IMG/VR virus record: IMGVR_UViG_3300046500_000236
Location: 1 to 64,000 of that record
Strand: one strand, 5' to 3'
DNA length: 64,000 nucleotides
DNA from: a virus
Translations under genes and position numbers: made by a program
Part shown: positions 1 to 64,000 of the stretch, one piece after another
Numbering within the stretch: position 1 is the first letter of the stretch
Layout of the letters: each line of letters starts with the position of its first letter
The notes under the pieces: model-generated
Seen by the model: the letters and a program-made list of their open reading frames with translations, nothing else
Database searches by the model: none
Told to the model about the DNA's origin: nothing

Positions 1-226
1 CGACGCGGCTCACCAGGTTCTCCAGCTCGTGCTTTAGGCGCCCGTGCTCGTGGATCGAATCCTCGCCGGCGAATGGGCCATCGATCAGGCTCCAGGCCGA
101 CGAAACCACCTGGTGCTGCTCCATGACTTCCTCAATCAGACGACGGCGGACATCCGCGCGCGTCTCTGGGTCCAGCTGGGCGAGCACTGTGCCCGGTATG
201 TCGATCAATTTAGGGATGTTGTCCAC
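1..226 (-). CDS. hypothetical protein, N-terminal part only (ORF runs off the left edge)
   Basis: Minus-strand frame is open from the window edge to GTG at 226, with GAGAG just upstream. Third codon positions are GC-rich. It is absent from the ORF track because no stop lies inside the window. Confidence 0.4.
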   Translation of the reverse strand, partial: MDNIPKLIDIPGTVLAQLDPETRADVRRRLIEEVMEQHQVVSSAWSLIDGPFAGEDSIHEHGRLKHELENLVSRV

Positions 227-236
227 GTTCGTTCTC

Positions 237-689
237 TCAGTGTTTAGTGGGCGAAGGGCTGATCGGCAGTTCCGCCAGTGCTTGTAATCTTTGCTTTGCG
301 CGGTGCGTGGCGACCCTGGTGCGGATGTCTTCAATCCCCTCCAGGTGCGCGAACGCTCGATCGCTGGTTTCAGGTGTCGCGTAGCCGATCAGAAAGCTGT
401 TGATCAGGCTCTTGAGCAGCCCGGCCGTGTCGTGATCCTTGATCACCGATTGGATAGCGAACTGCTCGAGCAGCACGGCTGGGGTCATTTCAAGGAAGTG
501 CAGACCGACGCGCTCGCCGATGTCGGTGAACAGACGACGCATGCCATCGGTCGCCTTCGCTTTTTCGCCTCCAAGCTCCAGGCGGCGCCCTGTGAGGACT
601 CCCACCGGGATGCTGGCCAGCTCCTGCAGCTTGGCCTCGACCGCAGTAGCAATCCGCGCGCTGTAATCGTTCTTTTCTGGCTGAATCAT
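237..689 (-). CDS. hypothetical phage protein
   Basis: 150-aa ORF, tightly spaced and co-oriented with its neighbours. No diagnostic motif. Confidence 0.65.
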   Translation of the reverse strand: MIQPEKNDYSARIATAVEAKLQELASIPVGVLTGRRLELGGEKAKATDGMRRLFTDIGERVGLHFLEMTPAVLLEQFAIQSVIKDHDTAGLLKSLINSFLIGYATPETSDRAFAHLEGIEDIRTRVATHRAKQRLQALAELPISPSPTKH

Positions 690-701
690 GTGGAATCTCT
701 A

Positions 702-1178
702 TCAGTTGAGTTTCTTGCGTTCGAGCAGCGCCTCAAGAGCGAGCACAAGCGTGGGCCCCATGTTTCCGCGGCCAGTGCCAAGGCAATATTCGCGCAACGT
801 GGCTGCCTGTATCCCGAGCCGGTCTGCAAGGTCCTTTCGGGTGGCACCAGTGATGCGCATCACATCGTCCACCAGGTGCGATATGCGCGCGCTGTCTGGG
901 ATCGGCGGCAAAGGCGTCATCAACGCTTCCAGTGCTTGGAACTGATCAGGCGCCAGTTCGGCGGCGCCGCGCTCCAGTTCCTCGAACAGCTCCGGGTGGT
1001 CTCGACGGGTCAGAGCTATGTCGAGCCATTCACGCTTGCGCAGATCGAAGCAAGCCACGGGCAACGGGTCGCACCCGCTGGCTATCGCCGCCAGCGACAC
1101 CCTGTAGACGGCCTCACGCAGCATTGGAGTGCCCACAAGGTCACCACCCACCAGGGTGAGGTACTTAAACCCGTGCAT
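702..1178 (-). CDS. hypothetical protein with C-terminal HTH-like segment
   Basis: 158 aa. 'TRKDLADRLGIQAATLREYCLG' looks like a helix-turn-helix. Confidence 0.65.
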   Translation of the reverse strand: MHGFKYLTLVGGDLVGTPMLREAVYRVSLAAIASGCDPLPVACFDLRKREWLDIALTRRDHPELFEELERGAAELAPDQFQALEALMTPLPPIPDSARISHLVDDVMRITGATRKDLADRLGIQAATLREYCLGTGRGNMGPTLVLALEALLERKKLN

Positions 1179-1422
1179 CAGCTACGTCCTTGAGGGCCAT
1201 GCAGTGATCGAGGCTCACGCAGCCGCTCTTGCCCTCCAGCCAGATCACGGCCGAGTGCCCACCCATCACCTGGGCTTCGCTGATGCTTTTGCCGCGGTGT
1301 GTCTCGCCATCGCCGATGATGGCCTCATACACCACAGTGGTGCCTTCTGGGTGATTTCGATTCCAGCGGTCGCACTGGGCTTGCAGCTGGGCGGCGGTGG
1401 GGATTTTACGTTTTGCGGTCAT
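1165..1422 (-). CDS. hypothetical protein
   Basis: ATG at 1422 is preceded by GAGAGA. The ORF-track start at 1497 adds an implausible extension. Confidence 0.55.
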   Translation of the reverse strand: MTAKRKIPTAAQLQAQCDRWNRNHPEGTTVVYEAIIGDGETHRGKSISEAQVMGGHSAVIWLEGKSGCVSLDHCMALKDVADARV

Positions 1423-1552
1423 GGCGTTTCTCTCAGATGGTTTGTTTGCCAGCTGGATATTACGGCGCCCAGCAGCCTTAATCAAGGCAAAGAACAACGC
1501 CCGGCATACTTTCTTGCGGCATATAAAATCGTCTGGCGTTCTTTCAAGCGTG

Positions 1553-1575
1553 AAAAAGCCCGCTGAGTAACGGGC
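1553..1575 (-). terminator. intrinsic terminator after the 1592-2041 gene
   Basis: GCCCG/CGGGC stem. The A-run on the plus strand gives a U-tract on the minus transcript. Confidence 0.6.
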
Positions 1576-1591
1576 TTGATGGCGGGGCGGT

Positions 1592-2041
1592 TTAGGCGGC
1601 GTGGTAAGCGCGGGGCTGGCTGGAACTCATGCGACAGGCCCGGTGGGCCAGCTGCTCGGTGGCGCGGCGCAAGGCATTCTCGGCACAGGCCAGCTCAAAT
1701 GATTTGAAGTCCTGGCGGCGGGAAAGGCGGTATTCCCCGGCGACAGTACGCACGGAACGCTGGTGTATCTCACCCACGACCTCGATGGCGGCAGTGCCCA
1801 CCACCAGCACGTCGCGACTGGCGCGCAGGATGCCCGGCACGCACTGCTCGATGGCCTTGAGGGTCAAAATATTGCGCTTGGGGCGCTCCGGGCAGGGCTC
1901 GCAATGAACGGGGCTCAAAAGCAGGCGTTCATCACCACTGGGTAACACTCCCATCACGTACTTGTTGTCTGCCCGGAAGGCTACGAACTCGGCTGCGTCG
2001 ATGAGCTCGTTTTCGGGGTGGGCGTAGCACTTGAACTGCAT
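1592..2041 (-). CDS. possible LytTR-type DNA-binding protein, monocistronic
   Basis: 149 aa. 'FVAFRADNKYV...ILRASRDVLVVGTAAIEVV' resembles the LytTR pattern. It has its own upstream 12-bp motif and a downstream terminator. Confidence 0.55.
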   Translation of the reverse strand: MQFKCYAHPENELIDAAEFVAFRADNKYVMGVLPSGDERLLLSPVHCEPCPERPKRNILTLKAIEQCVPGILRASRDVLVVGTAAIEVVGEIHQRSVRTVAGEYRLSRRQDFKSFELACAENALRRATEQLAHRACRMSSSQPRAYHAA

Positions 2042-2093
2042 AGGGGAAATCCTCGCTTAGCTATGGCGCCCGAGCAATGTGCCACTAAAAAAC

Positions 2094-2105
2094 TATCCGC
2101 GTACA
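2094..2105 (-). promoter_or_regulatory. 12-bp motif A copy (TGTACGCGGATA on the minus strand)
   Basis: Exact copy in the intergenic region upstream of the 1592-2041 gene. Confidence 0.6.
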
Positions 2106-2176
2106 TGTTTCGGACGAAAAACCCCGCCTTAACCCCCTCAAAACCGCGTTTTAGGGGGTCTAGGGGCTTGGTGCTA

Positions 2177-2548
2177 TCAGTTGAACTTGATGGCGGACCA
2201 GGACTCGCGCAGTAGCCCAGCTGTCTGCCAAGGATCGAACCCTCGACTGGGTATGTTGAACGCTATGTCGATTGGCTTGCGGATCTGGCCCAGGTTGAAC
2301 TCCATTTTCAGCGTCGGGATGTTGTTGTCACGGATCAGCTGCGCCACGGCCGGGTGCACCACGATGCTGTCTCCCAAATTCCAATACGAATTCATGTCCG
2401 GCACCTGCTTGGCGTGACAGGTGAAGGCCTCGCCAGGCTTGTAGCGCTTGCGGTGCGACCACTTGCGCTCTGTGCGCCAGGTGATGGTTTTGGTCAGCAG
2501 CTCGCTTTCGACGACGCGGCATCCCGCGAATATATTCAGATCGAGCAT
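2177..2548 (-). CDS. hypothetical protein
   Basis: 123-aa ORF whose start overlaps the upstream gene end by 13 nt. Confidence 0.6.
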   Translation of the reverse strand: MLDLNIFAGCRVVESELLTKTITWRTERKWSHRKRYKPGEAFTCHAKQVPDMNSYWNLGDSIVVHPAVAQLIRDNNIPTLKMEFNLGQIRKPIDIAFNIPSRGFDPWQTAGLLRESWSAIKFN

Positions 2549-3420
2549 GGTGCGATTCCTACGTAGTGTGTCTGGGGGGTGTTACGGGCGATCTGGGCGA
2601 ACTCTTTCTGCAGGCGCCTGTACTCGCGCACCTCGGCCAGCAGCCGCAGGGTGTCACCCGAACTGGCGCCCATGCCGCGATTGGCCGCATGCTCAATGCG
2701 ATCGAGGTCAAACACCCAGGCATCGGTCATTTCCTTCACCACTGCCGGCACATAGCTCACGCCTTCCGCAAAGCCCAAGGCCAGGGAGTCGAACACACTA
2801 GTGGGCGCAATCCCCGCAGCTGCCATTTCTCTTTTGGCGGTCATTTCATAGACCCCATGTTTCTCCACGAACGTCTGCGCCGTGCCCTGCTCGATGGTTG
2901 CGACCTCCATCGCGTCTATTCGAACTTTCCCGTCGCCGAACGCTTCGGCAGCGTCAATGCAGGCTTGGGCTCGAACGTTGAGGAAACGCTGGGCATTGTC
3001 GGGATTACGTGGGCGGGCGCCTTGTGAGACTTCACAGATGTGCACCGGTGCAGGCAATGACGGCATCATGCTTTTCAAGGTTTTGAGCAGATACAGACCT
3101 GCTCCCGTCATATCAACAGCGATGGTGGCCCGGGGAAGGGTTGAGGCATATTCCAGGATTTGCCGTGCGGCCTGATGTAGCTCCCAGTGGCCTGGAAACA
3201 TGAGTACCGCGGCAGTCTCTACACGTCGGCGCTGATTCATTGCCAGGCGCCCACCTGAACCGATAACGCGCATGTGAGTGACGACGGTGTGATCTTGCAC
3301 AACGACGGTCATGAGGTGGCCCCATGGCTCGTTGTCACCTATCACGGGCGGGGCGTCGATCGCGTTTTCGATGGTTTCACGACTGATCAGGCGTTTGATT
3401 TCATGCGGTACGTGCGGCAT
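2536..3420 (-). CDS. stand-alone paralogue of the terminase large-subunit nuclease domain
   Basis: 294 aa. It aligns by eye to the C-terminal half of the adjacent terL (RRRVE, IAVDMTGAG, RFLNVRAQ, SVFDS, VSYVPA) and has no ATPase motifs. Confidence 0.7.
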   Translation of the reverse strand: MPHVPHEIKRLISRETIENAIDAPPVIGDNEPWGHLMTVVVQDHTVVTHMRVIGSGGRLAMNQRRRVETAAVLMFPGHWELHQAARQILEYASTLPRATIAVDMTGAGLYLLKTLKSMMPSLPAPVHICEVSQGARPRNPDNAQRFLNVRAQACIDAAEAFGDGKVRIDAMEVATIEQGTAQTFVEKHGVYEMTAKREMAAAGIAPTSVFDSLALGFAEGVSYVPAVVKEMTDAWVFDLDRIEHAANRGMGASSGDTLRLLAEVREYRRLQKEFAQIARNTPQTHYVGIAPCSI

Positions 3421-3463
3421 AGGGGACTCTCGTTTCAGTTGAGCGCCATTGGCGCGGGTTTGG

Positions 3464-5020
3464 TTAATCCAGATCGGCCAGTTCAGCCTTGGCCTTGTTC
3501 AATGCGTGCTCACGTTTGTCCTCGATCAGGTATTCGCTTTCCGCGCGCGCCGGCACGTAGTCCACGCTTTCGAGGAAAACCATGCACACGGTGTCGAAGA
3601 AGTCGGGAGACGGCAGGTTTTCGGCCGCCATGTCCTGCTTACGGGCAATGTGGTACCGGCCCAGCTCGTCGAGGAAGTAGGGCATGCGGCTGGCCTGGTC
3701 GAGCAGATCCTTCTTGTACTTGCGGGTGAAGCGAATGGCGCCGTCCTTGATGGCCTCAATCGCGTGCACGGTCGATTGCGCGCGCTGATTGAGGAAGCGC
3801 TTGCGGTATTCGTTGGAGAACGGCAGTTCGCCCCAGCGCACACCCTTGCAGTGAATGTTCCCTGGGCCCAGCTCGATCAGGCGCTTGAGAAACTGGTTAC
3901 CCATGGCGTTGGTGTCCACGATGATCGTGACGTTGCTGAACATCGCGGCGTAGTCCAGCACCTTGCGCGCCACCGGTGTCCAGTCCTCGGTGCTGGTGTA
4001 GACCGGCACGTCCACCACTTCCACCCGGCGCCGATCTGGCGACATGCGATCGCCGTTACCCACCACCTTGAAGTGTGTGGCCACGGTCTTGTCTCGGCCC
4101 ACACCGGCCGCCACGTCGACCACAATGACGTGCCCGTACGCTTCGCCGTCCAGGATGACGTTCGGGCCCTCGATGCAGCGCTCGACCGCCACACGGCTGA
4201 CCAGGTACTTGCTCGAGTTGGTCGGGAACATGCCCCGGACCTTGATTTGATACTCGGGCTCGTCGCGGCCGCCGTACTGGATGATCTTTGCCCTGATGAA
4301 AGGCATGTCCACCAGCGGGCTGTCTTCGGAGTTGAAGGTAAGCGAAGTCCACTCGCCACCCTGCTCCTTGCTCAGGTTGTGGTGGGTGTCCCGGAAGAAA
4401 CCGCTGTCACGCGTCGGCTGTGAGGCCATGATGAAGCGGTTGCGCTTATCGGTCATGGCGCCACCGATCACGCCAAAGTTCGCGTCAGGGATGCCCGACG
4501 CCTCGTCCGCCATCCACAGCAGATAGCGTTCGTGCGTACCGGCCAGGTTCTCAGGCGAGCCGCGTGGCGCTGTACGGGTGGTGATGAACCAGTTGGCCGA
4601 ACGGGTGTTGATGTAGACCTTTTCGGCCTGAATGGTGACGTACTCGGCAATCCAGGCGTGCGGGCCCTTCTTGATTTCCGCCAGCAGGTTGGTCATTTCC
4701 TTCCATACACCCTCCCGCACCGTTTTGAGCTTCGGCGCGGTGATGTAGGTGTTGGAGTTGGGATAGCAGAACAGGTGCCAGAACCCGATCACGCCAAAGG
4801 AACGTGTCTTGCCGGTACCGTGACCAGACGCTACCGATACGCGGGCACCAAACACACTTGTTTCATCGAACAGCTCTTGCTGCTGATGGGTCACGTCCAT
4901 GCCGCAGACTTCGACCGCAAACCCGTAGATATTGGCGGCGTATCGCTCCATGAACTCGGGGTAGCGCGGGTCCGCATCGATCGCGAACCGCTCTACCTTC
5001 TGTCGTGCCGCTCTGGCCAT
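3464..5020 (-). CDS. terL: terminase large subunit
   Basis: 518 aa with Walker A 'SGHGTGKT', Walker B 'LLWMADEASG' and a C-terminal RNase-H-like nuclease half with acidic residues in VVDVAAG, IIVDTN and PDFFDT. Confidence 0.9.
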   Translation of the reverse strand: MARAARQKVERFAIDADPRYPEFMERYAANIYGFAVEVCGMDVTHQQQELFDETSVFGARVSVASGHGTGKTRSFGVIGFWHLFCYPNSNTYITAPKLKTVREGVWKEMTNLLAEIKKGPHAWIAEYVTIQAEKVYINTRSANWFITTRTAPRGSPENLAGTHERYLLWMADEASGIPDANFGVIGGAMTDKRNRFIMASQPTRDSGFFRDTHHNLSKEQGGEWTSLTFNSEDSPLVDMPFIRAKIIQYGGRDEPEYQIKVRGMFPTNSSKYLVSRVAVERCIEGPNVILDGEAYGHVIVVDVAAGVGRDKTVATHFKVVGNGDRMSPDRRRVEVVDVPVYTSTEDWTPVARKVLDYAAMFSNVTIIVDTNAMGNQFLKRLIELGPGNIHCKGVRWGELPFSNEYRKRFLNQRAQSTVHAIEAIKDGAIRFTRKYKKDLLDQASRMPYFLDELGRYHIARKQDMAAENLPSPDFFDTVCMVFLESVDYVPARAESEYLIEDKREHALNKAKAELADLD

Positions 5021-5084
5021 GCCTTCCCTTACGCCCCACAGGGGGGATTTCTCAGCGATCCCACTCTACGGGGCGCATGGCCAG

Positions 5085-5249
5085 TCAATTCGTGGTGGTT
5101 TGCGCGATGGGGGCGCTGCTGAGCAGGCTTTCGAGCATGGCGGCCTGCGCTGGGGTTAGCGGCTTGCCGGCGACCAGCTCAATGAACGCCCGCAGCTCGT
5201 TGTGGTGGCGCGCCAGTACGGCCGCTTCGGTCGAGTAAGGGAGATTCAT
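5085..5249 (-). CDS. small hypothetical protein (54 aa), not in ORF track
   Basis: ATG at 5249 overlaps the upstream stop (ATGA). High GC3. It fills the gap before terL. Confidence 0.5.
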   Translation of the reverse strand: MNLPYSTEAAVLARHHNELRAFIELVAGKPLTPAQAAMLESLLSSAPIAQTTTN

Positions 5250-5827
5250 ACCGATGCACCTTGCTGACGTTCACGATCGGCAATGAGCAGCGCCACCGCT
5301 TTGGTGATGGACTCAGCGGCGTCACAGCGTTTGAGCGGGGCGTTAGGCCATGGCCATACCCGCTTGAACATGATCGATTGAATGCCCGCGGCCTGGAGCA
5401 CGTAGCACGCGGCCGCGCGGATCAGTTCGTTGTGCTGGTACTGCTGATCCCAATTCAGGCCGTAGCCTTCCATGGTCAGCTGGCGTTGGCGCTCCATTAC
5501 CATGGCCATCGCCGTCGGGCTGGCGGCGGGCACGTTCACGAACAGTGCCATGGGTGCCTGCCAGCCTTGACGAACCTTGAGCGCCCAATCATCCGCGCCC
5601 GGACCCGGTGGGCGCGTGTGACAGATCCCGTGGACGCGATTGGCGCGTCGGGTGGCCCAAGCCACCGGTTTGGCTCCCGCATCGCCCAGCGGCTTCGCAG
5701 CGCTCAGCCATACCTGATACGTGGCCTGTGTTGCGGGGTTGGCATAGCCGTCGCCCTCGCGCTCCAGGTCATTGATCCCGGCGCCGGCGCAGGCGTGTTC
5801 GAAGTCGGCGCGCTCGAGGAACATCAT
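5246..5827 (-). CDS. hypothetical protein
   Basis: Start 'MMFLERADFEH' at 5827 overlaps the upstream stop (ATGA). The C-terminal 'ELIRAAACYV...WPWP...KAVALLIADRER' vaguely recalls NTP-pyrophosphohydrolase-like phage proteins. Confidence 0.6.
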   Translation of the reverse strand: MMFLERADFEHACAGAGINDLEREGDGYANPATQATYQVWLSAAKPLGDAGAKPVAWATRRANRVHGICHTRPPGPGADDWALKVRQGWQAPMALFVNVPAASPTAMAMVMERQRQLTMEGYGLNWDQQYQHNELIRAAACYVLQAAGIQSIMFKRVWPWPNAPLKRCDAAESITKAVALLIADRERQQGASV

Positions 5828-6048
5828 GCTGCGCCCGCCAAAGGGGAAGCGTCGAGGATCTGCCAGCGATCGGGGTGCAGCTCCTGCCGTTCTTTGCGCT
5901 GAATGAGGCCATCCGGCCACTTGAGCCACAGCGCATCACCAATCTCCAGTTCCACGCTCAGCTGGATGTCCGATTTCAGATCGCGGACGGCGACCGATGG
6001 GTTGATGCGGGTGCTGCCTGCGTTGATGAACACGGGTTGTGGGTACAT
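5824..6048 (-). CDS. hypothetical protein
   Basis: 74-aa ORF coupled to its downstream gene. Confidence 0.55.
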   Translation of the reverse strand: MYPQPVFINAGSTRINPSVAVRDLKSDIQLSVELEIGDALWLKWPDGLIQRKERQELHPDRWQILDASPLAGAA

Positions 6049-6051
6049 AGG

Positions 6052-6225
6052 TCACGACATCTTCAAAGGTAATTGAGCTCGGGCGCATTCGTTGAAACCG
6101 TGAGGCAATGCCTTCACGGCCTTCTCGCAGTTACGGCGCCGACATTCCTCGCAGTAGGTGTAAGCGGCGGGGCGGCCTTGATTGCGCCACACCACGCGCT
6201 CCCCCAGGCAGTACCGACACTGCAT
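6052..6225 (-). CDS. small zinc-ribbon protein (57 aa), not in ORF track
   Basis: ATG at 6225 with AAGAGGGA RBS. Translation 'MQCRYCLGERVVW...YCEECRRRNCEK' has two CxxC pairs. Confidence 0.6.
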   Translation of the reverse strand: MQCRYCLGERVVWRNQGRPAAYTYCEECRRRNCEKAVKALPHGFNECARAQLPLKMS

Positions 6226-6237
6226 GGGTGGTCCCTC

Positions 6238-7263
6238 TTAGTCCGCGTACTGGGGGGAACGCTTCTGCATCATCAAGTCCGCGTATGCCCATCGGCGATC
6301 AGCGAAAGCGGCAGGGCTTTCGTCCTCGAGCGGGGTCAGCGGGCAGTGGATAGCGAAGTCGTCGCGCAGATCCTCCAGGTGCAATGGATCTGCAGCGGGC
6401 TTGGATGCCACGGCACCGTCGTAGATGTACTGAGGGCACTGAGCGATCATGAGTCCACCCTTCAATGCCATCTCGCGCAGGCGTGGGGACAGCAGGATGT
6501 GCGGCGACTCCGGCTCGCCCTCATCCTCGAGGCGCTTGACCATTTCGCCAAACGCAGCCCATTGCAGGTGACGGGCGTTTTCGTTGTGCATGTGTGCTCG
6601 CTGGCTGGCCAAGGTGTCCGGCGATGCACCTACGGGCAAAACATGAAAGTTTGCAGGCCGCTCGGCTGTACTGCCTTCCGGTGTATAGCGTGCGGACGGA
6701 TCGTGATACATGGTCCCCACCGCACAGGTCTGAGGCTCACCAATGCGCCGATCAGTCAGCGTGAGCGAGTGGATGTGATCGCCCTCCGAACGCGGAAGTA
6801 AATTTGAGGAGAAGTGGTGGCCCGGCCCCGAAATGCTGATTTCATGGGTATGGCTACCTGTAGGCGACTCTGCCAGTTCATCGCAAGGCAGATCCGCAAC
6901 CATTGGGACGGCTGCAGGCTGGGCGGTGACAGCCGCGGCCGCGATCCGAGCCAGGTCGGCATTGAGGGGAATGCTCTTTGACTGACTGATGCGCTTGTGA
7001 AGGGACAGTGAGCGCGCCATCGGGGTCTTGAGGAAGTCATTGATAACAGAGCGCAGCGCATACGGCGTCTTAACGGTGTCATTGGCGCCCTTCTGCAATG
7101 GAGCCCAGCCCGCGGACGTGCCCACAAACAGCAGCTGCCCGTGGTTGTTGCCCTTGCGCACCTTACAGCCGGTGTCTACCAGGTAGGCGCGAAAGTCCTC
7201 AATCTGATCCGGCCGGAGCAATCCGGTGTCGTTGTTCTTCAACATCTCGATAGCGTTGCTCAT
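6238..7263 (-). CDS. hypothetical protein
   Basis: 341-aa ORF in the operon between terS and terL. Confidence 0.7.
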   Translation of the reverse strand: MSNAIEMLKNNDTGLLRPDQIEDFRAYLVDTGCKVRKGNNHGQLLFVGTSAGWAPLQKGANDTVKTPYALRSVINDFLKTPMARSLSLHKRISQSKSIPLNADLARIAAAAVTAQPAAVPMVADLPCDELAESPTGSHTHEISISGPGHHFSSNLLPRSEGDHIHSLTLTDRRIGEPQTCAVGTMYHDPSARYTPEGSTAERPANFHVLPVGASPDTLASQRAHMHNENARHLQWAAFGEMVKRLEDEGEPESPHILLSPRLREMALKGGLMIAQCPQYIYDGAVASKPAADPLHLEDLRDDFAIHCPLTPLEDESPAAFADRRWAYADLMMQKRSPQYAD

Positions 7264-7571
7264 TGCCCTGCTCCTGACTTCTTGGTTGCCTTGAATGGCG
7301 TGAGGTTGGCGGCGCGACCAGTACGTCGTACCGCCTTCTTGTCCTGCTTGAGCGCTATGGGCTTAACCCACAGCTGCCCGGTTTTGAACTGATACAGCTC
7401 CCACAGGCCCAGCTTCATCTTGGCGCTGCCGTCCTCGTAGCACTGCCATGATCGGCGGCTGACGTGGATCAGGGTGGCGCTTGCGCGCTGGCTCAGACCG
7501 GCGAGCGCGCGGGATTCGCGCACCTGGTCGTGCGTGGGGATCAACGATGCGACGGAAGCGATGGCGCTCAA
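7260..7571 (-). CDS. XRE-type HTH protein
   Basis: 103 aa. 'ALAGLSQRASATLIHVSRRSWQCYEDG' is a Cro/C1-like HTH. Confidence 0.65.
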   Translation of the reverse strand: MSAIASVASLIPTHDQVRESRALAGLSQRASATLIHVSRRSWQCYEDGSAKMKLGLWELYQFKTGQLWVKPIALKQDKKAVRRTGRAANLTPFKATKKSGAGQ

Positions 7572-8683
7572 TCAAACTCTCCTTGCTCAATCCTGCGCAG
7601 GCGTTCCTGCATTTCCTCGCGCTTACGCAATGTCTCGGCCTGGGCGCGCTCAATGCGGGCGTCCAGTTCCTCAGTGCTCGGTCCGGTCTGAACGACAACG
7701 GCGGGCTCAACGTGCAGGTCGAAGATTTTGGCCAGCAGCTCGCGATAGCCCTTTTGTGAGCCTGCGCGGATCTTCAAGCCGTCTTTGGTTTCCTCCACGC
7801 CTTCGAACAGCGCCACAGCCGCAGGGCTGTAGCCACGCGAATCATGAAAGTAGGTGTACTGGTAGCCCTCGCCCGCACATTCGGGGCACTGAGGGTTGGG
7901 AGGCTCGCGCTTGTCGTAGCCCAGGCCGCCCAGTTCATCAAATGGGGGGAACGCGCCGCCTTTGCCATCATGCTGGGCCGCAGCAAGTTCGGCGGCGTAC
8001 TCCTCGCGGCGATGTTCCATTTCCCGAGGCGTGTGCTGGTAGCGGTGCTCGATGCCATAGCAGTAGCGGCAGCAAGCTCGACGCAACTCCGATATCTCGC
8101 GCTGGTCGGCGAAGGCAGCGGCGTGAATCACGCCAATGGTCTGGTTTTGCACGTCCGCGGTGCGCTGGAACATTTCGGCCTGGCGCGCGGCGTAGTACGG
8201 GTGGGCCTTAACCTTTTTTAGCAACTTGCTGGCACCGGCCGCAGCCACATTGTCGTTCTTGGCGGTGTAGCCCGCCTCGCGGTACGACCAGCTCGCGTTA
8301 TAGGTGGCCAGGTACAGATCCACGAACTTGGCCATTTTCGGGCTCAGGCCGTGCAACGTCGCTAAAGCCAAGGCTTCCAGCTGTTTGGGTGTCAGCTCAA
8401 TCGGGTTCTTGATCGCCGTCGTGCCTTGCTTGGCAGGCGTCTCGCTGGCCGGCTTCTCGACGGTTTTCGCGGCGCCTGGCGCAGCAGAATTTCGAGCCTT
8501 TGCGGGTGCTTTCCCGCTGGCCTTTGTCGCGCCCTTCCCCGTGTTGACCTTAGCAACGCGGGAGGAACTGCCGGATTTGGCAGCGGCCTTACCCTTTGGC
8601 GCGGATTCAGAATCCGCGTACGCACCTGATTTGTCCGTTTCTGACTTGCTTGCCATGGCTACCTCAAGGCGCACTTTCTTCAT
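7568..8683 (-). CDS. terS: terminase small subunit-like protein
   Basis: 371 aa. 'LTPKQ...KFVDLYLATYNASWSYREAGYTAKNDNVAAAGASKLLKK' resembles the small-terminase HTH. It has a Lys/Ala-rich N-terminus, and ATG at 8656 is an alternative start. Confidence 0.6.
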   Translation of the reverse strand: MKKVRLEVAMASKSETDKSGAYADSESAPKGKAAAKSGSSSRVAKVNTGKGATKASGKAPAKARNSAAPGAAKTVEKPASETPAKQGTTAIKNPIELTPKQLEALALATLHGLSPKMAKFVDLYLATYNASWSYREAGYTAKNDNVAAAGASKLLKKVKAHPYYAARQAEMFQRTADVQNQTIGVIHAAAFADQREISELRRACCRYCYGIEHRYQHTPREMEHRREEYAAELAAAQHDGKGGAFPPFDELGGLGYDKREPPNPQCPECAGEGYQYTYFHDSRGYSPAAVALFEGVEETKDGLKIRAGSQKGYRELLAKIFDLHVEPAVVVQTGPSTEELDARIERAQAETLRKREEMQERLRRIEQGEFD

Positions 8684-8732
8684 TACTGAATGTGGTCACG
8701 GGGCCAACTTCCTGCGCTCCCGGTGCAGCTGT

Positions 8733-8754
8733 AAAAAAGCCCGCATGCGCGGGC
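8733..8754 (-). terminator. intrinsic terminator downstream of the repressor gene
   Basis: GCCCGC-ATGC-GCGGGC hairpin. The A6 run on the plus strand gives U6 on the minus transcript. Confidence 0.65.
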
Positions 8755-9003
8755 CCCTTCACTTCTACCGCTTGCGGCGTTGGGAACTGGTATATCCCCC
8801 CACCTTTCCAGATTCGGGCACGCCTCTGGCAAGACGCGCATGGCAAAAGCAGAGCCTGCCCTTCGCGGTTATCCATGCTTCAAGTGTTTTTTCGCACCCC
8901 GTCTTTTCTCGGGATGCGGCTCAGCTGGCTTACCGCTCCAGCTGGCCACTTACAACGAGCGACCGCGTAACGCACCCATTAGGTGGGTCAGTCCTACCCC
9001 CGG

Positions 9004-9030
9004 CACAGCACTCACAGCACTCACAGCAAA
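9004..9030. repeat. three tandem 9-bp units CACAGCA(CT/AA)
   Basis: CACAGCACT CACAGCACT CACAGCAAA inside the 450-bp non-coding gap upstream of terS. Confidence 0.6.
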
Positions 9031-9136
9031 TCAGCAGCAGCGGGAGGTACAAAGCAGTCATTTCCGCAAATCACCGAACCTGCCTCCCACTGCATAAAAC
9101 AGCGTTCTGTCGCCAGAGCGCTCTTTTATGCGTTGG

Positions 9137-9901
9137 TCACACCTCAAACAGCATTCGCTGAATGTTCTGCTTGATCACTTGCGGCTCTACTTCGGGTTTC
9201 TCGACTTCATTGAGGGCCATGCGCTCGCGCTCTACCCGCTTGATGTGTCCCTTCATGCTGTCACGCAATTCAGTGACCAAACGGATGACCTTTGCGCCAT
9301 TTCGAACGTCCTGAAACTCAGGCTGACGGGCCACCACTTCCACGGCCTGTGCCAGCTCCTGGACCTTTTCGGCCACCTTGCCCAGCAAGACGCGATCGAC
9401 GCTGTAGCCTTCGAGCATGATCCCGCTGCGCTTGGACATGGCATTCACCATGTCGTGGAACTGGCTGCTCATCGCTTCGGCCATCACACCCACCAGCAAC
9501 GCCTGGTTGCCCTCCTCGGGCGACGACAGCGTGATGTCGTCATGCATGCCGAGCAGGTAATCGGTGGTGGTGCCGTAAAAACGCGCCAGTACGGTGAGGT
9601 TGTGCAGGCTTGGTGCGCGGTGGCCATTCTCGAACTGGCTGATCTGGGAGACGCCTTTATGCGACATGGCGATGCCGGCAGCGCTTTCCGAGTAGTGAGC
9701 GAGTTTGCGAGCACGGCGCAGACGTGGGCCTGTGATCGCCATCAATTCGGCTTCGAGCTTGCGAGCCCGTGCGTCGGGGCTCAAACCCTCACCCAAATCG
9801 ACGCTTTCATCAAAAAGGGATGCCACAGGGGCTGAATCGCCCTTGGCTTCCACTTTTCGGCCCTTGTTGGGCTCAGAAATACTATCCGCGTACATAGACA
9901 C
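9137..9901 (-). CDS. XRE/CI-type repressor candidate without autocleavage domain
   Basis: 254 aa. Central HTH 'SHKGVSQISQFENGHRAPSLHNLTVLARFYGTTTDYLLG'. No S24 'GDSM...K' domain. Monocistronic, with motif A copies at and upstream of its start and a terminator downstream. ATG at 9895 is an alternative start. Confidence 0.75.
   Translation of the reverse strand: MSMYADSISEPNKGRKVEAKGDSAPVASLFDESVDLGEGLSPDARARKLEAELMAITGPRLRRARKLAHYSESAAGIAMSHKGVSQISQFENGHRAPSLHNLTVLARFYGTTTDYLLGMHDDITLSSPEEGNQALLVGVMAEAMSSQFHDMVNAMSKRSGIMLEGYSVDRVLLGKVAEKVQELAQAVEVVARQPEFQDVRNGAKVIRLVTELRDSMKGHIKRVERERMALNEVEKPEVEPQVIKQNIQRMLFEV
9883..9894 (-). promoter_or_regulatory. 12-bp motif A copy overlapping the repressor start codon
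   Basis: The minus strand reads aTGTACGCGGATAg, and its ATG is the 9895 start. Confidence 0.6.
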
Positions 9902-9944
9902 CCGTTTTTACCCGTCCGTTGGTGCGATCGGGCGGATTTAAATC

Positions 9945-9956
9945 TATCCGCGTACA
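9945..9956 (-). promoter_or_regulatory. 12-bp motif A copy upstream of the repressor gene
   Basis: Exact copy 62 bp upstream of the previous one. Confidence 0.6.
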
Positions 9957-9960
9957 TTAA

Positions 9961-10362
9961 TCAAGCGATTGGCGAATTAAGTTCGCTACCCTCTGTGAGC
10001 GGGTGGCCAACTTCCTGCGCCCCTTGATTTTGCTGGGTATACAGCTGGATGACCCTGTCTCGAACCGCTACCGCCCGATCGGGATTTCGCCACGTTTCCT
10101 GCACCAGGCGTGCACGCCGCTCAGCATGATGCTGAATTGATATCAAATACTGTGCGTCGTACTCGATTCGGCTTGCCAGTCCCACACTACAGTGCCGTTT
10201 TGTGGGGGCATAACAGCGCTTACAAGCGGCAATGTGGTTGATGTATGCCGTGTGGGCCTGTTCTACCGGGCAAAAGTGTGGGACGGCCTCATTCGCGGAC
10301 AAGCTCAATCTCCCAGCCGCCGCCGTCTTTCTTCTTGACGGGGAACACGACGCGGAACACAA
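9961..10362 (-). CDS. hypothetical Cys-rich protein
   Basis: 133-aa ORF. Its start is uncertain because it overlaps the upstream gene by 74 nt. Confidence 0.45.
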   Translation of the reverse strand: MCSASCSPSRRKTAAAGRLSLSANEAVPHFCPVEQAHTAYINHIAACKRCYAPTKRHCSVGLASRIEYDAQYLISIQHHAERRARLVQETWRNPDRAVAVRDRVIQLYTQQNQGAQEVGHPLTEGSELNSPIA

Positions 10363-10819
10363 ACGGATAGTCCCTGGCCGCCATCTTCATTTTGACCTTG
10401 GCGTCATCCATGTAGATGGCCTTGGAGCCCTTCACGTCGTGCATTTCGAGCGTGCCATCCGCCACCATCACCATGAAATCGGGGGTCAGAGTGGTGTCCG
10501 GCGCCAGCAGCAGCTTCACGGGCTCGAAGCGCCACCACAGCACCTCGCCAGCCAGGCGCAGCTGGTCCAAGTGCGCGGCATAACGGGTCTCGGTGGCATT
10601 CATGGTGCCTTTGGCCAGGCGCCCCTTGGCCTGCATCATCTGCATGCCGGTGGGTTTGTCCTTGGTGGCGATCGCAGACGGCGCCACAGCGGGTGGCGTG
10701 GTGCTGTGGGGCGCCTTGGCGGGCGATCGAGGCTTACGGGCCGATTGCCCCAGCTCACGTACCTTGTATCCGGCTGGAAGCGCCCGTAGCGCCTCCTCAG
10801 TCATGCGTAGGCCGCTCAT
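10289..10819 (-). CDS. DUF1064-like PD-(D/E)xK protein
   Basis: 176 aa. 'TETRYAAHLDQLRLAGEV...LTPDFMVMVADGTLEMHDVKG' matches the DUF1064 pattern (Y-x-DF ... E/D-x-K-G). Confidence 0.55.
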   Translation of the reverse strand: MSGLRMTEEALRALPAGYKVRELGQSARKPRSPAKAPHSTTPPAVAPSAIATKDKPTGMQMMQAKGRLAKGTMNATETRYAAHLDQLRLAGEVLWWRFEPVKLLLAPDTTLTPDFMVMVADGTLEMHDVKGSKAIYMDDAKVKMKMAARDYPFVFRVVFPVKKKDGGGWEIELVRE

Positions 10820-11088
10820 TTAAGCCACCCACGCTTTCTCAACCATTTGCGCAGTTCCAGCAGCAACACAAGCGGCCAAAGGAATACCACCGGGGTCAGC
10901 ACCAGCGCCACCAGAGCGCTTAGCCAGCTACGCGGCAGCGCTCCAGAATGCTTGTCACAGACCTTTTCTATCTCATCCCACACATGACCAGGCAGGAACG
11001 CACGGAACGCCAGCAGCGTCATGGTGATCGCGCAGCCGCCCAGGTACACAGCTGTCAACGAATGCAGGACTTGGCTTGCAGTAATCAT
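10816..11088 (-). CDS. small membrane protein
   Basis: 90 aa with two or three hydrophobic helices. ATGA coupling on both sides. Confidence 0.6.
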   Translation of the reverse strand: MITASQVLHSLTAVYLGGCAITMTLLAFRAFLPGHVWDEIEKVCDKHSGALPRSWLSALVALVLTPVVFLWPLVLLLELRKWLRKRGWLK

Positions 11089-12866
11089 TGCAGAAGCTCC
11101 CCCTGGTACGTTGGCACAGGCCTGAATGGTCGTATCGGGGTGGGCGCTGACTCTCCTGGAATTGGCTCGCCCTGCTCCAATAGGAACTGCTTGGCAAGCA
11201 TTCGCAGCTGGTTCTCGCCAACGTCTCGACGCTCGATCAGGTTGTCACCTGGATTACGTACGCCCTCAATCTGTTCGCGTTTAACACCCAGCACGTCAGA
11301 CACGATTGGGTCGCTGCCCTGTTCGGATATCAGGAAGTAGGCTTGCACAGGATCTGGCTGGCCATCGCGGTGCACACGGCCGATGCACTGCTCATGCACG
11401 CCTGGCGACCAATCAATCTCACCAAACACCACAGTGCTGCACACGGACTGTGCACCGTCAAAGCCCGCGCCAGCACGCAGACTCACGATCATGACGCGGC
11501 TTTCCCCGGCAATGAATGCATCCTTGCTGGCTTGCTTTTGGTTTGCCGACTCGGTCCCGGTGTACATGGCAGGATTGAAGTCGGCCAGCTTCTCGCGCCA
11601 GATGTTGTAGACCTCTCGGTGCCAGCCAAACAGCAGCACCTGCTGTCCGCTCTCCAGCAGCAAACGGACAAACTCAGCCACATATGGCGCCTTGGCCACG
11701 CCCGTCGCCTGACGCACCAGCTGGTCGAACTCTCCAGCTGCCTGCATCTTCTGGCCACGGAACGCCTCATTGGCGGAAAGGATGGTTCTGGCCAGCGCCA
11801 TCGCGTCACCGGTGATCTTGCTGAGCACAGATGCATCGGATTCGATTTCGTGGGATATCTTCGACAGGGCCGGCAGCTCACGCCCCACCTCACGCCTTGT
11901 ACGACGTAGCATGATCCCTTCACGACGCAGGTAGGCCCCGAACATCTCGGAATCCTTGAGCTTGGCCTTCTCCCCTGGTACGCCCACACACCATTCACGC
12001 AGGAACTCGTCATAACCGCCCAGGCTGCCAGGCAGCAACGGATTTACGACGTGATAGAACTCGGCGCCGTAGTTGTAGATCGGCGTAGCAGTGAGCCCCA
12101 TGCGCAACCTCGACCGGGCAGCAAGGTACGCGCAGGCAGCGTAAATGGCGCTGTCAGGGTTGCGCAGCTGCTGGCACTCCTCGAATACCGTGTACTGGAC
12201 AATCTCCCCTAGCGTCTCCGCCCACCCACGCAGTTTGTGGTAACTCACCAGGATCACGTCCGGCAACGTCTCCCACAGATCCTTGGTGCGCTGCTTTGGC
12301 TGTTTGATCAGCGGGTAAGGCTGTCCCTTGCGGATATGGTGCACGCGCAGGTTCGGCAGGAACTCTGCGAGCTTTTCCGGCCAGTGATTGGGTAGTGACG
12401 CGGGATACACAACCACCACCGGCAGGTTCGCTGGCACAGTCATGGGGCACATCGCGGTGACGGTCTTGCCCAAGCCCAGGTCATCCGCCAACAGCAACCC
12501 GCCACGGATACCTAGCTGAGCGCCAGCAACACGCTGGTAGGTGCGTGCAGGCTTGGCCAGCTCAAACGGCGGGATGTCCATACGGCCGGCCACCAGTTGC
12601 GCCAGGCTCTGCTCCATGTGTACATGTTCGGCTGAACGCGCCTCAAGGGCCTGACGCACGTCTTCGGCCATGTCCATCGGATAGCGCTGGATGAACCACA
12701 GCAGCTCCCGGCTATTCTCAGGACTGGCCACCAGATCGATGTATTCAGCTGCCTGCTGGGACACCCGAGGGAATACCCGCTTGAGACGCGATCGAACCTG
12801 TGGCTCTGTCCGGATTCGCCAGCCGCGGCCTGTGTACTCGATGCTGCCATAGGTCTGCTGAGTCAT
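11085..12866 (-). CDS. SNF2-family helicase
   Basis: 'LLADDLGLGKT' (motif I), 'VFEECQQL' (motif II) and 'QCIGRVHRDGQ' (motif VI). ATG at 12866 overlaps the upstream stop (ATGA). Confidence 0.85.
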   Translation of the reverse strand: MTQQTYGSIEYTGRGWRIRTEPQVRSRLKRVFPRVSQQAAEYIDLVASPENSRELLWFIQRYPMDMAEDVRQALEARSAEHVHMEQSLAQLVAGRMDIPPFELAKPARTYQRVAGAQLGIRGGLLLADDLGLGKTVTAMCPMTVPANLPVVVVYPASLPNHWPEKLAEFLPNLRVHHIRKGQPYPLIKQPKQRTKDLWETLPDVILVSYHKLRGWAETLGEIVQYTVFEECQQLRNPDSAIYAACAYLAARSRLRMGLTATPIYNYGAEFYHVVNPLLPGSLGGYDEFLREWCVGVPGEKAKLKDSEMFGAYLRREGIMLRRTRREVGRELPALSKISHEIESDASVLSKITGDAMALARTILSANEAFRGQKMQAAGEFDQLVRQATGVAKAPYVAEFVRLLLESGQQVLLFGWHREVYNIWREKLADFNPAMYTGTESANQKQASKDAFIAGESRVMIVSLRAGAGFDGAQSVCSTVVFGEIDWSPGVHEQCIGRVHRDGQPDPVQAYFLISEQGSDPIVSDVLGVKREQIEGVRNPGDNLIERRDVGENQLRMLAKQFLLEQGEPIPGESAPTPIRPFRPVPTYQGELLQ

Positions 12867-13285
12867 AGCGATTGTCTCCCCAGGCGAACCATGGCAAAGC
12901 CTTTGCCCTTCCACTCAGGGCGATCCGCAATCGGAGTGGTAGCCCAACGCTGAGTGCTGGCCAGAATCACGCCTGTGACGCTATCCAGCTTGATGTAACG
13001 ATCGACCTGCCGTAGCGCCTGACTGAGCGCCCCGTCTACCTTCACCTCGATCACTATGCCGCCCTCTATCAGGAAGTCGGCGCGGTTCCTGGCATCCAGG
13101 ACGTATTCACGGGTGTACTGATAGCCGGCATCGTCCAGCACGCGCGCCAGGCTCTCGTGCAACTGGATTTCGCTGCCGTAGCGGTATAGGAAGCTGCCCA
13201 GCAGGCGGGTCAGATGCGCCAGCACCATGGACGATTGAGTAGATGCGCCGGCGTGGGAAGGCATCGGCGAGCTGTTTTCGAGCAT
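12863..13285 (-). CDS. PD-(D/E)xK nuclease-fold protein (VRR-NUC/GxxExxY-like)
   Basis: 140 aa. 'RADFLIEGGIVIEVKVDG' gives a D...ExK signature. The position upstream of the SNF2 gene is typical of phage VRR-NUC partners. Confidence 0.5.
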   Translation of the reverse strand: MLENSSPMPSHAGASTQSSMVLAHLTRLLGSFLYRYGSEIQLHESLARVLDDAGYQYTREYVLDARNRADFLIEGGIVIEVKVDGALSQALRQVDRYIKLDSVTGVILASTQRWATTPIADRPEWKGKGFAMVRLGRQSL

Positions 13286-13390
13286 GACAGTCTCCGGCCC
13301 GCTGAGCGCCAGCGGGCTTGAATGGGGGATGCGGGTATTGTGATTGCCGGTGTCGGCGTCCTACGGGCAGGCTTTGCGCCCACCCTGCAG

Positions 13391-14104
13391 CTATGGGCGC
13401 GTTCTAGGTGGCCACATGCATTGCACGCAATCGGACTGGTTGTGTAGCGGGCAACCGTAGCCATCCTGTAGCGCCTGTTGCAAACGCCCTATCAGCCCTA
13501 CAACGTCCTTCCGCTCCCACACAGCAAAAAGCTGCTCAGCCTCATACATACCGTCTCGGCTCACCGTATTGAAGTGCAGCGGGAAGCTGTCGCCAGTCTC
13601 CTCTGAGCTTTCGAGAATGCCCATTCGTTCACCGCAGCTTGAGCAATCGACTTCATCGGTGGGGCTGACGTAGTAGAAGTCCTTTGTCGGGCTGGATTCA
13701 TCCTTAATCATCAGCTCGTCGAAGTTGCACGACTCATACTTGCAGAACACAGTTCCGGGCGGCATCGCCAGGAAGGTATCGAGATTCACGATACGCATTG
13801 CTTTACTCCCCTTCACCTCGCCAGCTATGGCCTTTTCTATGATCGCCTCAATGGCCTCGCAATAGCCGTAGATGTCCTGTACATCGTTGTGGCCGTTCAC
13901 GCAGTCGCGCACGGTTTCCCTGATGTTGCCGTCCACCTGCGTCTGTATATCAATCAGTGCGGCCTGCAGTGTTTGAGCATTGGCCTTGAGCCGGTCTATC
14001 TCATCGAGTAGCGCCAGCACAGCTTGAGGCGGTACCGGCATTTCGTATTGCAGAGCATCCTCGGCAGCCTGGGCTTCGGCTCTCAGCTCGCTATGGTCAG
14101 TCAT
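13391..14104 (-). CDS. hypothetical protein
   Basis: Start 'MTDHSELRAEAQ' at 14104 overlaps the upstream stop (ATGA). N-terminal coiled coil and Cys-rich C-terminal half. Confidence 0.6.
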   Translation of the reverse strand: MTDHSELRAEAQAAEDALQYEMPVPPQAVLALLDEIDRLKANAQTLQAALIDIQTQVDGNIRETVRDCVNGHNDVQDIYGYCEAIEAIIEKAIAGEVKGSKAMRIVNLDTFLAMPPGTVFCKYESCNFDELMIKDESSPTKDFYYVSPTDEVDCSSCGERMGILESSEETGDSFPLHFNTVSRDGMYEAEQLFAVWERKDVVGLIGRLQQALQDGYGCPLHNQSDCVQCMWPPRTRP

Positions 14105-14604
14105 GGTTTCACGCTCCCGCCAGGTGCTTGCGTACCGCTGCAGTCGCACTTGATGCCAGTCACAGGGTCATGCTCGATCGGCGTGCTGCAGATCGAGCAC
14201 AACGGGACGGCGCTGTGCATATGCGCGCTGACCAGCTTCCTGCGCAGATCCGCCATATGCTTGGTCATCGACAGCACCATCTGCTCCAGGGCTTCCTCGT
14301 AGCTGGGGATCATGCCGTGGCGCAGCGCATACAAGGTTGCATGCACAATGACGTTGTCCTGTGCGCTCTCCTCGATCTTTTGGCGGTTGGACGGCTCCGC
14401 AGGCTTGGCATCCGCAGTGGCGGCGCCCTCCTCAAGCTCGGCCGCCAGCGCCAGCCGACTCATGCGGTCCCCCAGCTGATGCACCAGGTCGGCATAGTCG
14501 TCTACCCCCACGGAAGGAATAGGCACGAACTCCAAACCGCTCTTGACGAGCATCTGCGCCATTTCCAGCGATCGGCGCAGCGCAACAGGGTGAGCACGGT
14601 TCAT
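14101..14604 (-). CDS. hypothetical protein (possibly DUF1382-like N-terminus)
   Basis: 167 aa. 'ALRRSLEMAQMLVKSGLEFVPIP' is recalled from lambdoid DUF1382 proteins, but the memory is weak. Confidence 0.55.
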   Translation of the reverse strand: MNRAHPVALRRSLEMAQMLVKSGLEFVPIPSVGVDDYADLVHQLGDRMSRLALAAELEEGAATADAKPAEPSNRQKIEESAQDNVIVHATLYALRHGMIPSYEEALEQMVLSMTKHMADLRRKLVSAHMHSAVPLCSICSTPIEHDPVTGIKCDCSGTQAPGGSVKP

Positions 14605-15443
14605 GCCGGCTCTCCCACATCCCGCTGAGTGCGATACGCCAGTGCGGCAGCCACGTCCTCATCGGTGACGATGTACTGCTCGATGTCGTTCACCTCGTAA
14701 AACTTCACATCGCAGTGACGATCCATGTACACCCGCAGCGGCTCCAGCAGAAGGTCAACGTCGGCCAGCTGCTCTTTCGTCAGGTCCGGGAAGTTATCGG
14801 CGTACTCACTGTCGTCACTTGCGCGCTCGAACATGTGTTGCACAACGTCGTCGACATCCGGGACGTAGTGGCTGGCCGTGCTCTTGGAGGTCTTGCCGCG
14901 ATAGATGATCGCGCCAGCAACCAATTCGTTGTCACTGACATACGTAGCCAAGCCATCGTTGCTCCAATGTTCCGAATACAAAGCCGGGCCGTAAGCGTAT
15001 TCAACGCCCTCTGCCCTGGCCATCAGTTCGGCCTGTTTAGCGCTGGCCAGCACCTTGTCGATACCGGCCACTGCCTCAATAGCGGTTTCGTCATTCTCGA
15101 AAGCATGGCGGGCCAGAATGAACGAGCGGGCGTGCATCAGCTCGATTCGAGCGGCAGCCAGTTCGTTGCCGTGGCTGAACATGCTGGTGCGCCATTGGGT
15201 GCGCATGTCTTCGACCAGGTGGGCGTTTTGCTCAGCCAGCGTTTTCCAGTGCTCCACAGGCGGCCAGGGTGAGTCGATGACTTTGGCCTTCACCATGCCG
15301 CCATGTAGCAGGTTTAGTGCATTGGCGTGCTCTTGCGCTGCCTGCTGACTTGTAGCGGCGTACAGCTCATCTGGCCCTTGGGCGTGGACGGCATACAGCT
15401 GCTCAACGGGTGCGCTTTCTGGGGTTGGCTTGTAGGTGGTCAT
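14601..15443 (-). CDS. hypothetical protein
   Basis: 280-aa ORF coupled to its downstream gene. Confidence 0.65.
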   Translation of the reverse strand: MTTYKPTPESAPVEQLYAVHAQGPDELYAATSQQAAQEHANALNLLHGGMVKAKVIDSPWPPVEHWKTLAEQNAHLVEDMRTQWRTSMFSHGNELAAARIELMHARSFILARHAFENDETAIEAVAGIDKVLASAKQAELMARAEGVEYAYGPALYSEHWSNDGLATYVSDNELVAGAIIYRGKTSKSTASHYVPDVDDVVQHMFERASDDSEYADNFPDLTKEQLADVDLLLEPLRVYMDRHCDVKFYEVNDIEQYIVTDEDVAAALAYRTQRDVGEPA

Positions 15444-15511
15444 GCTGCTGTTCCTTGGGGTCTGGCTGAATATGTAATTAGTAATCGTTGCTGATGGGTC
15501 ATGCGGCGGCC

Positions 15512-16285
15512 TTAGGCGCTGGCGATAATGTCGGCTTCGGCCAGTTCGCAGAAAAAGGAGCAGGCGGGGATCTTCTCGTTACGCCGTACTGGGCCCTCGC
15601 CGAGCTCGCGCAGCGAGAAGCGCACGTTAGTTTCGCGGTTACGGTGTAGGTAAGAGCCAGGCCCCAGCACGTCTTGCACTTGGCATAGGTCCTCAAACTG
15701 CTCGGGGAAGTCTTCACGGATGGCCCTGAAATAGCCCTCGCCGCCTTTGGCGCACGCAATGCAGTTGGCGTTGTCGTAGCCCATGCGATACATCAGCGGC
15801 AGCTCGATGCCGGCGCGCTCGATCATGGCTTTGCAGTCGTCTTTGCCCAGGCCGCGTTCGATCAGCGGGGCAATGGCGGGGCGGTCAGGGTTTCGCTCAC
15901 AGAAGTCATCAAAGCGGCTGCGCTCTTCAGCGGTGAAGCCAAATACCATCACATCACCTGGGCGCTTCCACTGATCCAGCACGCGGCGCTTTAGCAGCTT
16001 GGTGCAGCAGGCGCCGAAACGGTTCTTGATATACCGCTCACGTTTAAACACCTGGATGATGTCCGCGCCGTACTTTGTGTCACGAAGCACGGTCACGGCT
16101 TGCCCAAACCACGCTTCGCACTCTGCAGCGAAGCGCCTGTTATCTGGATGCTCGTTCGCAAGATAGGCGTTGACGATGACCACCTCATGCGTGGCAGCGT
16201 ACTGGGCGATGGCCAGCTTAGTGGCTACGGCCGAGGCGGCACCGCAACTGAACTGGCAGACGATGCGAGATTTCTCATTGATCAT
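15512..16285 (-). CDS. PAPS-reductase/PP-loop family protein
   Basis: N-terminal PP-loop-like 'QFSCGAASAV' plus a C-terminal Cys cluster. ATG at 16285 overlaps the upstream stop. Confidence 0.6.
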   Translation of the reverse strand: MINEKSRIVCQFSCGAASAVATKLAIAQYAATHEVVIVNAYLANEHPDNRRFAAECEAWFGQAVTVLRDTKYGADIIQVFKRERYIKNRFGACCTKLLKRRVLDQWKRPGDVMVFGFTAEERSRFDDFCERNPDRPAIAPLIERGLGKDDCKAMIERAGIELPLMYRMGYDNANCIACAKGGEGYFRAIREDFPEQFEDLCQVQDVLGPGSYLHRNRETNVRFSLRELGEGPVRRNEKIPACSFFCELAEADIIASA

Positions 16286-16866
16286 GTGTGAACCTCGCCA
16301 GTGGCGTGGGTTGAAGACTGATGTGGGTTGTTCAGGCGTGCGGCATATTCGGCAGCCCACCTGGCCTTGCTGGCGGCCAGCTGATCGGCGCGAATGCCTT
16401 CCTTGAACCGCATCACGCTGGCTTCACCTCGGGCATGTGCCAGAAGGTGGCGACCGTTCCTTATGCGGGCTGACAGACGCTTGACTTGCATTGTGAGTAC
16501 GGCCAGACGGAGGGTTTCGGCCTCAGTGAGCGCCGGCTGGTCCGTGTAACGGTGGCTCAGGTCAAACAGCTCCGGTGCATACCAGATCGTTTCGCGTGTC
16601 CAGTTTTCATAAGTTGCGCTAACACTGGCGTAGTCCGAGCCCTCTCCCCAGTAATCCGCTTCACCACCCAGGCTTGGCACATGGCTTACAGCGATGCGGC
16701 ACTGGTTGTTGTAGCGGCGCTGCTTGGGAGTCAGCTCGGATCGGTCAAGGCTGAAATGCGTTTCGCGGTACCACTCGTTATCAATCCAGATGGCCTTACC
16801 GAGCTTGGTGCCGGCGAAGATGGCCGCCAGCGCCTTGCTCAGTTTCTTTTCGATACGTGGCTTCAT
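16282..16866 (-). CDS. hypothetical protein
   Basis: 194-aa ORF between the MTase and PAPS-reductase-like genes. Confidence 0.65.
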   Translation of the reverse strand: MKPRIEKKLSKALAAIFAGTKLGKAIWIDNEWYRETHFSLDRSELTPKQRRYNNQCRIAVSHVPSLGGEADYWGEGSDYASVSATYENWTRETIWYAPELFDLSHRYTDQPALTEAETLRLAVLTMQVKRLSARIRNGRHLLAHARGEASVMRFKEGIRADQLAASKARWAAEYAARLNNPHQSSTHATGEVHT

Positions 16867-16890
16867 GCGATCAGTCTCAGATAGATAGCG

Positions 16891-18825
16891 TCAGGCGGCC
16901 GCGGCTTCGTGAGCTGCAGAACGCCATGGGTCGTTCGCACGAGCAAGAGCGGCCATCGGCGGCGGGCTGACGCTGTTGCCGCACATGTGGACCTGCTCGG
17001 TTTTGGTGAACTTACGGCCGTCGGCACCGCGGTCGATGATGTAGTCAGCCGGGAAGCCCTGGGCGCGATACAGCTCATGGGGCTGGAGCATCCGCAGGCA
17101 GATATCCACGATCACATACGGCGTGTCTCTGATGATCACTGTGACCAGGCCGAGCCGATCCTTGGTAGTGATGGTCGGAGCGGGTTGGTCGCAGCCGCTG
17201 ATGTTCTCGGTGCCGTAGTAGCTGATCAGGAACGCGGCAACGCGCAGGGCTCCAGCTTCGTGTTCGGGAGACAGTTTCAGCTCCACCAGCGAGCTTTTAC
17301 CGCCACCGCCAGCTGTGATAGTTAGCGCTGGTTCGTCAATGGCCTGGCCTACGCTGGCGCCGAACTGGCGTTCCATGAAGGCGGTAACCAGACCATGGTG
17401 TGTGCCGCCAGCGCTGACCGTATGCAGCGGATCGGCGACATCACGCGCATCGCAGTTTCCACGCAGATGCACAAGGCTGGCGCTGACCAGCTGCTGTTGG
17501 CTGCCGGTGTTGGTTACCGTGGTCATTGGCTCGCACAAAGGCTTGGCGTCGGTGGTGTTGAATCCGCCGTTCATCTGCGCCATGAAGGCCGATACCAATG
17601 CATGCTTGCCGCCACCGGCAACGACAGTGCCCAGTGGCTGATCAAGGCCAGGTGCGCGCGGCTGCTGGCCGGCACGTTCGCCGTAGCCGGTTTGAATCAA
17701 TGTAGGGCTGATCAGCGTCAGTTCCCCGCGGTTAGCGCAAGTGATCGTGGGCATCGGCTCCGCAGCGTCATTGATCCGGTCGCTGCCCTGGTGGGTGGCT
17801 GGCGCAATGATCGGGCTCGCCATGGCGAATGACCCGCCACGCGGCCATGCCGTGACGGTGCGCAGCGGTTCGTGGGCAGACTGGGCCAATTCACCGGACC
17901 AGTTAGCGATTGGCACGATGAACGGGTCAGCGCTGTCGATGACGAACTTTTTAAGCCCTTTGGCTACGCGGCGCAGGGTTGCCGGGGCCAGGTCTTTTTT
18001 ACGCCCGAAGATGCTCTTGCTCGGCACGGTCCAGTCGATGCAATCCGCGGCGGTGCGCCATTTCTGCTGCCCTTTCTTTGGGTGTTTGGCGTGGGTTGGC
18101 TCCGGCCACACGATCGGCTGACCATCGCACCGGGCGATCATGAATAGACGCTCCCGGCTTGTGGGCGCGCCGAAATCGCATGCCCGGATCACCTTCCACT
18201 CAACGACATAGCCCATTCCTTCCAGCAAAGCCACGAAGCGGCGCCAGGTGCTTCCCCGCTGCTTCGGGTCGGGAATCAGGAACTGCTGTCCCACCGGCAC
18301 AACCTCACCAGGTGCTGCCACATCACCGCTGAGTTTCACCACACGGCCAGTGGCCTTGTCGCGTTTAGCGATCAGTCGGCCCCACTGCAAAATTTGCTTC
18401 ACATTTTCCAGGCTGATTACCCGGGGGCGTTTTTTCCCGGCCCACTTCAAGCCAATCCACGACAGGTTGCGAATCTCGCGCTTGCGCGGTTGACCTCCAG
18501 CGGCCTGGCTGTGGTGAGTGCAGTCGGGGGACATATGAAACCAGCCCACCGGCTTGCCGCCACACTCTTCATCGGGGTCGCCTTCAAACACGTCGGTGGT
18601 GTAGTGGCGTGCTGCCGGGTGGTTGGCGGTGTGCATGCTGATCGCTGCCGGGTTGTGGTTTTTTGCCACTGTCACAGCCCTGCCCAGCCCCATCTCTAGC
18701 CCGGTGCCTGCTCCACCGCCACCACAGAAGAAATCGACAACAATCTCATCGTCTTGCGGGTCAAAGCCGAGTCCGTACTGCGTTTTGAAATCGAAGACGT
18801 GTTTTTTCGGGTGTGCTGAAATCAT
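16891..18825 (-). CDS. DNA (cytosine-5) methyltransferase with expanded, repeated target-recognition region
   Basis: Motifs: I 'FFCGGGGAGTG', IV 'SPDCTHHS', VI 'ENV', VIII 'SRERLF', IX/X 'RAQGFP' and 'GNSVSPP'. About 300 aa between VIII and IX contain seven 'xPxxT(V/I)T...LV' units. Confidence 0.9.
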   Translation of the reverse strand: MISAHPKKHVFDFKTQYGLGFDPQDDEIVVDFFCGGGGAGTGLEMGLGRAVTVAKNHNPAAISMHTANHPAARHYTTDVFEGDPDEECGGKPVGWFHMSPDCTHHSQAAGGQPRKREIRNLSWIGLKWAGKKRPRVISLENVKQILQWGRLIAKRDKATGRVVKLSGDVAAPGEVVPVGQQFLIPDPKQRGSTWRRFVALLEGMGYVVEWKVIRACDFGAPTSRERLFMIARCDGQPIVWPEPTHAKHPKKGQQKWRTAADCIDWTVPSKSIFGRKKDLAPATLRRVAKGLKKFVIDSADPFIVPIANWSGELAQSAHEPLRTVTAWPRGGSFAMASPIIAPATHQGSDRINDAAEPMPTITCANRGELTLISPTLIQTGYGERAGQQPRAPGLDQPLGTVVAGGGKHALVSAFMAQMNGGFNTTDAKPLCEPMTTVTNTGSQQQLVSASLVHLRGNCDARDVADPLHTVSAGGTHHGLVTAFMERQFGASVGQAIDEPALTITAGGGGKSSLVELKLSPEHEAGALRVAAFLISYYGTENISGCDQPAPTITTKDRLGLVTVIIRDTPYVIVDICLRMLQPHELYRAQGFPADYIIDRGADGRKFTKTEQVHMCGNSVSPPPMAALARANDPWRSAAHEAAAA

Positions 18826-19265
18826 TGCTGGCCACCCTGGGCAGCGGCGAGCGCTTCCTGCAGCTGCTGTTTCAGCAGCGCCAGCCCTTCCATCATCAGG
18901 CGGTGTTCCTCGTGATTGGCCAGCTCGTTCTCGATCGCCCGGATAACCACACTGTTCATGCTGTAGTGGGTTTTCTTCGCCCGGACACTGATCTGTGCGC
19001 GCATCCCTTCCGGCAAGCGCACCACGAATTTGTCCAGGCTTCGGGAACCGCCAGCTTGTTCATCCGAATCGGTGTCTGCGTCTGCAATAGGCGCCACTTC
19101 TGGGGCTTCCTCGGGCGCCGGCGCAGCAATAGGCGTCGGTTCGGCTACAGGTACAGGTGCCACATCAGGACGGCCCACCGGGGTCGTAACGTCGACGTAT
19201 TCACGGGATATGACCATACGGGCCATGGATGCGCGCTCCAGTGCTGCTTTTGCGATCGGGTTCAT
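18822..19265 (-). CDS. Arc/MetJ-type RHH DNA-binding protein
   Basis: C-terminal 'KFVVRLPEGMRAQISVRAKKTHYSMNSVVIRAIENEL' matches the Arc-domain pattern. Pro/Ala/Asp-rich linker. Confidence 0.6.
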   Translation of the reverse strand: MNPIAKAALERASMARMVISREYVDVTTPVGRPDVAPVPVAEPTPIAAPAPEEAPEVAPIADADTDSDEQAGGSRSLDKFVVRLPEGMRAQISVRAKKTHYSMNSVVIRAIENELANHEEHRLMMEGLALLKQQLQEALAAAQGGQQ

Positions 19266-19462
19266 GTGTTGGTGACCATGCGTTGGGTTTCAGTGAAGTT
19301 ATGGGCTTGCAGCAGCGCGACGATCATTCCCTTGGGCAGACCGGACGCCTTGGCTTTGTTCACAGCGGCAACGATCGAGGCATCAAGCTCCAAAAGCGCC
19401 TGCTCTTGCTTCTTTGGTACTGCCCAGTCGGACAGCGCCGTTACAGCGTGAGAGGGTTTCAT
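19262..19462 (-). CDS. hypothetical protein
   Basis: 66-aa ORF, coupled. Confidence 0.5.
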   Translation of the reverse strand: MKPSHAVTALSDWAVPKKQEQALLELDASIVAAVNKAKASGLPKGMIVALLQAHNFTETQRMVTNT

Positions 19463-19674
19463 CGCACCATCACCGGGCGCAGCCCCTTGAAGCGGCCGGT
19501 TTGAGCGAACTTGTCGCCCACTACCTGGTGCTGGCCACGCTTCTGGGTGCCATCGGGAAGCACAACGCGCGCATCCGCCCCTTTGGTGAGTCGAACCGCG
19601 CCTGCACTGCTCTCAACGACGGTAAATCCCTGATCCTTGAGGCCGTTCACAGCTGATTTCTGGATCGGGGTCAC
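19459..19674 (-). CDS. hypothetical protein
   Basis: 71-aa ORF, coupled. Confidence 0.5.
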   Translation of the reverse strand: MTPIQKSAVNGLKDQGFTVVESSAGAVRLTKGADARVVLPDGTQKRGQHQVVGDKFAQTGRFKGLRPVMVR

Positions 19675-20042
19675 ATCGTTTCTCCTATCTTGGCCAGCGC
19701 CAGCACGATCGCCCGGCGAGTAGCGGCGAAGTAATCAGGCGTTTGCGTATCCCCACCCGTAACGAACACGGACGGGTAGGCATTTCCGTTGCGATCGGTG
19801 CAGTACACGGCACCCGATGCAATGTGGTCGTTCCAAACAACCAACTGGCGTACTACGGCGCCGCGATGTGCGTCACCATCGTTACAGAAGGGATTCCAGT
19901 ACTGCCTCTTACTGAGCTTGGCGTAAGGCATCGGAAAACCGTCTTCTGGATACGCCTCGTAATAGATTGGGGTTTGCAGAGCGAGGGCTTTGCCGGCCAG
20001 CGTGAGCAATTGCAGATCCGCGGATTCGCCGTAACCGGTCAT
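19671..20042 (-). CDS. DUF2591 (NinX)-like protein, paralogue 4
   Basis: Start 'MTGYGESADLQLLTLAGKALAL' at 20042 (ATGA overlap). The longer ORF-track form is an Arg-rich artefact. Confidence 0.6.
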   Translation of the reverse strand: MTGYGESADLQLLTLAGKALALQTPIYYEAYPEDGFPMPYAKLSKRQYWNPFCNDGDAHRGAVVRQLVVWNDHIASGAVYCTDRNGNAYPSVFVTGGDTQTPDYFAATRRAIVLALAKIGETM

Positions 20043-20539
20043 GAGAGCACCAGGCAAGCAGGCACTTTCACCGTACCGCCCAGTTCGGTGCTCACGATGG
20101 CGCGACAGGCAGCGATAAGGTGGGTGGGACCAGACCCGATTTCGTATTGCAGCCTGTCCGGGATGGCTAAGACGGGTTCTTTTCCGGTGTCGTCTGCAGG
20201 TCCAGTGCCCTGGGTGACAAAGCTCATTCGGTATTGATCCACCAGGTGGCCACCGGTGTTCCAGGCGGTGGACGGCGCATAACGCGGGATGCCGCGCATG
20301 TGTGGATACTTGACCACGTCCAGCACGCCGCGCTGCGCGATGTAAACGCACACCACCTCGGGTGCATTCGTTTCGAGCTGGGCGCGCCCCTCATAGAAAC
20401 CACCGGCCGGGCAGTCAGATGGCACCCACACCCAGTTGATCCCTTTACAGGTGGCGTCATAGGCAGCAACGAGCAGATCCAGCGCCATCGGGCACAGGTC
20501 TTTGACAGCTACGTCCACCAGGTTCGTGCTCAGGTTCAT
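20039..20539 (-). CDS. DUF2591-like protein, paralogue 3
   Basis: Start 'MNLSTNLVDVAVKDLCPMALDLLVA' at 20539 (ATGA overlap). Confidence 0.6.
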   Translation of the reverse strand: MNLSTNLVDVAVKDLCPMALDLLVAAYDATCKGINWVWVPSDCPAGGFYEGRAQLETNAPEVVCVYIAQRGVLDVVKYPHMRGIPRYAPSTAWNTGGHLVDQYRMSFVTQGTGPADDTGKEPVLAIPDRLQYEIGSGPTHLIAACRAIVSTELGGTVKVPACLVLS

Positions 20540-20949
20540 ACGCACACCTCCACGTCGGCCAGCGCCTTGGGTACAAACACGCGGGTTCCATAGGCGTTCA
20601 ACACAACCAGACGGCAAGCTGCCTGCAGGTGGGTGTCGCCGGACATGCTGCGCAGCGGGTCGCGTTTGCTGTAGGCCGCAAAGCCTGTGATCCCCAGTGG
20701 CGTGCAGTCCAACGGGTTGAAACAGATATCAAACTGCTCGAGCAGCGGGCCGCCCGCTTGCCAGTCGGTCGAAATCTGGCACGGGTGGCCGTAGGACTGG
20801 ACGAACAGCTTGCTGCCAGGCTTCCCATAGGTGCCACCCAGCGCCAGCGCCGGCGAACCACCCTTGGCCATCACCGTCGCCCAGTCGAGCGCAGCGCCAG
20901 CCAGGTCTTGAACTTTCACCTCTGTGGGGGTCATGTCGAACTTCATCAT
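20536..20949 (-). CDS. DUF2591-like protein, paralogue 2
   Basis: 'VKVQDLAGAALDWATVMAKG' is the characteristic N-terminal motif. ATGA overlap at 20946-20949. Confidence 0.65.
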   Translation of the reverse strand: MMKFDMTPTEVKVQDLAGAALDWATVMAKGGSPALALGGTYGKPGSKLFVQSYGHPCQISTDWQAGGPLLEQFDICFNPLDCTPLGITGFAAYSKRDPLRSMSGDTHLQAACRLVVLNAYGTRVFVPKALADVEVCV

Positions 20950-21353
20950 TGCGACACCAGCAGAGCAGCCGGCACGTCGACGTGATAGCCGAACTTCCAC
21001 TGCACTAGGGCGCGCAGCACGGCGATGCCCTTGGAAGATCCGACACCCACCGTGTTCCGATCCACGGTGGCGGCGTACTGCTTGCCATCAGGGTATTGGG
21101 ACCAGCCGCATGCAGGCTCCATGCAGTCATCCATGTGGCAGATATGGCCATCGACCAGCGCCCACATTTGCCCGGCGTCAGTCAGCGGCGCGAATTCGTG
21201 CTCACGGAAGTGACCGAAACCGATTTTCGGCGGTTGGCCAGCAGCGATCGGGGGAACGATGACCAGGTCATGGCCAGCGGCAACGCCAGCAGCCCAGGTC
21301 AGGGCGAGCCCGTCCAGTTTGGTGGTTTCAAGGGTGACTTGCGCGTCAATCAT
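20946..21353 (-). CDS. DUF2591-like protein, paralogue 1
   Basis: Start 'MIDAQVTLETTKLDGLALTWAAGVAAG' at 21353 (ATGA overlap). Confidence 0.6.
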   Translation of the reverse strand: MIDAQVTLETTKLDGLALTWAAGVAAGHDLVIVPPIAAGQPPKIGFGHFREHEFAPLTDAGQMWALVDGHICHMDDCMEPACGWSQYPDGKQYAATVDRNTVGVGSSKGIAVLRALVQWKFGYHVDVPAALLVSQ

Positions 21354-22093
21354 TGCTGTGTGCCTTGTGGTGCGGCGGTTGGCCGTTTCTGCTTGATCGG
21401 AGCGCCATCGGCAGGCGCTGGGGATGTGCCAGCGAAAGCCTGCTGGCCACCGCTGTCGAAAATGGGGGTTGCGGCCTCTATGAGGAACGGCTCGACGACG
21501 TGCCACGTCCACTTGCCGTTCGGGGCCTGGGTGAGCCATTGCGCCCACGCGGGGGCGTCCTCCCATTTGGGGGCCGGCTTTACCTTGGATCGGGTCTTTG
21601 GGGTGGCCTTGGCGGGTTTGGGTTTGCCGGGCGCCAGCTTTGGCACGTAGGTAAGGCCCTTTTCTTTGGCCTCGGCCGCTTCTCGGACGCGCAGGCCCTG
21701 CTCAAAGGCCTTGTTGACGGTGGCGCCGCCAAAATTGTCCTCGAGCATGATTCCCCGGGCGCAATGTGGGCACGTCGGCAGCATCTTGTTGCCGCGCCAT
21801 ACGGACTCGGCTTGCTTGGCGGCACGCAGGTGCAGGGTCAGAGCGGTGGCCTGCTTGGCGGTATCCAGTTCGCGCTGGACCTTCTTGATCTGCTCACCCC
21901 AAGAGGACGTGAACATGTTCAGCGCCCAATACGCGGAAACTTGGCTCCCGCAGTCCACGCACTTGACCACCTCACCTACATCATCCATCTCGATGTACCG
22001 ATGCTGGCAGCCTTCACGGCGACGAATGTAATCGTCCTTTATCCTGGCGATTTTCAGGTCTGAAAACTGTATTACGTTGGATAGATCGCCCAT
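21350..22093 (-). CDS. hypothetical zinc-ribbon protein, first gene of an operon
   Basis: 247 aa with 'CVDCGS...CPHCARG'. Motif A and a terminator lie just upstream. Confidence 0.65.
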   Translation of the reverse strand: MGDLSNVIQFSDLKIARIKDDYIRRREGCQHRYIEMDDVGEVVKCVDCGSQVSAYWALNMFTSSWGEQIKKVQRELDTAKQATALTLHLRAAKQAESVWRGNKMLPTCPHCARGIMLEDNFGGATVNKAFEQGLRVREAAEAKEKGLTYVPKLAPGKPKPAKATPKTRSKVKPAPKWEDAPAWAQWLTQAPNGKWTWHVVEPFLIEAATPIFDSGGQQAFAGTSPAPADGAPIKQKRPTAAPQGTQQ

Positions 22094-22130
22094 GACCAGC
22101 TTCCCTAAAGCGCTTGGCCATCATGATACA

Positions 22131-22142
22131 TATCCGCGTACA
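22131..22142 (-). promoter_or_regulatory. 12-bp motif A copy
   Basis: Exact copy 38 bp upstream of the 22093 start and downstream of a terminator. Confidence 0.6.
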
Positions 22143-22196
22143 TTTGTAATAGCGTTTTGTTTATATAACGGGTAATTGACGCCGTTTTGCAGGCAC

Positions 22197-22234
22197 AAAA
22201 AAAGCCCCGCACCGTCGCCAGTGCAGGGCTTTTT
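22197..22234. terminator. bidirectional intrinsic terminator
   Basis: GCCCCGCAC/GTGCAGGGC stem flanked by A7 and T5. Confidence 0.65.
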
Positions 22235-22259
22235 CATAGCGTCCGTTATTCGTAACGCA

Positions 22260-22487
22260 TTACAGACCTTGGTTCGCCCGCTGCAGGTCACCAACTGTGA
22301 GCTTGTCCAGAGGGTCTTTCTTGTCCGGGGTAGGCTCATTCTTGCCCAACACGTACATGGCCGACGCATTCCCGTTGTTCACGGTGGCAGGCACCACGGT
22401 CAGCAACTGCCAGCCTTCATTGAGCAGGGTATTAGCGTTAGCGGCGCCGATAACCTGTTTGACTTGCTTCACTTCACTAAACTGCAT
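22260..22487 (-). CDS. hypothetical protein
   Basis: 75 aa, with AAGGAG RBS before the ATG. Confidence 0.6.
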   Translation of the reverse strand: MQFSEVKQVKQVIGAANANTLLNEGWQLLTVVPATVNNGNASAMYVLGKNEPTPDKKDPLDKLTVGDLQRANQGL

Positions 22488-22568
22488 GACAACTCCTTGT
22501 GTTGCGGTATGGCCGTTCCAGCATGGCCCGGCCGGGGTTCCTTTCTGTTCGTTATAGGTAACGCGGCG

Positions 22569-22799
22569 TCACTCGTCTTGGGCGGCGATCAGCAGTAAAT
22601 GCACGTCCCTGGCCAAGTCGCGGCACAGGTCGTTGTACACCTCGCGCGCCGCCTCAGTACGCTCCACGGCCAAGTGATAGCCCTCACGATCGGCTTTGTC
22701 GTGTGCTCCCGCTGCTTCCACAGCGGCATACCAGGCTTGCTTAGCGGACTGGGCGGCCTCACTGCCGGGCCTGAGTGATTCAACGTCGATCTTTGGCAT
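22569..22799 (-). CDS. hypothetical protein (MPKIDV family)
   Basis: 76 aa. Paralogous to the C-terminal half of the next ORF. Confidence 0.55.
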   Translation of the reverse strand: MPKIDVESLRPGSEAAQSAKQAWYAAVEAAGAHDKADREGYHLAVERTEAAREVYNDLCRDLARDVHLLLIAAQDE

Positions 22800-22816
22800 A
22801 GGGGGGTTCCTTTCCG

Positions 22817-23299
22817 TTAGTTACTATTGGCCGGCTGCGCATCCAGCTCAGCCCGGACAACTACGCCAGAGATAAAGCCGTAAAGCTGACCACAAGCGTC
22901 ATGAAAGCGAGCGCGCGCATCATCCACCGCCTTACACGCTGCCTCATGATCGGCAGGGCCAGCCCTTAGAATGCGCAGGGCTTCGTCCAACTCCTGCTGA
23001 GCGGCTGCCACCGGCCCCAGCCCGAACCTGAGAGTACTTACGTCGATTTTCGGCATAACGGGAGCTCTCTTGGGTACGGTTAAGCAGTCGTCACAGAGAA
23101 ACAGCCGTTCGTTGCGACTGCGCGGGTCTAGCCCGTGCGGTCCGCAGTTCATGGTGCATTGCTTTGTCGACGGGTCGAAAGCTGCCAGGGCGACCGGATC
23201 GGCGCGGGTCCATTCAATCTCTCTCTCAGGCACTGCCTGCGCTGCTTTCAATCTCCGCGCCTTGATGGTCATGCGGTCGGTTCCTTTAACAATCGTCAA
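22817..23299 (-). CDS. hypothetical protein: Cys-rich N-terminal half plus MPKIDV-family C-terminal half
   Basis: 160 aa. The internal 'MPKIDVSTLRFG' mirrors 'MPKIDVESLRPG' of 22569-22799. Confidence 0.55.
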   Translation of the reverse strand: MTIVKGTDRMTIKARRLKAAQAVPEREIEWTRADPVALAAFDPSTKQCTMNCGPHGLDPRSRNERLFLCDDCLTVPKRAPVMPKIDVSTLRFGLGPVAAAQQELDEALRILRAGPADHEAACKAVDDARARFHDACGQLYGFISGVVVRAELDAQPANSN

Positions 23300-23519
23300 T
23301 ATCGAGGCCCAACGCCTCGCACTGCCACAACATGTATTCGGTAGTGATCATGCTAATCACGGCCTGAACCGGGGCGTTCAGCAGCCCCGAGCGCTGCACT
23401 CGGCTCGACAGCCAGTCCAGTAGCTCGGCGCGCCCGGACAGGCACGGACCGAATTGTTGCTCCAGGGCATCGGCGAAACGCTCCAGCTGTTCGTGTGAGG
23501 GGTCGTGTTCAGCAGTCAT
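23286..23519 (-). CDS. hypothetical protein
   Basis: 77-aa ORF. Confidence 0.5.
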   Translation of the reverse strand: MTAEHDPSHEQLERFADALEQQFGPCLSGRAELLDWLSSRVQRSGLLNAPVQAVISMITTEYMLWQCEALGLDIDDC

Positions 23520-23537
23520 GAGAGCAGGCTCCTTGCA

Positions 23538-23936
23538 CTACAGGTGGAAGGCCGACACCAGCACTGCGTCAACTTCACAATAATCTTCGTAGGGCAGAGC
23601 TTGGGCAGCTGACAGCCCCTGCAGGAAACCGCGCAAGCGCTCGATACCGATCCGCCCGGTGTCTGCATCTTCTGCGTAATCTGCCAACGTTTCGAGCGCG
23701 GATGGGTGATTCGATAACGCGGCGGCCACCTGAGCGAACACCTTGCGCAACGCTTCAACCTTGGCGGCATTGAGTTCGTCGCTGACGCTCTGACGCAGCG
23801 GGCCGGCCGCGATTGGGAAGTCGTCGGCCGTTATTTTGCCCGACTTAATTCCATCGATAGCCCGATCAAACGCAGCGTTCAAACTAACCTCATCACTTGC
23901 GAACTCGAGCAGCTTACGCATCTTCTCTCTGTCCAT
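23538..23936 (-). CDS. hypothetical protein, first gene of a minus-strand operon
   Basis: 132-aa ORF divergent from the 24005 gene. Confidence 0.6.
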   Translation of the reverse strand: MDREKMRKLLEFASDEVSLNAAFDRAIDGIKSGKITADDFPIAAGPLRQSVSDELNAAKVEALRKVFAQVAAALSNHPSALETLADYAEDADTGRIGIERLRGFLQGLSAAQALPYEDYCEVDAVLVSAFHL

Positions 23937-23977
23937 CGATCTGGCTCCTGTGGCTAAGCGGGTAATACGCCGACATA

Positions 23978-23993
23978 CTGTTTATTTGTACAG
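23978..23993. promoter_or_regulatory. LexA (SOS) box CTGT-N8-ACAG
   Basis: taCTGTTTATTTGTACAGct is a perfect CTGT-N8-ACAG with an AT-rich spacer. It lies in the 68-bp divergent intergenic region, 12 bp before the 24005 ATG. Confidence 0.75.
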
Positions 23994-24004
23994 CTGGTAT
24001 AGCC

Positions 24005-24253
24005 ATGTCCAAACTTCCCAAGTTCACCCCGCTTACCCCAGAGGAACTGCGCTCATTGTGGGCACGGCATCCAGATCCCGAGATTCGCCGCTTGGTGCTT
24101 GAAGTCGTGCGCTACCGCGACGTGATCTGTGAAACTGACAAGCTTTTTCAGACCATTCATCAAACATGGCGTGACATCAATGGCGGACACCTGGTCGCCA
24201 TTCAGCTCCTAAGCGTCCTGCTCAACAATGAGCGGGAACGACTGAGGTTTTGA
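24005..24253 (+). CDS. small protein under putative LexA control (antirepressor candidate)
   Basis: 82 aa. It is the only plus-strand gene within about 37 kb of minus-strand genes, and the SOS box overlaps its promoter region. Confidence 0.6.
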   Translation: MSKLPKFTPLTPEELRSLWARHPDPEIRRLVLEVVRYRDVICETDKLFQTIHQTWRDINGGHLVAIQLLSVLLNNERERLRF

Positions 24254-24598
24254 TCAGCGGCGCTTGTCGTGGTCGCGCAGGCTGTGGCGCACCACCCCCC
24301 AGACCTCGAACTCGTCGTTCTCCAGGATGTACCGCGGTGGATACTTCGGGTTTTCCGAGCGCATGACCAGCTCGCCCGCGTCGTAGTCCAGGCGCTTGCA
24401 CATCGGCTCACGGTTGATCACCGCAATGATGATATTGCCCTGAACGGGGTCCTTACCTTTGTCGACCACCAGCAGGTCACCGGAGAAGATCCCCGCGCCT
24501 TGCATGCTATCGCCCTCCACCCGCACCAGGTACGTCTGGGGCGCCCGGATGTTCATCAGCTCATCCAGCGATATAGGGACGGCCACGTCTTCAAGCAT
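24254..24598 (-). CDS. S24 peptidase, UmuD'-like (HumD-like), no DNA-binding or pro-segment
   Basis: 114 aa. 'GDSMQGAGIFSGDLLVVD' provides the Ser and 'CKRL' the Lys. The N-terminus starts roughly where processed UmuD' starts. Confidence 0.8.
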   Translation of the reverse strand: MLEDVAVPISLDELMNIRAPQTYLVRVEGDSMQGAGIFSGDLLVVDKGKDPVQGNIIIAVINREPMCKRLDYDAGELVMRSENPKYPPRYILENDEFEVWGVVRHSLRDHDKRR

Positions 24599-24609
24599 TG
24601 CCGTAAACC

Positions 24610-25098
24610 CTACTCAATAACGAGCGTATGAGAGCGATCGGCGCGGCTTTGAGCAACCACCGCTGTGATCACCGCCTCAAACAGGTTGCCGCGATGGATG
24701 TTCAGCACGCGCATAGCCTCGCCACGATCGGCGTAGTACTGGGCAGCCTGTTCAGGCGTAGGGTCTTGAAGTTCTTCAAACGCATCATTCACCCGGCAAA
24801 GCTCATTAGTGGCGCGTTGGATTCCAGTAATTGATGGCGCCAGCGGCTCTACAGGTATGACGCTCTCAGCTGCCCGCGGCGTCTCCAAGTGCATCAATAC
24901 CTTGCCCGCAGCGGATTCGAGCAGATGCGCGACGTTGGGGTCAGGGACCAGCGCGCGGCACTCAGTCGGGCCCAGGCGGCGCAGGCCTTCGATCAGGGCC
25001 TCATGTTCGCCACGGTCGAGGTGCGTCATACCTGCATGGGCGATATCAGATGCACCAGCCAGGCGCACGGCGAGGGAAACGTGGGGCTTGCCGCTCAT
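24610..25098 (-). CDS. hypothetical protein
   Basis: 162-aa ORF. Confidence 0.6.
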   Translation of the reverse strand: MSGKPHVSLAVRLAGASDIAHAGMTHLDRGEHEALIEGLRRLGPTECRALVPDPNVAHLLESAAGKVLMHLETPRAAESVIPVEPLAPSITGIQRATNELCRVNDAFEELQDPTPEQAAQYYADRGEAMRVLNIHRGNLFEAVITAVVAQSRADRSHTLVIE

Positions 25099-25109
25099 GG
25101 GGTAGATTC

Positions 25110-25328
25110 CTAATCGCGCTTGATGGTCGTGGTGAAGGATATGTAGTTCACCGGGAAGGTGAGCGTAATTGGCGGCGCCTCACGCTCGGGCTTGTTCAGC
25201 GCTTCCATGGCCACACTGGTGATCACGCCGTCGATGTGCTGTGCCATAGCGGCTACCAGTCGGTCGTGGTCGAACTCGACATGGCCAATTGAGCCCACGT
25301 TAGGCTTGTTGCGTGGCGTATCGGACAT
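25110..25328 (-). CDS. hypothetical protein
   Basis: 72-aa ORF. Confidence 0.5.
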   Translation of the reverse strand: MSDTPRNKPNVGSIGHVEFDHDRLVAAMAQHIDGVITSVAMEALNKPEREAPPITLTFPVNYISFTTTIKRD

Positions 25329-25336
25329 TTCAATTC

Positions 25337-25624
25337 CTACTGTTTTGTGCCGTAGTATCCGTTGCTCAAGAGGCGGAGTACCGACGATTCTTCCGGCTGA
25401 TATGTGGGCACTTCCATTGCGGCCTTAACGGCCTTATCCAGACGCCCGTATGTCTCATTGCTGATTAGGCCATTCTCCAGCAGCGCCCGCATGTAGCCGT
25501 TCGCCTCGGAACGGCAGTTCGCCCACTGGCTTGAATCGGGGTGAAAGTGCCGCATGAGCCGCGTCATATTGGCTAGCTCTTGGGTAACCCGCTCTTGCAC
25601 TTCATTGCTGTCGGCTTCAAGCAT
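25337..25624 (-). CDS. hypothetical protein
   Basis: Start 'MLEADSNEVQERV' at 25624. The longer ORF-track form overlaps the upstream gene. Confidence 0.55.
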   Translation of the reverse strand: MLEADSNEVQERVTQELANMTRLMRHFHPDSSQWANCRSEANGYMRALLENGLISNETYGRLDKAVKAAMEVPTYQPEESSVLRLLSNGYYGTKQ

Positions 25625-25961
25625 TGGCTTGCTCTTTTGATTCGTGTTCAACGGCAGCGAGACCAGCCAGCTGGCCAGCCTTCCACTGCTCTGCCTCGGG
25701 CGTGGTGCTGTCATGCGGACAGGGGGCATGGCTGCCGCTATAGGCGTCATAGAAACCGTTCTCGTACGGGCCAGGGGCGTTCTCGCAGGCATAGCAAATC
25801 CCCATGTCAGTGATCCCCATGGAGCCGCAGCACGGGCAGCGCATTTCTCGTTGCTGCGCCTGCACGTATTTGTCATAGCAGGGTTCGCACAGATAGGTTT
25901 CAGCGGTTTCAACCACGCGCCCCTCGTACCCGCAGGCGCTGCACTGATGGATCATGGTCAT
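25617..25961 (-). CDS. zinc-ribbon protein
   Basis: 114 aa with 'CSACG...CEPC...CPCCG...CYAC'. Confidence 0.6.
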   Translation of the reverse strand: MTMIHQCSACGYEGRVVETAETYLCEPCYDKYVQAQQREMRCPCCGSMGITDMGICYACENAPGPYENGFYDAYSGSHAPCPHDSTTPEAEQWKAGQLAGLAAVEHESKEQANA

Positions 25962-25973
25962 CGGTTGGGTTCC

Positions 25974-26213
25974 TTATTCGCCGATCGGCGTACGGTCAAA
26001 CATCGCTTCGGCCGCGGAGGCGTAACGCGCATCGGCCAGTTCGTTCAGTTCACGCTGTTCGCCGGCATCGATCACGCCCAGGCGCTCCAGTACCTCGGCA
26101 TGCTTGCGCAGGGCGCCGTGCTGGTATTCAGGGATATTCCCGGCCGCCTGATCATCCTCGGCATAGGCGTGCCACAGCGCCAGCTCCCGGGCTTTGATGT
26201 CGTTGTTATCCAT
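25974..26213 (-). CDS. hypothetical protein
   Basis: 79-aa ORF. Confidence 0.55.
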   Translation of the reverse strand: MDNNDIKARELALWHAYAEDDQAAGNIPEYQHGALRKHAEVLERLGVIDAGEQRELNELADARYASAAEAMFDRTPIGE

Positions 26214-26250
26214 AAGCGGTCACCCATGTGAGGTTTGTTTACACAGCCGA

Positions 26251-26300
26251 GCTATCAAGCGCTATCTCTAGATATCGAAAAGATATCTCCGGATATCCAG
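26251..26300. repeat. iteron array (5 units GCTATC/GATATC, 10-11 bp phase)
   Basis: GCTATCAAGC GCTATCTCTA GATATCGAAAA GATATCTCCG GATATCCAGA, immediately downstream of higA. Confidence 0.7.
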
Positions 26301-26307
26301 AGCCCCC

Positions 26308-26982
26308 TTAACCTTTGAGAGGGGTAGGCTTTGCTGGTCTTTTTCTAGACGAGGCGGCCTGCTTATTGTCGTCATGCACCGTAAGGATGAATGGAGCAGG
26401 CACGGGCCGCAGTGCAGGCGAACCGATGAACTCCAAGTTTTCGATGTTCACATGTCGGCTGAATCTGACGCCGCTGCCGCCGCCCCCGATGATCGTCACA
26501 TTAATTAAGTCGGAGGACGTGGGCTCAGTTTGAACAAAAGCCTTGGGGTCCATGTGGAACCGTTCGGCAAGGGCAAAGGCCATCTTGTGGCTGATAGTGA
26601 CTTTGCCATTCAGCACTTTAGACACCGCTGTTTTGTCGCCGATTTCTGGCAGATCCGAACCGGTAAGGCCCAACGTATCCATCAGATCCTTGAGCAGCTG
26701 GACAGGCGTGGCTCGCGCCTTTGCCTCAGTATTGAACGCCTCAAACTGGGAGGACCCTTGTTCGTAAGCCAGAATCGCATCCTCCAACTCGACGAGAATG
26801 CGCTCCTCATACTTGTTCAGCTCGTGACCATCGGTTAGCTCGTCCAGCAGTACTGTCGCACGGGCGTAACCTTCTGCGTCCTTGATGCCGTCCACGAACT
26901 GGCCGCGTAGCTGCTCAAGCAGTACCTGCAGGTTTTCCAGCGCAGCAAGCACGCCTTGAGGGGTTTCGAGAGCCGTGTTCAT
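26308..26982 (-). CDS. higA: HigA-family antitoxin with about 70-aa C-terminal extension
   Basis: 'LGLTGSDLPEIGDKTAVSKVLNGKVTISHKMAFALAERFHMDPKAF' closely resembles E. coli HigA (YgjM). ATG at 26982 overlaps the higB stop (ATGA). Confidence 0.85.
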   Translation of the reverse strand: MNTALETPQGVLAALENLQVLLEQLRGQFVDGIKDAEGYARATVLLDELTDGHELNKYEERILVELEDAILAYEQGSSQFEAFNTEAKARATPVQLLKDLMDTLGLTGSDLPEIGDKTAVSKVLNGKVTISHKMAFALAERFHMDPKAFVQTEPTSSDLINVTIIGGGGSGVRFSRHVNIENLEFIGSPALRPVPAPFILTVHDDNKQAASSRKRPAKPTPLKG

Positions 26983-27311
26983 GGTTTTATGCCTCTTTTG
27001 TTGCTTGCGTACCACTCTGTCGCGGTGTCGTAGTCCGCATGGGTGTAGATGTGTTTCACGTAGACCTTTTGCCGAACGTAGTTGATGCCCGCGATCAGCC
27101 GCAGGTTGTTGCCGCCGATATCGATTGCTACCCACCCTTCAGCGGCGCGGTGCTTGAACAGGTCGATCGTATGGCCAAAGATCGACTGCAGATCGGTGTA
27201 GCTCGTGGGGGTTGCTGCTGTTAGCAGTCTGTGACATCGATCGAGCCCGCTCTTGTCATTTGGGTACAGCCGCGCAGCGTCGTCAAATCGCTGCTTAATC
27301 AATACGTCCAT
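26979..27311 (-). CDS. higB: HigB-family toxin (YgjN type)
   Basis: 110 aa. 'MDVLIKQRFDDAARLYP...IDIGGNNLRLIAGINYVRQKVYVKHIYTHADYD' parallels E. coli HigB. Confidence 0.85.
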   Translation of the reverse strand: MDVLIKQRFDDAARLYPNDKSGLDRCHRLLTAATPTSYTDLQSIFGHTIDLFKHRAAEGWVAIDIGGNNLRLIAGINYVRQKVYVKHIYTHADYDTATEWYASNKRGIKP

Positions 27312-27381
27312 GAGCGTTCCTAACGTTTAGATCGATAGTACGCCAGTTGTGTTTTTTTACAACTTCGACTGATCGTCGGTA

Positions 27382-27439
27382 GGATATCTTTGGCTATCCG
27401 AAGATACCTAAAGTTACTTTTAGGTATCTTGAGATAGCC
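27382..27439. repeat. iteron array (about 6 units GGATATC/GGCTATC/GGTATC, both orientations)
   Basis: GGATATCTTT GGCTATCCGAA GATACCTAAA GTTACTTTTA GGTATCTTGA GATAGCC, in the higB promoter region. Confidence 0.7.
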
Positions 27440-27455
27440 TTTTGGTGATGCAGCG

Positions 27456-27986
27456 TTACTGAACCCGCGCCAGCTCGAACTCCTCGATGTGTTTGACCAG
27501 CTCAGGGACGGCCGCAGCGATCAGCATCAGCGCCCCCACCTTGCGAGGGTGGCCACCGCATACGATACCCGTCACGTCCTGAACCTCGCGCGCGAGCTCC
27601 TTGATGTGGTGCAGCGGCTCCTGGCCATACGTGCGCACTGGGCCCAGCGGGTCGAACGTCTCCTGCAGGCGCTCAAGCTTGGCTTGCATCGAATGGATGC
27701 ACGTTTCCAGCACATGCCCAAGTCCTGCATCAGGGAAAACCGGAAACTCCTGATCGGAGAAGACATCGCTCAGTCCGATCACGGCTGTCTGCAACGCTTC
27801 CAGTTCCACCACCTGGGGGATGAGCTTCTTGCGCAGGTCGATGGCAAGCTGACGCATGCTCAAGGACGGATCGGCTGGCACTTTTGCCCGAGGCGTGGTC
27901 AGCAGCGCGTCGATTGCCATTTCGATCAGTTTCACCAGGTCGCTTTCGCTCTTAACTGGTTCGCTCGGTGGGGTTTGTTCAGCCAT
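27456..27986 (-). CDS. hypothetical protein
   Basis: Start 'MAEQTPPSEPVK' at 27986. The C-terminal 'KVGALMLIAAAVPELVKHIEEFE' is paralogous to the next ORF. Confidence 0.6.
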   Translation of the reverse strand: MAEQTPPSEPVKSESDLVKLIEMAIDALLTTPRAKVPADPSLSMRQLAIDLRKKLIPQVVELEALQTAVIGLSDVFSDQEFPVFPDAGLGHVLETCIHSMQAKLERLQETFDPLGPVRTYGQEPLHHIKELAREVQDVTGIVCGGHPRKVGALMLIAAAVPELVKHIEEFELARVQ

Positions 27987-28812
27987 GTTCACGCTCCAGT
28001 TGTTCAATGCGGGCCACCAGGTCAGGAACGGCGGTGGCGCAGGCAAGCAAGGCACCGACTTTGTCAGCCGGACCGCTAAGGTTGATGCCATTGACGTATT
28101 CGATCGCCTTAGACAGCTCTTTCAGCTCCTCCAAGGTGCGTTCGTTGTAGAGGTGTGGGTCTTCGCTCTCCGGATCGGAGCCGGCAGCGCCATAGCGCAG
28201 CACCTCCCCGTATCCTTCATCATTGGTGATGGGCTCTTGCGCCACTACCAGGACCTGGCCATCAAACTCAAGGGCAGCGATGCCGCCCTCAAGAAGCCAT
28301 TCCAGGTATATCTGCCCTTCGTCGCCGACACGCGATACCGCAACAGCCTCGACGGTGATAGGGCGCTGGATCTGAGGCACCAGCGAATCAGCGGGCTGCT
28401 CAGCATCCATTCGATAGGATTCACTCAACTCCTTGCGCAAAGAGCCGATCAGGTGCTTCTGCATTTCGATTGAGGTTTGCAATCGGCCTGCATTGGCGTC
28501 CGCGATGGCAGCTCTTGCGTGCCACGCCTCCATGCCTGCCGTGTGCCCATCCAGTCGGCCGATCGCCTCGCCATCCTTGCGAAACGCCCAGTCGTTGAAC
28601 GCTTGTTGTTCTTTGTGGTTCAGCGCCCGGGCGGCTTTGTTTGGCTGCACAGGCTCGTTACAGGCTTCGGCAGCTGTTCGCTGGTGTTCGTCAAAGCGCC
28701 GCTGCGCCTCATCGTCACCCTGCAAGCATCCGCAGATGTACGGGTGGGCGTTGTGGTCGATATGGCATAGGCGATCAGGATACGGCTTGCTGCCAAGTAG
28801 TCCTTTTGTCAT
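27979..28812 (-). CDS. hypothetical protein
   Basis: 277 aa with C-terminal 'KVGALLACATAVPDLVARIEQLE'. Confidence 0.65.
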   Translation of the reverse strand: MTKGLLGSKPYPDRLCHIDHNAHPYICGCLQGDDEAQRRFDEHQRTAAEACNEPVQPNKAARALNHKEQQAFNDWAFRKDGEAIGRLDGHTAGMEAWHARAAIADANAGRLQTSIEMQKHLIGSLRKELSESYRMDAEQPADSLVPQIQRPITVEAVAVSRVGDEGQIYLEWLLEGGIAALEFDGQVLVVAQEPITNDEGYGEVLRYGAAGSDPESEDPHLYNERTLEELKELSKAIEYVNGINLSGPADKVGALLACATAVPDLVARIEQLEREHG

Positions 28813-29261
28813 TTGGCAATGTCTCCAGTGTCCGGGACGGGCTCATCCTCAATCATGGCGGCGGCCTCACGCCGAAGTCTCAGCAGGTGATCGTCATCTA
28901 AGAAACCACCGATGGTGACCTCGTGGAACTCACGTAGGAGACGGGTTTGCCTTGTCAGCTTGGCTTGCATGGCCAGAATGGATGGGTGCGGCTCAAGCGT
29001 GTCGGCATCAGGATCAAGGAGCGTGCTGTTACGATCGAGAAGCGCGAGCATGCCGAACGTCACGCGACCGATAGAACCTGGCTCGTTGATTTCCAGCAGA
29101 TGGCGCATCACTGCCTGGCACTGCTCCGGATCATCGATATCGAAGTACTCATCATCGTCGCCGATGTCTTGGGGCATGTAGCCCTTCTCGATTTCTTCAA
29201 TCAGACGTGCTGTCTGCTGAGCCAATTCCAGGTCGGTTTCACTGGCGCGGGCCATCTTCAT
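28809..29261 (-). CDS. hypothetical acidic protein
   Basis: 150-aa ORF, coupled. Confidence 0.6.
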   Translation of the reverse strand: MKMARASETDLELAQQTARLIEEIEKGYMPQDIGDDDEYFDIDDPEQCQAVMRHLLEINEPGSIGRVTFGMLALLDRNSTLLDPDADTLEPHPSILAMQAKLTRQTRLLREFHEVTIGGFLDDDHLLRLRREAAAMIEDEPVPDTGDIAK

Positions 29262-30010
29262 GATGTCTTCACCCCTGCCAGTGCGGTGTCGATGATGTCG
29301 ATCAGGTCGGCATTACCCACCGCCTCATCGTGCTGCGCCTCGACTTTAGCCGCTCGCAGCCCCTGTTCCAGCTGGGCAACTCGGCGATTTAAGGTCGTGA
29401 TGGCGTCGGTGACGTTGCCGTGCCCAAGGCCCTTGGCCAACGCCCACACCTCGTCATACATCTCAGCTTTATGGTCGCGCTTGGACAGCTGCAGCGAGAG
29501 CTCAGAGCACCAGAGTTTGGCCACTTCGGTGGCAAAGTCTGCGTACAGACCATCGCCTAGGCTGCTCATCTTCCATCCGCTCGCGACACTCTGTACCGCT
29601 TCCGCAAGGGTCATGGGCATGGATGGACTATTCGAGGTGAGGCGTTTCTCAACCTCATTGACCAGTGATTCGATACTGCAATAAGGGGTCCAATCCTGGC
29701 CGAGGAGGCGCGACAGCTTCTTTTCAACCTCGACTTTCAACCGATCCATCGTCCACTCCGACGAGTACCGCATAATCAGCGCGGGTACTGGGTCCAAGCC
29801 TTCAAAGGCGTAAACGCAAACGCCTACTCCCAGGGTCCGACGGTGATATACAACGCGCCGCATTGAGGTATTCGGGTCCATCTGATCAGTTGAAAACCCA
29901 CCAATGGGTGGGTCAGTGACGTGCTCAACCACGGCTGACGTTCCCGCCAGCACGCTTTTGGTTTGGCCATCGAATGGGCCGCCGACAAACAGCACCGTTT
30001 CGTATTTCAT
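29258..30010 (-). CDS. hypothetical protein
   Basis: 250-aa ORF, coupled. Confidence 0.65.
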   Translation of the reverse strand: MKYETVLFVGGPFDGQTKSVLAGTSAVVEHVTDPPIGGFSTDQMDPNTSMRRVVYHRRTLGVGVCVYAFEGLDPVPALIMRYSSEWTMDRLKVEVEKKLSRLLGQDWTPYCSIESLVNEVEKRLTSNSPSMPMTLAEAVQSVASGWKMSSLGDGLYADFATEVAKLWCSELSLQLSKRDHKAEMYDEVWALAKGLGHGNVTDAITTLNRRVAQLEQGLRAAKVEAQHDEAVGNADLIDIIDTALAGVKTS

Positions 30011-30318
30011 GCCAGCACCTGCTCAGGACGAAACACGCAGCTGTTGTCGTCGTACTCAGCAATGACCACGCCGTCATCGTTGAAATACTTTGTGCGCCAG
30101 GTCGGGTGGACGTTTCGGGGTTTCTTCCCGTGCGTCTTCTGGTCATCAAAGGTGACGGCAAGGTTGCCGTTCATCGTGCCCGTAATGGTGCCCCGCTTTC
30201 CGTCCATTTCGACCTTCATGCCGAGGCGAGGGAAATCAAGGCCGCGCACGCGCTTCATTTCTTCGATGAAGGCTTGTTGCTGGGCTGGGGATGCTGTGTT
30301 GGGGGTGGTCATGATCAA
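30007..30318 (-). CDS. hypothetical protein
   Basis: 103-aa ORF, coupled. Confidence 0.6.
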   Translation of the reverse strand: MIMTTPNTASPAQQQAFIEEMKRVRGLDFPRLGMKVEMDGKRGTITGTMNGNLAVTFDDQKTHGKKPRNVHPTWRTKYFNDDGVVIAEYDDNSCVFRPEQVLA

Positions 30319-31187
30319 TAGTCCGGGCAGGTTTCGTCGAATTTGGCCCCAGCTGGGGATGGTTTGCCGTGGCGGCGCAGGTACTCAATTGCAGGGAGGA
30401 CGGGATATACCCATGCAAGCCCAGTTTCAAGATGGTGGTCTTTTGCCCACTGTTCAGTTGAGGCATTCAGCTCGCACCAGCCTTTACGCGGCATGTAGCC
30501 GCAAAAGAACAATTCGTCATCCAGCGCGTTGATCCGAAAATGGGTGGCCGTCGGGTGGCGATCGGCGATTTCGGTCAAGCGCGTCAGGTGCTCGGTGTAC
30601 AAGTTGCCTGGCAGCGAATGCCCGCCAAAGGCAATAGGCGGCAACATGTTGCGCACCTTGGTCATTCTCTCTAGGAACTTGTAGGTCTTGATCGGTCCCT
30701 CATCGTCCGGGGTCATCGGCGCCAGGCTGACCGCGCGGCGTGATCGCTCACGCGGTGCGGCGCTGGGCGCAGGCGCAACACGAGGACGTGCGACAAGTTT
30801 GGGATTGAGCGGCGCCGGATCTGGGTCAGGGGCTGGGGTTTCAGGAACAGGATCGGGCTCAGGTGTCGGCGCCGAAACGGTTTGAGGTGAGGCGCTGGCC
30901 ACCGGGGCAGCACTGGCGACTAACTGGGGGCGAGTACGCGGGCGCAACAGCTCGGGCCGCTCCTCCAGTTCCATAAAATCGGGCTCGTCGCCGTAGCGAA
31001 TGCTGCCGACTATGCGGCCCCGGTCGCTTTGATCCTCTACCCACGCCAGCAGTGCCAGCCCCCGGGCCACCAGCAGGTTCAGCTGGTTGTGACCACAGCG
31101 CGCCATCAGCTCATCAAGCCGGTGCTTACTGTCGTCACCCATGGAAAAGTTGAAGTCATGCCGTTTCGGCTTCTCGGCGGCGTTCAT
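30315..31187 (-). CDS. hypothetical protein, RHH-like N-terminus, Pro/Ala-rich linker
   Basis: 290 aa. 'FNFSMGDDSKHRLDELMARCGHNQLNLLVARGLALL' looks CopG-like. First gene after the GC-rich palindrome. Confidence 0.6.
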   Translation of the reverse strand: MNAAEKPKRHDFNFSMGDDSKHRLDELMARCGHNQLNLLVARGLALLAWVEDQSDRGRIVGSIRYGDEPDFMELEERPELLRPRTRPQLVASAAPVASASPQTVSAPTPEPDPVPETPAPDPDPAPLNPKLVARPRVAPAPSAAPRERSRRAVSLAPMTPDDEGPIKTYKFLERMTKVRNMLPPIAFGGHSLPGNLYTEHLTRLTEIADRHPTATHFRINALDDELFFCGYMPRKGWCELNASTEQWAKDHHLETGLAWVYPVLPAIEYLRRHGKPSPAGAKFDETCPDY

Positions 31188-31282
31188 CGCGCCCCCTTAC
31201 CAGCACAGGCGGCCGGCGAATCGATTGGGTGTGTGTACATGGTGTTTCCTGTATCTGGCTGATTGCCCGGCCATAATTACAT

Positions 31283-31326
31283 GAACGCGCCAACGCGCCA
31301 ACGTGTTTTGGCGCGTTCGCGCGTTC
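31283..31326. repeat. GC-rich imperfect palindrome (class B element)
   Basis: GAACGCGCCAACGCGCC-aacgtgtttt-GGCGCGTTCGCGCGTTC: 17-bp arms with 1 mismatch. Flanking AT-rich arms extend the dyad to about 31265-31358. Confidence 0.7.
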
Positions 31327-31389
31327 GCGCCTTTGTTAATGATTATTATGGCTCGGGCATAACGGCCGGCAAGCCAGGCTTTGCGCGGC

Positions 31390-31809
31390 CTACGTCGTAC
31401 TCCCTACGTCAAAACCCACAGCCTGGGGATCGACTTCAAAGAAACCCAGCTGCCCCTTGTATGGAACGAACGGCAGGGACTGAGGGTTGCGGAGCACAAA
31501 GCCTTTCTGGCCCATGTACCAAGGCGAATCACTCGTATCGACACTGTCGACCAGCTCCACAGACCCAACGATGCCGCCGCACCACTGCTGACGCATTTCC
31601 TGCGACGTGGGGAAGTCACGCAGCAGCTGGATGTCGGCGGCACGCATGGCAAACTCAAGGCCGTCGCAGTACTCGTCGCCAGTCATGCCCTTGGCGGCGT
31701 GCACCAGGAAGCGCCCGCGATATTTCGTGTGCCAGCTGCGATTCTCGATGTCTTTGCCACCGTGGACGATCAACCAGGCCCACGGCTGGCGAATGCTCAG
31801 CGTTTTCAT
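31390..31809 (-). CDS. ASCH domain protein
   Basis: 'MKTLSIRQPWAWLIVHGGKDIENRSW' is the canonical ASCH N-terminus. Confidence 0.7.
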   Translation of the reverse strand: MKTLSIRQPWAWLIVHGGKDIENRSWHTKYRGRFLVHAAKGMTGDEYCDGLEFAMRAADIQLLRDFPTSQEMRQQWCGGIVGSVELVDSVDTSDSPWYMGQKGFVLRNPQSLPFVPYKGQLGFFEVDPQAVGFDVGSTT

Positions 31810-32228
31810 GCTGCAGATCCTCGGATCGATCCATTACGGCGCTCGCGCAGTGGCGTGGCCGGCTTTGTGAAAGCCTGCTCAGGAGGAACCCCGAGACTCA
31901 AACGACGACGAATAGTCCCGGCCGATACCGGCGAATGCACCGCCAGTTCGTCGACCGTGCCCACTCGCCCGTCAACCTCATAGGTGGCGACAGCCGCCAT
32001 CTTCCTGTTCCGGATCAGCGCAGCCCGGCGCGCCGGTGAGCACTGGCCACGAGCCTCCCGGTACGCCTGATAATTAGCTGCCGACTTACCTGGTGCAGGC
32101 CACTTAACGTCGGGCATGTGCTCGAGGATCAGATTGAACTTCGGGCGGCTAATCCCGAGCGCCTGGTGGGTTTGAGTGCGCGACCAGTTACGGGCCGCGC
32201 AATCCCGGATGAATTCCTCTGTCGTCAT
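31806..32228 (-). CDS. hypothetical HTH protein
   Basis: 140 aa with 'WSRTQTHQALGISRPKFNLILEHM'. Confidence 0.55.
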   Translation of the reverse strand: MTTEEFIRDCAARNWSRTQTHQALGISRPKFNLILEHMPDVKWPAPGKSAANYQAYREARGQCSPARRAALIRNRKMAAVATYEVDGRVGTVDELAVHSPVSAGTIRRRLSLGVPPEQAFTKPATPLRERRNGSIRGSAA

Positions 32229-32542
32229 TGGAGCACCTTGGACCCGGGCATGGCGGTTTTCAGCTTTTCGAGCACGCGATCCAGCGTTTCCTCGGCATGC
32301 GTCGAGGTCGTGATGACCGTATCGCCGTGCAAAGCTTTCTCCAGCGAATCCAGCAGCAGCTCCTGACGCTCGGCGCGCGCCAGCTTTTCGTCGATCGCCT
32401 CGAGGATCCAGCTGTTCATCGAGCGACGTTCTTGCTTGGCCAGCTCCTCAACCTTGGAACGCTGGCCTTCTTCGTCGAAGCGGACCATGAATTTGTCAGC
32501 GGTGCGGGACTCGGAAACGGCTGCTTTGGTGGCGTTGCTCAT
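32225..32542 (-). CDS. Arc/RHH-type DNA-binding protein
   Basis: 'DKFMVRFDEEGQRSKVEELAKQERRSMNSWILEAIDEKL' matches the Arc-like pattern. Confidence 0.55.
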   Translation of the reverse strand: MSNATKAAVSESRTADKFMVRFDEEGQRSKVEELAKQERRSMNSWILEAIDEKLARAERQELLLDSLEKALHGDTVITTSTHAEETLDRVLEKLKTAMPGSKVLQ

Positions 32543-33219
32543 TGGGAACCATCCTGTTCAAACACTGAGAATTCGAGAACCCAAACCCACGGGTTGGATC
32601 TCCACATGTAAGGGGTGCCTTGCGACTCCCACAGCCAGCAATAAGCCTCGCGCGGCTCCTTGGTCTGCTTGTCGCGGTGGTCTTCTGAATCGAGAATCCA
32701 GTACTTGCCGGTGCGCTTGTCGTAGCAAATGCCTTCGGCTACAGCCTGGTCTTGGCTGATCTTCTGCAGCTGCTCAGCGCGCACCGAGGTGATCACCAGC
32801 GTCAGGCGGGAGTACTCCAACGGCATGGCGTCGGCGTCCTCCCAGCGTGGAGCAGTACCATTGGCCTTGCGTGCCTGGTAACTCGCCGGCTCGGCCTTGG
32901 CGTATTCGGCAATCCAATCGTGATCAGCCAGAAGGGAGGTCAAACCACCTTCGCGATTCCATGGCTCCTGAATGGCCACGATCGTTCCGGGCGGGTAGGG
33001 ACATTTCCACTGGGGCACGTCGCGGCCTGTACTGTGGTACTCACTCACGAGACCATCGACGAACCACAGGTGCGGGCGCCGGCAGTAGTCGCCGTTCACC
33101 ATGCCTACGCGGTCGTTGATCGGCTGAGGGGCAACCGCCACCCGGTGGGTCGACTTGCGACCCTCCTGGATGGCGTTGACCATGCTGGGGCTTAGCGCCA
33201 GCGCATGGGTGGCGATCAT
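32539..33219 (-). CDS. ASCH/PUA-like protein
   Basis: Start 'MIATHALALSPSMVNAIQEGRKSTHR' at 33219 (TAATG overlap). Ends 'NPWVWVLEFSV', as many phage ASCH proteins do. Confidence 0.5.
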   Translation of the reverse strand: MIATHALALSPSMVNAIQEGRKSTHRVAVAPQPINDRVGMVNGDYCRRPHLWFVDGLVSEYHSTGRDVPQWKCPYPPGTIVAIQEPWNREGGLTSLLADHDWIAEYAKAEPASYQARKANGTAPRWEDADAMPLEYSRLTLVITSVRAEQLQKISQDQAVAEGICYDKRTGKYWILDSEDHRDKQTKEPREAYCWLWESQGTPYMWRSNPWVWVLEFSVFEQDGSQ

Positions 33220-33608
33220 TACTCGGTGGCCTCCAGCTGCTTGGCGCGGTAGGCCTGAGCAGCCTCCTTGCTGGCCAGCTCGAAAAACGGGTACTCGTTG
33301 CCGTCCGGATCTGTCACCGTCAGGGTGTGGATCCGGAACAGGCCGCCCAGCGTCCAATTGCAGCCCTTGCCAGCGGCCTTGACCTCGGCAGTGGCCGAAC
33401 CCTTGCCAGTCCAGCGCCCCAAGCAGGAAAACCCGAACGATCCATTCAGATCGTCCATCGTCTCGCCCGCGCCGGCCTTGATGAGGTCGTGGCCGTTCTG
33501 CAGCGACAGGCAGGCAGGGCAGATCACCACGATATCTTCGCGCTGCTCGGCCTGAGCTTTGTATTCGGCCTGGAACTGCTCCAGGGTGATGGTGCGGCGC
33601 TCGATCAT
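33219..33608 (-). CDS. hypothetical protein (VVA0879-like by recall)
   Basis: 129 aa with 'VVICPACLSLQNGHDL'. Confidence 0.55.
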   Translation of the reverse strand: MIERRTITLEQFQAEYKAQAEQREDIVVICPACLSLQNGHDLIKAGAGETMDDLNGSFGFSCLGRWTGKGSATAEVKAAGKGCNWTLGGLFRIHTLTVTDPDGNEYPFFELASKEAAQAYRAKQLEATE

Positions 33609-34249
33609 GCTGCGCGCTCCTTTTCGTGGTCGACGATAATGGGAAGGTTCTGGGCAGCGTTGCGGCAGGCCAGCATCTGGTCATCGGTGTAGCCCCAGAT
33701 ATTGCCCTTGCCGAAAGTGCGTTCCAGTCCAATGAAGTGGAAGCCGATGCGGGTCCCCTTCATCACGTAGTCGCGCATCATCGTCACCAGATCGCGCAGC
33801 GTGCCGCCGTGGCTAAAGCCCGCCCACTCCCCGTTGTTGCGCAGCACTACCCGAACGCCAGATTTCGCGTCCATCAAGTAAACCGACTTGTCGTAAACGA
33901 GCCGCGCCACGCGATCGTGCGCCGGGCTGTACAGAAATCGCCGGCCGTGGCGAGCGATCACCTGAATAAGCTGATTGGCATACACACAGCGCACCTGACG
34001 GGCGAAGGCGTGGGTGCCGTGCTCGAGCATCCGGGACTCAGTGAACTTGTGCGCCAGCTGCTCGCACAGATTTCGCGTGTTGATCTGGCGCATTTGTTCG
34101 CCCGCAGCACCCGTCAGAATGGACGCTTTGAGCCCAGTGCGCAGGTGCTCCAGGGTCAAGAGCTCACCGCCATCGGTGATTGTTGTCGTCAAGGCAAAGC
34201 GTTCGGTGTCGCGCATGGCGCTGACCCAGTCGATTCCATCAATTGTCAT
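33605..34249 (-). CDS. hypothetical protein
   Basis: Start 'MTIDGIDWVSAMRD' at 34249. Confidence 0.6.
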   Translation of the reverse strand: MTIDGIDWVSAMRDTERFALTTTITDGGELLTLEHLRTGLKASILTGAAGEQMRQINTRNLCEQLAHKFTESRMLEHGTHAFARQVRCVYANQLIQVIARHGRRFLYSPAHDRVARLVYDKSVYLMDAKSGVRVVLRNNGEWAGFSHGGTLRDLVTMMRDYVMKGTRIGFHFIGLERTFGKGNIWGYTDDQMLACRNAAQNLPIIVDHEKERAA

Positions 34250-34541
34250 AACGCGTAGCCTCAAACATCCGTTTGTGTTTCGAGTAGTCCTGTACTGCAT
34301 CCCAAACCCGCAGAGCGGCATTGGCACACGCCAGGCGGTAGCCGGGAGCGCCCTTCACTTCGCCGCTGCTACCTATCGTCATCACGCCAGTAGCAGCGTG
34401 GTGAGCGATCGCAACGAAACAGCGGGCATCCTCCCCGGCCAGAAAGCTGGCCGTATAACTCACTGTGAACAGCATCGTGCCGATCGGCGTCTCGATGGCC
34501 GCGGTTCCCACCGCGATATCGCCATCAAGCTTGTGCATCAA
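34239..34541 (-). CDS. hypothetical protein
   Basis: 100-aa ORF. Confidence 0.55.
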   Translation of the reverse strand: MMHKLDGDIAVGTAAIETPIGTMLFTVSYTASFLAGEDARCFVAIAHHAATGVMTIGSSGEVKGAPGYRLACANAALRVWDAVQDYSKHKRMFEATRYDN

Positions 34542-34894
34542 TCCAGCTCCGGCCGCACAGGGCGCCCTGCGTACGCTTCCAGCCGCTTGGCGACTAACAG
34601 CGCGATTTCGGTCAATCCGGATCGCAGGTTTGGACTGGCTCGCCCAATTACGCTGCTCCCCTCAAGCGACTCCACCAGCAATTCAACATTGCGAGGAGTC
34701 GGTTCGATGGCTTTACCCGCCTTCAACGTTTCGGTCAGTTCCTGCGCGGTATCCGCCCAGGCCTCAGCCTCAAAGCCTTGCGGCGGGTTCAGTTCGAAGG
34801 TGTCCGCTAGAAGCTCGGCGTTTCCCAGAAAGCGCATGCGCTCTGCGAGGAACCTGGCACCCATCGAACTGAATACGATCGGTAGTTTGTTCAT
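34538..34894 (-). CDS. hypothetical protein
   Basis: ATG at 34894 with AGAGG RBS. The longer ORF-track form would run through the palindrome. Confidence 0.55.
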   Translation of the reverse strand: MNKLPIVFSSMGARFLAERMRFLGNAELLADTFELNPPQGFEAEAWADTAQELTETLKAGKAIEPTPRNVELLVESLEGSSVIGRASPNLRSGLTEIALLVAKRLEAYAGRPVRPELD

Positions 34895-34932
34895 GTGCAA
34901 CCTCTGGCTGAAATGCCAGGGCATTTTTGCAC

Positions 34933-34984
34933 AAACGCGCGTTCGCGCCAACGTGTTTACGCGCTTTGGCGCGTAGGCGCGTTT
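34933..34984. repeat. GC-rich imperfect palindrome (class B element)
   Basis: AAACGCGCGTTCGCGCCAA-14 nt-TTGGCGCGTAGGCGCGTTT: 19-bp arms with 2 mismatches. Confidence 0.7.
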
Positions 34985-35189
34985 AACCCTTGTTAACCTC
35001 CGAATTTCCCCGCCCTGCGCGGTGAGAGCCAATCAGAGAGGGTCGCTTGTCCTCCAGCGGCCAGGTGATCACTCGCCGACAGTCCGGGTACTGCTTGCGC
35101 TGCAGCGATCGCAACAGCACCAGGTCGGTGTTCCCGCAACCGCGGCAGACTTTGGTACTGCTTTTCGACGTTGCCAGGTCGGTCAGCAC
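34983..35189 (-). CDS. small hypothetical protein (68 aa)
   Basis: GTG at 35189 overlaps the ref stop (GTGCTGA). High GC3. Contains 'KVCRGCGN'. Confidence 0.45.
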   Translation of the reverse strand: MLTDLATSKSSTKVCRGCGNTDLVLLRSLQRKQYPDCRRVITWPLEDKRPSLIGSHRAGRGNSEVNKG

Positions 35190-35590
35190 GCTTGAGCCTC
35201 CAAGGTTTGAAGGTATTGCGCCCACTTGGCCAGCAGCGCATGCACGCCATCCGGTACCGGCCGTTCGGCTCGCAGGACCAGCAACACGCAGGCCTCCACC
35301 AGCTCAATTTCGCGGCCATAGGTTTGGGTAAACAGAGCCTTGTTGCCGTGGACCGCCAGCAACGACTTGTCGACGCCGGTACCGGGCTGGTGATGACCGG
35401 CGCACAGGGGCAACACGTAGTAATGGGCGTGGGCCTTGGTCCGACCGTCACAGTGGTGAATCGAGACGTGAGCAGGCAGCGAGTAATCGCGCGGACGGCC
35501 ATCGAGCAAGCAGCAGATGCAGCCGCAGATATCGGACACGTCGTGCCACCACTGCTCCTCTGCCTGCGTTTTGTGACGCCCGCCGATCAC
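35183..35590 (-). CDS. ref: Ref-like HNH nuclease (P1 recombination enhancement function family)
   Basis: 'CGCICC...SIHHCDGRTKAHAHYYVLPLCAGHHQ...AVHGNKALFTQTYGREIEL' follows the P1 Ref pattern C-x2-C...HH...PLC..HH. Confidence 0.65.
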   Translation of the reverse strand: MIGGRHKTQAEEQWWHDVSDICGCICCLLDGRPRDYSLPAHVSIHHCDGRTKAHAHYYVLPLCAGHHQPGTGVDKSLLAVHGNKALFTQTYGREIELVEACVLLVLRAERPVPDGVHALLAKWAQYLQTLEAQAC

Positions 35591-36570
35591 TGGGCAGCCC
35601 CAGCGCGACGACCTGGGCGCAATGCACGCAGTGCGTTCATGCCTGCCAACGCCTGATCAGACACCGGTTTCGCAGCTACAGGCGCCACGGTGTTCTCGTA
35701 GGTCTCGATCGCACGGGTATCGGCAACCTGTTTAGCCCGCTCTCTGCTTTGGGCGAACAACACAGCCTCTGTGGCGTAGCTTTCGCAGTCCTTGAGCAGC
35801 CAGGACACTGGGTGCCGCTTGGCCTTCACGACAGGTGAGTTCACACGCTCGACAAAGAACTTGGCGGTCTCGGGTGCTTTGGCGCCCACACGCTCGTTGA
35901 GCTTGGTGATCAACCCTGCAACGGTGCGGTTGAAGATTGGCCACGCTTTGTGTCGCTCGTGATAGGCGACGGCATAAGCCTGCCAGGTGGCGTGGATCGG
36001 ACTGGATGCCAGGCGCGGGTAGTTCTCGGGCTGGCCAGCCACTTGAGCAGGCTGCTCGACTTCGTTCGTAGGATTCTTAGGTGCTTTTTCAAGATTAATT
36101 GCACTTTCAGTGCTATCTAATGTTTCCGGCTTTTCCGGAAACGGCGGTTCCCGATACGGCGCTACCGTTTCCGGCAATTCCGGAAACGGTAGTTCGAGCT
36201 CTGGATTGCGACGGGCTGCTTTGGCCTGGACGCTGGCGACGTAGGCCGCTGCTTGCTCCAGATCCGGGGTGTCAGACACCTCATACTCGACGCCCTTGAA
36301 GCCCCCACCCTCGCGCACAAACTCCTGATAGACGTAGCCGGCCGCGCGCAGCTCATTGAGCAGCTTGTACACCTTGTCACGGCCCGAACGGCCGCCGATC
36401 GCGCCCATGGTTTGATTCAGCAGATCCTTGATCTGGATGAACCAGTTATCTGGCTTGCTCAGCAGGTACACCAGGAGACCACGCGCAGCCCAAGACAAGC
36501 GGCGATCCTCGATCACTGATGACGGGCAGACGTAGAAATTGCTTTTCCTTGCAGCGCGAACGATGCTCAT
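35587..36570 (-). CDS. replication initiator-like winged-helix protein
   Basis: ATG at 36570 with AGGAGG RBS. 'FYVCPSSVIEDRRLSWAARGLLVYLLSKPDNWFIQIKDL...KVYKLLNELRAAGYV' is typical of phage/plasmid Rep (O/DnaD-like) N-termini. Confidence 0.6.
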   Translation of the reverse strand: MSIVRAARKSNFYVCPSSVIEDRRLSWAARGLLVYLLSKPDNWFIQIKDLLNQTMGAIGGRSGRDKVYKLLNELRAAGYVYQEFVREGGGFKGVEYEVSDTPDLEQAAAYVASVQAKAARRNPELELPFPELPETVAPYREPPFPEKPETLDSTESAINLEKAPKNPTNEVEQPAQVAGQPENYPRLASSPIHATWQAYAVAYHERHKAWPIFNRTVAGLITKLNERVGAKAPETAKFFVERVNSPVVKAKRHPVSWLLKDCESYATEAVLFAQSRERAKQVADTRAIETYENTVAPVAAKPVSDQALAGMNALRALRPGRRAGAAQ

Positions 36571-36681
36571 CGAGCACCTCCTTGAAAGATGGGTGCTGAG
36601 AGCAGATGGCTTTGAAAATGGAGTGCGCACGGGTCAGCGCAGCAAGGCTGCTGACTTATTCGACGTGCGGGGATGACGCGA

Positions 36682-36705
36682 ACGCGCGTACGTGTTAACG
36701 CGCGT
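36682..36705. repeat. two copies of palindromic octamer ACGCGCGT (class B element)
   Basis: ACGCGCGTacgtgttaACGCGCGT, about 115 bp upstream of the rep start. Confidence 0.6.
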
Positions 36706-36880
36706 TTGGTGTGGTATAGTCGGGCTATGAACACGCAAGACCCCCGCTCATCAGGATTCTGATTCGGGCGTAGCTAGGGAAGCTGTAGGGTCGATGGAAT
36801 ATGGCACTGCCATACTTGTGTTCACGTTGGATCAGCCCTTTCGGGTCTACCCAGCGGGAAAGTCGTTTCATATGTTGTAG

Positions 36881-36926
36881 AAAAAGAACCCAGAAACACT
36901 GTCGAGGTGGGGGGTTCTTTTTTTTT
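36881..36926. terminator. bidirectional intrinsic terminator in the rep leader region
   Basis: AGAACCC/GGGTTCT stem with a 20-nt loop. T8 follows on the plus strand and A5 precedes it, which gives a U-tract on the minus strand. Confidence 0.6.
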
Positions 36927-37024
36927 GCCTCCTGTTTGGTGGATCGCGCAGATACTGCGCACAAGTGTGATCCAATTGAGGCGTGCTGTATATCACAGGG
37001 CCATGAGCCCCGTCTAAGAAATTC

Positions 37025-37036
37025 TATCCGCGTACA
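37025..37036 (-). promoter_or_regulatory. 12-bp motif A copy (left arm of a 19-bp inverted repeat)
   Basis: GAAATTCTATCCGCGTACA at 37018-37036 is the exact reverse complement of 37617-37635. Confidence 0.6.
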
Positions 37037-37045
37037 GAGCGCATT

Positions 37046-37516
37046 CTAGCCTCTCGGCAAGCGCACCAGATGGCCTACAGCCCGCATATACAGGGACTTT
37101 GAGAGCCCCCGCTCGCCTGACGCCGCCCCCGAAATAATCTCCAAATAGTTCGAATGTGTGAATCTACTTGAGAATTTGTGAGTGCGCAGTTTCCTCGCTA
37201 AGCGCTTTCCGCGCGCTTTCGAACGCAGCAATTCAGACTCTGGATATTCCTGCTCCAGCCAGCCAAAGGGCAGCCCAAGCACCTGCTCCAAACGACGGCT
37301 TAGCTTCTCTGGCAGCCCTCGACGAGACGTGATGGCCACGCTGATCTGGTTCGCGAACTTGTTCTGATTGGCTTTTGAATGCGCCGCAAGAGCCTTCATC
37401 CGCACGCCGTCAAAATGCAGATCAACGTACAGCTCCAGGCGTCGGCAGCGCGCGGCCTGAGCGGCCTCCACGGCCTCCTCGACCGTTTTGCAGTCTTTAA
37501 AAACCTCAATATTCAT
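37046..37516 (-). CDS. HTH regulator candidate, divergent from ssb
   Basis: 156 aa. 'KFANQISVAITSRRGLPEKLSRRLEQVLGLPFGWL' is Cro/C1-like. GC is lower than in the flanks, and motif A copies bracket the gene. Confidence 0.6.
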   Translation of the reverse strand: MNIEVFKDCKTVEEAVEAAQAARCRRLELYVDLHFDGVRMKALAAHSKANQNKFANQISVAITSRRGLPEKLSRRLEQVLGLPFGWLEQEYPESELLRSKARGKRLARKLRTHKFSSRFTHSNYLEIISGAASGERGLSKSLYMRAVGHLVRLPRG

Positions 37517-37616
37517 GCGCGCCTTATCAGTGTTTTCGATGTATTTGGCGAGTTTATCTAGAAATTATACATTTCGCTATTGAACCCCTCGGAAAGGTAT
37601 TTATAGTGCTGTCCGA

Positions 37617-37628
37617 TGTACGCGGATA
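37617..37628 (+). promoter_or_regulatory. 12-bp motif A copy
   Basis: TGTACGCGGATA. First of a tandem pair upstream of ssb. Confidence 0.6.
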
Positions 37629-37638
37629 GAATTTCATC

Positions 37639-37650
37639 TGTACGCGGATA
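37639..37650 (+). promoter_or_regulatory. 12-bp motif A copy
   Basis: Second copy, 22 bp further on and 20 bp before the ssb ATG. Confidence 0.6.
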
Positions 37651-37669
37651 CCATTAGAGAGGGGTCGAA

Positions 37670-38203
37670 ATGGCTCGTGGTGTGAACAAAGTGATCCTGG
37701 TGGGCACCTGTGGCCAGGACCCGGAAGTGCGGTATTTGCCCAATGGCAATGCTGTTTGCAGTCTCAGCCTGGCCACGAGTGAGCAGTGGACGGACAAACA
37801 AACCGGGCAGAAGGTCGAGAAAACCGAGTGGCACCGCGTGGTTATGTTCGGCAAAGTGGCGGAAATCGGCGGTGAGTACCTTCGCAAAGGCTCGCAAGTC
37901 TACATCGAGGGCAAGCTGCAAACCCGGGATTGGGAAAAGGACGGTGTGAAGCGCTACACCACCGAAATCATCGTGGACATGCAGGGCACCCTGCAGCTGC
38001 TCGGCGGCCGGCCTCAAGGGGACCAGAGCCAGCAGCAACAACGCCCACAATCGCAGCCTCAGCAGCAGCGCCCCCAGGCGCCTCGTCAGGATCAGCCGCA
38101 AGGGCAGCGCGGTACCGGATCACAGAACGGTGTGCCACCTGACTTTGAATCCTTTGACGACGACATACCGTTTGCCCCCCTCCCCTATCTGGCCGGGGCG
38201 TAA
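37670..38203 (+). CDS. ssb: single-stranded DNA-binding protein
   Basis: OB-fold N-terminus '[29 protein letters not shown]...TEWHRVV', a Gln/Pro-rich linker and 'DDDIPF' followed by 9 extra residues. Confidence 0.9.
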
Positions 38204-38206
38204 ACC

Positions 38207-38389
38207 ATGCCGCACCCGATCACCTACCTGGGCAAGCCCCTGAAAACCGTTAGTGCCAGAGAGGCCGATCGCAAGTGGCTCGCCGAAGCCATGGCCGCAT
38301 TTGGCCACGTCGACCCGGCGCCAGAGTTCCAGCTCAAACCCACGCCCGCGCAAGAGCGCGTCACCCGCTACCAGCTGCATTCGAGATAA
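38207..38389 (+). CDS. hypothetical protein
   Basis: 60-aa ORF between ssb and rdgC. Confidence 0.5.
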   Translation: MPHPITYLGKPLKTVSAREADRKWLAEAMAAFGHVDPAPEFQLKPTPAQERVTRYQLHSR

Positions 38390-38392
38390 GCC

Positions 38393-39313
38393 ATGTTCTT
38401 CAAAAATCTGATCGTGTACCGCCTGACGCAAGTTCTGCCCTTCGACGTTGAAGCCCTGCAGGCGGCGCTGGCCACTAAACCCACCCGCGAGCCCGCCACT
38501 CAGGAATTCAACACCTACGGATTCGTTGCACCGTTCGGCAAAGGCGAGGATGCGCCGCTAGTTCATGCTAGCTCGGGCTATCTTCTAGTAGCCGCCAAGA
38601 AAATCGAGCGCGTGCTACCAGGCAGCGCGGTCAACGATGAAGTGAAGAAGCGCGTCGAGGCGATCGAGGCCGAGCAACTGCGCAAGGTGTACAAAAAGGA
38701 GCGCGATCAGATCAAGGATGAAGTCATTCAGACCTTCCTGCCGCGCACCTTCCTTCGCCACAAAACCACCTATGCGGCGATCGACGTAGAGCGCCAGCTG
38801 GTGCTGGTTAACAGCGCCAGCGACAAGGCGGCCGAGGATCTACTGTCGACGTTGCGTGAGGTACTGGGCTCCCTTCCCGTACGCCCGATCACTGTGAAAG
38901 TGGCGCCGGCAGCGAGCATGACCGACTGGCTCAAGACTGAGGAAGCTCCGGAAAACTTCTTTGTGCTCGACTCCTGCCTGCTCCGGGATACCCACGAGGA
39001 CGGCGGCAAGGTGCGCTGTGATCGTCAGGACCTGACCAGCGATGAGGTCAAGCTGCACCTGGCCACGGGCAAGTTCTGCACCACCCTGTCACTCGCCTAT
39101 AAAGCCGCGCTCTCGTTTGTACTGGGCGATGACCTGAGCATCACCCGATTGAAGTTTGAGGATCTGCTAGTGGACCAGGCCGCGCAGGATGGCGGTGAGG
39201 ATGCGCTGGGTCAGCTGGATGCGAGTTTCGTGCTGATGATGCTGACCTTCCGGGAGTTCTTGCCGGATCTGTTCGAGGCGTTGGGCGGTGAGGAAGTGCC
39301 GCAGGCGATCTGA
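38393..39313 (+). CDS. rdgC: recombination-associated protein RdgC
   Basis: 306 aa. '[11 protein letters not shown]', '[21 protein letters not shown]' and '[16 protein letters not shown]' are colinear with E. coli RdgC. Confidence 0.85.
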
Positions 39314-39335
39314 GGCAAACGACAGACGAAAAAAA

Positions 39336-39365
39336 ACCGCGTTTCCGTGAGGTAGCGCGGTTTTT
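39336..39365 (+). terminator. intrinsic terminator after rdgC
   Basis: ACCGCG/CGCGGT stem followed by T5. Confidence 0.65.
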
Positions 39366-39434
39366 CTCCACAGTTTCAGCCAGAAACTTGTGCCTCGCAT
39401 TATATGCCTATGCCCCTGATTATCAAGGAATCCC

Positions 39435-39734
39435 ATGAAAGTCATCTTTGACGGCGCCCATATCCGCTATGAGGGTGACCGCGGCCGGCCACTGGGCCAG
39501 GTCAAACAGGGTCTGCCCAAGAAAAAGCGCGTGGCCTGGACAGCCGTGGTGCAGCTAAAGGACGGCGCTGGCAATGCCACCGAGGCGAATTGGTCCACGC
39601 CCAAGGGGCAGCGTATGAACTACTTGGAAGCCAAGGCGGCCATGTTCGCCATCATCAAGGAGCTCGAAACCCAGTTTATCGCCGAGTACAACCTGGGGCC
39701 AGATTCGGCGCACTTCACCCTGGTGAGCAGCTGA
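39435..39734 (+). CDS. hypothetical protein
   Basis: 99-aa ORF. Confidence 0.6.
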   Translation: MKVIFDGAHIRYEGDRGRPLGQVKQGLPKKKRVAWTAVVQLKDGAGNATEANWSTPKGQRMNYLEAKAAMFAIIKELETQFIAEYNLGPDSAHFTLVSS

Positions 39735-40225
39735 TGTACGCGCCCGCAGATACCCGCAATCTAGATTTCCGCCTGCAAAAGATGGTGTTCACGCCCGCGA
39801 TCGGGGCCCGTGTGCAAATCGGCGCCGTGCGCCTGCTGGTGTTGCCCTGCCACCCGCAACCCCTCATTGATCAGGAGGTACTGAGCGCGGCCGGGATTGC
39901 CCCCGATGACAATCTCGCACTGATCAGCGCCGTTCAGCGCGCATTCAGGCAGGGGCTGATAGCTTCCGAGACCGCCCCTATCCGCGTCGGTAATGCATTT
40001 GAACTGCTCCAGGCATTACCCGCAGAGAAGTATTCCCGCCTTGGCACCGGCATCGTTCGGCGCATTGGCATTACCCGCTTCAATCAGGTCACCGAGCGCC
40101 AGCTCACGGCCAGCGGGCACCTTAGTGTAAGAGATTTCGCCGACTACTGGTCCAGCACCATGCCAGACCTTCCAGCGATCACGAATCCGTGGTGCTGGCT
40201 CATCCAGTTCGAATACAGGGGCTAG
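39734..40225 (+). CDS. hypothetical protein, possible ASCH/PUA-like
   Basis: ATG at 39734 overlaps the upstream stop (TGATG). Ends 'NPWCWLIQFEY', like the 32539-33219 protein. Confidence 0.55.
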   Translation: MYAPADTRNLDFRLQKMVFTPAIGARVQIGAVRLLVLPCHPQPLIDQEVLSAAGIAPDDNLALISAVQRAFRQGLIASETAPIRVGNAFELLQALPAEKYSRLGTGIVRRIGITRFNQVTERQLTASGHLSVRDFADYWSSTMPDLPAITNPWCWLIQFEYRG

Positions 40226-40229
40226 TTAT

Positions 40230-40583
40230 ATGATCACTCCACCACTCTTAGTTATCAGCGGTGCACTTGTTTACATATATCGCCACTACCATCAATCGCA
40301 TCACCCGTCGAAACTCCACAAGTTGTACGGTCGCGTGCGAGTGGTGTTGGGGTTTTCGATTGTAGCGCTGCTGACAACAATCGCTTACCAAATGCCTACG
40401 GAATTCGGCCGCTACTTTAAGCGTGTCGCAGTGGCTCAAAACGCTCTAGCCCGCGATAGACAGAGCGAAAGGAGCGCGTCAGAAATCAGACACACCCGGC
40501 AGATGATTGACGCTTTTGGGGGGGTAGACAACTATTTGGCGTATCTAAAGCGTGACGAATCATCAAATAGTGAAAAAAACTAG
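40230..40583 (+). CDS. small membrane protein in a low-GC island
   Basis: 117 aa with two hydrophobic helices. Visibly AT-richer than the flanks. Confidence 0.6.
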   Translation: MITPPLLVISGALVYIYRHYHQSHHPSKLHKLYGRVRVVLGFSIVALLTTIAYQMPTEFGRYFKRVAVAQNALARDRQSERSASEIRHTRQMIDAFGGVDNYLAYLKRDESSNSEKN

Positions 40584-40731
40584 ACCACTCGTCGGTAAAA
40601 GTACTTTCCTGTGGAACCTTCTCGTGACACCCTCTACAAACGAACATGCATAGGTTGGGGTCAATTTGTGGGACCGGTTCCAGGGTCTGACCCATGAGCC
40701 CTTGTGTGGTGGGCTCTACAGCAAATTGAAT

Positions 40732-40750
40732 CGCGGATATAATATCCGCG
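40732..40750. promoter_or_regulatory. palindromic variant of motif A (CGCGGATAT-A-ATATCCGCG)
   Basis: Perfect 9-bp arms around one central base, 155 bp upstream of int. Confidence 0.55.
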
Positions 40751-40904
40751 TAATAATCGGCGCGATCTGCGCCACCGTTCAGGGATTTCACCCTGATAAT
40801 TTAAACTTAAACGTCTTTTGTAACTCGAACTCCTGGAACCGACACATGCTACGGACCGCCCACCCAAATAAAGCAGCACACCAACGCATACAGGCAGACC
40901 TCCC

Positions 40905-42125
40905 ATGGCCCTCACTCAAAAGTTTCTCGAAAGGATAGTTACCCCGGGAAAGTTTCCCGACAAACACGGATTGTCAATCAGAGTCTCGGCAGGTGGCAGC
41001 AAGGCCTGGATCGTGCGCTACACCTTCCAAGGCAGACGGCGCGATGACGGCTTAGGCAAGTGGCCGGATGTGTCCCTTGAAGACGCACGCGCTAGGGCCA
41101 TGGAAATCAAACTGTTAGCACATAAAGACATCGATCCTCGGCTTGATAAGGCTGAGCGCGCTCGGCTGGCCGTGACTTTCCAGGACGATGCCATGGCTTT
41201 CATTGAGCGGCACCGCCATGACTGGTCGCAGGCTCACGCCCACCAATGGGAAGCGTCGATGCGCGACCATATTTATCCAATAATTGGCAAAGTGCCGGTG
41301 TATGACATTTACACTGACACCGTGCGCCAGGTGCTCGACCCGATCTGGCGTGAAAAGCCTGAGACCGCACGCCGCGTACGCAATCGAATTGAGCGTGTAT
41401 TGGACTACTCCAAGGCCATGGGGCACCGGACAGGCGAGAACCCTGCGCGCTGGCGTGGCCACCTGCAAAACATCATGTCCAAGGTGCTCCCGACACCGAC
41501 GCCCTTGGAATCCATGGATTACCAGGTACTGCCGGCGTTCATGCGTAGGCTCGATGCCGAAGACACGCGCGCATCGCGGTGCCTGCAATTCCTTATATTG
41601 ACAGGGGCTCGCTCAGCCGAGGCCATCGGCGCGCGTTGGGAAGAAATCGACTTTGAACACGCTGTGTGGAATGTGCCGGCTGTGCGCATGAAAGGCCGTG
41701 AGCTGCACATGGTGCCGTTGAGCGAAGCTGCTTTGAACGTGCTTAAAGAGGTGGGAACCCGGGGCAAAAGTGAGTTCATTTTCTCCAATCCCAAGCACGA
41801 CAAGTCGCTGGCCAACAACGCCTTGCGCAGGCTCATGACCACGATGGGCGAGGACTGCACTGTGCATGGATTCCGCGCCACATTCCGCACCTGGCTGCAG
41901 GAGAAAACCGACTTTTCGGATGAATTGTGCGAAGTGGCTTTGTCGCATGTGGTGGGTAACTCCACCTCACGCCGGTATGCCCGCGGCGCCCAGCTCGACA
42001 AGCGCCGGCCCATGATGGAAAGGTGGGCAAGATTCGCCACCGAACGCACCATTGCGCCCCAGCCCCGCCCTAGCAAGCGGCCGCAAACGCCCATGGACAA
42101 GGCTGCACATCGTGTCGCCGTCTGA
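40905..42125 (+). CDS. int: tyrosine integrase (P4-like, DUF4102 N-terminus)
   Basis: 406 aa. 'GLSIRVSAGGSKAWIVRYTFQGRRRDDGLGKWPDVSLEDAR', a catalytic region with 'LTGARSAEA' and 'HGFRATFRTW', and 'ALSHVVGNSTSRRY'. Confidence 0.9.
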   Translation: MALTQKFLERIVTPGKFPDKHGLSIRVSAGGSKAWIVRYTFQGRRRDDGLGKWPDVSLEDARARAMEIKLLAHKDIDPRLDKAERARLAVTFQDDAMAFIERHRHDWSQAHAHQWEASMRDHIYPIIGKVPVYDIYTDTVRQVLDPIWREKPETARRVRNRIERVLDYSKAMGHRTGENPARWRGHLQNIMSKVLPTPTPLESMDYQVLPAFMRRLDAEDTRASRCLQFLILTGARSAEAIGARWEEIDFEHAVWNVPAVRMKGRELHMVPLSEAALNVLKEVGTRGKSEFIFSNPKHDKSLANNALRRLMTTMGEDCTVHGFRATFRTWLQEKTDFSDELCEVALSHVVGNSTSRRYARGAQLDKRRPMMERWARFATERTIAPQPRPSKRPQTPMDKAAHRVAV

Positions 42126-42134
42126 AAGGTTGTG

Positions 42135-42167
42135 AAAAAACGCCCCAAGCTGCATTAGCCTGGGGCG
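42135..42167 (-). terminator. intrinsic terminator ending the late/lysis operon (convergent with int)
   Basis: CGCCCCA/TGGGGCG stem. A6 on the plus strand gives U6 on the minus transcript. Confidence 0.65.
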
Positions 42168-42308
42168 TTGTACTAGAAATTCCAGGTGGCCGTCAGCACC
42201 CATTGCGAATGCTCGTCTGCCAGCCAGAGCTTGCCGGTCATCTTGACCGGCACCTGGTAGACGATCAGCGTTGCCCGCCAGTACAGATCGGGCAATCCAT
42301 AGTCATCT

Positions 42309-42803
42309 TTAAGCCAGTCGACTGAGTTGAATATCAGCAATATTGAATCTCACCTTGTAGTCGGCAATCTCCTCATCGCTCAGCACTGAGATATCGAAGT
42401 CAGCCCAGGTCACGCCGGCCTGCTGACATTCATCCCAGGCATGCCACCCGCCAATCTCTAGCCCACTTTGAAGTGCAAAGCGTTGCGCCTCGTTGGCGCC
42501 CTGCAGCACGCTCATTTCGGCAAACAGGCTGTCCAGGTCGGCGCGCTTCTCGCCAGTGACGCGGCTCAGCATGTACCGGGCGTCATGGATCACACCCGGG
42601 GCACGATGATCGACGTTCGAGAACAGCCCGCTGGCCAGCGTCGGAATGCTGGCCAAGTCGGTGAGCATCCCCCGCGGGGCCTCATAGCTGACCCCGTTCT
42701 TATCCACGTAGTAGATCGTGTTCATCAGCGTCCACAGCTGATTGCTTGAAACCGATCGGTACGGGCGCAGGATAGGGGCGCCGCTAAAGCCCTGCTTACG
42801 CAC
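42309..42803 (-). CDS. DUF1353-like protein
   Basis: 164 aa. 'PRGMLTDLASIP' matches the DUF1353 'TDxaSiP' signature. Confidence 0.6.
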   Translation of the reverse strand: MRKQGFSGAPILRPYRSVSSNQLWTLMNTIYYVDKNGVSYEAPRGMLTDLASIPTLASGLFSNVDHRAPGVIHDARYMLSRVTGEKRADLDSLFAEMSVLQGANEAQRFALQSGLEIGGWHAWDECQQAGVTWADFDISVLSDEEIADYKVRFNIADIQLSRLA

Positions 42804-43281
42804 GAACCGTGGCCCCGAGCGCCTGCGCCACGGTGGTCGGCGTGTCAGGCGCTACCTGGGCGGCTGGGGTGGTTGTGGTCGCCGGCGAAAGGGTTGGCGG
42901 GGTCGTGGTGCTCGATGCGGTGCGCGTCGACTGAATCAAATCGGCCTGCTCTTGGGTCAGACGCCCATCGGCCACCGCCTTGGCAATCGCATCATCGATC
43001 AGCGTGGCCGCTTTCTCTTGCGCCGCGGCGGTCAGCTGGGCATCCAGTGTGGTGTCACCGTTGACGATGTCACACAGCCCGGAGTTGTAGACCTTCCCCG
43101 CGACCACCAGCTGGGCGACAGCGCGCTGAGTTGGGGTCAGGGAGCAGTAGCCGGCGACAGCACTGGAAGCGTCGGTGTAGACCGCGCCACCCACGGTAGA
43201 AACCACATGGCCCACGGTGGAACAGGCGGCCACAGCGGCCAGTGCCAGGCCCAAAACGGCGCCCATCAGAATTTTACGCAT
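42796..43281 (-). CDS. lipoprotein (spanin or exclusion candidate)
   Basis: 'MRKILMGAVLGLALAAVAAC' is a signal peptide plus lipobox. Thr/Pro-rich C-terminus. Sits directly after the endolysin gene. Confidence 0.65.
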   Translation of the reverse strand: MRKILMGAVLGLALAAVAACSTVGHVVSTVGGAVYTDASSAVAGYCSLTPTQRAVAQLVVAGKVYNSGLCDIVNGDTTLDAQLTAAAQEKAATLIDDAIAKAVADGRLTQEQADLIQSTRTASSTTTPPTLSPATTTTPAAQVAPDTPTTVAQALGATVRA

Positions 43282-43318
43282 TGGTATTTCTCCATATATT
43301 GACAACGGGTTGGGTGAA

Positions 43319-43939
43319 TCAAGGAAAAGGGGTGGGCGCTTTCAGGTCGCGCGTGCAGCTGGCCAGCTCGCTTTGGCGGCGCTTGGCAATGCCTGGCATC
43401 CACTTAGGGTTAAGCCACTGCATGATTTGCTGACAGGCTTCCCAGCGTTTGCCTGCGCGTAACAGGCGCATCATCGTGCTCGGCGCGCCGCTGGACTTGA
43501 GAGCAAACAGGCCGTCTTTAACGCCCTTGCCGCCTGGGCCGAGGTTGTCGTAGAGGCTGTTGTAGGCGTGCTGTTCGCCTTCGCTCAGGTCCAGATACGT
43601 GATCGTTCCGGTGGTCGTCTGGATCGTTCCAATACGGCGATTCAGATCGTCCTGGTTCTGCTGGATTCGCTCGAGCAACTGAGCGGAACACTCCTCGAGC
43701 GTTCGCGCTGGCTGGCCAAACTTCACGCCCAGCGTCTGGCCCATGCACACGGTGGGAATTCCCAAGCCGTCGTCATAGGGCGTCAGGCGAATGCCTTCGT
43801 AACTTGCGGCCGATACCGCGATGGCAATGACCAGCGCTTTCACGCCGGTACGCTTCCCTGTTGCACGAATCGAAGCCGCGGCTTCACTGGTCGTCGGATT
43901 CGCCATCGTCGGCACTCCCTGGCTGTTTACTGAGGACAT
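43319..43939 (-). CDS. GH24 lysozyme with SAR-type N-terminal anchor
   Basis: 'SYEGIRLTPYDDGLGIPTVCMG' carries the E-D-T catalytic triad spacing. It is preceded by the weakly hydrophobic 'VKALVIAIAVSAA'. Confidence 0.8.
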   Translation of the reverse strand: MSSVNSQGVPTMANPTTSEAAASIRATGKRTGVKALVIAIAVSAASYEGIRLTPYDDGLGIPTVCMGQTLGVKFGQPARTLEECSAQLLERIQQNQDDLNRRIGTIQTTTGTITYLDLSEGEQHAYNSLYDNLGPGGKGVKDGLFALKSSGAPSTMMRLLRAGKRWEACQQIMQWLNPKWMPGIAKRRQSELASCTRDLKAPTPFP

Positions 43940-44174
43940 GAATCGCCATGTTTGCGGTCTTGAGCAGAACCGAGACCGCGGCGTATATCGCTGGGTTGAT
44001 CACGCCGGCGCCATCCAGGCACGCCCACGCAACCGCCAGGCCGTCAGCGACAAGGCCCAGCGCAATCAAACGGGTGTTGTAGGGTTTGGCACTGCGGGCG
44101 CAGCGCTTTACGGCCCCCGGCCGCGCCTTAGTGACCACGGCCGTCAAACTCTTTACGCAGCTGCTTGAGTTCAA
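43884..44174 (-). CDS. holin/pinholin candidate
   Basis: Two TM helices ('LIALGLVADGLAVAWACL' and 'INPAIYAAVSVLL'), a basic N-terminus and an acidic C-terminus. GTG at 44138 is a plausible start. Confidence 0.55.
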   Translation of the reverse strand: MNSSSCVKSLTAVVTKARPGAVKRCARSAKPYNTRLIALGLVADGLAVAWACLDGAGVINPAIYAAVSVLLKTANMAIHVLSKQPGSADDGESDDQ

Positions 44175-44490
44175 AGCCCTGCTGCAGAACGGTGGTCTGA
44201 ATGACGGCCATGTCTTTGGTGGTGTTGTCTTGGGTGGTCTTGACTTGGCTCAGGTCGCGTTGCACCAGGGCAATGTCCTTACTAAACCCGTTAATGGAGT
44301 TTTGAATTCCATCGAGCTTGGTAACTGCGCTCTGGCAAAAGCCGATAAGCAGCGCGCCGGCCACGGTTTGGGCCAGCTTGATGCCGGCCTTGACCATTGG
44401 AGAATCCATTAAACGCTGCGTCTCAGCGGCCATTTTGCTATCCAAGAAATTCATGGTGGTTTCCCACATTTTGTATTGGTGAATAGCCAC
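44128..44490 (-). CDS. membrane-anchored coiled-coil protein (lysis accessory candidate)
   Basis: 120 aa with one TM ('AGALLIGFCQSAV') followed by a coiled-coil-like region. Start uncertain (GTG 44490, ATG 44469 or ATG 44454). Confidence 0.5.
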   Translation of the reverse strand: MAIHQYKMWETTMNFLDSKMAAETQRLMDSPMVKAGIKLAQTVAGALLIGFCQSAVTKLDGIQNSINGFSKDIALVQRDLSQVKTTQDNTTKDMAVIQTTVLQQGFELKQLRKEFDGRGH

Positions 44491-44513
44491 TAAATGGGCG
44501 GGGTTTGCGCCGA

Positions 44514-44804
44514 TTACGGGCGCTTGGCCAGCACCTCGGCGATGTTGGAAAGGCCCTTAATCATCGAGTCCGCACGGCTGATCTGCGCGGCCACAGCCTT
44601 GCCCTCGTTTTCACGACTTTTCTTCCAGTTCTCGAAGGGTTTGCTCGCAAAGAGCTTCTTGATTCGCTCGTCCGTGAGCTTTCCGCACTGGATCAGGTCC
44701 TGGCCGAAATACAGCGCCAGGTCAGCCCTGATCGAGTTGTACGAATCCCATAATGTGACGCGCTCGCTCGCTGATGCAGGAATGGGGAGGAAATCGGGCC
44801 GGTG
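44514..44804 (-). other. stop-free, high-GC3 reading frame with no ATG/GTG/TTG start
   Basis: 96 sense codons, '...WDSYNSIRADLALYFGQDLIQCGKLTDERIKKLFASKPFENWKK...AEVLAKRP'. It sits in the +1 frame relative to the end of the 44722-45510 gene and fills the otherwise empty 230-bp gap. Confidence 0.45.
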
Positions 44805-45510
44805 CTAACTCTGGCACCCCCTTTTCCTCGTCCGGGACACTGACCTGGTGCGCGATCACGCCGTGCAAATTGGTTGAGGCGTACACCAGGTGCGCCCCTT
44901 GTTGCTCGCACTGGCGATACCAGTCGAACAGCCCGACAAACTGGGTGTCCGCCAGCCTGCGAACCTCGTGGATGCGCTCGAGCAGTACGCTTTCGTACTG
45001 CGCATCGTCGCGGTACACCAGCACCTCCTCGTCGGCCCCACGCAAGCAGGCCGCCATGGTTGCGGCCCACCAGCTGTAATTGGTGGCCTTGAACGTACCG
45101 CCAGCGATCAGCGATTCGATCGTTTCTGCCTGGTAGCCGAGCATGGGGCTGTAAATCATCTGCCGGCCTTCGAACTCGAAGGCGATATTGGCCACGTCCG
45201 GCGTGAAGTCGGTGCTGCCCAGCAAGTAGTCGCGAAAATGGCCGTGGCCGATCGGGAAATCAGGACCGTCTTCGCGGGTCTGGCTCATGTAGTAGGCGGT
45301 CGCATAGATGCGCTCATTGATCGACCACATGCGCGGATCAGCGACGGCGCCGGGCCGGTCAATTGGCGTGCAGACATGGCGCAGCAGCGCGGTATAGGTG
45401 CGCTGCTCATAGACGGCCGGGATTTCACACAGCGCCTCGACCTGATCCATGTTGAGCAGTGACATGGTCACGGACAGCCGCTCAGTGTTCAGCGGTTGGA
45501 TGTATTTCAT
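44722..45510 (-). CDS. virion-module hypothetical protein
   Basis: 262-aa ORF. GC3 drops over its last 30 or so codons. Confidence 0.65.
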   Translation of the reverse strand: MKYIQPLNTERLSVTMSLLNMDQVEALCEIPAVYEQRTYTALLRHVCTPIDRPGAVADPRMWSINERIYATAYYMSQTREDGPDFPIGHGHFRDYLLGSTDFTPDVANIAFEFEGRQMIYSPMLGYQAETIESLIAGGTFKATNYSWWAATMAACLRGADEEVLVYRDDAQYESVLLERIHEVRRLADTQFVGLFDWYRQCEQQGAHLVYASTNLHGVIAHQVSVPDEEKGVPELAPARFPPHSCISERARHIMGFVQLDQG

Positions 45511-46214
45511 AGCGCCCCGAATGAGTCGTATTGGGAAAAGGTCAGGGTGACGGTGGCGAACTCATCGCTGGACCGCGCCAGGTTGCTTTCGCACGACACC
45601 GGGACCATTGGCCACGTACCCGAGTAGCCGTAGTCCTGCTGGACCGCGCCGTGGGTGATGGTGATGCTGTTGGTGTACTGCGATGGCAGACCGAACGTGC
45701 CATCAGGGGATGCGACAGTGAGCCGGAGCTGGTCGAACCACAGCTTGATTTCACCGTCCACGTCGTAGCAGGTCAGGTGCAGTTCCACTGGGTCAACGCC
45801 GGTCGGGATCTGGGTAAAGCCGCTACCGATCTTTCCGGGGTCCCAGCCCAGCTGCACGCCGTTGTAGGAGCATTCGATTGCGAGCAGGTTGACCCGCGGC
45901 GCCGAGATTTTGCCGATCGGCGCCACCCCCACATGCCACAGGTTGCTGCGCTCACGATTGATGCCCATGGCCTCATCGTGCATCTGCTCAAGCTTGCTCC
46001 AGGACACGCCACCCAAAAGGATGTTGTCTCCATTGTTGAACTTGGCAGATCGGCCAAAAACGGTGTCGGCCAGCTTGTTGGCCGCGCCGTTCAAGTTGCC
46101 GTTGAGAAAGTCGCGCGCCGCGGCGGTGTACTTGAGCTGACTGGTGCTCAGGCCCAGCTTGGGTGAGACCGCGGACGTTGCCTGATAGGCCAGGCGCTCG
46201 AAGATGCTGGCCAT
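45507..46214 (-). CDS. virion-module hypothetical protein
   Basis: 235-aa ORF, coupled. Confidence 0.65.
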   Translation of the reverse strand: MASIFERLAYQATSAVSPKLGLSTSQLKYTAAARDFLNGNLNGAANKLADTVFGRSAKFNNGDNILLGGVSWSKLEQMHDEAMGINRERSNLWHVGVAPIGKISAPRVNLLAIECSYNGVQLGWDPGKIGSGFTQIPTGVDPVELHLTCYDVDGEIKLWFDQLRLTVASPDGTFGLPSQYTNSITITHGAVQQDYGYSGTWPMVPVSCESNLARSSDEFATVTLTFSQYDSFGAL

Positions 46215-46618
46215 CAGATGGAAACCACGTCGCAGGAAAACGCCAGCCCGGGCAGGCGCTGCTCATACAGCTCGATCGCAGGGCCTACTTCGGCAGTGCC
46301 ACGGCCAAACACTTCGGCGCCCTGGCTGCGCGATGCTTCCAGCGCCAAGGCGTTTTCACGCTCCAGGTACATGTACCAAAGCGGCCGGATCACCGAGGTT
46401 TCGCCAACGGTCAGGTCGAAGTCTTGAGCGCCCAGCGCGGTTTCGCTGGCGTCGATGTAGACGTAGTTGCCATTGGCATCGCGTGCGTTCTTGAGGCGCG
46501 CATACCCGCAAAACTGGCGAACGGCTTCGCGCAGGCTGCGGGTAATTTGCTCCTCGGTGAGCACGCAGCCAATGGGCAGCTGCGCCATGTAACTCACTAC
46601 CAATTGGCTGATTTGCAT
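46214..46618 (-). CDS. virion-module hypothetical protein
   Basis: Start 'MQISQLVVSYMAQ' at 46618. The long ORF-track form is an Arg-rich overlap artefact. Confidence 0.6.
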   Translation of the reverse strand: MQISQLVVSYMAQLPIGCVLTEEQITRSLREAVRQFCGYARLKNARDANGNYVYIDASETALGAQDFDLTVGETSVIRPLWYMYLERENALALEASRSQGAEVFGRGTAEVGPAIELYEQRLPGLAFSCDVVSI

Positions 46619-46620
46619 GA

Positions 46621-47094
46621 TTACTGGTTCGCGAACCAGTGGAAGTGCAGCGTGCCCTGGAACAGCAGGGTTTGCGCAACGTTCTCCCAGTCGCGATCTG
46701 GCGTATCCATCACCAGTACCAGGTTTTTCAGTTCTTCCTTGCGCAGGTAGTCGTCCGGACGACCTTCGTACACGGTGGCGTTCAGGTAGCCGCCATTGGC
46801 GATCAACGCCTTGAGCATTTCGCTGGCCTGACCTTTGACGGTCTCGTACAGCGCTACCGGGCCTTCCTGCTTGGTCTTGACCTGTTGCGGCTGGACCATC
46901 AGCTGGCCGCTTGGGCCATAGGTTTCGATCACGTCGCCCACGGTCGCCACTGGCCACGGGAACTGCTTGCAGATCAGCGGGATGTCAGGGAATTCATCGA
47001 ACACGATCTGAGCGTCAGATTGAACAATCTTTCGGCCCATATCGTTAGTGTTTTGGAACGTTCGGCTTAGAACCGACATTGCATCAACGGCCAT
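46621..47094 (-). CDS. virion-module protein (tail-tube-like size, unproven)
   Basis: ATG at 47094 with GAGGG RBS. 157 aa. Confidence 0.6.
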   Translation of the reverse strand: MAVDAMSVLSRTFQNTNDMGRKIVQSDAQIVFDEFPDIPLICKQFPWPVATVGDVIETYGPSGQLMVQPQQVKTKQEGPVALYETVKGQASEMLKALIANGGYLNATVYEGRPDDYLRKEELKNLVLVMDTPDRDWENVAQTLLFQGTLHFHWFANQ

Positions 47095-47172
47095 ACTCTT
47101 ACCCTCGGGTCTGGAACAAACAAGGGTCATCGTCACACGCTGAAAACCCCGTATTTCCGGGGGGTTTGCGCG

Positions 47173-48351
47173 CTATTGGCGGGAGAAGAACTTGCGGATA
47201 TCAGGGCGATCGAGGGCGGTCAGCGTCGACATGGAGACCTGTACCGTGAGGTCGATGTAGTTGCCCTGGTTGTCGCGCGGCGCATCGAGCGGGTAGTCGA
47301 TGTTCTCGATCACCGATGGCGGGTAGGTGCGCCCACCGTGGGTCAATCCCAGCAGCAACGGCGCCTTGGACGGGAACAGGGCCTTGATGAACGAATCCAC
47401 GTCCTTGGTGGTTTGCAGCACCTCGGACAGAATGCCGTCGTCGGCCAGTTCCTGGGGGAAAACCCACTCCAGCAGCCGCGCAAGCGGCGCCTCGACTTCC
47501 TTTTGCGCATCCGTCAGGGCACGAAAGCGGATGCTGAAACCGAACTTCACTGGCGGCATGCCAGCGAATACCTGGCGACTGTTCAGGCGCGTGACGCCCG
47601 TGCGGCCCTGCAGGTCGTGCATGATGGATTTCAGCTTATCGGAGCTGGAATTGATGCTGTCGGATACAGCGCCGTCCTTGAACGGGCTGATGGCCTGCAA
47701 GGCATTGAGCACGGGGACAAGTCCACCGGTCTGCAGCATGCCTGTCAGGGTGGGCGCCTTTGTTTCGGGCCCGGAATTCTCGAACGGCGATTGCCAGTTC
47801 TGGGTAATGCTGACGCCACTGCCTTCGGCCAATGGCCCGTAAACGCCTGCAAATTCTGCTGTATTGGGCACGCCTTTGGCGTCACACACGAAAATGCGCG
47901 CCATCAGTACCTGAGACAGGTTGCCCCAGTCGCTGCCCAAGTCGTTGGAAAGTCCAGTGAGCCCGGGCAGCAGCCCGCCGATCTGGCCTGTGACCAGACC
48001 TTTGGCCCCTGCAATGGCCTTACCGTCGACGAGCTCAGTGAGCTTGCCTTTCACTTCACCGTAGACATCCGACACGGTGGTGTTGCCCTTGAACAGGTCA
48101 ATCACCGTGCCCGATACCTTTCCGACTGCGCCAGTGATGGCCTGCAGGTTTGCCTGGCCACCGACAGCTCCGGCCACCGTGTCATTCGCAGACTGTAGAA
48201 CGCCGTCTACAACGCTGGTGCCGACTTTGCCGGTGACCGATGCGACTGACCCCAGCAACGTGTTGGACGTATTGCCGGCGTCCGTGGGAGTGACGCCAAA
48301 GATAGACGCCCCCACGGTTTTGCCCAACGAGTCGGTACTGAAATCAGCCAC
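47173..48351 (-). CDS. virion-module protein, Gly/Val/Thr-rich N-terminus
   Basis: 392-aa ORF. Confidence 0.7.
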   Translation of the reverse strand: MADFSTDSLGKTVGASIFGVTPTDAGNTSNTLLGSVASVTGKVGTSVVDGVLQSANDTVAGAVGGQANLQAITGAVGKVSGTVIDLFKGNTTVSDVYGEVKGKLTELVDGKAIAGAKGLVTGQIGGLLPGLTGLSNDLGSDWGNLSQVLMARIFVCDAKGVPNTAEFAGVYGPLAEGSGVSITQNWQSPFENSGPETKAPTLTGMLQTGGLVPVLNALQAISPFKDGAVSDSINSSSDKLKSIMHDLQGRTGVTRLNSRQVFAGMPPVKFGFSIRFRALTDAQKEVEAPLARLLEWVFPQELADDGILSEVLQTTKDVDSFIKALFPSKAPLLLGLTHGGRTYPPSVIENIDYPLDAPRDNQGNYIDLTVQVSMSTLTALDRPDIRKFFSRQ

Positions 48352-48355
48352 GGCG

Positions 48356-49108
48356 TTACTTACCGATCATCTTCATGCGGATGCGCATGGACTTGGCGCG
48401 ATTGCGCTTTGCCGTACCCGAAAAGGCTTTGCGCTGCATCTTCTTGACCGCGATCTTCTGGGCTGCGGTCAAACGCACGGTGCCGCCGATGCGTTTGCTG
48501 ATGCGCACTTTCTTGCCTTTACGGATGGCCACCACCTTGCGGTAGGTCGCATCCATCATGTCGTCGCCGTCGCCATGGATGAACTTGTCGGTGTCATCCA
48601 TCATGGCTTCGTCGCCTTGCGGCATTTTGTCCAGCAGCGCGTCATGCACGCGGGCGGCCACGTCGTTGTCGAAGTTGTCGAGCAGCGAATCGATATCGCC
48701 GTCATCAATGCCCTTGTCCTCGAGGTAGTCGCCCACAAGCTCAGCAACGTCTGCGGCGTAGGCCGACTCGTCGTCAGTCAGATCCGCATCGCCGTCGCCA
48801 TCGGAAGCGGTACCGACTACCAGCGCATAAAGGCGATCGCCGAAACCTTCGCCCTCGCCCAGGTCATCGGTATCGGCCCAAGCGCTGACCACAGCAGCGG
48901 CGTCGACGCGCATTTCATCGGTGATCACCGACTTCACGTCATCGAACAGGAATTCACCATTACCCGAACCGTTGCCGTTGCCATTGGAGTTGTCGAGCAT
49001 GTTGCCATCCGGAGACGGCTCGACCTTGACTGGCGCTTGTACAGGGGCCGCAAATGCGGCCTCCATCAGAGCTTTGGCGCTGCGCACGCCCGTTAGCAGG
49101 TTGTCCAT
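48356..49108 (-). CDS. bipolar protein: about 190 aa highly acidic plus about 60 aa highly basic tail
   Basis: The D/E/G-rich body includes 'NGNGNGSGNG' and many DD/GD runs. The C-terminus is 'KGKKVRISKRIGG...KKMQRKAFSGTAKRNRAKSMRIRMKMIGK'. Confidence 0.7.
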   Translation of the reverse strand: MDNLLTGVRSAKALMEAAFAAPVQAPVKVEPSPDGNMLDNSNGNGNGSGNGEFLFDDVKSVITDEMRVDAAAVVSAWADTDDLGEGEGFGDRLYALVVGTASDGDGDADLTDDESAYAADVAELVGDYLEDKGIDDGDIDSLLDNFDNDVAARVHDALLDKMPQGDEAMMDDTDKFIHGDGDDMMDATYRKVVAIRKGKKVRISKRIGGTVRLTAAQKIAVKKMQRKAFSGTAKRNRAKSMRIRMKMIGK

Positions 49109-49117
49109 GTGTTCTCC

Positions 49118-50752
49118 TTAAACCTTGACGATGTTCTGTTGTACGACGGTGACGCGGTTGGTGCCGTCGTAGCAGATCGAGTAAGTGACGTTCATCTTCT
49201 CGAACGGCGCCGATGCGTCCGGCTCGATGGTCGCGCTATAGCAAGCGCCACCCAGCTCGGCACTCGGTTGCAGCCATCCGGCCGATTGCAGCGCGGCAAA
49301 GAAGGTGCTCAGGAAGCGCGTGGTCAGCTCGACCGCCTCGTGCATAGGCTTTTGCAGGAAGCCCTGCGCGGCAGATGCAGCGGTGTCGTCGACGTAGGTG
49401 GCCATTTCGGCAACGGCAATCAGCTTGCTCGCGCCTTCGGTCTGCGCACCGGTCAGCGAGTCGACCCAGGCGTATTTGCCGCCCGTGGAGTAGTCGCGGA
49501 AGATCACCGGATTGATGCGGGACTCGGCCAGCACTTCCAGGTCAATGTCCTCGTCCAGATCGAAAATCTGGGTAATGTTGGTACGGTTAACCGCGTAGTC
49601 ATCACCCGCGATCGGACGATTGCGCGGCGCGATGCCCTTGGCATTGGTCTGGGCGTTACGGGCGCAGCGGAAACCGGCTTGCTGGCCAGAGGTGCCCATG
49701 ATGGCCTTACCGCCCACCACCGGATTCTGCGCGCTCAATGGCGCCCAGTAAGCCTGGCTGTAGAGGCTGTCGGTACTGCCGCCCACCGAGGCGTAGAAGG
49801 TCGCCGCGGCTTCGGGGGTCAGGCGGCCCGGAACATCCCAGATCACTTGACGGTTGAGCGTTTTGCCCAGGGTCAGCAGACGCGACAGCAGCGCCACGCT
49901 TTCAGTACCGCCCGAGCACAGGTAGGTGAAGGTCGGACGCGAACGCTTGATACGGTCCAGGGCCGCATCCAGCTCGTCGTTGGTGTAGACCTGGTCGCCC
50001 TCGGTGAAGTACTTGAGGGCTTTGCTGGCGTAAACGTCCTTGTTGTCCTTGCGACCATAGAACACGGTTTCAGGTGCAACAGTGGCGCCGGCGGACACAG
50101 ACACGACTTGCAGTACGTCAGTGCCCTGCGCCACCACGTCGCCGATGTAATAGCTCTGCTTGAACTCATCCAGGGCCGTCACGTCAAGCGAGCCTTTGAA
50201 TGGGCCCAGGATCACCTTGTTGTCGATCACATCACGCAGCTGCAGGCTGATGATCTTGCTAGAAGCCTGCGCACCGTTACCGGCCTTGACTTCGTCTGCA
50301 TGAATCTCGGCGATGACGCCATCCGAGAAGCATTCCAGGTGTTTGATGGCGATCAGGTAGGCGCCGGTCGGGCCGGTTTCTTCATCCACCATGGTCCAGA
50401 CTTCGCCGCCGTCAGCAGGGACGGCAGACGCCACCATCAGCTGGTTTTTGGCCGAGGCACTGATCAGGCGCGAAACGATCGCCTGCACGGTGCCCGCCTG
50501 TAGGGCTTCATAGATGTGCACGGCAGGTTCTGCCAGCGCGCTGACAGCCAGCGAGACCGCTTGCCCCAGGGTGCGCTTGAACTTGCCCTGACTGACCGCA
50601 AATACCTTGTCGATACGCCCGCGCGGGAATCGGCCAGCGATAGCGATGTTGTGCGCTACGGTGCTGGTGCTCGGCTGTTCAGACTGATCAACGATCTGGT
50701 TAAGCTGGACGCCGGAGCGCTTGCTTACCGTTCGAGAAAATACCTGGCTCAT
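49118..50752 (-). CDS. tail-sheath-family protein
   Basis: 544 aa, colinear by eye with P2 FI. Matches: N-terminal 'GVQLNQI', then 'YWAPL', 'GTSGQQAGF', 'SRINPVIFRDYSTGGKYAWVDSLT', 'LQKPM', and C-terminal 'MNVTYSICYDG'. Confidence 0.65.
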   Translation of the reverse strand: MSQVFSRTVSKRSGVQLNQIVDQSEQPSTSTVAHNIAIAGRFPRGRIDKVFAVSQGKFKRTLGQAVSLAVSALAEPAVHIYEALQAGTVQAIVSRLISASAKNQLMVASAVPADGGEVWTMVDEETGPTGAYLIAIKHLECFSDGVIAEIHADEVKAGNGAQASSKIISLQLRDVIDNKVILGPFKGSLDVTALDEFKQSYYIGDVVAQGTDVLQVVSVSAGATVAPETVFYGRKDNKDVYASKALKYFTEGDQVYTNDELDAALDRIKRSRPTFTYLCSGGTESVALLSRLLTLGKTLNRQVIWDVPGRLTPEAAATFYASVGGSTDSLYSQAYWAPLSAQNPVVGGKAIMGTSGQQAGFRCARNAQTNAKGIAPRNRPIAGDDYAVNRTNITQIFDLDEDIDLEVLAESRINPVIFRDYSTGGKYAWVDSLTGAQTEGASKLIAVAEMATYVDDTAASAAQGFLQKPMHEAVELTTRFLSTFFAALQSAGWLQPSAELGGACYSATIEPDASAPFEKMNVTYSICYDGTNRVTVVQQNIVKV

Positions 50753-51180
50753 TACTTCTTCTCCTTGGCCACCGGGCTTTTAGGCTTGGCCGGTTCGCTG
50801 GTCGCCGTGGCATCTGCAACGGCAGGGGTTTCTACAGGCGCAGGGTCAGCGACCTCGGCGGTTGGGGTGACGACAGGAGCAGGCAGCGCAGCGGCGCCCG
50901 CTTCGGTGATGACGGCGTACTCCTCGTTTTCGTTGTTGGTACGAGTGGCGAACTCGCTCAGATCAGTGACCAGGTGCCAGGCCTGGTGGAAGCTCTGAAT
51001 CTTCACCACGTAGGTTTCGCCAGGCTTCAAGGCAGCAGGCAGACCGCTGGACGGAATCACCAGCGGCAGGATGTTGCTGTGGGTCAGCTCGACTTTGAAC
51101 GGGAATTCACGCCCTTCAATGATCGCCTCGGCCAGTGGCCGTGGGGCTTTGCCCGAATTACGGTTAATCAGTACTTTCAT
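50752..51180 (-). CDS. virion-module protein: small beta domain plus Ala/Pro/Thr-rich tail
   Basis: 142 aa. The N-terminal domain resembles the C-terminal domain of the preceding ORF. Confidence 0.6.
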   Translation of the reverse strand: MKVLINRNSGKAPRPLAEAIIEGREFPFKVELTHSNILPLVIPSSGLPAALKPGETYVVKIQSFHQAWHLVTDLSEFATRTNNENEEYAVITEAGAAALPAPVVTPTAEVADPAPVETPAVADATATSEPAKPKSPVAKEKK

Positions 51181-51946
51181 GGTTCACCTGCACGCCGCGA
51201 ACGTTGTCCCACTTGTCGAGCCGGTAGTGCGCATACAGAGAGCGGGCAAGCTTTTCATAGCTCTCTTGTGTCACTTCCATCTGGATCGATCCATCAACCG
51301 GGATGCCCTTGCCCAGCACCACGAAACGGCTCGGGGTGTTGTTGGTCAGGGTCAGAGTTGCCGGGAAATCCCAGATTTCCGGAAACTGGTATTCCTGAGA
51401 AATTACAGGCTCGACCGGAGCGTTTTCGGACTGGGTTTGCGCGGTTTCTGGGCTGTCGGCAGCGCTGGAATCAGCAGATTCGTCACTCGACTGGTCCGAG
51501 TCGCCAGCGTTATCAGCATTAGCCTCGTCCGAGCCCTGGTCGCCTGTTGGGTCATCGGTCTGACCTTCGCCGGCGTTCGGGTTGTCGTTGGCGTCCGACG
51601 GGGTCTCGGTGCCGTTTGTGGCTACGCCTTGAGCGGATACGCCCTGATCGGCTGCGTCAGCACCTTGCGCGCCGTTTGCAGCGGCGTCGGCCTGCTCAGT
51701 GGCAGAGTCGGCGGAACCGGAGTCGTCGCCAGCGCCAGCATCATCAGCAGGCTCAGACGGCCCTTCACTGTCACCCTCGCCCCCATTGCCATCCCCTTGT
51801 GGTGTTTCGCTTGCAGCACCAGAAGCCAGCGAAGTGCTGGCTTGATCCTGGGCCACAGCAGACGACGCCTGCGCGCCGTCTACTGATGCCGTCGCTGGTG
51901 CTGCCTCTGCAGCCTTGGCTTGCGCCTTGGTTGTTTTGGCAGCCAT
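51164..51946 (-). CDS. acidic low-complexity protein (scaffold/decoration candidate)
   Basis: ATG at 51946 with AAGGGGA RBS. About 190 aa of A/D/G/S/E-rich sequence, then a folded domain of about 70 aa. Confidence 0.65.
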   Translation of the reverse strand: MAAKTTKAQAKAAEAAPATASVDGAQASSAVAQDQASTSLASGAASETPQGDGNGGEGDSEGPSEPADDAGAGDDSGSADSATEQADAAANGAQGADAADQGVSAQGVATNGTETPSDANDNPNAGEGQTDDPTGDQGSDEANADNAGDSDQSSDESADSSAADSPETAQTQSENAPVEPVISQEYQFPEIWDFPATLTLTNNTPSRFVVLGKGIPVDGSIQMEVTQESYEKLARSLYAHYRLDKWDNVRGVQVNHESTD

Positions 51947-51956
51947 AAAAATCCCC

Positions 51957-53639
51957 TTACGACGCGGCAATCACGTTTTTGATGGTCAGCAGGGCGCAGC
52001 CCAGAGCCGACTGTTTGTGCGGGTTGATTTCGGTCAGGTCGCGTTTGAACAGCGCCGCGCCCGATTTGAGGTCCGAATTCACCGCCAGCGGGATCAGGGT
52101 CAGCGGGACCGCGTCGGAGAAGACGACAGGGTTACGCGCTACCTGGGCGGAACGGCCGACACACAGAATTTCGATGTCGGATTCGGTTTCCTCGACCACG
52201 TACGGGTCGTAGAACACGTCGTATTTGCCCTTGTACTTACCGATGCGGTAGATACCGGCCTTCGCCGCCACACCAGACGACACAAAGTCGGTGGAGTCCA
52301 TCGACAGGAACTGAGCCATACCGATGTCGCCGACGAACCAGAAGGACAGACCGAACTCCATGGTCTGGTTGGCCACTTCCTGGTCGACCTGTGCCGCGAA
52401 CGAGCCGAAGTCACGCCACACGGCCGCACGGGTCATGTTGATCAGGCGACCGCCTGCATCGAAGTCGTAGGTACGGTTGGTGCGTTTGGCCACACGCTTG
52501 AGCTTTTTCAGTGCAGCGATGTAACGCTCGGTCGCGGCCTGGTTGCGTGCAGCCTGTACAGCGATGGTCAGACCATCGGCGCCCAGTTCCGACTGGGTCT
52601 GGCTGCGGCTGTCCGGGGTGACTGACATCAGCACGCGGCTCGGCGCGCAATACAGGCTCCAGCTCTGGGCCTTGGTGTTGATGTACGGGGCCAGATCAGG
52701 TTTGCGCTCGAAGTCGATGAACACCTGAATCTCGACGTAGGCGCTGGCAGGCAGTGCCGGGTTGAAACCTACCGCACCTTCGCCAGTGTCAAGGTTCACG
52801 GTACCGGTGATGGCGTAGGCAGTACCGGCATCACTGACGTATTGACCAGACAGCATCGAGCTCGAAGTGCCGTTTTCGACTTCGACGCCCACGGTGAAAC
52901 CATCGATCACGACGCGGGTACGGCCGCGTAGCAGTGGAACCTGCGCACCGGCGCCGCCGATACGGGCGGTGGCCTTGAAGGTCGCGGCAGTGCGATCGCC
53001 GCCCCAGGTCACGTCCAGAATGCGCTCGGAACGGGTGTAGGCCAGGCCGCCACCGGTGCCGTCCAGGATCTTGCCTTGGGTGTAACCACCGAAGTCAGAA
53101 CCTGCGATCGCGCTGATAATCGCCAGCTTCGATTCGTTAGAGTTCAGATCGGACGGCAGGTAGGCACCGAACGGAATCGCGTCAGCCAGACCGCCAGTGA
53201 TCGCTACGGCGATACGGTTCGGCTGGTGCGACAGCGGGGTGGATGCGGCGTTGGTGCTGATACTGTCGAGGGTGTAGCCGTCCGGCAGCACCTTGGTGCT
53301 CGCGCCGTCAGCCAAGTGCTCGGCTTGGGAGATGACCGCATCGATCAATGCCGCGTCAGGCTGGAAGCCGTTACGCTGCTCATAGCGTGCGATACCGTCG
53401 AGCAGGCTGTGAACAGCCAAGCCCTTGTTGGCGTCACCGTCGATCTTGTCGAGCAGGCGAGCCATGCGGCCAGGCAGCAGGTTAGTAGCGTCTGCTACAG
53501 CGTTCTTGACTGCGCTGACCATGGCACCGTTGGTGCTGTCCAGCATGTTCCCATTTTCACGGGCCGCCCCTACAAGGGCGTCGACCTTGGCCTCGGTTTC
53601 TTCAAGGCCCCGGTCAGGCGCGTAAATGTGTCGTGGCAT
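51957..53639 (-). CDS. major capsid protein candidate
   Basis: 560 aa. The call rests on position (after the giant ORFs, before the acidic scaffold-like ORF) and general character, not on a diagnostic motif. Confidence 0.45.
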   Translation of the reverse strand: MPRHIYAPDRGLEETEAKVDALVGAARENGNMLDSTNGAMVSAVKNAVADATNLLPGRMARLLDKIDGDANKGLAVHSLLDGIARYEQRNGFQPDAALIDAVISQAEHLADGASTKVLPDGYTLDSISTNAASTPLSHQPNRIAVAITGGLADAIPFGAYLPSDLNSNESKLAIISAIAGSDFGGYTQGKILDGTGGGLAYTRSERILDVTWGGDRTAATFKATARIGGAGAQVPLLRGRTRVVIDGFTVGVEVENGTSSSMLSGQYVSDAGTAYAITGTVNLDTGEGAVGFNPALPASAYVEIQVFIDFERKPDLAPYINTKAQSWSLYCAPSRVLMSVTPDSRSQTQSELGADGLTIAVQAARNQAATERYIAALKKLKRVAKRTNRTYDFDAGGRLINMTRAAVWRDFGSFAAQVDQEVANQTMEFGLSFWFVGDIGMAQFLSMDSTDFVSSGVAAKAGIYRIGKYKGKYDVFYDPYVVEETESDIEILCVGRSAQVARNPVVFSDAVPLTLIPLAVNSDLKSGAALFKRDLTEINPHKQSALGCALLTIKNVIAAS

Positions 53640-53712
53640 TTGTGTTACCTCGTTGCTGATAAAGGGCTGCGCCCGTTTTGGTGGCGTTTCAGCAACGATG
53701 GTAAGTTTCAGA

Positions 53713-53736
53713 AAACCCCCTTTTTTGGGGGGGTTT
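53713..53736 (-). terminator. stem-loop/attenuator before the capsid-like gene
   Basis: AAACCCCC/GGGGGTTT stem. It shares 'GGGGGGTTTGCGCG' with a similar hairpin at 47144-47167. Confidence 0.4.
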
Positions 53737-53747
53737 GCGCGGTTTTT

Positions 53748-56700
53748 CTATTTCTCAATGACGACCAATCGCGCGTTCGCTCCAGTTTGCGCAAGAAGTG
53801 AGTTGTCTTGGAAAGTGCCCCCTTCCAGCGGCTCGACATCGGCGCCGTGCGAGTCCAGCCAGTCACGGAAGGCGACCGCTTTTTGGTCCTTGCCGAAGAA
53901 AACGCCCTCCCCGGCGATCGCAACCAAAGTGCCGCCGCTGGCCAGCATTCCGAAGGCGCGCATGATGTGGGCCGCATCCTGGCGATTGCTGAATGGCGGG
54001 TTCATCAAGATCGCCGGATAGGGCTCATCAGGCGTGAAGTGGTCAAAGTTGTGATCGACCACGTTGTAGCCCTTGGCGGTCAGGATGTTGCGCAGCTGGT
54101 CGGAGATTTCGATAACGTCGACCTGGCCACCGGCTGCCTTGGCCGCGTCGGCGAGATTGCCGTTGCCGGCGCTGGGCTCCAGTACCCGCATGCCGGGCTG
54201 AATGTGCGCCAGCTGCGCCATGCGCTGGGCAACGTGAGCAGGTGTAGGGAAAAAGTCGATGCCCACCTTCTGGCCGACGATGGCGCGCTCGGCCTTCTTC
54301 ACCGGATCTTCCTGGACTTTCTCCACCAGGTGGGGAATGAGCGCCTGGACTGCGGCGACAAGGCTCTGCGTGTCGGTGATACCCATGCGCGCCAGTCGGT
54401 CCGCTCGGCCGATCGCCTCCATGGGGTCCGTCAGATCCCAGCCTTCTTTCACCGCCTTGAGCTCGGCATAGGCCTTGCGGGTCAGGGCGATATCGGCGGC
54501 ATTCAGGGCAAACCGCTCAGGACCGTTACCCATCTTGACCAGGGCAGCGATCAGGCGGCTGTTCCCCTTGGCGGATTTGCGCGCCAGCGTGTCGGCCGCA
54601 CGGCTGTAACGGTTGCTCCAGGACTCGGGCCGTGGGAAGGCCAGATACTTGAGGTCGTTGTCTTCGAACGCACGCCCGCGGCGCGCATGCTTCGCCATGC
54701 CGTCCAGCTTTTCATCAGCATCGTTGATCGCTCGGCGCATGAGGCGCTGCAGCTCATCGAGCTGGGCGCGACTCGACAGCTTGGTCAGCATGCCCGCGGC
54801 GCCGACCTCGATCGAATCTGCAATACGGTTAAGGGTTTGACCAGCGGCCTTATTGGCTGCGGCTTTCTCCAATGCGTAGCCGGCCTCTCGTGACCGCTTG
54901 GCGGTGTTGGTCTTGCGATCGGCGTTCAAGCTGCCGTCTGCATCATCCACCGCCTTGTTGGCCACCTGGCGCAGTTTCTCCACCTGGTTGGCCAGCGCCT
55001 GCTTGGCGCGATCGGCGGCCAGCCGCTCAGCGGTGGCCACCGCCTCGGCTTGTTGCTCGGCGCTCATCACCACCGGCGTGGGTGCGGCCTGGATGTGTGC
55101 GGTATCGCCACCCAGGTGCTTTTCCCGGATGAAATAGCCGCCGTTCATCTTCCAGGTGTAAGGATCGATCGCTTTGGCCTGCTCGAGCGTCAGATCGGTC
55201 CGGATGATGCCGCGCAGCACCTTTTGCTTTTTGGTTGTGTACTCGATGATTTCCGGCACTGGCGCTACCGGCGCAGGCTCCTCAGTCACAGGTGCAGGCT
55301 GGTCGGTCTCACCGGTGGCTACCGGCTGTGCAGCTGTTCGAGCAGCACGCACTCGCTCAGACAAATGCGCCTCGGAGTACTCCAGCAGGTAGGCGTCGTA
55401 ACCCTCTCGATTATTGGAAACGCGCCCGCCCACCTTCGCCTCGAACTCGGCAACGCGCGCACCCGCCCAGCTGAGAAACCCATGGTTGCCGTCCTCGAAC
55501 GTCGGCAGATCCTCCAGCGTGTTCAGATATGCCTGATACACAGGATTACTAGACACGCCGGCGCCAGTGGTCTGCTCGTAGAACGCGCGTTTCTCTGCTT
55601 CCTGCTCGGCCAGTACCTTGGCCCGCTCAGCAGCATCGGCGGTAGCCTGCTCTGCCGCCTGCTGACGCTCACGCTCGGGCGCTGCCTCGCGATCGGCAGC
55701 ATTCGCTGCATTCTGGGCTTTGCGATCGGCAATCGCTTGTTGTTCGTCCTCGTAGGCCCGCACGTCATCGTCGGCAGCTGGTTCGCCGAACACGGTTTGG
55801 AATTTCTCGGGGCCCCACTCGCGCGCCATGATCCCTTTGAGGTTGGCCAGATCGCGCGCAACACCGGATGTCTCGCCCTGGTAGGTGATCGAAGCTCCAC
55901 CGCCCATTGCGCCGTGCTCATAAACAATGGCGCCGCTGGCCAGCGTCTGCGAACTGGTGGGAATGAACGTGGCCAGGCCTGCCTTGGCCTTGGGCAAAAC
56001 GATGCCGTCAGCAGTCTGGCTGACCTTGAGCCCGTCAAAATACGCGGCGGCGTAGGCTGCCAGCGCTACTGGATCACCGGACACCAGAACGGAACCATTT
56101 TTCTGTGCGGTTACGCCGGTGGCCAGCTCGGCAGCAACGGGTTCAATTTCGGACGGCTCCTCATCTTCAAGGAACAGGTTCAGCACCAGCGCGCCTACTG
56201 CATCGAGCATGACACCGCTGGAATCTTGTTCTACACTGGGGTCGAGCCGATGCCCTGAATTGTGATCAGGGGTCCGTTGGCTCGCTGGGGCGATGTCTTG
56301 CTCTGGTGGATGCCCTGAATTGTGATCAGGGGAACGTCCACTAGAATCGAGCATCGCCTTTTCTTTTGGCGGATCAATCAGCAGGTCGTAATAGAGCTGC
56401 CCGTTAGAGTCCTGTTCGACTACGACGCTTACGCTTATCTGCTCATCAGCCAACGCTACGAGACTTTTGAGGTAAAAGTAGCCAGATACGTCCGGCTTCT
56501 TGTCCTGCTTGTGGTTGTCCTCGCGCAACGCCACTTTCGCGGTTGAAATGATTTGCGCGATCGCATGCAGCAGCTTCAATTTTTTCGGGTTGGCGCTGAA
56601 TGCGATCGTTTCCTTGATGCCACGCTGCCGAATCTCGACCTGCGCCCCCAGCGCCGGGCAGTTGACCATCTGACCGCGCAGCCCTTCCAGGTAGGCCTTG

Positions 56701-56960
56701 GCGGCCGCACGCAATTCCTTCTTGCCCTCGGGCGTGTCAGGAAACTCGCCGAACTCTGTGCCCGTCAGGGCGATCGCGGGCGCCGCGGCGTCAGTGGCCC
56801 CCAGCTGAGCGCGCAGTTCCAGCACGCGGGTAGCCAGGCGCACGCTCATCAGGGGCGTCACGCCCTCCCCGGCCAGCTGCGCCCTCGCTTGCAGCAGCTC
56901 AGTGCTCAGGCGCGCTTGATCGCTCGGCGCCAGTGGGGCCGGTTGGTTCAGGTCAGTCAT
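53748..56960 (-). CDS. giant polyvalent protein with C-terminal amino (N6A/N4C) DNA methyltransferase
   Basis: 1070 aa. The C-terminal part has 'VLEPSAGNGNLA' (SAM motif I) and 'ILMNPPFS' (motif IV). The central part is long and Ala/Glu/Gln-rich. The N-terminus has a duplicated leader motif. Confidence 0.8.
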   Translation of the reverse strand: MTDLNQPAPLAPSDQARLSTELLQARAQLAGEGVTPLMSVRLATRVLELRAQLGATDAAAPAIALTGTEFGEFPDTPEGKKELRAAAKAYLEGLRGQMVNCPALGAQVEIRQRGIKETIAFSANPKKLKLLHAIAQIISTAKVALREDNHKQDKKPDVSGYFYLKSLVALADEQISVSVVVEQDSNGQLYYDLLIDPPKEKAMLDSSGRSPDHNSGHPPEQDIAPASQRTPDHNSGHRLDPSVEQDSSGVMLDAVGALVLNLFLEDEEPSEIEPVAAELATGVTAQKNGSVLVSGDPVALAAYAAAYFDGLKVSQTADGIVLPKAKAGLATFIPTSSQTLASGAIVYEHGAMGGGASITYQGETSGVARDLANLKGIMAREWGPEKFQTVFGEPAADDDVRAYEDEQQAIADRKAQNAANAADREAAPERERQQAAEQATADAAERAKVLAEQEAEKRAFYEQTTGAGVSSNPVYQAYLNTLEDLPTFEDGNHGFLSWAGARVAEFEAKVGGRVSNNREGYDAYLLEYSEAHLSERVRAARTAAQPVATGETDQPAPVTEEPAPVAPVPEIIEYTTKKQKVLRGIIRTDLTLEQAKAIDPYTWKMNGGYFIREKHLGGDTAHIQAAPTPVVMSAEQQAEAVATAERLAADRAKQALANQVEKLRQVANKAVDDADGSLNADRKTNTAKRSREAGYALEKAAANKAAGQTLNRIADSIEVGAAGMLTKLSSRAQLDELQRLMRRAINDADEKLDGMAKHARRGRAFEDNDLKYLAFPRPESWSNRYSRAADTLARKSAKGNSRLIAALVKMGNGPERFALNAADIALTRKAYAELKAVKEGWDLTDPMEAIGRADRLARMGITDTQSLVAAVQALIPHLVEKVQEDPVKKAERAIVGQKVGIDFFPTPAHVAQRMAQLAHIQPGMRVLEPSAGNGNLADAAKAAGGQVDVIEISDQLRNILTAKGYNVVDHNFDHFTPDEPYPAILMNPPFSNRQDAAHIMRAFGMLASGGTLVAIAGEGVFFGKDQKAVAFRDWLDSHGADVEPLEGGTFQDNSLLAQTGANARLVVIEK
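56249..56332. repeat. two exact 24-bp direct repeats 60 bp apart inside the 1070-aa ORF
   Basis: GATGCCCTGAATTGTGATCAGGGG at 56249-56272 and at 56309-56332. In frame they encode '(S/T)PDHNSGH' twice. Each copy holds a CCCTGA/TCAGGG dyad. Confidence 0.85.
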
Positions 56961-59274
56961 GTGTCACCCCAAAAATGGAATCCAGCAAGGCGGTATTGCC
57001 CATCGCTTTCTCAAAGGCTTTTTCGTCGCGCAGCGCCTTGAACACCTGGTCAAAGGCGGCGTTGATGCGTGTGCGCTCCTCGCCCTCGGGATAGGGCTTG
57101 AACGGGGCGCCTAGCTCGGGCATGAAGTGGTATTTGTTGTCGGCCAGGCAGCTCAGGTAGTCGTTCTTGCGGCCGATATCGGACAGCCGATCCTCCAGGT
57201 AGGACTGGAAGGCGCGGGCCGCCATTTCAAAGGGTTCCGACCAGTACTTGCCGGTGACGCCGTCATCGAGCTTTTGCGACTCAAGGAAGAAATTCGAGAC
57301 ACTGGCGCCGGACTTCACCTGTACCTCTGTCGACCCCTCTGGCGAGTAGTAGGCCGCCGCAATTTCGCGCCAGACCTTCTTTTGCTTGAGGTATGGTTTG
57401 GATTGCAGGTTGCGATAGGCCTTGTCGACCGCCAGCACAGCGTCGTGGACGTTCCCGGCGTTCTTGATATCCAGCGCAACCCCGCGCAGGGTTCGCCCGT
57501 CCAGGTTGAACCTGGCCTTTTCCAGCGCCATCGGCGAAAGCTTGATGGTCTCGATCAGGCGCACGCCGCCTGTGGTCAGGGTGTCTTTGAGCCCCTTGAA
57601 GGCATCGCGGATCGGCCCCTGTGGCATCAGCTCGGGATTAGCCGTCGCAAACTCGTCGCGGGCACCCTCCTCGCCTCGCAGCAGGCTGGGCATGATGTTG
57701 TCCAGGGCATGGAGTACTTCATGCCCTAAGCTGCCGCCGCCGTTCATCTTGGTCATGTTGATGACGCGCTCGACGGGGTCATAGGTGGCCATGGCCGCAC
57801 CCTTGCCACCGGTACCGCGCGCGCCGAACGCCATCGCAAGGCGCCCGCCGAAGCTCAAGTGATCGTCATTGACGCCCAGAACGTCGGCCATGTCCTGCAT
57901 GGCGCCTGCGGTCTGCTCTACGTGCCACTTGGCGCTGACAAAGTCGCCCAGTACCCAGTTACCCGACTGCACAGCCCGAAAGCCACACAGGCGTTCCAGA
58001 TCCTTGGTCGACGCCACCGCCACCGGCCGCCCGCCTACGCGCTCGAAGTTCTCGACCACCTTGAGGGTGAAGCTGATTTTCTTCTTGCTGGCGCGCTTGG
58101 GAGCTGCCTTCTCTTTTTCGGTCCAATCCCAGGACTTAGGCTCGCCGTTACGCGCGTTGGCCACATGGCCGGCAAAACTGTCGGAGCCCTGGCTGCCCTT
58201 CTTGCGGTACAGGGTCGCCTTGATGAATCGATCGCCCAAGGAATGCCAGGCACGCGCCTCGGGCGATTGCAGGTTGCGGGCCTTGGCCAGGTCGACAATG
58301 TCCTCACGGTCGGCATAGACGGTGCTGCGCTGCTTGCGCAGGGACTCCGTTTCGTCCTTGGTGGCGGCAATCTCATCGCCCCAGGCTTTCTGAGCGTCCG
58401 CATAGACGCGCTGGGTGTCTGCCACGGCCTGATCGTGCGCAGGATCGATCGACCAGCCACGCTTGCGGCGATTCTCCAGCGCCGACTGCGCCTTGTTGAA
58501 GTCGCTGTATGCGCTTTGCATTGCCTGATACAGCGCATCGCGCGCGTCGTCGATGGCCTTGGAGCGGTCACGCAGGGATTCCAGTTGTGCGGTCAAGCCG
58601 CGGTATTGCTCTGATTCGTCGGCATCGAGCCGCGCGCCGGTCAGCGTTTCCCCGATTTCGGTGAGCGTGCTGGTCACGTCGGCAACACTGCGGGCGGTCT
58701 CCAAGCGCGTACGCAGCGTTTCCAGGCCCAAGGCATAGCTCTGGCGCGCCTCCGGGCTGTCTTCGGCTGGCATGGCGCCTATAGCGGCGTACAGGCGGTC
58801 GATCAGATAGCCCACCTCTGGTGGCATGCCGTCGGCTTGCAAGCCCTCCCAGTCCACCTGGCCGAACAAGTTTGATTTCTTGATCAGCTCACGGGCCTGG
58901 CGCGGGTTCTCCTCGATCGCCTTGAAGTCGATATCACTGGTGCGCAGCATCTGGCCGGCCGCCCGTGCCGCCTTGATGGACGCTGCCGCCTGCTCTTTGC
59001 GCGATCCGGAGATGTAGCCGGTGTCCTTGTAGCGATAGTTCTCGCTGTTCGGGTCATCGCTCAAGCCGTCGTCAGCCTCATCGAGGCGGGCCTGTTCAGG
59101 GTTGATCGACGCCGGGGCCACGCGCACGACGCCGCCCAGCTGGGTGTAGAGCTCCAGCATTTCGGTGGTCACACGGGCTTGCTGCATGGGGTTCAAGGCG
59201 CCGGATTGCAGCTGCTCGCGCAGCGCTAGCATCTGGGTGGCTAGCCGGGCTTGTTCGAGGGGGTTTAGAGCCAT
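56953..59274 (-). CDS. giant protein with zincin-like HExxH motif
   Basis: About 773 aa from the ATG at 59274, which lies just after a terminator U-tract. Contains 'GGSLGHEVLHALD'. Its N-terminal duplicated leader motif is shared with the next ORF. Confidence 0.75.
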   Translation of the reverse strand: MALNPLEQARLATQMLALREQLQSGALNPMQQARVTTEMLELYTQLGGVVRVAPASINPEQARLDEADDGLSDDPNSENYRYKDTGYISGSRKEQAAASIKAARAAGQMLRTSDIDFKAIEENPRQARELIKKSNLFGQVDWEGLQADGMPPEVGYLIDRLYAAIGAMPAEDSPEARQSYALGLETLRTRLETARSVADVTSTLTEIGETLTGARLDADESEQYRGLTAQLESLRDRSKAIDDARDALYQAMQSAYSDFNKAQSALENRRKRGWSIDPAHDQAVADTQRVYADAQKAWGDEIAATKDETESLRKQRSTVYADREDIVDLAKARNLQSPEARAWHSLGDRFIKATLYRKKGSQGSDSFAGHVANARNGEPKSWDWTEKEKAAPKRASKKKISFTLKVVENFERVGGRPVAVASTKDLERLCGFRAVQSGNWVLGDFVSAKWHVEQTAGAMQDMADVLGVNDDHLSFGGRLAMAFGARGTGGKGAAMATYDPVERVINMTKMNGGGSLGHEVLHALDNIMPSLLRGEEGARDEFATANPELMPQGPIRDAFKGLKDTLTTGGVRLIETIKLSPMALEKARFNLDGRTLRGVALDIKNAGNVHDAVLAVDKAYRNLQSKPYLKQKKVWREIAAAYYSPEGSTEVQVKSGASVSNFFLESQKLDDGVTGKYWSEPFEMAARAFQSYLEDRLSDIGRKNDYLSCLADNKYHFMPELGAPFKPYPEGEERTRINAAFDQVFKALRDEKAFEKAMGNTALLDSIFGVTHD

Positions 59275-59275
59275 G

Positions 59276-59307
59276 AAAAAAGGGGCCTGCATAGTGTGCA
59301 AGGCCCC
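59276..59307 (-). terminator. intrinsic terminator between the 59330 gene and the 782-aa ORF
   Basis: GGGGCC/GGCCCC stem. A6 on the plus strand gives U6 immediately before the 59274 ATG on the minus strand. Confidence 0.55.
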
Positions 59308-59329
59308 ATTTTGAAGCGGCGAAAATGCC

Positions 59330-59713
59330 TTACGCGGTGGCGCTTTCCGCGACCGGCGCCGGTGCGAAATCGTCGATCCGGTCGGCCAGAACGTTGGCCA
59401 ACAGGGTCATGGCGTCGTGCTGAATCTGCAGGTGCTGCTGTTTCAGGCTATCCAGACTCTGGAAACGATCGGATTCCAGGAACGCAGCGAGTTTCTGCAC
59501 ACGGTCATCGTTCTGCGCCCGCTCGGCCACAACACGGCGCTCGTGCGGTTGCAGATGGCCGGTGTGTCCCATCGCGACGTGAGTGGCTTCAAAATCCGCT
59601 TTCGGCTTCCAGGTGGTGGTGCCGTTTTCGGCCTTCACGGTGTAGCCGGCCTGGCCGTCCTGGGTGGTCTCCCATGCCAGCACCTGCTGGGTAGTTACAT
59701 ATTCCTGGGTCAT
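59330..59713 (-). CDS. hypothetical protein
   Basis: Start 'MTQEYVTTQQVLAWE' at 59713. Confidence 0.6.
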   Translation of the reverse strand: MTQEYVTTQQVLAWETTQDGQAGYTVKAENGTTTWKPKADFEATHVAMGHTGHLQPHERRVVAERAQNDDRVQKLAAFLESDRFQSLDSLKQQHLQIQHDAMTLLANVLADRIDDFAPAPVAESATA

Positions 59714-59744
59714 TGCGTCGATTCCTTGATTGGGTAAGGGTGTA

Positions 59745-60449
59745 TCAGGCTTGGGCTGGTTCAGGCTCAGCGGTTTCGGCGTGACGCACGAACACGTAAC
59801 GGCGCTTGAAGTGCTCAAGCGTCAGCAGCTCGGTGCGGTGTGCATTCACGCGCTCGATTTCCACATCCACGCCGTCGAATCCAGTGAGAAACCATTCGCG
59901 TTGCTGGTGCGGCAGGCAGAACTTCGGTGACTCGGTGAACACGTCTCCACGCCCCCAGTTCTCTGGACGGGTCATGTCGCGTTTCGTGGGTGCGAGTGGC
60001 GGCTCGGGCTCGGCGGGTGCGCTTGACCGACCCTGCTCTGTCACGGTTTCTGCGACCGAGGCGTAGGCAACGGCTCGGACCAGATCCGGTGCCGGCGCAG
60101 GCTCTGCCGCCAGCAGAATGCAACCCTGCGGCGCCGATATCGGCGAAGGCCCGGGGGCGCTCATCAGCGGCGCCAGTTGTGGGCTTGCCAGCAACTCAGC
60201 GAAGGACTGAATCGGTATCCGTTCAGCTGCTGGCAGTGCCTCGAAATACTCCTCCTGGCCACGCGGTTCGATCTCCACGCAGTCGATCCCGATCGGCTGC
60301 AGGACATCGCGCAGCTTGGTCAGCAACCCCGGGCGCTCAGCGCCACAGATCACCAGTACCTTTCGCGCCTGCGCTGCGTGCTGCTCCAGTCGGGTCAGTT
60401 CCTGTATCGCGGCCGCGGCCGCCCCGCTTCCCGTCTGCTCAACACTCAT
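59745..60449 (-). CDS. hypothetical protein
   Basis: Start 'MSVEQTGSGAAAAAIQEL' at 60449. Pro/Ala-rich middle. Confidence 0.6.
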   Translation of the reverse strand: MSVEQTGSGAAAAAIQELTRLEQHAAQARKVLVICGAERPGLLTKLRDVLQPIGIDCVEIEPRGQEEYFEALPAAERIPIQSFAELLASPQLAPLMSAPGPSPISAPQGCILLAAEPAPAPDLVRAVAYASVAETVTEQGRSSAPAEPEPPLAPTKRDMTRPENWGRGDVFTESPKFCLPHQQREWFLTGFDGVDVEIERVNAHRTELLTLEHFKRRYVFVRHAETAEPEPAQA

Positions 60450-60544
60450 TGCCCGATCCTCTATCGGTTGGTCTGAGTGGCGATTATCGAGCGCGCACGA
60501 ACCCGCCCACGGCGGCACTTTGCGCGGTTGGCGGGTGAACTTCT

Positions 60545-60687
60545 GGATAGTTTGGGATTTCCCGAGATAGCTAAAAGCTACTCTCAGCTATCTCGAAGTA
60601 GCTCGGGCTACTAATGGATCCCTTCCGATAGCTGTGCGATAGCTGTGCGATAGCTGCGGGTATCTGCACATACCACGGGCTATCCGG
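60545..60687. repeat. iteron array downstream of the par cassette
   Basis: About 11 GATAGC/GCTATC/GCTAC units. They include interleaved inverted pairs (GAGATAGCT...AGCTATCTC) and four tandem 11-bp units CGATAGCTG(T/C)G x3 plus GGTATCTGCAC at 60626-60669. Confidence 0.75.
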
Positions 60688-60694
60688 CAGGCAC

Positions 60695-60721
60695 AAAAAA
60701 ACCCGCACGGGGCGGGCTTTT
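60695..60721 (-). terminator. intrinsic terminator after the par operon
   Basis: CCCGC/GCGGG stem flanked by A7 and T4. Confidence 0.6.
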
Positions 60722-60740
60722 CAGGGAACGGGCTGGGCGG

Positions 60741-61124
60741 CTACTTCTTCTTGCGATCAGCAGCCTCGAGCGCGTCGAGCGCCTTGCTCAACAGATCGCC
60801 CATCACGCGAATATTGCGTTCCTTGGCCATCTGGTAGAACCGATCGCTCTCGGCTTGGGTAGCCTTGATGTTCAGCTGCACTCGGGGCTCAGTGCTGCCA
60901 AATCGCGGGCGTTTGGCTTTTGTCGGTGCTGCAGGGCGAGCTTCACGAGAATGGAACCCGTTCTGATCGGCCACCTGGTTGGAAACCTCCTGCATTTTCT
61001 TGGCATCAACCGCGGGCGTCTCAGGTGCCTTGGGCTTGAATTGGGCAAGATTTGCAAATGGGCTTTCCGGCTGGACCTCGGGCTTTTTAGCGCCGGTGCT
61101 GGTCTCTCGGATGGGATCTGTCAC
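60741..61124 (-). CDS. small RHH centromere-binding protein candidate (ParG/omega-like)
   Basis: 127 aa. Disordered basic N-terminus. The C-terminal 'VQLNIKATQAESDRFYQMAKERNIRVMGDLLSKALDAL' fits strand-helix-helix. Coupled to parA (ATGA). Confidence 0.65.
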   Translation of the reverse strand: MTDPIRETSTGAKKPEVQPESPFANLAQFKPKAPETPAVDAKKMQEVSNQVADQNGFHSREARPAAPTKAKRPRFGSTEPRVQLNIKATQAESDRFYQMAKERNIRVMGDLLSKALDALEAADRKKK

Positions 61125-61861
61125 GCTACGGCCTCCTGGGTGGGCACTGACTGTGGATTCATGCGCTGCTGTGCTTTCTGAGCCTCATCCTGTAATCGGA
61201 TGATCACCTCGGCAGCCAACGCTTCGGCGTTCTCGATTGCGGTATCAATGCCTGAGACCTCGACCGGGTCCAGCTGCTCCAGTGGGCAGTTGAACTTGAA
61301 GATGGCCTTGAAGGCTTCGCGCGATTTGAGCTCGACCTCAAACATGGGCACCTGGAGCTCGTTGAGGTCATGGCGTAGACCTTTGGTAATACGTGACTCA
61401 TAGGCTGACGGAGTTTCGGTCAGCAGGATCGCGTAAGGCAGCTTGTAGTGAGGCACATGGCGCTGCACAGCAAGCTCCTGATCGATCACCAACTTGATGG
61501 CCTTGCTGGCCTCGTCAGCGTCAAGGTGAGAGCCACGCATAGGGATAATCACGAAATCCGTCTGCTGTAGTGCGTTTACCACGATCTTGGCCGCGGTTCC
61601 TTCCAGGTCTACCAGGACGAACTGGAACTTAGCGGCTGCATCCCGGATAACCTGGGCGATATTGTCCTCGGTCACATTCGGGATGATCGTCAATCCTTCG
61701 GGGCATTTCAGGTTCAGCAGACGGCGCCCCAACGGTGCGTTGGGGTCAGCGTCGAGCAAGGCGACCTGAGCGCCTTTCTTAACCAACGCGTACGCGAGGT
61801 TTGCCATAGTGGTGGTCTTGCCTGCGCCGCCTTTCGGACTCACCGCGGAAAGAGTTGGCAT
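61121..61861 (-). CDS. parA: ParA partition ATPase (small, type Ib)
   Basis: Deviant Walker A 'SPKGGAGKTTT', 'LLDADP' and 'VLVDLEG'. There is no N-terminal HTH when started at ATG 61861. Confidence 0.85.
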   Translation of the reverse strand: MPTLSAVSPKGGAGKTTTMANLAYALVKKGAQVALLDADPNAPLGRRLLNLKCPEGLTIIPNVTEDNIAQVIRDAAAKFQFVLVDLEGTAAKIVVNALQQTDFVIIPMRGSHLDADEASKAIKLVIDQELAVQRHVPHYKLPYAILLTETPSAYESRITKGLRHDLNELQVPMFEVELKSREAFKAIFKFNCPLEQLDPVEVSGIDTAIENAEALAAEVIIRLQDEAQKAQQRMNPQSVPTQEAVA

Positions 61862-61925
61862 TGAATGTCCCCTTACAAATGTCTGGCTGAAAGTTGTAGA
61901 TGACCGCAAGTATCGACGTTAGCAC

Positions 61926-62131
61926 GATATCTTGAGGTATCAAAAAGTTATCCTAGGATACTTGAAGATATCTTTTTGATAGCTCTAGATAGCCTTCGCT
62001 ACCTGTGGGGTAGTTTCGGGTATTTCTCTGCTAGCTCGGGATATCTTGGCGACAGCTTGGAAGTAGCTCGGCAATATCCGTGAGCTACCTACTAGATACT
62101 TTGGGCTATCTTTTGGTAGCTGTAGATATCC
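61926..62131. repeat. iteron array (about 20 units, 9-12 bp phase) upstream of parA
   Basis: GATATCTTGAG GTATCAAAAAG TTATCCTAG GATACTTGAA GATATCTTTTT GATAGCTCTA GATAGCCTTC GCTACC... ending GATATCC. Confidence 0.8.
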
Positions 62132-62141
62132 ATAAGGCCCT

Positions 62142-62163
62142 AAAAAGCCCGCGCTTGGCGGGC
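62142..62163 (-). terminator. intrinsic terminator upstream of the par promoter region
   Basis: GCCCGC/GCGGGC stem. A5 on the plus strand. Confidence 0.6.
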
Positions 62164-62170
62164 TTCTGAG

Positions 62171-62446
62171 TCAGCGCCTTGCAACCCACCCTATCGGCTC
62201 ACTGTCCTGATCGGAAAGCACATGGAACTGCTCCAGCGCGAGCCGCGGGTTATCAAAGCAGAATCGCTTGGCAAACCCGAACTCATCCACGTCGATGACA
62301 ATGGCTACGGTAAAGAGCAGCTTGATCATAGCGACGTAGGTGCCGTCTGTGAGTTGGCGCCAGCGAAGGTACTCATTGCGCGGATCGAGCAGCATGGCCT
62401 CGACAGCAGGGCGCTGGAATGTATTGGCTTCGAATACGGCAGCCAT
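62171..62446 (-). CDS. hypothetical protein
   Basis: 91-aa ORF. Confidence 0.55.
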   Translation of the reverse strand: MAAVFEANTFQRPAVEAMLLDPRNEYLRWRQLTDGTYVAMIKLLFTVAIVIDVDEFGFAKRFCFDNPRLALEQFHVLSDQDSEPIGWVARR

Positions 62447-62447
62447 A

Positions 62448-62891
62448 TCAGGCCGCCCGCTTGATGCGACGGGAAACGCTCCCGTCCTTGTTCAGGGTCG
62501 CTTGGTAGGCCTCGGCCTGCCGGGTCAGCTCCAGCAGCTCAGGACCGTCGAACGCCATTTCTACCCGCGTATTCGCCACCAGGTAGTTGGTGATTTCACG
62601 ACCCTCTCTGCGGCTGTATCCCACCACTCGGATGCGATGACCTTCAGTCTCAAGGCTGCGGATGGGGCTGGCGACCTTCTTGTTGCCGTCGCGAAACCAC
62701 ATCATGTTGCCAAGCTTGAGGTCGGCGGCAGGTTTGGTCAGCAGGGTGATGAAGTAGCGCCGTGCAGCTTCGCCGCGCTTGGTGTTTTTCATACCGGTAT
62801 GGTTACACGCGTGACAACGGGCAGCCTTGCCTTTGTCCTTGCAGTACGCGCACGGTTTCTTCTCAAAGTCAGGGGTATACGGGTTGCTCAT
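62448..62891 (-). CDS. hypothetical zinc-finger protein
   Basis: 147 aa with 'CAYCKDKGKAARCHAC'. Confidence 0.6.
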   Translation of the reverse strand: MSNPYTPDFEKKPCAYCKDKGKAARCHACNHTGMKNTKRGEAARRYFITLLTKPAADLKLGNMMWFRDGNKKVASPIRSLETEGHRIRVVGYSRREGREITNYLVANTRVEMAFDGPELLELTRQAEAYQATLNKDGSVSRRIKRAA

Positions 62892-62937
62892 CGTTAAGTC
62901 TCTGGCTGAGGGTGTCCTTGAAGGCGCACACGCTACT

Positions 62938-62949
62938 TGTACGCGGATA
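62938..62949 (+). promoter_or_regulatory. 12-bp motif A copy
   Basis: TGTACGCGGATA, 47 bp upstream of the 62891 start. Its orientation is opposite to the other minus-operon copies. Confidence 0.55.
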
Positions 62950-62962
62950 CCTCGTCAACCTG

Positions 62963-62992
62963 TTTTCGCGCGTTCGCGCGTTCGCGCCTTTG
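62963..62992. repeat. class B GC-rich element, 29/30 identical to 31306-31335
   Basis: TTTTCGCGCGTTCGCGCGTTCGCGCCTTTG versus TTTTGGCGCGTTCGCGCGTTCGCGCCTTTG. Confidence 0.8.
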
Positions 62993-63052
62993 ACATGAAT
63001 GCGCAGTGTGCAGCCTTAGAGCGGAGGAGGGGAGTCACCAATTTGAGCCCAC

Positions 63053-63075
63053 AAAAAAGCCCGCACAGGGCGGGC
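63053..63075 (-). terminator. intrinsic terminator after the right-edge giant ORF
   Basis: GCCCGC/GCGGGC stem. A6 on the plus strand. Confidence 0.6.
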
Positions 63076-63175
63076 TTCGGTGGTGATGGCTTGAGCGGGT
63101 TGGTAAACCGGTAAAGGAGCGTAAAACCCGGCAGGCCCGAAGGCCTCCACACACAGGCCATCACGCGACGGCACG

Positions 63176-64000
63176 TTACAGCACGTCTGCGGTTACCTTC
63201 AAGGCGTAATCGCGGTAAGCATTTGAGGCATCGGCAAACAGATCCTTGAGCTCTGCCTCGCCCCACTGGACATAGATAGCCTCAAGGCGCGCCAGCACGT
63301 CGGCCGGGCTCCCCAGATCGGCTGTGCCGCTAATCAGGCTGTCGAGATACGCCTTCGCTGCTTTCAATTGATCATCCTCGTCTGGCTCCGGGGGTGTCGA
63401 TGGTTCAGGCTCGGCGATAGGGGCCGGCACTGGTGGGGCCGCGAACATATCGCCTTGGTCGATCGCAAACAAGCCCTCGCCGTATTCCTGTTCGAGCTTA
63501 CGGTTCGCAGCGCCGACGATATCGGTAAAGCTGGCCGGCTCATCACCGAACAGGCCCGCTGTCTGCTTGCGGGCGTTCTCGCTCTCCACGAACTGCGCCA
63601 TAGCCTTGAACGCGGTCCCCATGCGCTTGGCGCTGCGATTGTTCTGCTGGATGAACATCGCCATGGCCGCTACGGCCGGATCTGTGCCTCCGAACATGTC
63701 GCCCTGGCGCAGGAACTCATCCAGGCCCAGCCCAGAGTCCTTGGCCTGGCGCAGCACATTGGTGGCGCCGATGATCGCGTTCACGGCCTCCTGGTTAAGC
63801 GACAGCTCGACAGAATCGGTCACCTTGCCGCCCACGTCCTCGGCGCCGACGCGATCCAGCTCCTTGGCTCGCATGAAGTCTGGCGCAGCGCTGTTCAGGG
63901 CGGCCACGATGTTGGCAATCTCAGGCTTAGCCACGTCTGCCGTCATTTCCAGCAAGCGGTCATCCGAGTAGGCGCCAGCGAATAGAGCGGCCTGCAGGCG
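63176..64000 (-). CDS. C-terminal part of a larger protein continuing beyond the right edge
   Basis: The frame stays open upstream of the ORF-track TTG start all the way to position 64000. Ala-rich, with 'GDMF' repeats and a Pro/Glu linker. Confidence 0.65.
   Translation of the reverse strand, partial: RLQAALFAGAYSDDRLLEMTADVAKPEIANIVAALNSAAPDFMRAKELDRVGAEDVGGKVTDSVELSLNQEAVNAIIGATNVLRQAKDSGLGLDEFLRQGDMFGGTDPAVAAMAMFIQQNNRSAKRMGTAFKAMAQFVESENARKQTAGLFGDEPASFTDIVGAANRKLEQEYGEGLFAIDQGDMFAAPPVPAPIAEPEPSTPPEPDEDDQLKAAKAYLDSLISGTADLGSPADVLARLEAIYVQWGEAELKDLFADASNAYRDYALKVTADVL

Follow-up and report, generated by a model that had tools for sequence, protein, structure and literature searches.

What is a single LexA-type box doing in front of the only gene that runs against the early operons of what appears to be a distant relative of phage P1? 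The 64-kb stretch of viral DNA studied here (64,000 nucleotides, called the window below) carries such a box directly ahead of an 82-aa ORF that a first-pass annotation took for a candidate SOS-inducible antirepressor. The locus therefore raises the questions of whether the box is a true operator, what kind of gene stands behind it, and whether the product would act on a repressor of this element or elsewhere.

The window shows its relationship to P1 in several genes. Searches with the ORFs of P1 (tblastn) find homologs of PacB (35%), Ref (35%), SSB (55%), Tub (27%), and DdrB (40%) but no C1, Coi, or Lxc, and the window also encodes a P1-type tail sheath, a PmgG-like protein, and DarB-like giant methyltransferases. 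The Ref-family nuclease and SSB are accompanied by a HumD-like S24 protein. The closest sequenced relative is pKF715C, a circular P. putida plasmid of 94.7 kb that carries ParA and is 79% identical over two-thirds of the structural region. Because this relative is a circular plasmid with ParA, the window is best read as a distant P1-like element of the phage-plasmid type. A megablast search of the region from 22 to 27 kb against the phage collection returned nothing.

The box, its putative promoter, and its gene

The features around the box are as follows:

23538–23936, minus strand: divergent 132-aa gene (ORF), the first of the downstream minus-strand block, with its ATG 42 nt from the operator
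23951–23956, plus strand: putative −35 element TGGCTA, proposed from its position 17 nt upstream of the −10 hexamer
23974–23979, plus strand: putative −10 hexamer CATACT, proposed from the conserved flank and overlapping the left arm of the operator
23976–23995: extended operator 20-mer TACTGTTTATTTGTACAGCT, with the top matrix score in the window
23978–23993, no strand assigned: predicted LexA operator core CTGTTTATTTGTACAG, from the sequence as read, the matrix, and the orthologous boxes
24005–24253 (stop included), plus strand: 82-aa gene of an unannotated three-helix protein family, from homologs, dN/dS, and an AF2 model
24254–24598, minus strand: convergent neighbor encoding a UmuD'-like (HumD-like) S24-only protein (Peptidase_S24, 1.5e-24; phrog_811 "UmuD-like", 7.7e-34)

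The perfect CTGT-N8-ACAG box with an AT-rich spacer that was described at the outset can be read directly from the letters: CTGT (23978–23981) and ACAG (23990–23993) enclose the spacer TTATTTGT, of which 7 of 8 positions are A or T, and the whole fits the LexA consensus of gamma- and betaproteobacteria. It lies in a divergent intergenic gap of 68 bp (23937–24004), as originally stated, but ends 11 nt before the ATG at 24005 and not the 12 bp first given. The bare pattern is not significant by itself, since its single occurrence in the 64-kb window compares to 0.85 expected by chance and 55 of 100 shuffled windows contain at least one match. Among the 36 matches to CTG-N10-CAG in the window, only the one at 23978–23993 combines full CTGT and ACAG arms with an A/T-rich spacer, and a weight matrix built from 14 orthologous sites of other loci (with the window left out) picks out the 20-mer at 23976–23995 as a single outlier at 24.7 bits, with the runner-up at 10.0 bits.

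The case for a functional operator comes from the 24 loci that encode a member of the 82-aa family, i.e., the window, metagenomic and isolate contigs, viral contigs, plasmids, and two deposited phages. All 24 have a box of the form CTG(T/G)-N8-ACAG with an A/T-rich spacer upstream of the start codon (26 to 44 nt where tabulated), across gamma- and betaproteobacteria including Pseudomonas, Burkholderia, Paraburkholderia, and Alcaligenes, with protein identities to the window member down to 28% and with surrounding DNA that cannot be aligned. In two long-form proteins of Burkholderia plasmids that have an extra N-terminal domain, the box has shifted along with the upstream start codon. Within 289 kb of collected locus DNA, each of the 22 family genes scanned has a box no more than 75 nt upstream and only 5 boxes lie away from family genes, compared to a background of about 0.0013 boxes per 75-nt window. 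A box of the same type is also found directly upstream of a canonical SOS operon, umuD-umuC-SRAP, on a Pseudomonas plasmid. Both the operator and the 82-aa gene exist and are conserved across these loci, and the strong phylogenetic footprint indicates that selection maintains the box as a true LexA-type operator of this gene, in line with its initial description. LexA control of the 82-aa gene is very probable in light of this conservation, and from consensus and footprint together we infer that LexA binds at 23978–23993 and that SOS induction occurs there.

The same alignment of loci offers a candidate promoter. Of 16 loci, 14, 16, and 16 have A, T, and A, respectively, at the three positions preceding CTG, giving nATACT as a plausible −10 hexamer that overlaps the left arm of the operator, and a T(G/A)GC(T/C)A-like motif lies 17 to 18 nt upstream of it in the closer Pseudomonas loci. 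A clearer putative promoter, TTGACG-17-GATACA, abuts the box in Burkholderia phage KS9 and in phage Magia. The hexamers of the window are weak with 7 of 12 matches to consensus, and a consensus promoter scan of this region found none above threshold on either strand.

The 82-aa gene is the sole plus-strand gene within about 37 kb of minus-strand genes. Its description as the only plus-strand gene of the early region holds as far as this can be judged, since the rival plus-strand ORFs at 18.8 to 19.5 kb and 27.5 to 29.7 kb are shadows of tightly packed minus-strand genes and genuine plus-strand genes restart at 37670 with SSB. Its stop abuts that of the convergent UmuD'-like gene (24253/24254). 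An alignment of the product of this neighbor to UmuD' (1UMU) begins only at about residue 30 of UmuD, so that the cleavage site is absent, while GDSM and the lysine are conserved. It is therefore of the UmuD'/HumD type, with an S24 fold, a Ser/Lys dyad, and no N-terminal cleavage site. Locus L008, which is syntenic with the window, has the same arrangement of family gene and UmuD'-like neighbor. A specific partnership between the two as a general rule was discarded, given that they adjoin in the window and in L008 only, and we regard the UmuD'-like gene as context rather than as a proven part of the cassette.

An opposed orientation is common in the family: in about 15 of the 19 loci with clear neighbors, the box and its gene run against both flanking genes, and the 3' ends of the convergent genes often abut or overlap (by 4 nt in L003 and L008). 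Two loci, L019 and L020, have the cassette in a co-directional context. No convincing terminator was found after the 82-aa ORF of the window. With the opposed orientation, read-through from the operons of the element could not express the gene, which would leave LexA as the sole gate and thereby imply a potent product. Insulation of this kind is the simplest reading of the arrangement, with convergent transcription upon SOS induction as an alternative or added effect.

On the other side of the box, the divergent 132-aa gene (23538–23936) has no family match in Pfam, PHROGs, or PADLOC. With only 68 bp available, any promoter in the gap has to overlap the operator, which makes co-regulation of the operon starting at 23936 plausible, and the box possibly gates it as well. 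Some support comes from L017 (Pseudomonas sp. SCB32), KS9, and Magia, where a single box precedes the start codon of a divergent SRAP gene by 50 to 56 nt, compared to 42 nt between the box and the ATG at 23936 in the window. No minus-strand terminator was found between 24254 and 23936, and the minus-strand genes could therefore equally be read through from upstream.

A small helical protein on many mobile elements

The 82-aa ORF has 7 close homologs of 82 to 83 aa with 57% to 65% identity, and a profile search of 1.8 billion representatives yielded 164 clusters at E ≤ 1e-3 and 51 at E ≤ 1e-10, mostly with members of 80 to 110 aa. Pairwise dN/dS values against relatives are 0.13 to 0.29, with synonymous sites saturated, and the family has a conserved length and invariant residues. 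Together, these data indicate that the ORF is a real protein gene under purifying selection. An AF2 model based on an alignment of 60 sequences (pLDDT 89.9, pTM 0.69) shows helices at residues 12–21, 25–57, and 62–79 with a turn at a conserved Gly-Gly; it supersedes a first model from 8 sequences that consisted of one long helix (pTM 0.40). Longer family members are either tandem duplications of the domain or carry an added, unannotated N-terminal domain, and the tandem-duplicated relatives suggest that the single-domain form is probably a dimer.

The lack of a recognizable motif in this protein, already remarked upon in the first-pass annotation, extends to all functional families that we searched. 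Pfam, NCBIfam, and PADLOC have no match for the 82-aa protein; Pfam including its DinI domain gave zero matches at E ≤ 0.01 for the window protein or any of 60 members, and the PADLOC defense-protein models none for the protein and 9 of its neighbors. The only PHROGs matched by the family are phrog_17852 (by 28 of 60 members) and phrog_32761, both of unknown function, and no membrane segment was detected in the protein. A Foldseek comparison of both models to the PDB and BFVD gave nothing at E ≤ 0.001, and sequence-profile matches in the PDB were limited to designed helical repeats that we judged to be low-complexity artifacts. One candidate family locus, L014, was set aside as a spurious match of 28 residues. 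All sources that name a family member label it a hypothetical protein, and no description of a cassette of this operator and gene was found in the literature. As a separate observation, annotation pipelines often miss the family gene or place it on the wrong strand. With no described relative, the family is new, but it falls within a known kind of system, the LexA-gated accessory genes of mobile elements, of which antirepressors, DinI-like morons, colicins, and plasmid umuDC are examples.

The distribution of the family is dominated by plasmids. It was found by tblastn on 106 plasmid records, of which 84 are from Pseudomonas, 13 from Burkholderia, 5 from Caballeronia, and 4 from Paraburkholderia. 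Neither the window protein nor P0061 has any tblastn match in the phage collection, and the more divergent P0037 as query finds phages KS9 and Magia. A full examination of plasmid pP33-2 showed blaKPC-2 together with conjugation-type genes such as those for a coupling protein and a T4SS ATPase, as well as genes for a topoisomerase, ParA, and anti-CRISPRs, but none for phage structural proteins. Other carriers include a chromosomal island with integrase, AlpA, and PemK/MazE, a prophage remnant, a phage of the PolA type, prophage ends beside lysis genes, and plasmid regions adjoining repA-trfB-parB-parA. The syntenic early region of pKF715C has neither the family gene nor a LexA box, and this plasmid does retain a homolog (58% identity) of the 254-aa HTH protein encoded at 9137–9901 of the window, homologs of which were found on only 4 plasmid records. 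This pattern indicates that operator and gene are a portable, horizontally mobile unit across plasmids, phage-plasmids, prophages, and islands.

Among the annotated neighbors of the family gene, those that recur are SOS and translesion genes. SRAP directly adjoins the family gene in 4 loci, being divergent in L017, KS9, and Magia and part of the same operon in L020 (Alcaligenes aquatilis), while on pP33-2 the distance from the cassette is three genes for RadC and about 6.7 kb for SRAP. The SOS linkage of SRAP, its association with UmuDC, and its presence in Burkholderia prophages have been described (PMC3765255, Aravind et al.), and no small partner gene is mentioned in that work.

Possible roles of the product

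We propose that box and gene constitute a self-contained mobile SOS cassette composed of a sigma-70-type promoter, one LexA operator, and the small gene. In an undamaged cell, a dimer of the host's LexA would occupy CTGT-N8-ACAG and keep the gene off, because the site overlaps the putative −10 hexamer (CATACT) and the expected transcription start. Upon DNA damage, RecA would be activated, LexA would cleave itself, and the 82-aa protein would be made. With the cassette inserted against the direction of its neighbors, LexA would be the only gate. The product would be a compact three-helix protein, probably dimeric, of a family spread over elements of Pseudomonas and Burkholderiales. Its target would most likely be a conserved component of the host's damage response, i.e., RecA, LexA, translesion synthesis, or SRAP, since the cassette moves among elements with unrelated regulators and pairs with SRAP or UmuD'-like genes. 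Gene context is what points to this target, and the protein would then be a functional analog of modulators of the DinI, ImpC, or PsiB type and not an antirepressor of this phage.

We favor this portable, SOS-gated cassette with a small dimeric helical protein acting on the host's DNA damage response only tentatively, as a reading that falls just short of being probable. Neighbors of the SRAP, UmuD', or RadC kind are found in only about 7 of the 24 loci, which are moreover not all independent (the window is syntenic with L008, and KS9 is related to Magia), and most neighbors of family genes are unannotated small genes or toxin–antitoxin pairs, both of which count against a role in the damage response. 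The fold is a generic helical bundle with no structural neighbor in the PDB or BFVD, and no homology points to a target. The 82-aa protein is not acidic, unlike DinI, and the weakness of the promoter hexamers likewise counts against the proposed cassette. Finally, the element is P1-like, and the LexA-gated small protein of P1 is an antirepressor.

This last point leads back to the initial proposal that the 82-aa protein inactivates a non-cleavable repressor of the element, e.g., the 254-aa HTH protein, and thereby triggers the lytic switch. The premise that this repressor candidate lacks a cleavage domain is sound: its matches are restricted to HTH_3 at residues 61–116, and its alignment to the CI-like profile phrog_4 is confined to the HTH part. 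The UmuD'-like protein (24254–24598) has the sole S24 domain of the 64 kb, and no second, cleavable repressor with HTH and S24 was found there with LexA and lambda CI queries, which is in favor of an antirepressor. The tight insulation of the gene would suit a potent switch protein, the coi promoter of the distant relative P1 carries a LexA site (PMC4713147), and several repressors can be targeted in trans by LexA-gated antirepressors (PMC3121763). A colinear match to the N-terminus of Coi (F-x-P-x-T-x-acid-acid-[LV]-R, P about 0.01) is weak and serves as a lead rather than as evidence; the hhalign probability is about 4%. Against this stands the distribution of the family, which does not follow that of a cognate repressor on temperate phages: it occurs on 106 plasmid records compared to 4 for homologs of the HTH candidate, and it is found on a plasmid without phage genes (pP33-2), in chromosomal remnants, and on islands, while the sibling pKF715C has the HTH homolog but no cassette in its syntenic early region. 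In locus L003, a protein with an S24 domain, possibly a cleavable repressor of the CI type, is encoded about 6 kb away from the cassette, and no Pfam or PHROG antirepressor family is matched. Altogether, a phage antirepressor is not supported by these data and seems unlikely, and of the two options originally offered, a new antirepressor family or another SOS-timed effector, the latter fits better.

Two other effectors can be imagined. The product could be an SOS-timed inhibitor of growth or division, or a toxin, acting like SulA, lambda Kil, or DicB (e.g., by blocking the FtsZ ring), and toxicity would then be the reason for strict insulation from read-through. Many SOS division inhibitors are small and lineage-specific. 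The opposed orientation with LexA as sole gate in about 15 of 19 loci, the frequent toxin–antitoxin neighbors (HigBA, MqsRA, PemK/MazE, VapC, and ParE), and a wide, host-independent spread that fits a conserved host target would agree with such a function. We nevertheless consider it quite unlikely: the protein has no membrane segment and no similarity to a known inhibitor or toxin, no cognate antidote gene consistently adjoins it, and the pairings with SRAP and UmuD' indicate DNA transactions rather than division. The cassette might also work in cis, with SOS-induced transcription running antisense into the neighboring operon (by interference or antisense RNA) and the peptide being secondary. 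The abutting or overlapping ends of convergent genes, the lack of a convincing terminator behind the ORF, a recurrent (−,+,−) arrangement, and the cassette of L031 that converges on repA-trfB-parB-parA are in keeping with this idea, but the strong purifying selection on the protein, its conserved length and invariant residues, the co-directional cassettes retained in L019 and L020, and the lack of any relationship between the genes converged upon at different loci make it highly improbable.

Returning to a product that acts on the host's damage response, a stronger form of this reading is that the 82-aa protein founds an unrecognized SOS-regulon family on mobile elements of Pseudomonas and Burkholderiales, a new modulator of RecA, LexA, translesion synthesis, or SRAP that occupies the enterobacterial niche of DinI and PsiB and always travels with its own operator; this we regard as rather doubtful. 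If it were true, carriage by clinical blaKPC-2 plasmids and by phage-plasmids would mean that mobile elements reshape the host's response to DNA-damaging antibiotics, with effects on mutagenesis, survival, or element transfer. A modulator of SOS, translesion synthesis, or SRAP would matter for the way in which mutagenesis and survival under fluoroquinolones or UV are influenced by plasmids and phages. If the protein were a broad antirepressor or derepressor, it would instead couple SOS to the activation of many unrelated elements.

Comparison with known systems

The precedent of a LexA-gated antirepressor that motivated the initial proposal is real, since the record of P1 (AF234172) annotates a LexA site (46–65) that overlaps the promoter P2coi, and Coi inactivates C1 (PMC4713147). 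Similar to the 82-aa gene, coi encodes a small protein (69 aa compared to 82 aa here) on a P1-type phage-plasmid with a LexA site on its promoter and a main repressor that is non-cleavable. However, coi lies beside c1 in the immunity region and is also controlled by C1, whereas the 82-aa cassette stands alone against an early operon, and the Coi family is confined to close P1 relatives while the 82-aa family is found on many types of elements. Membership in the Coi family was rejected, with no C1, Coi, or Lxc in the window and no significant homology: hhalign gave probabilities of 4.6% for a single Coi sequence and 3.9% for profile against profile (P about 0.01). The Coi profile is shallow, as no Coi homolog falls below 67% identity to P1 Coi.

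Tum of coliphage 186, GfoA/GfhA of the Gifsy phages, and AntC of N15 likewise have a single LexA box that gates a small phage gene. LexA-repressed antirepressors act post-translationally, and some work in trans from genes distant from the immunity region (PMC3121763). Unlike these proteins, the 82-aa family contains no DinI/Tum, Ant, or KilAC domain in Pfam and PHROGs, and it resides mostly on plasmids, whereas they are confined to temperate phages.

A different comparison is offered by the SRAP (YedK/HMCES) modules. Most family loci are without SRAP, including the window with none in its 64 kb, but in L017, L020, KS9, and Magia SRAP and the family gene either flank one intergenic region with a LexA box or lie in one operon.

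Small SOS modulators form the last group of known systems. DinI and ImpC are LexA-regulated RecA tuners of about 80 aa that occur as prophage morons and in plasmid impCAB operons beside UmuD and UmuC homologs, and PsiB is an SOS inhibitor of the plasmid leading region. The 82-aa protein has no Pfam match to DinI or PsiB, and the alpha/beta fold and acidic nature of DinI contrast with an all-helical model and a protein that is not acidic. What the 82-aa gene has in common with these modulators is its size, its predicted gating by LexA, its carriage by mobile elements, and its adjacency to UmuD' or SRAP.

The P1-like element and its HigBA pair

The window is best read as a phage-plasmid distantly related to P1, and it encodes homologs of PacB, Ref, SSB, Tub, and DdrB as well as a P1-type sheath, a PmgG-like protein, and DarB-like methyltransferases. 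Its closest relative is pKF715C, a 94.7-kb circular plasmid of P. putida KF715. The DarB-like giant methyltransferase/helicase-type protein of the window appears as two overlapping ORFs instead of a single polypeptide. Besides a tyrosine recombinase, the window carries a HigB toxin coupled with a HigA-like antitoxin, and this pair is also found in L008 (a locus syntenic with the window) and on plasmid pSDM007.

Selected features of the window
40905-42125, tyrosine recombinase
53748-56960, minus strand, DarB-like ORF of 1070 aa
56953-59301, minus strand, DarB-like ORF of 782 aa, overlapping the preceding one
26979-27311, minus strand, HigB toxin
within 26308-27311, minus strand, HigA-like HTH antitoxin with its start probably at 26982

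Annotation and architecture of the family genes

Genes of the three-helix family, which lie just downstream of a LexA box, have often been overlooked by annotation pipelines. For many plasmids of P. aeruginosa, the record has nothing annotated beneath the family match, and in L021 an antisense ORF of 70 aa was called in place of the family gene:

NZ_CP070504 (L021), 7001-7243, family gene

In Burkholderia phage KS9 (L033), the annotated start of gp27 (locus coordinate 2275) falls within the LexA box (2273-2288), and the true start is probably a GTG about 10 nt past this box (region 2273-2300). The family gene copy of viral contig L011 (around 5995-6250) reads frameshifted after about 10 codons behind an intact LexA box; either the contig is misassembled here or the copy is a pseudogene.

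The family also includes tandem-duplicated members. A long form, encoded by phages and plasmids of Burkholderia, is extended at the N-terminus by an unannotated domain (WEYxWEYTDLDDG...). Tandem and long forms are represented by proteins P0032, P0107, P0118, P0119, and P0124 and by loci L028, L029, L033, and L034 (phage Magia).

Upstream palindromes and plasmid neighbourhoods

At several loci, further palindromes lie between the LexA box and the divergent gene, 60 to 130 nt upstream of the family gene, and other regulators probably use them as operators. L003, L004, and L012 each have two copies of the palindrome ATAGGCACA(A/T)GTGCCTAT, and L001 and L011 share the palindrome TTTACACC(T/A)GGTGTAAA.

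On the Paraburkholderia plasmid of L031 (region 3501-4987), the cassette of LexA box and family gene converges directly on the repA-trfB-parB-parA operon of the plasmid, and SOS-induced antisense transcription could reach these replication and partition genes. A six-frame search of the circular blaKPC-2 plasmid pP33-2 (L026) revealed a SRAP gene that is missing from the PLSDB gene table, adjoins the anti-CRISPR genes acrE1 and acrF3, and is separated from the family gene by about 6.7 kb:

L026, 33638-34330, SRAP gene

The UmuD'-like neighbour

The sole S24 domain of the window belongs to an orphan protein whose alignment to UmuD' begins near residue 30 of UmuD:

24254-24598, minus strand, S24-only UmuD'-like protein

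The DNA of its gene is related to umuD in a block of umuD-umuC-SRAP and HigBA on pSDM007, and no ORF for a Y-family polymerase of UmuC size was seen in the window. In the alignment to UmuD', the Ser/Lys dyad is kept and the Cys-Gly cleavage site is absent, and in this respect the protein resembles the pre-truncated HumD of phage P1.

What the first reader, a model, noticed from the sequence alone, without database searches (positions are those of the whole stretch)
53748..59274. Two overlapping giant ORFs ahead of the capsid gene: candidate virion-delivered polyvalent anti-restriction proteins sharing a duplicated N-terminal leader
Both ORFs lie in the head module and overlap by 8 nt. The 1070-aa ORF ends in an amino-methyltransferase: 'VLEPSAGNGNLA' (SAM binding) and 'ILMNPPFS' (catalytic NPPF). 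A long Ala/Glu-rich helical region and several unassigned globular segments precede it. The upstream ORF of about 773 aa carries a zincin-type 'HEVLH'. Both N-termini consist of two copies of a ~20-aa motif, P(L/M)xQAR(L/V)xTxxLxLRxQL. In the 1070-aa protein the copies are 'SDQARLSTELLQARAQL' and 'PLMSVRLATRVLELRAQL'. In the other they are 'PLEQARLATQMLALREQL' and 'PMQQARVTTEMLELYTQL'. P1 packages the giant MTase-containing DarB to protect incoming DNA from type I restriction, and multi-domain 'polyvalent' proteins of phages and conjugative elements are thought to be co-injected effectors. I infer that the shared leader is a capsid-targeting or ejection signal. I do not recognise it as a described motif. 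A third large ORF (63176 to beyond 64000) may belong to the same set.
Basis: partly seen in the sequence, partly recalled or inferred. Interest (0 to 1): 0.7.

Follow-up and report, generated by a model that had tools for sequence, protein, structure and literature searches.

The report
Shared loading tag on phage effectors
Two large multi-enzyme proteins of a P1-like Pseudomonas phage-plasmid begin with the same undescribed two-helix tag, which also heads many relatives of phage P1's packaged anti-restriction proteins and is most likely the signal that loads such proteins into the phage head.

Summary
ORF A (53748-56960, minus strand, 1070 aa) and ORF B (56953-59274, minus strand, 773 aa) overlap by 8 nt (ATGACTGA). 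They lie just upstream of a P1 gp23-type capsid gene in a Pseudomonas P1-like phage-plasmid.

Both are polyvalent proteins. A carries Pfam LPD3 plus a C-terminal SAM methyltransferase with conserved VLEPSAGNG and NPPF motifs. B carries a CLCA_X-type predicted zincin (HEVLHALD) plus Pfam LPD1.

The shared leader is a separately conserved module of about 47 aa, made of two homologous helices of about 20 aa. It is kept in all orthologues while the domain behind it varies. It occurs in at least 201 protein clusters and is N-terminal in 116 of the best 150.

Carriers include DarB homologues, proteins with the P1 DdrB peptidase region, small DdrA-like proteins and other polyvalent proteins. The leader matches the N-terminus of phage D6 DdrA and the PHROG DdrA model. 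No Pfam or NCBIfam model covers it.

In every context examined, DarA_N- or Hdf-type head proteins are encoded nearby. Head loading is therefore the best explanation, but it remains an inference. Nothing here shows packaging, methylation or proteolysis.

The parts
56953..59274 (-). ORF B, 773 aa. Order of parts: leader, invariant motif, long coiled-coil hairpin, CLCA_X zincin-like domain, LPD1.
59131..59271 (-). Leader of B (aa 2-48). Two helices, aa 5-23 and 29-45, followed by a disordered linker at aa 46-70.
   Evidence: The leader HMM hits at 8e-19. AF2 places helices at 5-23 and 29-45 with block pLDDT 79-92.
58993..59064 (-). LSDDPNSENYRYKDTGYISGSRKE (B aa 71-94). This is a dense run of invariant residues. 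Its function is unknown.
   Evidence: D73, D74, P75, Y80, R81, D84, G86, R92 and K93 are invariant in 67 orthologues.
58273..58623 (-). Long antiparallel helical hairpin (B aa 218-334).
   Evidence: AF2 places helices at 218-272 and 278-334 with pLDDT above 90. This element dominated the full-length Foldseek hits.
57646..58011 (-). CLCA_X-type predicted zincin domain (B aa 422-543). HEVLHALD lies at 57700-57723.
   Evidence: NCBIfam NF041907 scores 2.9e-26, below the whole-protein cutoff. The HExxH residues are nearly invariant and D525 is invariant. The family is described in PMC3650047.
57022..57267 (-). LPD1 domain (B aa 670-751).
   Evidence: Pfam PF18796, 5e-21, 75 bits against a cutoff of 27.
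53748..56960 (-). ORF A, 1070 aa. Order of parts: leader, LPD3, Pro/His-rich linker, unassigned domain, Ala/Glu-rich helix, conserved pre-MTase region, SAM methyltransferase.
56796..56936 (-). Leader of A (aa 9-55).
   Evidence: The leader HMM hits at 7e-14. The HMM built from B-type leaders only hits at 4e-10.
56388..56726 (-). LPD3 domain (A aa 79-191).
   Evidence: Pfam PF18798, 3e-19.
53751..54992 (-). Methyltransferase module (A aa 657-1070). The catalytic core is aa 850-1070. Motif I VLEPSAGNGNLA lies at 54150-54185 and motif IV ILMNPPFS at 53988-54011.
   Evidence: phrog_15406 at 2.5e-95 and phrog_11358 at 3e-97. tblastn to Vibrio, Shewanella and Aeromonas phage proteins covers aa 657-1070.
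63176..64000 (-). C-terminal 274 aa of a third polyvalent protein that runs off the window. It is a DdrB-type ParB region. The full-length relative has InPase, DarA_N and ddrB-ParB domains and no leader.
   Evidence: It is 90.5% identical to the C-terminus of the 1187-aa protein of L002 and 40% identical to P1 DdrB aa 255-435 at E 1e-35.
59330..59713 (-). Context: the gene just upstream of B has a Sequestin (PF21825) domain. [quoted passage not shown]
   Evidence: Pfam 9e-15. The orthologue in L002 is called from the corresponding MTQEY start. The family function is taken from bioRxiv 10.1101/2025.07.12.664507.
51957..53639 (-). Context: major capsid protein of the P1 gp23 type, just downstream of A.
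   Evidence: tblastn gives 38% identity to the phage Rb1 capsid protein and 27% to P1 gp23. phrog_1014 scores 7e-105.

Best explanation
ORFs A and B are late-expressed cargo proteins of a P1-type phage head. They are the local version of P1's Dar (defence against restriction) internal proteins.

Each protein has three parts: an N-terminal two-helix tag of about 47 aa, a flexible linker, and a string of effector domains. A carries LPD3 and an amino-methyltransferase. B carries a predicted CLCA_X zincin and LPD1.

The proposed mechanism has four steps, all inferred:
1. The tag docks the protein to the DarA_N/Hdf-type platform on the inner face of the procapsid.
2. The cargo is enclosed during assembly.
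3. The cargo leaves with the DNA at infection.
4. It then acts on host defences or targets before any phage gene is expressed.

What is shown: the domain content, the existence of the tag, its internal duplication, its modularity and breadth, its presence in DdrA and in DarB homologues, and its constant co-occurrence with DarA_N/Hdf genes. What is inferred: that the tag is the loading signal, what it binds, that the proteins are ejected, and what the enzymes modify.
For: 1. The chassis is P1-like.
- The window has a gp23-type capsid protein, a sheath protein, a PmgG-like protein, terminase, an integrase-family recombinase, a large DNA methyltransferase, a replication initiator and a ParA-like ORF whose orthologue in L002 carries ParA-family Pfam domains.
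- B is 81% identical to a protein of the 94.7-kb P. putida plasmid pKF715C.
- pKF715C encodes P1-like portal and protease, an Hdf/DarA_N protein and an InPase-DarA_N-ddrB-ParB protein.

2. The tag is a module.
- It is conserved in about 115 B orthologues down to 43% identity.
- It is conserved in A orthologues, where the next domain may be LPD3, a different globular domain or a coiled coil.

3. The tag is widespread and mostly N-terminal.
- It occurs in 201 clusters among 1.84 billion representatives.
- It is N-terminal in 116 of the best 150.

4. The carriers are Dar-type proteins.
- DarB homologues of 1509-2240 aa carry the tag ahead of the region that aligns with P1 DarB from about aa 47. 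This is the position of P1 DarB's experimentally defined 30-aa capsid targeting sequence (PMC9024508).
- Proteins of about 620 aa carry the tag plus the C-terminal peptidase region of P1 DdrB.
- Small DdrA-like proteins also carry it.

5. There is a link to DdrA, a known P1 virion protein.
- Phage D6 DdrA hits the tag HMM at 1e-6 over residues 2-45.
- phrog_1855 (DdrA-like) hits tag carriers at 2e-9 and 5e-7 through its N-terminal 55-86 positions.
- A profile-profile comparison with P1, JK004 and D6 DdrA gives 91% probability and E 1e-6.
- Phage Rb1 has an unannotated tag ORF in the ddrA position.

6. DarA_N/Hdf genes lie close by in L002, L008, L010, L011, Rb1, P1, D6 and pKF715C. In P1, DarA and Hdf line the inner capsid, and all other Dar proteins need them for packaging (PMC12810830).

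7. pKF715C has exactly two tag ORFs, the A and B orthologues. In L010 the same slot upstream of the capsid gene holds two tag proteins with different cargo: a DdrB-type peptidase, and ART plus a methyltransferase.

8. AF2 models the tag as two helices followed by a disordered linker.

9. The neighbouring gene is a Sequestin-family anti-defence gene.
Against: - There is no direct evidence that A or B is in virions.
- P1 DarB's own targeting sequence does not resemble the tag (hhalign P 0.17). The argument from DarB is therefore positional only.
- P1 DdrA on its own matches weakly (P 0.0014; E 0.05). The DdrA link rests on D6 DdrA and on family profiles.
- 34 of the best 150 occurrences are internal.
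- The third polyvalent protein, with DarA_N and DdrB-ParB domains, has no tag. The tag is therefore not needed by every presumed head protein.
- No P1-type late promoter was found near B.
- The tag is a short amphipathic helical repeat, a sequence type prone to convergent similarity.
Confidence: 0.6

Rival explanations
1. The tag is an oligomerisation module. Its helical hairpins bundle, so tag-bearing proteins (A with B, or DdrA-like proteins with DarB- or DdrB-like proteins) form hetero-complexes. Some other part of the complex then determines head targeting, if there is any.
For: - The tag is two amphipathic helices.
- Genomes often carry two tag proteins side by side.
- By eye, tags within one genome resemble each other more than tags of other lineages. 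The window pair are 44% identical. The L010 pair share the ERIKLSGQLA style.
- The small DdrA-like proteins are little more than a tag plus a short helical domain. That would suit an adaptor.
Against: - Rb1, D6 and the sequenced parts of L008 and L011 each show only one tag-bearing ORF, so there is no partner tag.
- This reading is compatible with the best explanation rather than exclusive of it.
Confidence: 0.18
2. The tag is itself an effector or a post-injection signal. It might bind a host restriction enzyme, or guide the protein through the tail and membrane, and not load it into the head.
For: - P1 DdrA is listed as an antagonist of EcoA restriction (PMC9024508 table).
- An N-terminal position would suit N-terminus-first exit.
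Against: - The tag is attached to many unrelated enzymes: methyltransferase, ART, two peptidase types and a helicase.
- It always co-occurs with phage DarA_N/Hdf head proteins, across the phages examined. Those with a named host infect Pseudomonas, Xanthomonas, Escherichia and Cronobacter.
- A defence-specific inhibitor would not be expected to be this generic.
Confidence: 0.12
3. A and B are cytoplasmic proteins that are not packaged. They might, for example, methylate progeny DNA or process proteins late in infection or in the lysogen. The tag would then be a regulatory or stability element.
For: - There are no virion data.
- The genes lie next to plasmid-maintenance and anti-defence genes.
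- No late promoter was detected.
Against: - LPD1 and LPD3 architectures are characteristic of transferred polyvalent proteins (PMC5512222).
- Homologues of the methyltransferase module are annotated as a virion structural protein in Aeromonas phage phiARM81mr.
- BFVD structural neighbours of B include a protein with a MuF head-morphogenesis domain.
- The genes are positioned just upstream of the capsid gene in several lineages.
Confidence: 0.07

Closest known systems
Capsid targeting sequence of phage P1 DarB (Gonzales et al. 2022, PMC9024508)
   Same: Both are short N-terminal segments of a giant Dar-type internal head protein in a P1-type head. In DarB homologues of other phages, the tag occupies the stretch ahead of the DarB body.
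   Different: There is no detectable sequence similarity to P1 DarB residues 1-46 (hhalign P 0.17). The tag is longer, about 47 aa, and is an internal duplication. It is shared by many protein families, whereas the P1 authors found no consensus among Dar N-termini.
P1/D6 DdrA (phrog_1855, 'DdrA-like anti-restriction protein')
   Same: The N-terminal 45 or so residues of D6 DdrA are a canonical tag (E 1e-6). The PHROG model hits tag carriers. DdrA is a virion protein whose packaging depends on DarA and Hdf.
   Different: DdrA is a small protein of about 120 aa. In A and B only its N-terminal module is present, fused to large enzymatic cargo. The C-terminal half of DdrA is unrelated to A, to B and to the common 'HWAELE' small-protein C-terminus.
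Polyvalent proteins of phages and conjugative elements (Iyer et al. 2017, PMC5512222)
   Same: They share LPD1, LPD3, methyltransferase, metallopeptidase, InPase, DarA_N and ddrB-ParB domains, shuffled among large proteins encoded next to phage structural genes.
   Different: Term searches of that paper found 0 occurrences of 'DdrA' and of 'N-terminal helical', and none of the passages shown mention a common N-terminal tag. A has a methyltransferase without the usual helicase partner. B's peptidase is of the CLCA_X type. The DdrB/ArdC-type peptidase region instead matched the ~620-aa tag carriers; B showed no blastp match to P1 DdrB.
Capsid targeting sequence of phage T4 internal proteins (as summarised in PMC9024508)
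   Same: Both have the same logic: an N-terminal peptide directs otherwise unrelated proteins into the procapsid for co-injection.
   Different: The T4 signal belongs to a different head type. P1-type phages have no identified separate scaffold protein. Whether the tag is cleaved was not tested. By eye, I saw no conserved cleavage motif after it.
CLCA_X family of predicted zincins (Lenart et al. 2013, PMC3650047)
   Same: B aa 422-543 matches the family model at 2.9e-26. It has the HExxH motif plus a nearby conserved Asp. The family is reported mostly from phages and plasmids, often in proteins longer than 500 aa.
   Different: The score is below the NCBIfam whole-protein cutoff (92 against 260 bits). 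The Asp lies 3 residues after the second His here, not 4. Foldseek found no zincin structure in the PDB. No member of the family has been tested biochemically, as far as the paper says.

Membership tests
Polyvalent proteins (Iyer 2017) | Contains LPD or effector domains that are specific to polyvalent proteins. | tested here: met
   LPD3 scores 69.7 bits and LPD1 scores 75 bits, against a Pfam cutoff of 27 for each.
Polyvalent proteins (Iyer 2017) | Several unrelated domains in one large polypeptide, with the domains shuffled between relatives. | tested here: met
   A orthologues differ in the domain behind the leader. Architectures of the 150 carriers are.
Polyvalent proteins (Iyer 2017) | Encoded with phage structural or packaging genes, or with conjugation genes. 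| tested here: met
   The genes lie directly upstream of the gp23-type capsid and sheath genes. The arrangement is the same in L002, L010 and pKF715C.
Polyvalent proteins (Iyer 2017) | Delivered into the recipient cell together with the DNA. | not testable with these tools
   This needs virion proteomics and injection assays.
P1 DarB orthologue (ORF A) | N6-adenine methyltransferase fused to an SF2/SNF2 helicase, about 2200 aa. | tested here: not met
   A has no helicase domain. Its methyltransferase matches DarB only at E 0.007 and 23% identity. True DarB homologues that carry the tag exist elsewhere.
P1 DdrB (third ORF, 63176 to beyond 64000) | DdrB-type ParB domain. | tested here: met
   It is 40% identical to P1 DdrB aa 255-435 at E 1e-35. 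Pfam ddrB-ParB is present in the orthologues.
DdrA family (phrog_1855), N-terminal module | Sequence match to the N-terminal half of DdrA. | tested here: inconclusive
   The link is transitive. D6 DdrA hits the tag HMM at 1e-6. phrog_1855 hits other carriers at 2e-9 to 1e-3. The profile-profile comparison gives 91% probability. However, the window's own leaders do not reach E 0.01 against phrog_1855, and P1 DdrA alone gives P 0.0014.
Zincin metallopeptidase (CLCA_X) | Conserved HExxH plus a third acidic ligand. | tested here: met
   H518, E519 and H522 are conserved in at least 90% of 67 orthologues, and D525 is invariant.
Zincin metallopeptidase (CLCA_X) | Match to the family model. | tested here: inconclusive
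   NF041907 scores E 2.9e-26, but 92 bits is below the curated cutoff of 260 bits.
Zincin metallopeptidase (CLCA_X) | Zincin fold (beta-sheet followed by the active-site helix). | tested here: inconclusive
   In the AF2 model, HExxH sits at the start of helix 516-533, after two strands. Foldseek against the PDB gave no hit better than E 0.24.
Class I SAM-dependent amino-methyltransferase | Motif I (GxG loop) followed by motif IV (N/D)PP(F/Y/W). | tested here: met
   VLEPSAGNG is present in 44 of 46 homologues and NPPF in 41 of 46. PHROG methyltransferase families score about 1e-95. Pfam Methyltransf_23 scores 20.9 bits, below its cutoff of 27.
Class I SAM-dependent amino-methyltransferase | Substrate is DNA adenine. 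| not testable with these tools
   From my own knowledge, NPPF also occurs in rRNA and protein amino-methyltransferases, and the Pfam MTS and erm-type hits are weak. Methylome or enzyme assays are needed.
Phage capsid targeting sequence | N-terminal, portable between cargo proteins. | tested here: met
   116 of 150 occurrences are N-terminal, and the cargo domains are unrelated to each other.
Phage capsid targeting sequence | Necessary and sufficient for encapsidation. | not testable with these tools
   This needs deletion and reporter-fusion experiments.

The most novel reading that the evidence does not exclude
The tag is a general, portable head-loading signal of P1-like and other Dar-type phages. 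It is a DdrA-N module that docks on the DarA_N/Hdf lattice inside the capsid. Evolution has used it to swap effector cargo freely: methyltransferases, ADP-ribosyltransferases, two kinds of peptidase, DarB helicase-methylases and LPD domains. If so, one short sequence would predict which proteins of these phages are injected, and it could be used to load foreign proteins into them.
Probability: 0.45. Interest if true: 0.75.

Novelty: new variant of a known kind. Interest (0 to 1): 0.62.

Why it matters
Polyvalent proteins are assumed to be injected with phage DNA. Outside MuF fusions and the 30-residue signal of P1 DarB, it is not known what gets them into the head.

A conserved tag shared by DdrA, DarB homologues, DdrB-type peptidases and LPD polyvalents would give three things:
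- A sequence rule for predicting the injected proteome of a large group of phages and phage-plasmids.
- An explanation for how effector domains can be shuffled without losing delivery.
- A candidate handle for loading engineered proteins into phage heads for delivery into Pseudomonas and related bacteria.

It also gives P1 DdrA a testable role.

Tried and rejected
- Megablast of the region against phage genomes gave no match.
- Sequence searches of A, B and the B family profile against PDB chains gave nothing significant.
- Foldseek of full-length B against the PDB returned only coiled-coil look-alikes such as dynein stalk, BAR domains and pore-forming toxins. I rejected these as artefacts of the long hairpin.
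- Foldseek of the cropped C-terminal half against the PDB gave no hit better than E 0.24.
- The P1 DarB N-terminus, and the N-termini of P1 Ulx, DdrB, DarA and Hdf, were compared with the tag. No similarity was found (P 0.17-0.65).
- The tag HMM was run against all ORFs of the window. Only A and B hit.
- No tag was found in the third polyvalent protein's relative in L002 or in the DarB-like protein of Rb1 (E 5.7).
- A P1-type late promoter (AAGTNACTT plus a -10 element) was sought upstream of B and A. None was found there; the only site is at 27401-27430.
- The C-terminal half of DdrA does not align with the C-terminus of the small tag proteins.
- tblastn of a small tag protein (P0180) against isolated phages gave no match.
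- Cluster look-up gave no organism names for the carriers, which are mostly metagenomic.
- Piya et al. 2017 (PMC6011833) is not held, so the order of Dar incorporation is cited second-hand.
- I looked by eye for a conserved T4-type LxE cleavage site after the tag and saw none. This was not a formal test.

Full report
**What is there**

On the minus strand, ORF B and ORF A lie head to tail. B is 56953-59274 and 773 aa. A is 53748-56960 and 1070 aa. They overlap by 8 nt, ATGACTGA. B's reading frame extends to a TTG at 59301, but every orthologue starts at MALNP, so I take the ATG at 59274 as the start. The third ORF (63176 upward) has no in-frame stop before the window edge and does run off it.

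**The element**

The window belongs to a P1-like phage-plasmid of Pseudomonas.
- The ORF just downstream of A is a capsid protein of the P1 gp23 type. It is 38% identical to the capsid protein of Xanthomonas phage Rb1 and 27% identical to P1 gp23.
- It is followed by a sheath gene.
- Elsewhere in the window are a PmgG-like protein, terminase subunits, a helicase, a large DNA methyltransferase, a replication initiator and an integrase. There is also a ParA-like ORF whose orthologue in L002 carries ParA-family Pfam domains.
- B has full-length orthologues on non-mobilizable Pseudomonas plasmids of 81-114 kb. The closest is pKF715C of P. putida, at 81% identity. Many metagenomic contigs of 80-95 kb also carry orthologues.
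- pKF715C encodes P1-like portal and protease, an Hdf/DarA_N protein, and an InPase-DarA_N-ddrB-ParB polyvalent protein.
- The third ORF of the window is the C-terminus of that last protein. It is 90.5% identical to the relative in L002 and 40% identical to P1 DdrB.

Genuine homologues of the P1 Dar proteins are therefore part of this element. 'Head module' is only loosely right. As in P1, the capsid gene sits between the sheath gene and the par region. The P1-type portal and protease genes were found only in pKF715C; the window itself was scanned only for its larger ORFs.

**Domains**

ORF A contains, in order:
- the leader (aa 9-55);
- Pfam LPD3 (aa 79-191, 3e-19);
- a Pro/His-rich linker with a PDHNSGH repeat;
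- an unassigned domain shared with relatives;
- an Ala/Glu-rich helix;
- a module at aa 657-1070 that ends in a class I SAM methyltransferase.

PHROG DNA-methyltransferase families hit the last module at about 1e-95. Vibrio, Shewanella and Aeromonas phage proteins align over it; one is annotated as a virion structural protein. Motif I is kept in 44 of 46 homologues and NPPF in 41 of 46. The substrate cannot be decided from sequence. A is not a DarB orthologue, because it has no helicase and only a weak match to DarB's methyltransferase.

ORF B contains, in order:
- the leader (aa 2-48);
- a disordered linker;
- an invariant stretch, LSDDPNSxNYRYxDTGYIxGSRKE;
- a long helical hairpin;
- a domain at aa 422-543 that matches the CLCA_X family at 2.9e-26;
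- Pfam LPD1 (5e-21).

CLCA_X was described as a predicted zincin family of phages and plasmids, with an HExxH motif and a nearby Asp (PMC3650047). In B the HExxH residues are nearly invariant and D525 is invariant. The AF2 models are good: mean pLDDT 85.7 for the whole protein and 83.0 for the C-terminal half. Even so, Foldseek found no PDB zincin. It found only other phage polyvalent proteins and a MuF-domain protein in BFVD. The zincin assignment is therefore supported at family level and unconfirmed at fold level.

**The leader is real and is a module**

- Profiles built from B-type leaders of other genomes find the window's A at 4e-10, and profiles from A-type leaders find B at 1e-12. No other window ORF scores.
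- The two halves are homologous to each other: 96.6% probability, E 5.5e-10, with shuffled controls at P 0.005 or worse.
- The family consensus of each half is S-P-(L/I)-E-R-x-(R/K)-L-(S/T)-x-x-L-x-x-L-x-x-x-L. The whole module ends in L-G.
- The leader is kept in about 115 B orthologues down to 43% identity.
- It is also kept in A orthologues, whose next domain differs from one relative to another.
- The window's two leaders are 44% identical in protein and 56% in DNA, so they are an old pair.
- AF2 models the leader as two helices followed by a disordered linker.

**Breadth**

A profile of 63 leader segments was searched against 1.84 billion representative proteins. It found 201 clusters at E of 0.001 or better. 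Among the best 150, the leader starts within the first 35 residues in 116. The carriers fall into groups:
- B-type and A-type polyvalent proteins.
- True DarB homologues of 1509-2240 aa, with N6_Mtase and SNF2 domains. In these the leader precedes the part that aligns with P1 DarB from about residue 47.
- Proteins of about 620 aa that carry the C-terminal peptidase region of P1 DdrB.
- Many small proteins of 105-160 aa.
- Fusions in which the unit of leader plus small C-terminal domain follows a DdrB-ParB or LPD3 domain.

Most of the internal occurrences are of this last kind, or are B-type proteins with an extra N-terminal domain.

**Link to DdrA and to the DarB signal**

- Phage D6 DdrA sits between darA and ddrB, as in P1. 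It matches the leader profile at 1e-6 over residues 2-45.
- The PHROG model for DdrA hits leader carriers at 2e-9, 5e-7 and 1e-3 through its N-terminal positions.
- A profile of small leader proteins aligns with a profile of P1, JK004 and D6 DdrA at 91% probability and E 1e-6, over the leader only.
- P1 DdrA alone is a weak match (P 0.0014, against 0.17 or more for the other Dar proteins and 0.34 for its reversed sequence).
- Phage Rb1 has an unannotated leader ORF. It lies between an InPase-DarA_N protein and a protein annotated as a peptidase, which is followed by a DarB-like protein. This is the ddrA position.
- DdrA is a known P1 virion protein. DarA and Hdf line the inner capsid surface, and the other Dar proteins depend on them for packaging (PMC12810830).
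- The first 30 residues of P1 DarB suffice to load a reporter into P1 heads. The authors of that work found no consensus among Dar N-termini (PMC9024508).
- The leader does not resemble that P1 DarB segment. The argument from DarB is positional only.

**Context**

Every neighbourhood I examined has DarA_N- or Hdf-type genes close to the leader gene. These were L002, L008, L010, L011, Rb1, P1, D6 and pKF715C. The complete pKF715C genome has exactly two leader ORFs. In L010 the same slot upstream of a gp23-type capsid gene holds two leader proteins with other cargo: a DdrB-type peptidase, and an ADP-ribosyltransferase plus a methyltransferase. The gene just upstream of B carries a Sequestin domain, from a family shown to sponge the Thoeris signal.

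**Interpretation**

The best reading is that A and B are head-packaged effectors and that the leader is their loading tag, probably docking on the DarA_N/Hdf platform. I put this at about 0.6.

The main rival is that the tag is an oligomerisation module and is not itself the targeting determinant. The two readings are not exclusive. Less likely readings are that the tag is itself an effector or an exit signal, or that the proteins are not packaged at all.

Several points argue against the best reading:
- There are no virion data.
- Some occurrences of the tag are internal.
- The third polyvalent protein has no tag.
- The tag does not resemble P1 DarB's signal.
- Short helical repeats are prone to convergent similarity.

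**Novelty**

The proteins are new members of the known polyvalent and Dar kinds. No Pfam or NCBIfam model covers the tag. Term searches of the polyvalent-protein paper found no mention of DdrA or of an N-terminal helical element. My other literature searches found no description of it either. It is present only implicitly, at the N-termini of phrog_1855 and phrog_29900. I rate it a new variant of a known kind, a phage capsid-targeting signal, pending experiment.

Noticed in passing
window 59330-59713 (-): The gene immediately upstream of ORF B has a C-terminal Sequestin domain (PF21825, E 9e-15). Members of this family were shown to sponge 3'cADPR and cancel type I Thoeris defence. A, B and this gene therefore form an anti-defence neighbourhood between the par region and the capsid gene.
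   Followed up: partly
window 27401-27430: There is a palindromic P1-type late-promoter-like element, AAGTTACTT. The -22 boxes of P1 LPdar and LPpro are AAGTTACTT and AAGTGACTA. It is flanked on both strands by TAGGTATCTT. The pattern has 2 hits, both strands of one site, against 0 expected. It may be a divergent late promoter.
   Followed up: no
window 58993-59064 (-), ORF B aa 71-94: LSDDPNSxNYRYxDTGYIxGSRKE is a dense run of invariant residues (9 of 24 positions invariant in 67 orthologues). In the AF2 model this stretch has only low-to-moderate confidence and little secondary structure. Its function is unknown. It might be a binding or processing motif.
   Followed up: no
window 53716-53732 (-): A terminator-like hairpin, CCCCCCAAAAAAGGGGG followed by TTTT, lies between the stop of ORF A and the start of the capsid gene. 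It is a consensus match only.
   Followed up: no
L004:4513-4986 (+) (Xanthomonas phage Rb1, PQ569993): This unannotated ORF encodes a small leader-bearing, DdrA-like protein (HMM E 3e-12; small-family HMM 2e-44). It lies between the annotated 'internal head protein' (InPase-DarA_N) and the 'metallo-peptidase'.
   Followed up: yes
L001:5500-7782 (+) (phage Rb1 'capsid assembly protein'): By eye, this 760-aa protein (possibly the portal; not tested) has a C-terminal extension resembling the N-terminal region of P0050 and P0052, proteins that carry PF18809. That would be an effector domain fused to a head-assembly protein. I did not test the similarity formally.
   Followed up: no
L010:10001-15622 (metagenomic relative): The slot upstream of the gp23-type capsid gene holds a different pair of leader proteins. 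One is a DdrB-type peptidase protein. The other is an ART-PolyVal plus methyltransferase protein with an internal leader. The slot looks like a variable effector cassette.
   Followed up: partly
window 56250-56330 (-), ORF A aa 211-237: There is a direct repeat, PDHNSGH twice, in the Pro/His-rich linker after LPD3. The linker is absent or different in many A orthologues.
   Followed up: no
L013:33857-43408 (pKF715C, NZ_AP015032): The related phage-plasmid carries a Tn3-family transposase, a recombinase and a mer mercury-resistance operon inserted among its phage genes.
   Followed up: no
window 16891-18825 (-): This 644-aa protein matches several PHROG DNA-methyltransferase families over both halves (3.6e-102 and 4.6e-97). 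It is reminiscent of the P1 Dmt double methyltransferase. It is a second, non-packaged candidate for self-methylation.
   Followed up: no

Follow-up and report, generated by a model that had tools for sequence, protein, structure and literature searches.

A probable type Ib partition module between helically phased iteron arrays in a Pseudomonas phage-plasmid, with two further arrays around a higBA toxin–antitoxin operon

How is a phage genome inherited when it carries a ParA-type ATPase gene, a small putative DNA-binding partner and dense arrays of short repeats on both sides of the pair, and what might the same repeats be doing elsewhere in that genome? We addressed this question on a 64-kb stretch of viral DNA (positions 1 to 64,000 of IMG/VR record IMGVR_UViG_3300046500_000236, hereafter the window), in which a partition cassette between iterons had been predicted from the letters alone. 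With a probability that we place at roughly 85%, the locus is a type Ib partition module through which the prophage of a Pseudomonas phage-plasmid is stably inherited as a low-copy circular plasmid. This class of modules is already well known, and the sole unusual feature of the present one is the occurrence of two additional arrays around a higBA toxin–antitoxin (TA) operon. The partition locus comprises the following features:

62142-62163, minus strand: intrinsic terminator that ends the gene upstream (62171-62446); its hairpin folds at -17.9 kcal/mol and runs into UUUUU
61909-62130: upstream array, about 22 units with degenerate ones included, predicted to be parC1-like and a likely operator
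61121-61861, minus strand: parA, 246 aa from ATG, small type Ib ParA/ParF-like ATPase with a deviant Walker A motif
60741-61124, minus strand: predicted centromere-binding protein gene, 127 aa, GTG start, directly downstream of parA
60695-60721, minus strand: intrinsic terminator of the operon formed by parA and its partner, whose hairpin folds at -14.6 kcal/mol ahead of seven U, with A-run and U-run flanks
60546-60684: downstream array, about 14 units with degenerate ones included, predicted to be parC2-like

The identity of the ATPase is straightforward. [quoted passage not shown] Its Pfam matches are VirC1 (the best, 3e-17), CbiA, AAA_31 and MipZ, it falls in PHROG under 'ParA-like partition protein', and in NCBIfam the 'ParA family partition ATPase' model outscores the VirC1 model. 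The nearest solved structures in the PDB are ParF (4dzz) and TP228 ParA (5u1g), both at E about 4e-13, bearing out the small deviant-Walker-A ATPase of the original prediction, and the ParA proteins of plasmids pKF715C and DR133 match it at 66-69% identity. The predicted coupling to the partner gene also stands, through a 4-nt overlap, but this overlap reads GTGA and not ATGA, the GTG start of the partner lying over the TGA stop of parA.

The partner is more elusive, since the window protein taken alone gave nothing above threshold in Pfam, NCBIfam and PDB sequence searches, and a tblastn search against phages returned no match. Homology and structural modelling nevertheless support a predicted architecture of a flexible N-terminal tail followed by a C-terminal ribbon-helix-helix (RHH) domain, as had been proposed. 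The RHH assignment is transitive, eight of 63 homologues matching Pfam RHH_1 (best E 7.7e-6) and six of the 63 RHH_10, and the top PDB profile match is the RHH protein ORF56, aligned strand-helix-helix but weak at E 0.2. In the AlphaFold2 model the N-terminal half has low pLDDT, and the beta-prone segment VQLNIKAT, with its nearly invariant strand residues Q83 and N85, is followed by two C-terminal helices (90-102 and 105-126). Foldseek searches with full-length and C-terminal AlphaFold2 models yielded noise only; they are uninformative here because the protein was searched as a monomer, whereas the RHH fold forms only as a dimer. The N-terminal half bears two motifs, PFAxLxxFKPK and NGFHSR, and the family, labelled 'stability/partitioning determinant' by NCBI, comprises 583 sequence clusters.

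The repeats on both sides of this gene pair are built on a 6-bp palindromic core, G-N-T-A-N-C, often extended to aGNTANCt. Adjacent units are almost always 10 or 11 bp apart (phasing of about 10.4 bp), and the autocorrelation of TA dinucleotides peaks at lags of about 10, 20-21, 30-31 and 40-41. When 47 units are combined in a symmetrised matrix, the frequencies are G1 86%, T3 97%, A4 97% and C6 86%. The 564 bp of arrays hold 31 perfect cores, whereas the rest of the DNA has 2.5 per kb. Core 6-mers show a 50- to 170-fold enrichment, and the maximum number of cores per 240 bp reaches 14, against at most six in 100 Markov-1 simulations. Autocorrelation, matrix, enrichment and simulations together show that the arrays are helically phased and highly non-random. 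The original prediction of phased arrays on both sides holds, but its 7-mer in two orientations is really a palindromic hexamer, whose orientation is therefore meaningless, and its counts of about 20 and 11 units become those given above, degenerate units included. Tandem 11-bp units CAGCTATCGCA (minus strand) do lie inside the downstream array (60627-60664), as three perfect copies plus a variant and not as four; the 98%-identical relative L018 has two copies where the window has three. A test for purifying selection on the core positions, made against L018, gave no significant result: the TA is spared by all 11 substitutions, while G1 or C6 is changed by three, of which one is a loss and two are gains. 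Under a strict criterion of at least four perfect cores in phase, arrays occur at only four places in the 64 kb, namely the two par flanks and the two sides of higBA, and at the two par flanks only in pKF715C.

The upstream array ends 48 bp before the parA ATG, and among the homologous loci, each one for which the DNA ahead of parA was read or scanned has an equivalent array there. The downstream array was read directly in pKF715C, L001-L003 and L018 and found by scan in L012. In the DR133-type variants no such array was detected, and twin centromeres are therefore not essential to the system. Both terminators of the original prediction were confirmed by folding as minus-strand hairpins with U-runs. 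The one at 60695-60721 precedes the downstream array and does not follow it. A 44-nt repeat composed of a last iteron and a terminator (D2) includes the 62142-62163 terminator and has its other copy at 60681-60724, and the same arrangement of terminator plus array is found downstream of the operon in L001-L003. Such terminators would shield the arrays from incoming transcription. Within the promoter-proximal part of the upstream array, a candidate parA promoter built from the iterons themselves can be recognised by eye (TTGATA-16 nt-TAACGT); an automatic promoter and terminator scan called no promoter and missed both terminators. From its position, the upstream array is likely to serve also as an autoregulatory operator.

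Which known partition system does this layout resemble? The ParB of pB171 pairs centromeres and recognises numerous short repeats of 6 bp, and the present locus shares with pB171 par2 a small ParA and a small ParB, arrays on both sides and an upstream array that would double as operator. The best reading of the layout, by analogy with the parC1-parA-parB-parC2 order of par2 (PMC4270457), is that of twin putative centromeres, one behind each terminator, although palindromic boxes strictly phased at 10-11 bp, a terminator at the head of each array and a phage-plasmid host set the locus apart from it. More generally, the centromere-binding proteins of type Ib systems have an RHH domain and flexible tails and usually escape recognition by sequence; they bind arrays of repeats that precede their operon, which they repress (PMC3074162, PMC3130281, PMC5016525). 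TP228 offers the closest solved relative of this ParA in ParF, and its ParG is likewise an RHH protein whose flexible N-terminal tail contacts the ATPase; the short degenerate boxes of its parH site, separated by AT-rich spacers, are cooperatively coated (PMC3130281). By contrast with the present arrays, however, the ParG boxes are tetramers, more tightly spaced and confined to a single upstream site. ParG has no significant sequence similarity to the RHH protein described here (hhalign against an approximate ParG sequence placed the RHH in register at a probability of about 1%), and the PFAxLxxFKPK and NGFHSR motifs are peculiar to the present family. In the ParR-parC systems of R1 and pSK41, too, an RHH protein sits on repeats phased at 10 or 11 bp that lie beside the promoter or extend over it (PMC5016525), but these are type II systems, with the actin-like ParM as motor instead of a Walker ATPase and a ParR that has a C-terminal interaction domain and no N-terminal tail. 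For centromeres on both sides of a type Ib operon, pB171 par2 is a better precedent than R1 parC, the one first invoked.

In the mechanism that we propose, each palindromic GNTANC box would be read by an RHH dimer whose paired beta-strands (Q-L-N-I-K) enter the major groove, one groove after the next along the array. Because these boxes recur once per helical turn, the dimers would be aligned on one face of the DNA and would assemble cooperatively into a partition complex on each array. The disordered tail, through its conserved PFAxLxxFKPK and NGFHSR motifs, would touch nucleoid-bound ParA-ATP and stimulate its ATPase, and the resulting ParA gradient would separate plasmid copies by the usual mechanism. 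Since the upstream array overlaps the likely parA promoter, binding there would also autoregulate the operon; the downstream array would act as a second centromere, and the terminator directly ahead of each array would keep transcription from stripping the partition complex. DNA binding by the RHH protein, centromere role, autoregulation and ATPase stimulation are all putative; the joint occurrence of the protein pair and the GNTANC arrays on unrelated replicons lends indirect support to binding of the repeats and to plasmid stabilisation and incompatibility by the cassette.

The genomic setting is consistent with such a role. The giant ORFs on either side of the cassette, first taken for virion genes, are P1 Dar-like polyvalent proteins (LPD1, LPD3 plus methyltransferase, and DarA_N/ddrB-ParB) and need not be virion structural genes, and the element as a whole carries P1-like modules (Dar-type polyvalent proteins, PmgG and Ref), with terminase, tail sheath, PmgG-like and Dar-like genes found together with parA in the window. 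Plasmid pKF715C is a complete circular Pseudomonas plasmid of 94.7 kb, non-mobilizable, with phage genes and a RepA gene, and it is collinear with the window at 67-86% nucleotide identity. The plasmid of P. fluorescens DR133, a complete circle of 81 kb that is likewise non-mobilizable and bears phage genes, shares the synteny of the par locus. Both plasmids also figure in IMG/VR, and pKF715C carries a mercury-resistance transposon. Because these relatives are complete circular Pseudomonas plasmids with phage genes, the family is one of phage-plasmids; a strictly integrated prophage, which would have spoken against the original prediction, is not what is found among the relatives, two of which are complete circles. 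For the window itself, which spans the region beside the integrase gene and in which no host junction was seen, the plasmid state is deduced from these relatives, because the replication genes (RepA) lie outside it.

ParAB-parS of P1, SopAB of N15, which has dispersed centromeres, and parABS of mycobacteriophages use a large HTH ParB (type Ia or chromosomal type). They resemble the present case in that a temperate phage persists as a low-copy plasmid by means of a ParA-type system (PMC7969092, PMC7157519), but the system here is of the type Ib RHH kind and borrowed from Pseudomonas plasmids. A megablast search of the cassette against phage and plasmid collections gave no match. ParA, the RHH protein and GNTANC sites recur together on ordinary Pseudomonas plasmids and in distant relatives as well as on phage-plasmids. 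The triad of both proteins and the array is present on the phage-plasmids L001-L005, L010-L015 and L018, on P. syringae pPMA4326B, an Azotobacter megaplasmid and three Pseudomonas genome contigs, and on an alphaproteobacterial plasmid-like contig and L030.

The two further arrays announced by the original prediction are also real, and the HigB that they accompany is genuine:

27383-27438: first extra array, 6 units immediately ahead of the higBA promoter and of its GTTGT-N7-ACAAC palindrome
26979-27311, minus strand: higB, Pfam HigB_toxin (PF09907)
26308-26982, minus strand: higA-like regulator gene, 224 aa; the higBA block (26308-27311) is bracketed by the extra arrays
26251-26297: second extra array, 5 units in the gap that separates the higA stop codon from the next gene (25974-26213)

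These arrays are specific to this lineage. At the position of pKF715C that matches the higBA block there is no array, and the strict scan of the DR133 plasmid record, over its first 50 kb, detected none. Homologous higBA operons exist on plasmids of P. antarctica and P. hygromyciniae, and the P. antarctica copy, in which arrays were looked for, has none around it. The simplest view would make the extra arrays more binding sites for the same RHH protein; they may be extra centromeres, operators as with the omega protein of pSM19035, or leftovers of recombination.

An extension of the partition reading, possible but short of even odds, would make the RHH protein a global regulator or multi-centromere organiser as well, with functional higBA arrays through which the partition protein would control higBA and the downstream operon, or with centromeres dispersed as in N15. 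Omega is likewise an RHH centromere-binding protein with arrays at several sites of its replicon, and these double as operators, including that of a TA operon, a parallel to the higBA arrays (PMC3074150, PMC5016525); its parS sites overlap the promoters of delta, copS and the omega-epsilon-zeta TA operon (PMC3074150). It differs in binding contiguous 7-bp heptads and wrapping straight DNA, whereas the present sites are phased on one face, and the extra arrays here are lineage-specific and their regulation putative. The higBA arrays share the core, phasing and flank preferences of the par arrays and are the only others in the window. One of them closely precedes the promoter and operator palindrome of higBA, and the other is followed after about 40 bp by the next gene. 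Unlike the par arrays, neither is shielded by strong terminators, so that they fit operators better than centromeres. A HigBA-type TA pair (Gp49/HTH_37) adjoins the par array in two relatives, sharing in L029 an intergenic region with parA. Against this regulatory role, the upstream higBA array does not reach the predicted -35 box, and higBA is already equipped with an operator of HigA type. The arrays are intact in relatives about 98-99% identical, a degree of kinship at which conservation is weakly informative. They are found neither in pKF715C nor in the opening 50 kb of the DR133 record nor in L023 (which lacks the 26251-26297 array and where an orphan higA-like gene abuts a homologue of a 79-aa gene), and consequently lie outside the core design of the family.

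It is also conceivable, though on balance unlikely, that the higBA arrays are evolutionary leftovers with no role of their own, higBA having come by recombination from a plasmid on which it adjoined or sat within a par iteron array, or having inserted into such an array. Relative to pKF715C, where a terminator alone stands, the array-higBA-array block is an insertion, and the array-free higBA of the P. antarctica plasmid fits such a history, as do the TA modules found directly beside par arrays in L003 and L029. The par cassette itself is shifted by one to two genes from its position in pKF715C, indicating that these modules move, and iteron arrays gain and lose 11-bp units. Yet the 11 phased units around higBA are near-perfect, 10 of the 11 with a perfect core, which is more than decaying remnants should keep, and no donor with this arrangement was found: the IMG/VR relatives of the higA-like gene and of that 79-aa gene include no array-higBA-array block and none with arrays. 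A bolder scheme, which we regard as improbable, is that the RHH protein has been recruited as a second-tier regulator and, by binding the higBA arrays and perhaps also pairing them in the manner of pB171 ParB, ties expression of the TA pair and of the downstream early-gene operon to the state of the partition complex. If so, addiction and segregation would be jointly controlled in a phage, and the array-operon-array layout at two loci would be no coincidence but a looped, insulated expression domain.

Returning to the par locus and its reading as a partition module, two other explanations fare far worse. It is very improbable that the arrays serve some other factor, for instance a phage regulator of the Arc-like or HTH type or a protein of the host, as binding sites, with parA a mere neighbour: further small DNA-binding proteins are indeed encoded, for example by an Arc-like gene in L020 and pKF715C, but the arrays accompany the ParA and RHH pair onto replicons otherwise unrelated to the phage (P. 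syringae plasmids, the Azotobacter megaplasmid and the alphaproteobacterial contig). Hardly any credence is left for a VirC1/VirC2-like accessory of DNA processing, or a device positioning other cargo, with the arrays as loading site, for although VirC1 is the best Pfam match of ParA, VirC2 is also an RHH protein and some family members reside on conjugative plasmids, VirC1 is itself a ParA-family model that scores below the NCBIfam partition model, pKF715C and the DR133 plasmid are typed non-mobilizable, and gene coupling, arrays that cover the promoter and shielding terminators are features of type Ib par architecture. Replication-origin iterons were considered separately and rejected: RepA lies ~33 kb from the par locus in pKF715C, and the units are of 6 bp, not 17-22 bp, and track parA and the RHH gene, not rep.

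Taken as a type Ib partition module, the locus leaves the current understanding of partition unchanged. It does provide a clean, testable definition for a widespread and uncharacterised family of type Ib centromere-binding proteins, the 583 clusters mentioned above, together with their probable recognition site, a palindromic GNTANC box that recurs with every helical turn. It further reveals a family of Pseudomonas phage-plasmids of 81-95 kb with P1-like Dar modules, pKF715C included, that are filed today as ordinary plasmids. For annotation, the arrays can serve to mark putative centromeres and to predict incompatibility of these phages with co-resident plasmids of the pPT23A type. Finally, the arrays around higBA offer a small natural experiment on the spread of partition sites to other promoters.

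The locus is, in kind, an ordinary type Ib partition system, and the original prediction of such a cassette, formed by parA, a ribbon-helix-helix (RHH) partner and flanking iterons, proved essentially correct in both observation and interpretation. Its components are listed here together with two further arrays around higBA.

Features of the partition cassette and of the higBA arrays in the window
61861-61121, minus strand: parA, 246 aa from ATG, motif SPKGGAGKTTT
61124-60741, minus strand: RHH protein gene, 127 aa, GTG start overlapping the parA TGA stop
61909-62130: par upstream array, 22 units in register
60546-60684: par downstream array, 14 units in register
62163-62142, minus strand: terminator of the gene upstream of parA, hairpin of -17.9 kcal/mol, UUUUU
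60721-60695, minus strand: terminator of parA-RHH, hairpin of -14.6 kcal/mol, seven U
26251-26297: higBA downstream array, 5 units in register
27383-27438: higBA upstream array, 6 units in register

ParA falls in the VirC1, CbiA, AAA_31 and MipZ group of Pfam, is labelled 'ParA-like partition protein' in PHROGs, and scored higher with the NCBIfam model 'ParA family partition ATPase' than with that of VirC1. Its nearest solved structures are ParF (4dzz) and ParA (5u1g) of TP228 (E ~4e-13), and the lack of an N-terminal HTH extension gives it the size of a type Ib ParA. The gene overlap with the RHH partner was as predicted, with GTGA in place of the ATGA first read.

The RHH protein by itself had no match in Pfam, NCBIfam or the PDB, and a word-indexed search recovered only 13 relatives. 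A HMMER scan with a profile of these relatives yielded 583 clusters at E ≤ 1e-3 (137 at E ≤ 1e-10), the best 150 matches being all small (~70-200 aa, mostly 100-140) and mostly aligned across nearly their full length. Among diverse family members, Pfam detected RHH_1 in 8 of 63 (best E 7.7e-6) and RHH_10 in 6 of 63, and for both family profiles the top PDB match was the RHH protein ORF56 of pRN1, at an E value of only 0.2, with an alignment spanning exactly the strand, helix and helix. AlphaFold2 placed helices at residues 90-102 and 105-126 after VQLNIKAT and left the N-terminal half largely disordered; Foldseek searches with the monomer models were uninformative, as expected for RHH, a fold formed only by dimers. 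The motifs PFAxLxxFKPK, NGF(H/P)SR, a basic stretch, Q-x-N-I-K and ALDALE are kept in the family. By analogy, this predicted layout is that described for type Ib centromere-binding proteins, which combine a flexible ATPase-contacting tail with an RHH domain usually undetectable by sequence (PMC3074162, PMC3130281). The family is named 'stability/partitioning determinant' by NCBI; we found no experimental work on it in the literature, and the similarly named loci tested in a P. syringae study could not be linked to it (PMC6354349).

The repeat, initially read as a 7-mer in two orientations, was recovered and is better described as a palindromic hexamer, GNTANC, often aGNTANCt. Neighbouring units are nearly always 10 or 11 bp apart, and TA autocorrelation has maxima at lags of ~10, 20-21, 30-31 and 40-41, a period of ~10.4 bp corresponding to one helical turn. 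Perfect cores reach 55 per kb within the arrays versus 2.5 per kb outside, 14 cores fall in the richest 240-bp stretch, a count that never exceeded 6 in 100 Markov simulations, and an unbiased 6-mer count found GATATC, GATAGC, AGATAT and similar words enriched 50- to 170-fold. In the symmetrised matrix of all 47 units, degenerate ones included, G1 (86%), T3 (97%), A4 (97%) and C6 (86%) dominate, and T never occurs at position 2. With a strict requirement for four or more perfect in-phase cores, the 64 kb window contains just the two par and two higBA arrays, the 94,696-bp circular plasmid pKF715C of P. putida KF715 (NZ_AP015032.1; PMC5313618) contains the two par flanks only, and the first 50 kb of the P. 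fluorescens DR133 plasmid record contain none.

The two terminator hairpins noted initially are real, and both act on the minus strand, so that transcription meets each of them immediately before an array. In two related phage-plasmid loci (L001 and L002), a second GC-rich hairpin with a T-run was also seen by eye after the downstream array. Terminators so placed would protect a protein-DNA complex against read-through, in keeping with a centromere. Both par arrays are headed by a 44-nt 'last iteron + terminator' segment (60681-60724 and 62127-62170, 75% identity), which suggests that the downstream centromere may have arisen by duplication of the upstream terminator-array unit.

Relatives of the window vary in array content and position. 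The downstream array was not detected in DR133-type variants; these variants, and also locus L003, which has the downstream array, carry 4-5 phased boxes inside the RHH coding region (L003 10108-10155; the DR133-type loci L004 7342-7389 and L010 ~1567-1605). These boxes fall in the part encoding ...KEIEKDI(D/N)QVA... and use ATA and GTA, codons that GC-rich genomes such as these probably employ seldom. In the window (60627-60664) there are 3 copies of the 11-bp unit CAGCTATCGCA, versus 2 in the 98%-identical locus L018 (~10470-10490), indicating that arrays gain or lose whole units with the helical phase kept. The eleven substitutions relative to L018 in or beside the upstream array spare the central TA and not G1 or C6, a pattern that is not significant. 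The cassette itself is shifted by one to two genes relative to pKF715C (window 62171-62891 compared with pKF715C 19223-19660), with a 147-aa gene (window 62448-62891) located upstream of parA in the window but in pKF715C downstream of the RHH gene, and in L003 two toxin-antitoxin (TA) pairs, YoeB/Phd and Gp49/HTH_37, are inserted beside it. The cassette behaves as a movable module. All family members examined have a conserved Sequestin/crAss001_48 domain protein (59330-59818, minus strand; PF21825, 9e-15) between the LPD1 polyvalent protein and the cassette.

PLSDB contains 23 plasmids with an RHH homologue; 21 come from Pseudomonas, and the majority belong to the P. syringae group and are conjugative or mobilizable. 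We examined the loci of pPMA4326B, an Azotobacter megaplasmid, three Pseudomonas genome contigs, an alphaproteobacterial plasmid-like contig and a further locus, L030. At all of these, GNTANC boxes are most densely clustered immediately upstream of parA; distant members space them less regularly but share the core and, in the protein, the strand residues Q-x-N-I-K. No other available evidence argues as strongly for binding of these boxes by the RHH protein as their joint occurrence on replicons that otherwise have nothing in common.

In the proposed mechanism, RHH dimers would occupy successive boxes on one helix face and form a partition complex at each array, and the N-terminal tail would bind ParA-ATP on the nucleoid and stimulate hydrolysis, K30 or R60 being candidates for the stimulating residue. 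A candidate parA promoter, TTGATA-16-TAACGT (TTGATA-16-TAATTT in L003), lies within the promoter-proximal boxes and was not called by an automatic promoter scan; RHH binding there would autoregulate the parA-RHH operon, as is known for other type Ib systems (PMC3074162, PMC5016525). The arrays flank the operon on both sides, as do the centromeres of pB171 par2 (PMC4270457).

Only the lineage-specific arrays on either side of higBA are unusual. HigB is genuine (PF09907, 2.5e-17), and its 224-aa partner resembles the HigB-paired regulator on a P. antarctica plasmid (L017). A GTTGT-N(7-8)-ACAAC palindrome marks the higBA promoter in both (window 27330-27375; L017 ~3310-3330), and a similar one (~1625-1645) is found on an alphaproteobacterial contig (L029) at an unrelated Gp49/HTH_37 pair sharing its intergenic region with parA; it is presumably the HigA/antitoxin operator. 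The 6-unit array lies just upstream of this promoter and the 5-unit array between higA and the next gene. Both are present in ~98-99% identical relatives and are missing from the matching place in pKF715C, which holds a terminator only, from the P. antarctica higBA and from a more distant relative (L023), where an orphan higA-like gene occupies the site; this distribution marks the arrays as a recent feature of the window's lineage. They may have a function, though this is less likely than not, as operators or extra centromeres; the former would parallel omega of pSM19035, whose binding sites also control a TA operon (PMC3074150). Only slightly less probable is that they remained from the recombination event by which higBA was acquired; in line with this reading, TA pairs directly abut par arrays in L003 and L029. 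In the higA-like gene of L023 (1779-2498) the 90-aa C-terminal extension is missing, and the ORF ahead of it is not higB but an unrelated one of 91 aa; the toxin may have been swapped, or the antitoxin may be an orphan. Downstream of higBA, in a region of small genes, a 114-aa protein (24254-24598, minus strand) has a Peptidase_S24 (LexA/UmuD-like) domain according to precomputed Pfam matches on an identical contig (L020), and is a candidate SOS-responsive regulator. This 55-kb contig (Logan SRR26077544) is 100% identical to window 20979-33311 so that this genome, or a clone of it, has also been sequenced in a public run.

The window encodes large and small terminase subunits, a tail sheath, a PmgG-like head protein, a helicase, DNA methyltransferases, a tyrosine recombinase, the HigB toxin, an RdgC-like protein ('exonuclease recombination-associated' in PHROGs; rdgC in pKF715C) and P1 Dar-like polyvalent proteins (LPD1; LPD3 plus methyltransferase), and neighbouring genes in relatives bear DarA_N, ddrB-ParB and InPase domains. 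Neither tRNA genes nor a host junction are found in it, the stretch beside the recombinase gene is continuous with the pKF715C map, and RepA would lie just past its left end. It is collinear with pKF715C (67-86% nucleotide identity), which also has RepA, a Ref nuclease, NinX and a Tn3-family mercury-resistance (mer) transposon within the phage genome, and the par-region gene order is the same in the 80,993-bp circular plasmid of DR133 (CP048608.1). Both plasmids are typed as non-mobilizable and are among the IMG/VR viral genomes, and contigs of metagenomic relatives span 80-87 kb. These relationships make the family a phage-plasmid; in favour of the original prediction, its relatives at least are circular plasmids and not strictly integrated prophages. 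It is a Pseudomonas family of ~81-95 kb with P1-like modules (Dar-type polyvalent proteins, PmgG, Ref nuclease and tyrosine recombinase), the cultured members of which, pKF715C and the DR133 plasmid, went into the databases as mere plasmids, and its partition locus belongs to a widespread but unstudied RHH family.
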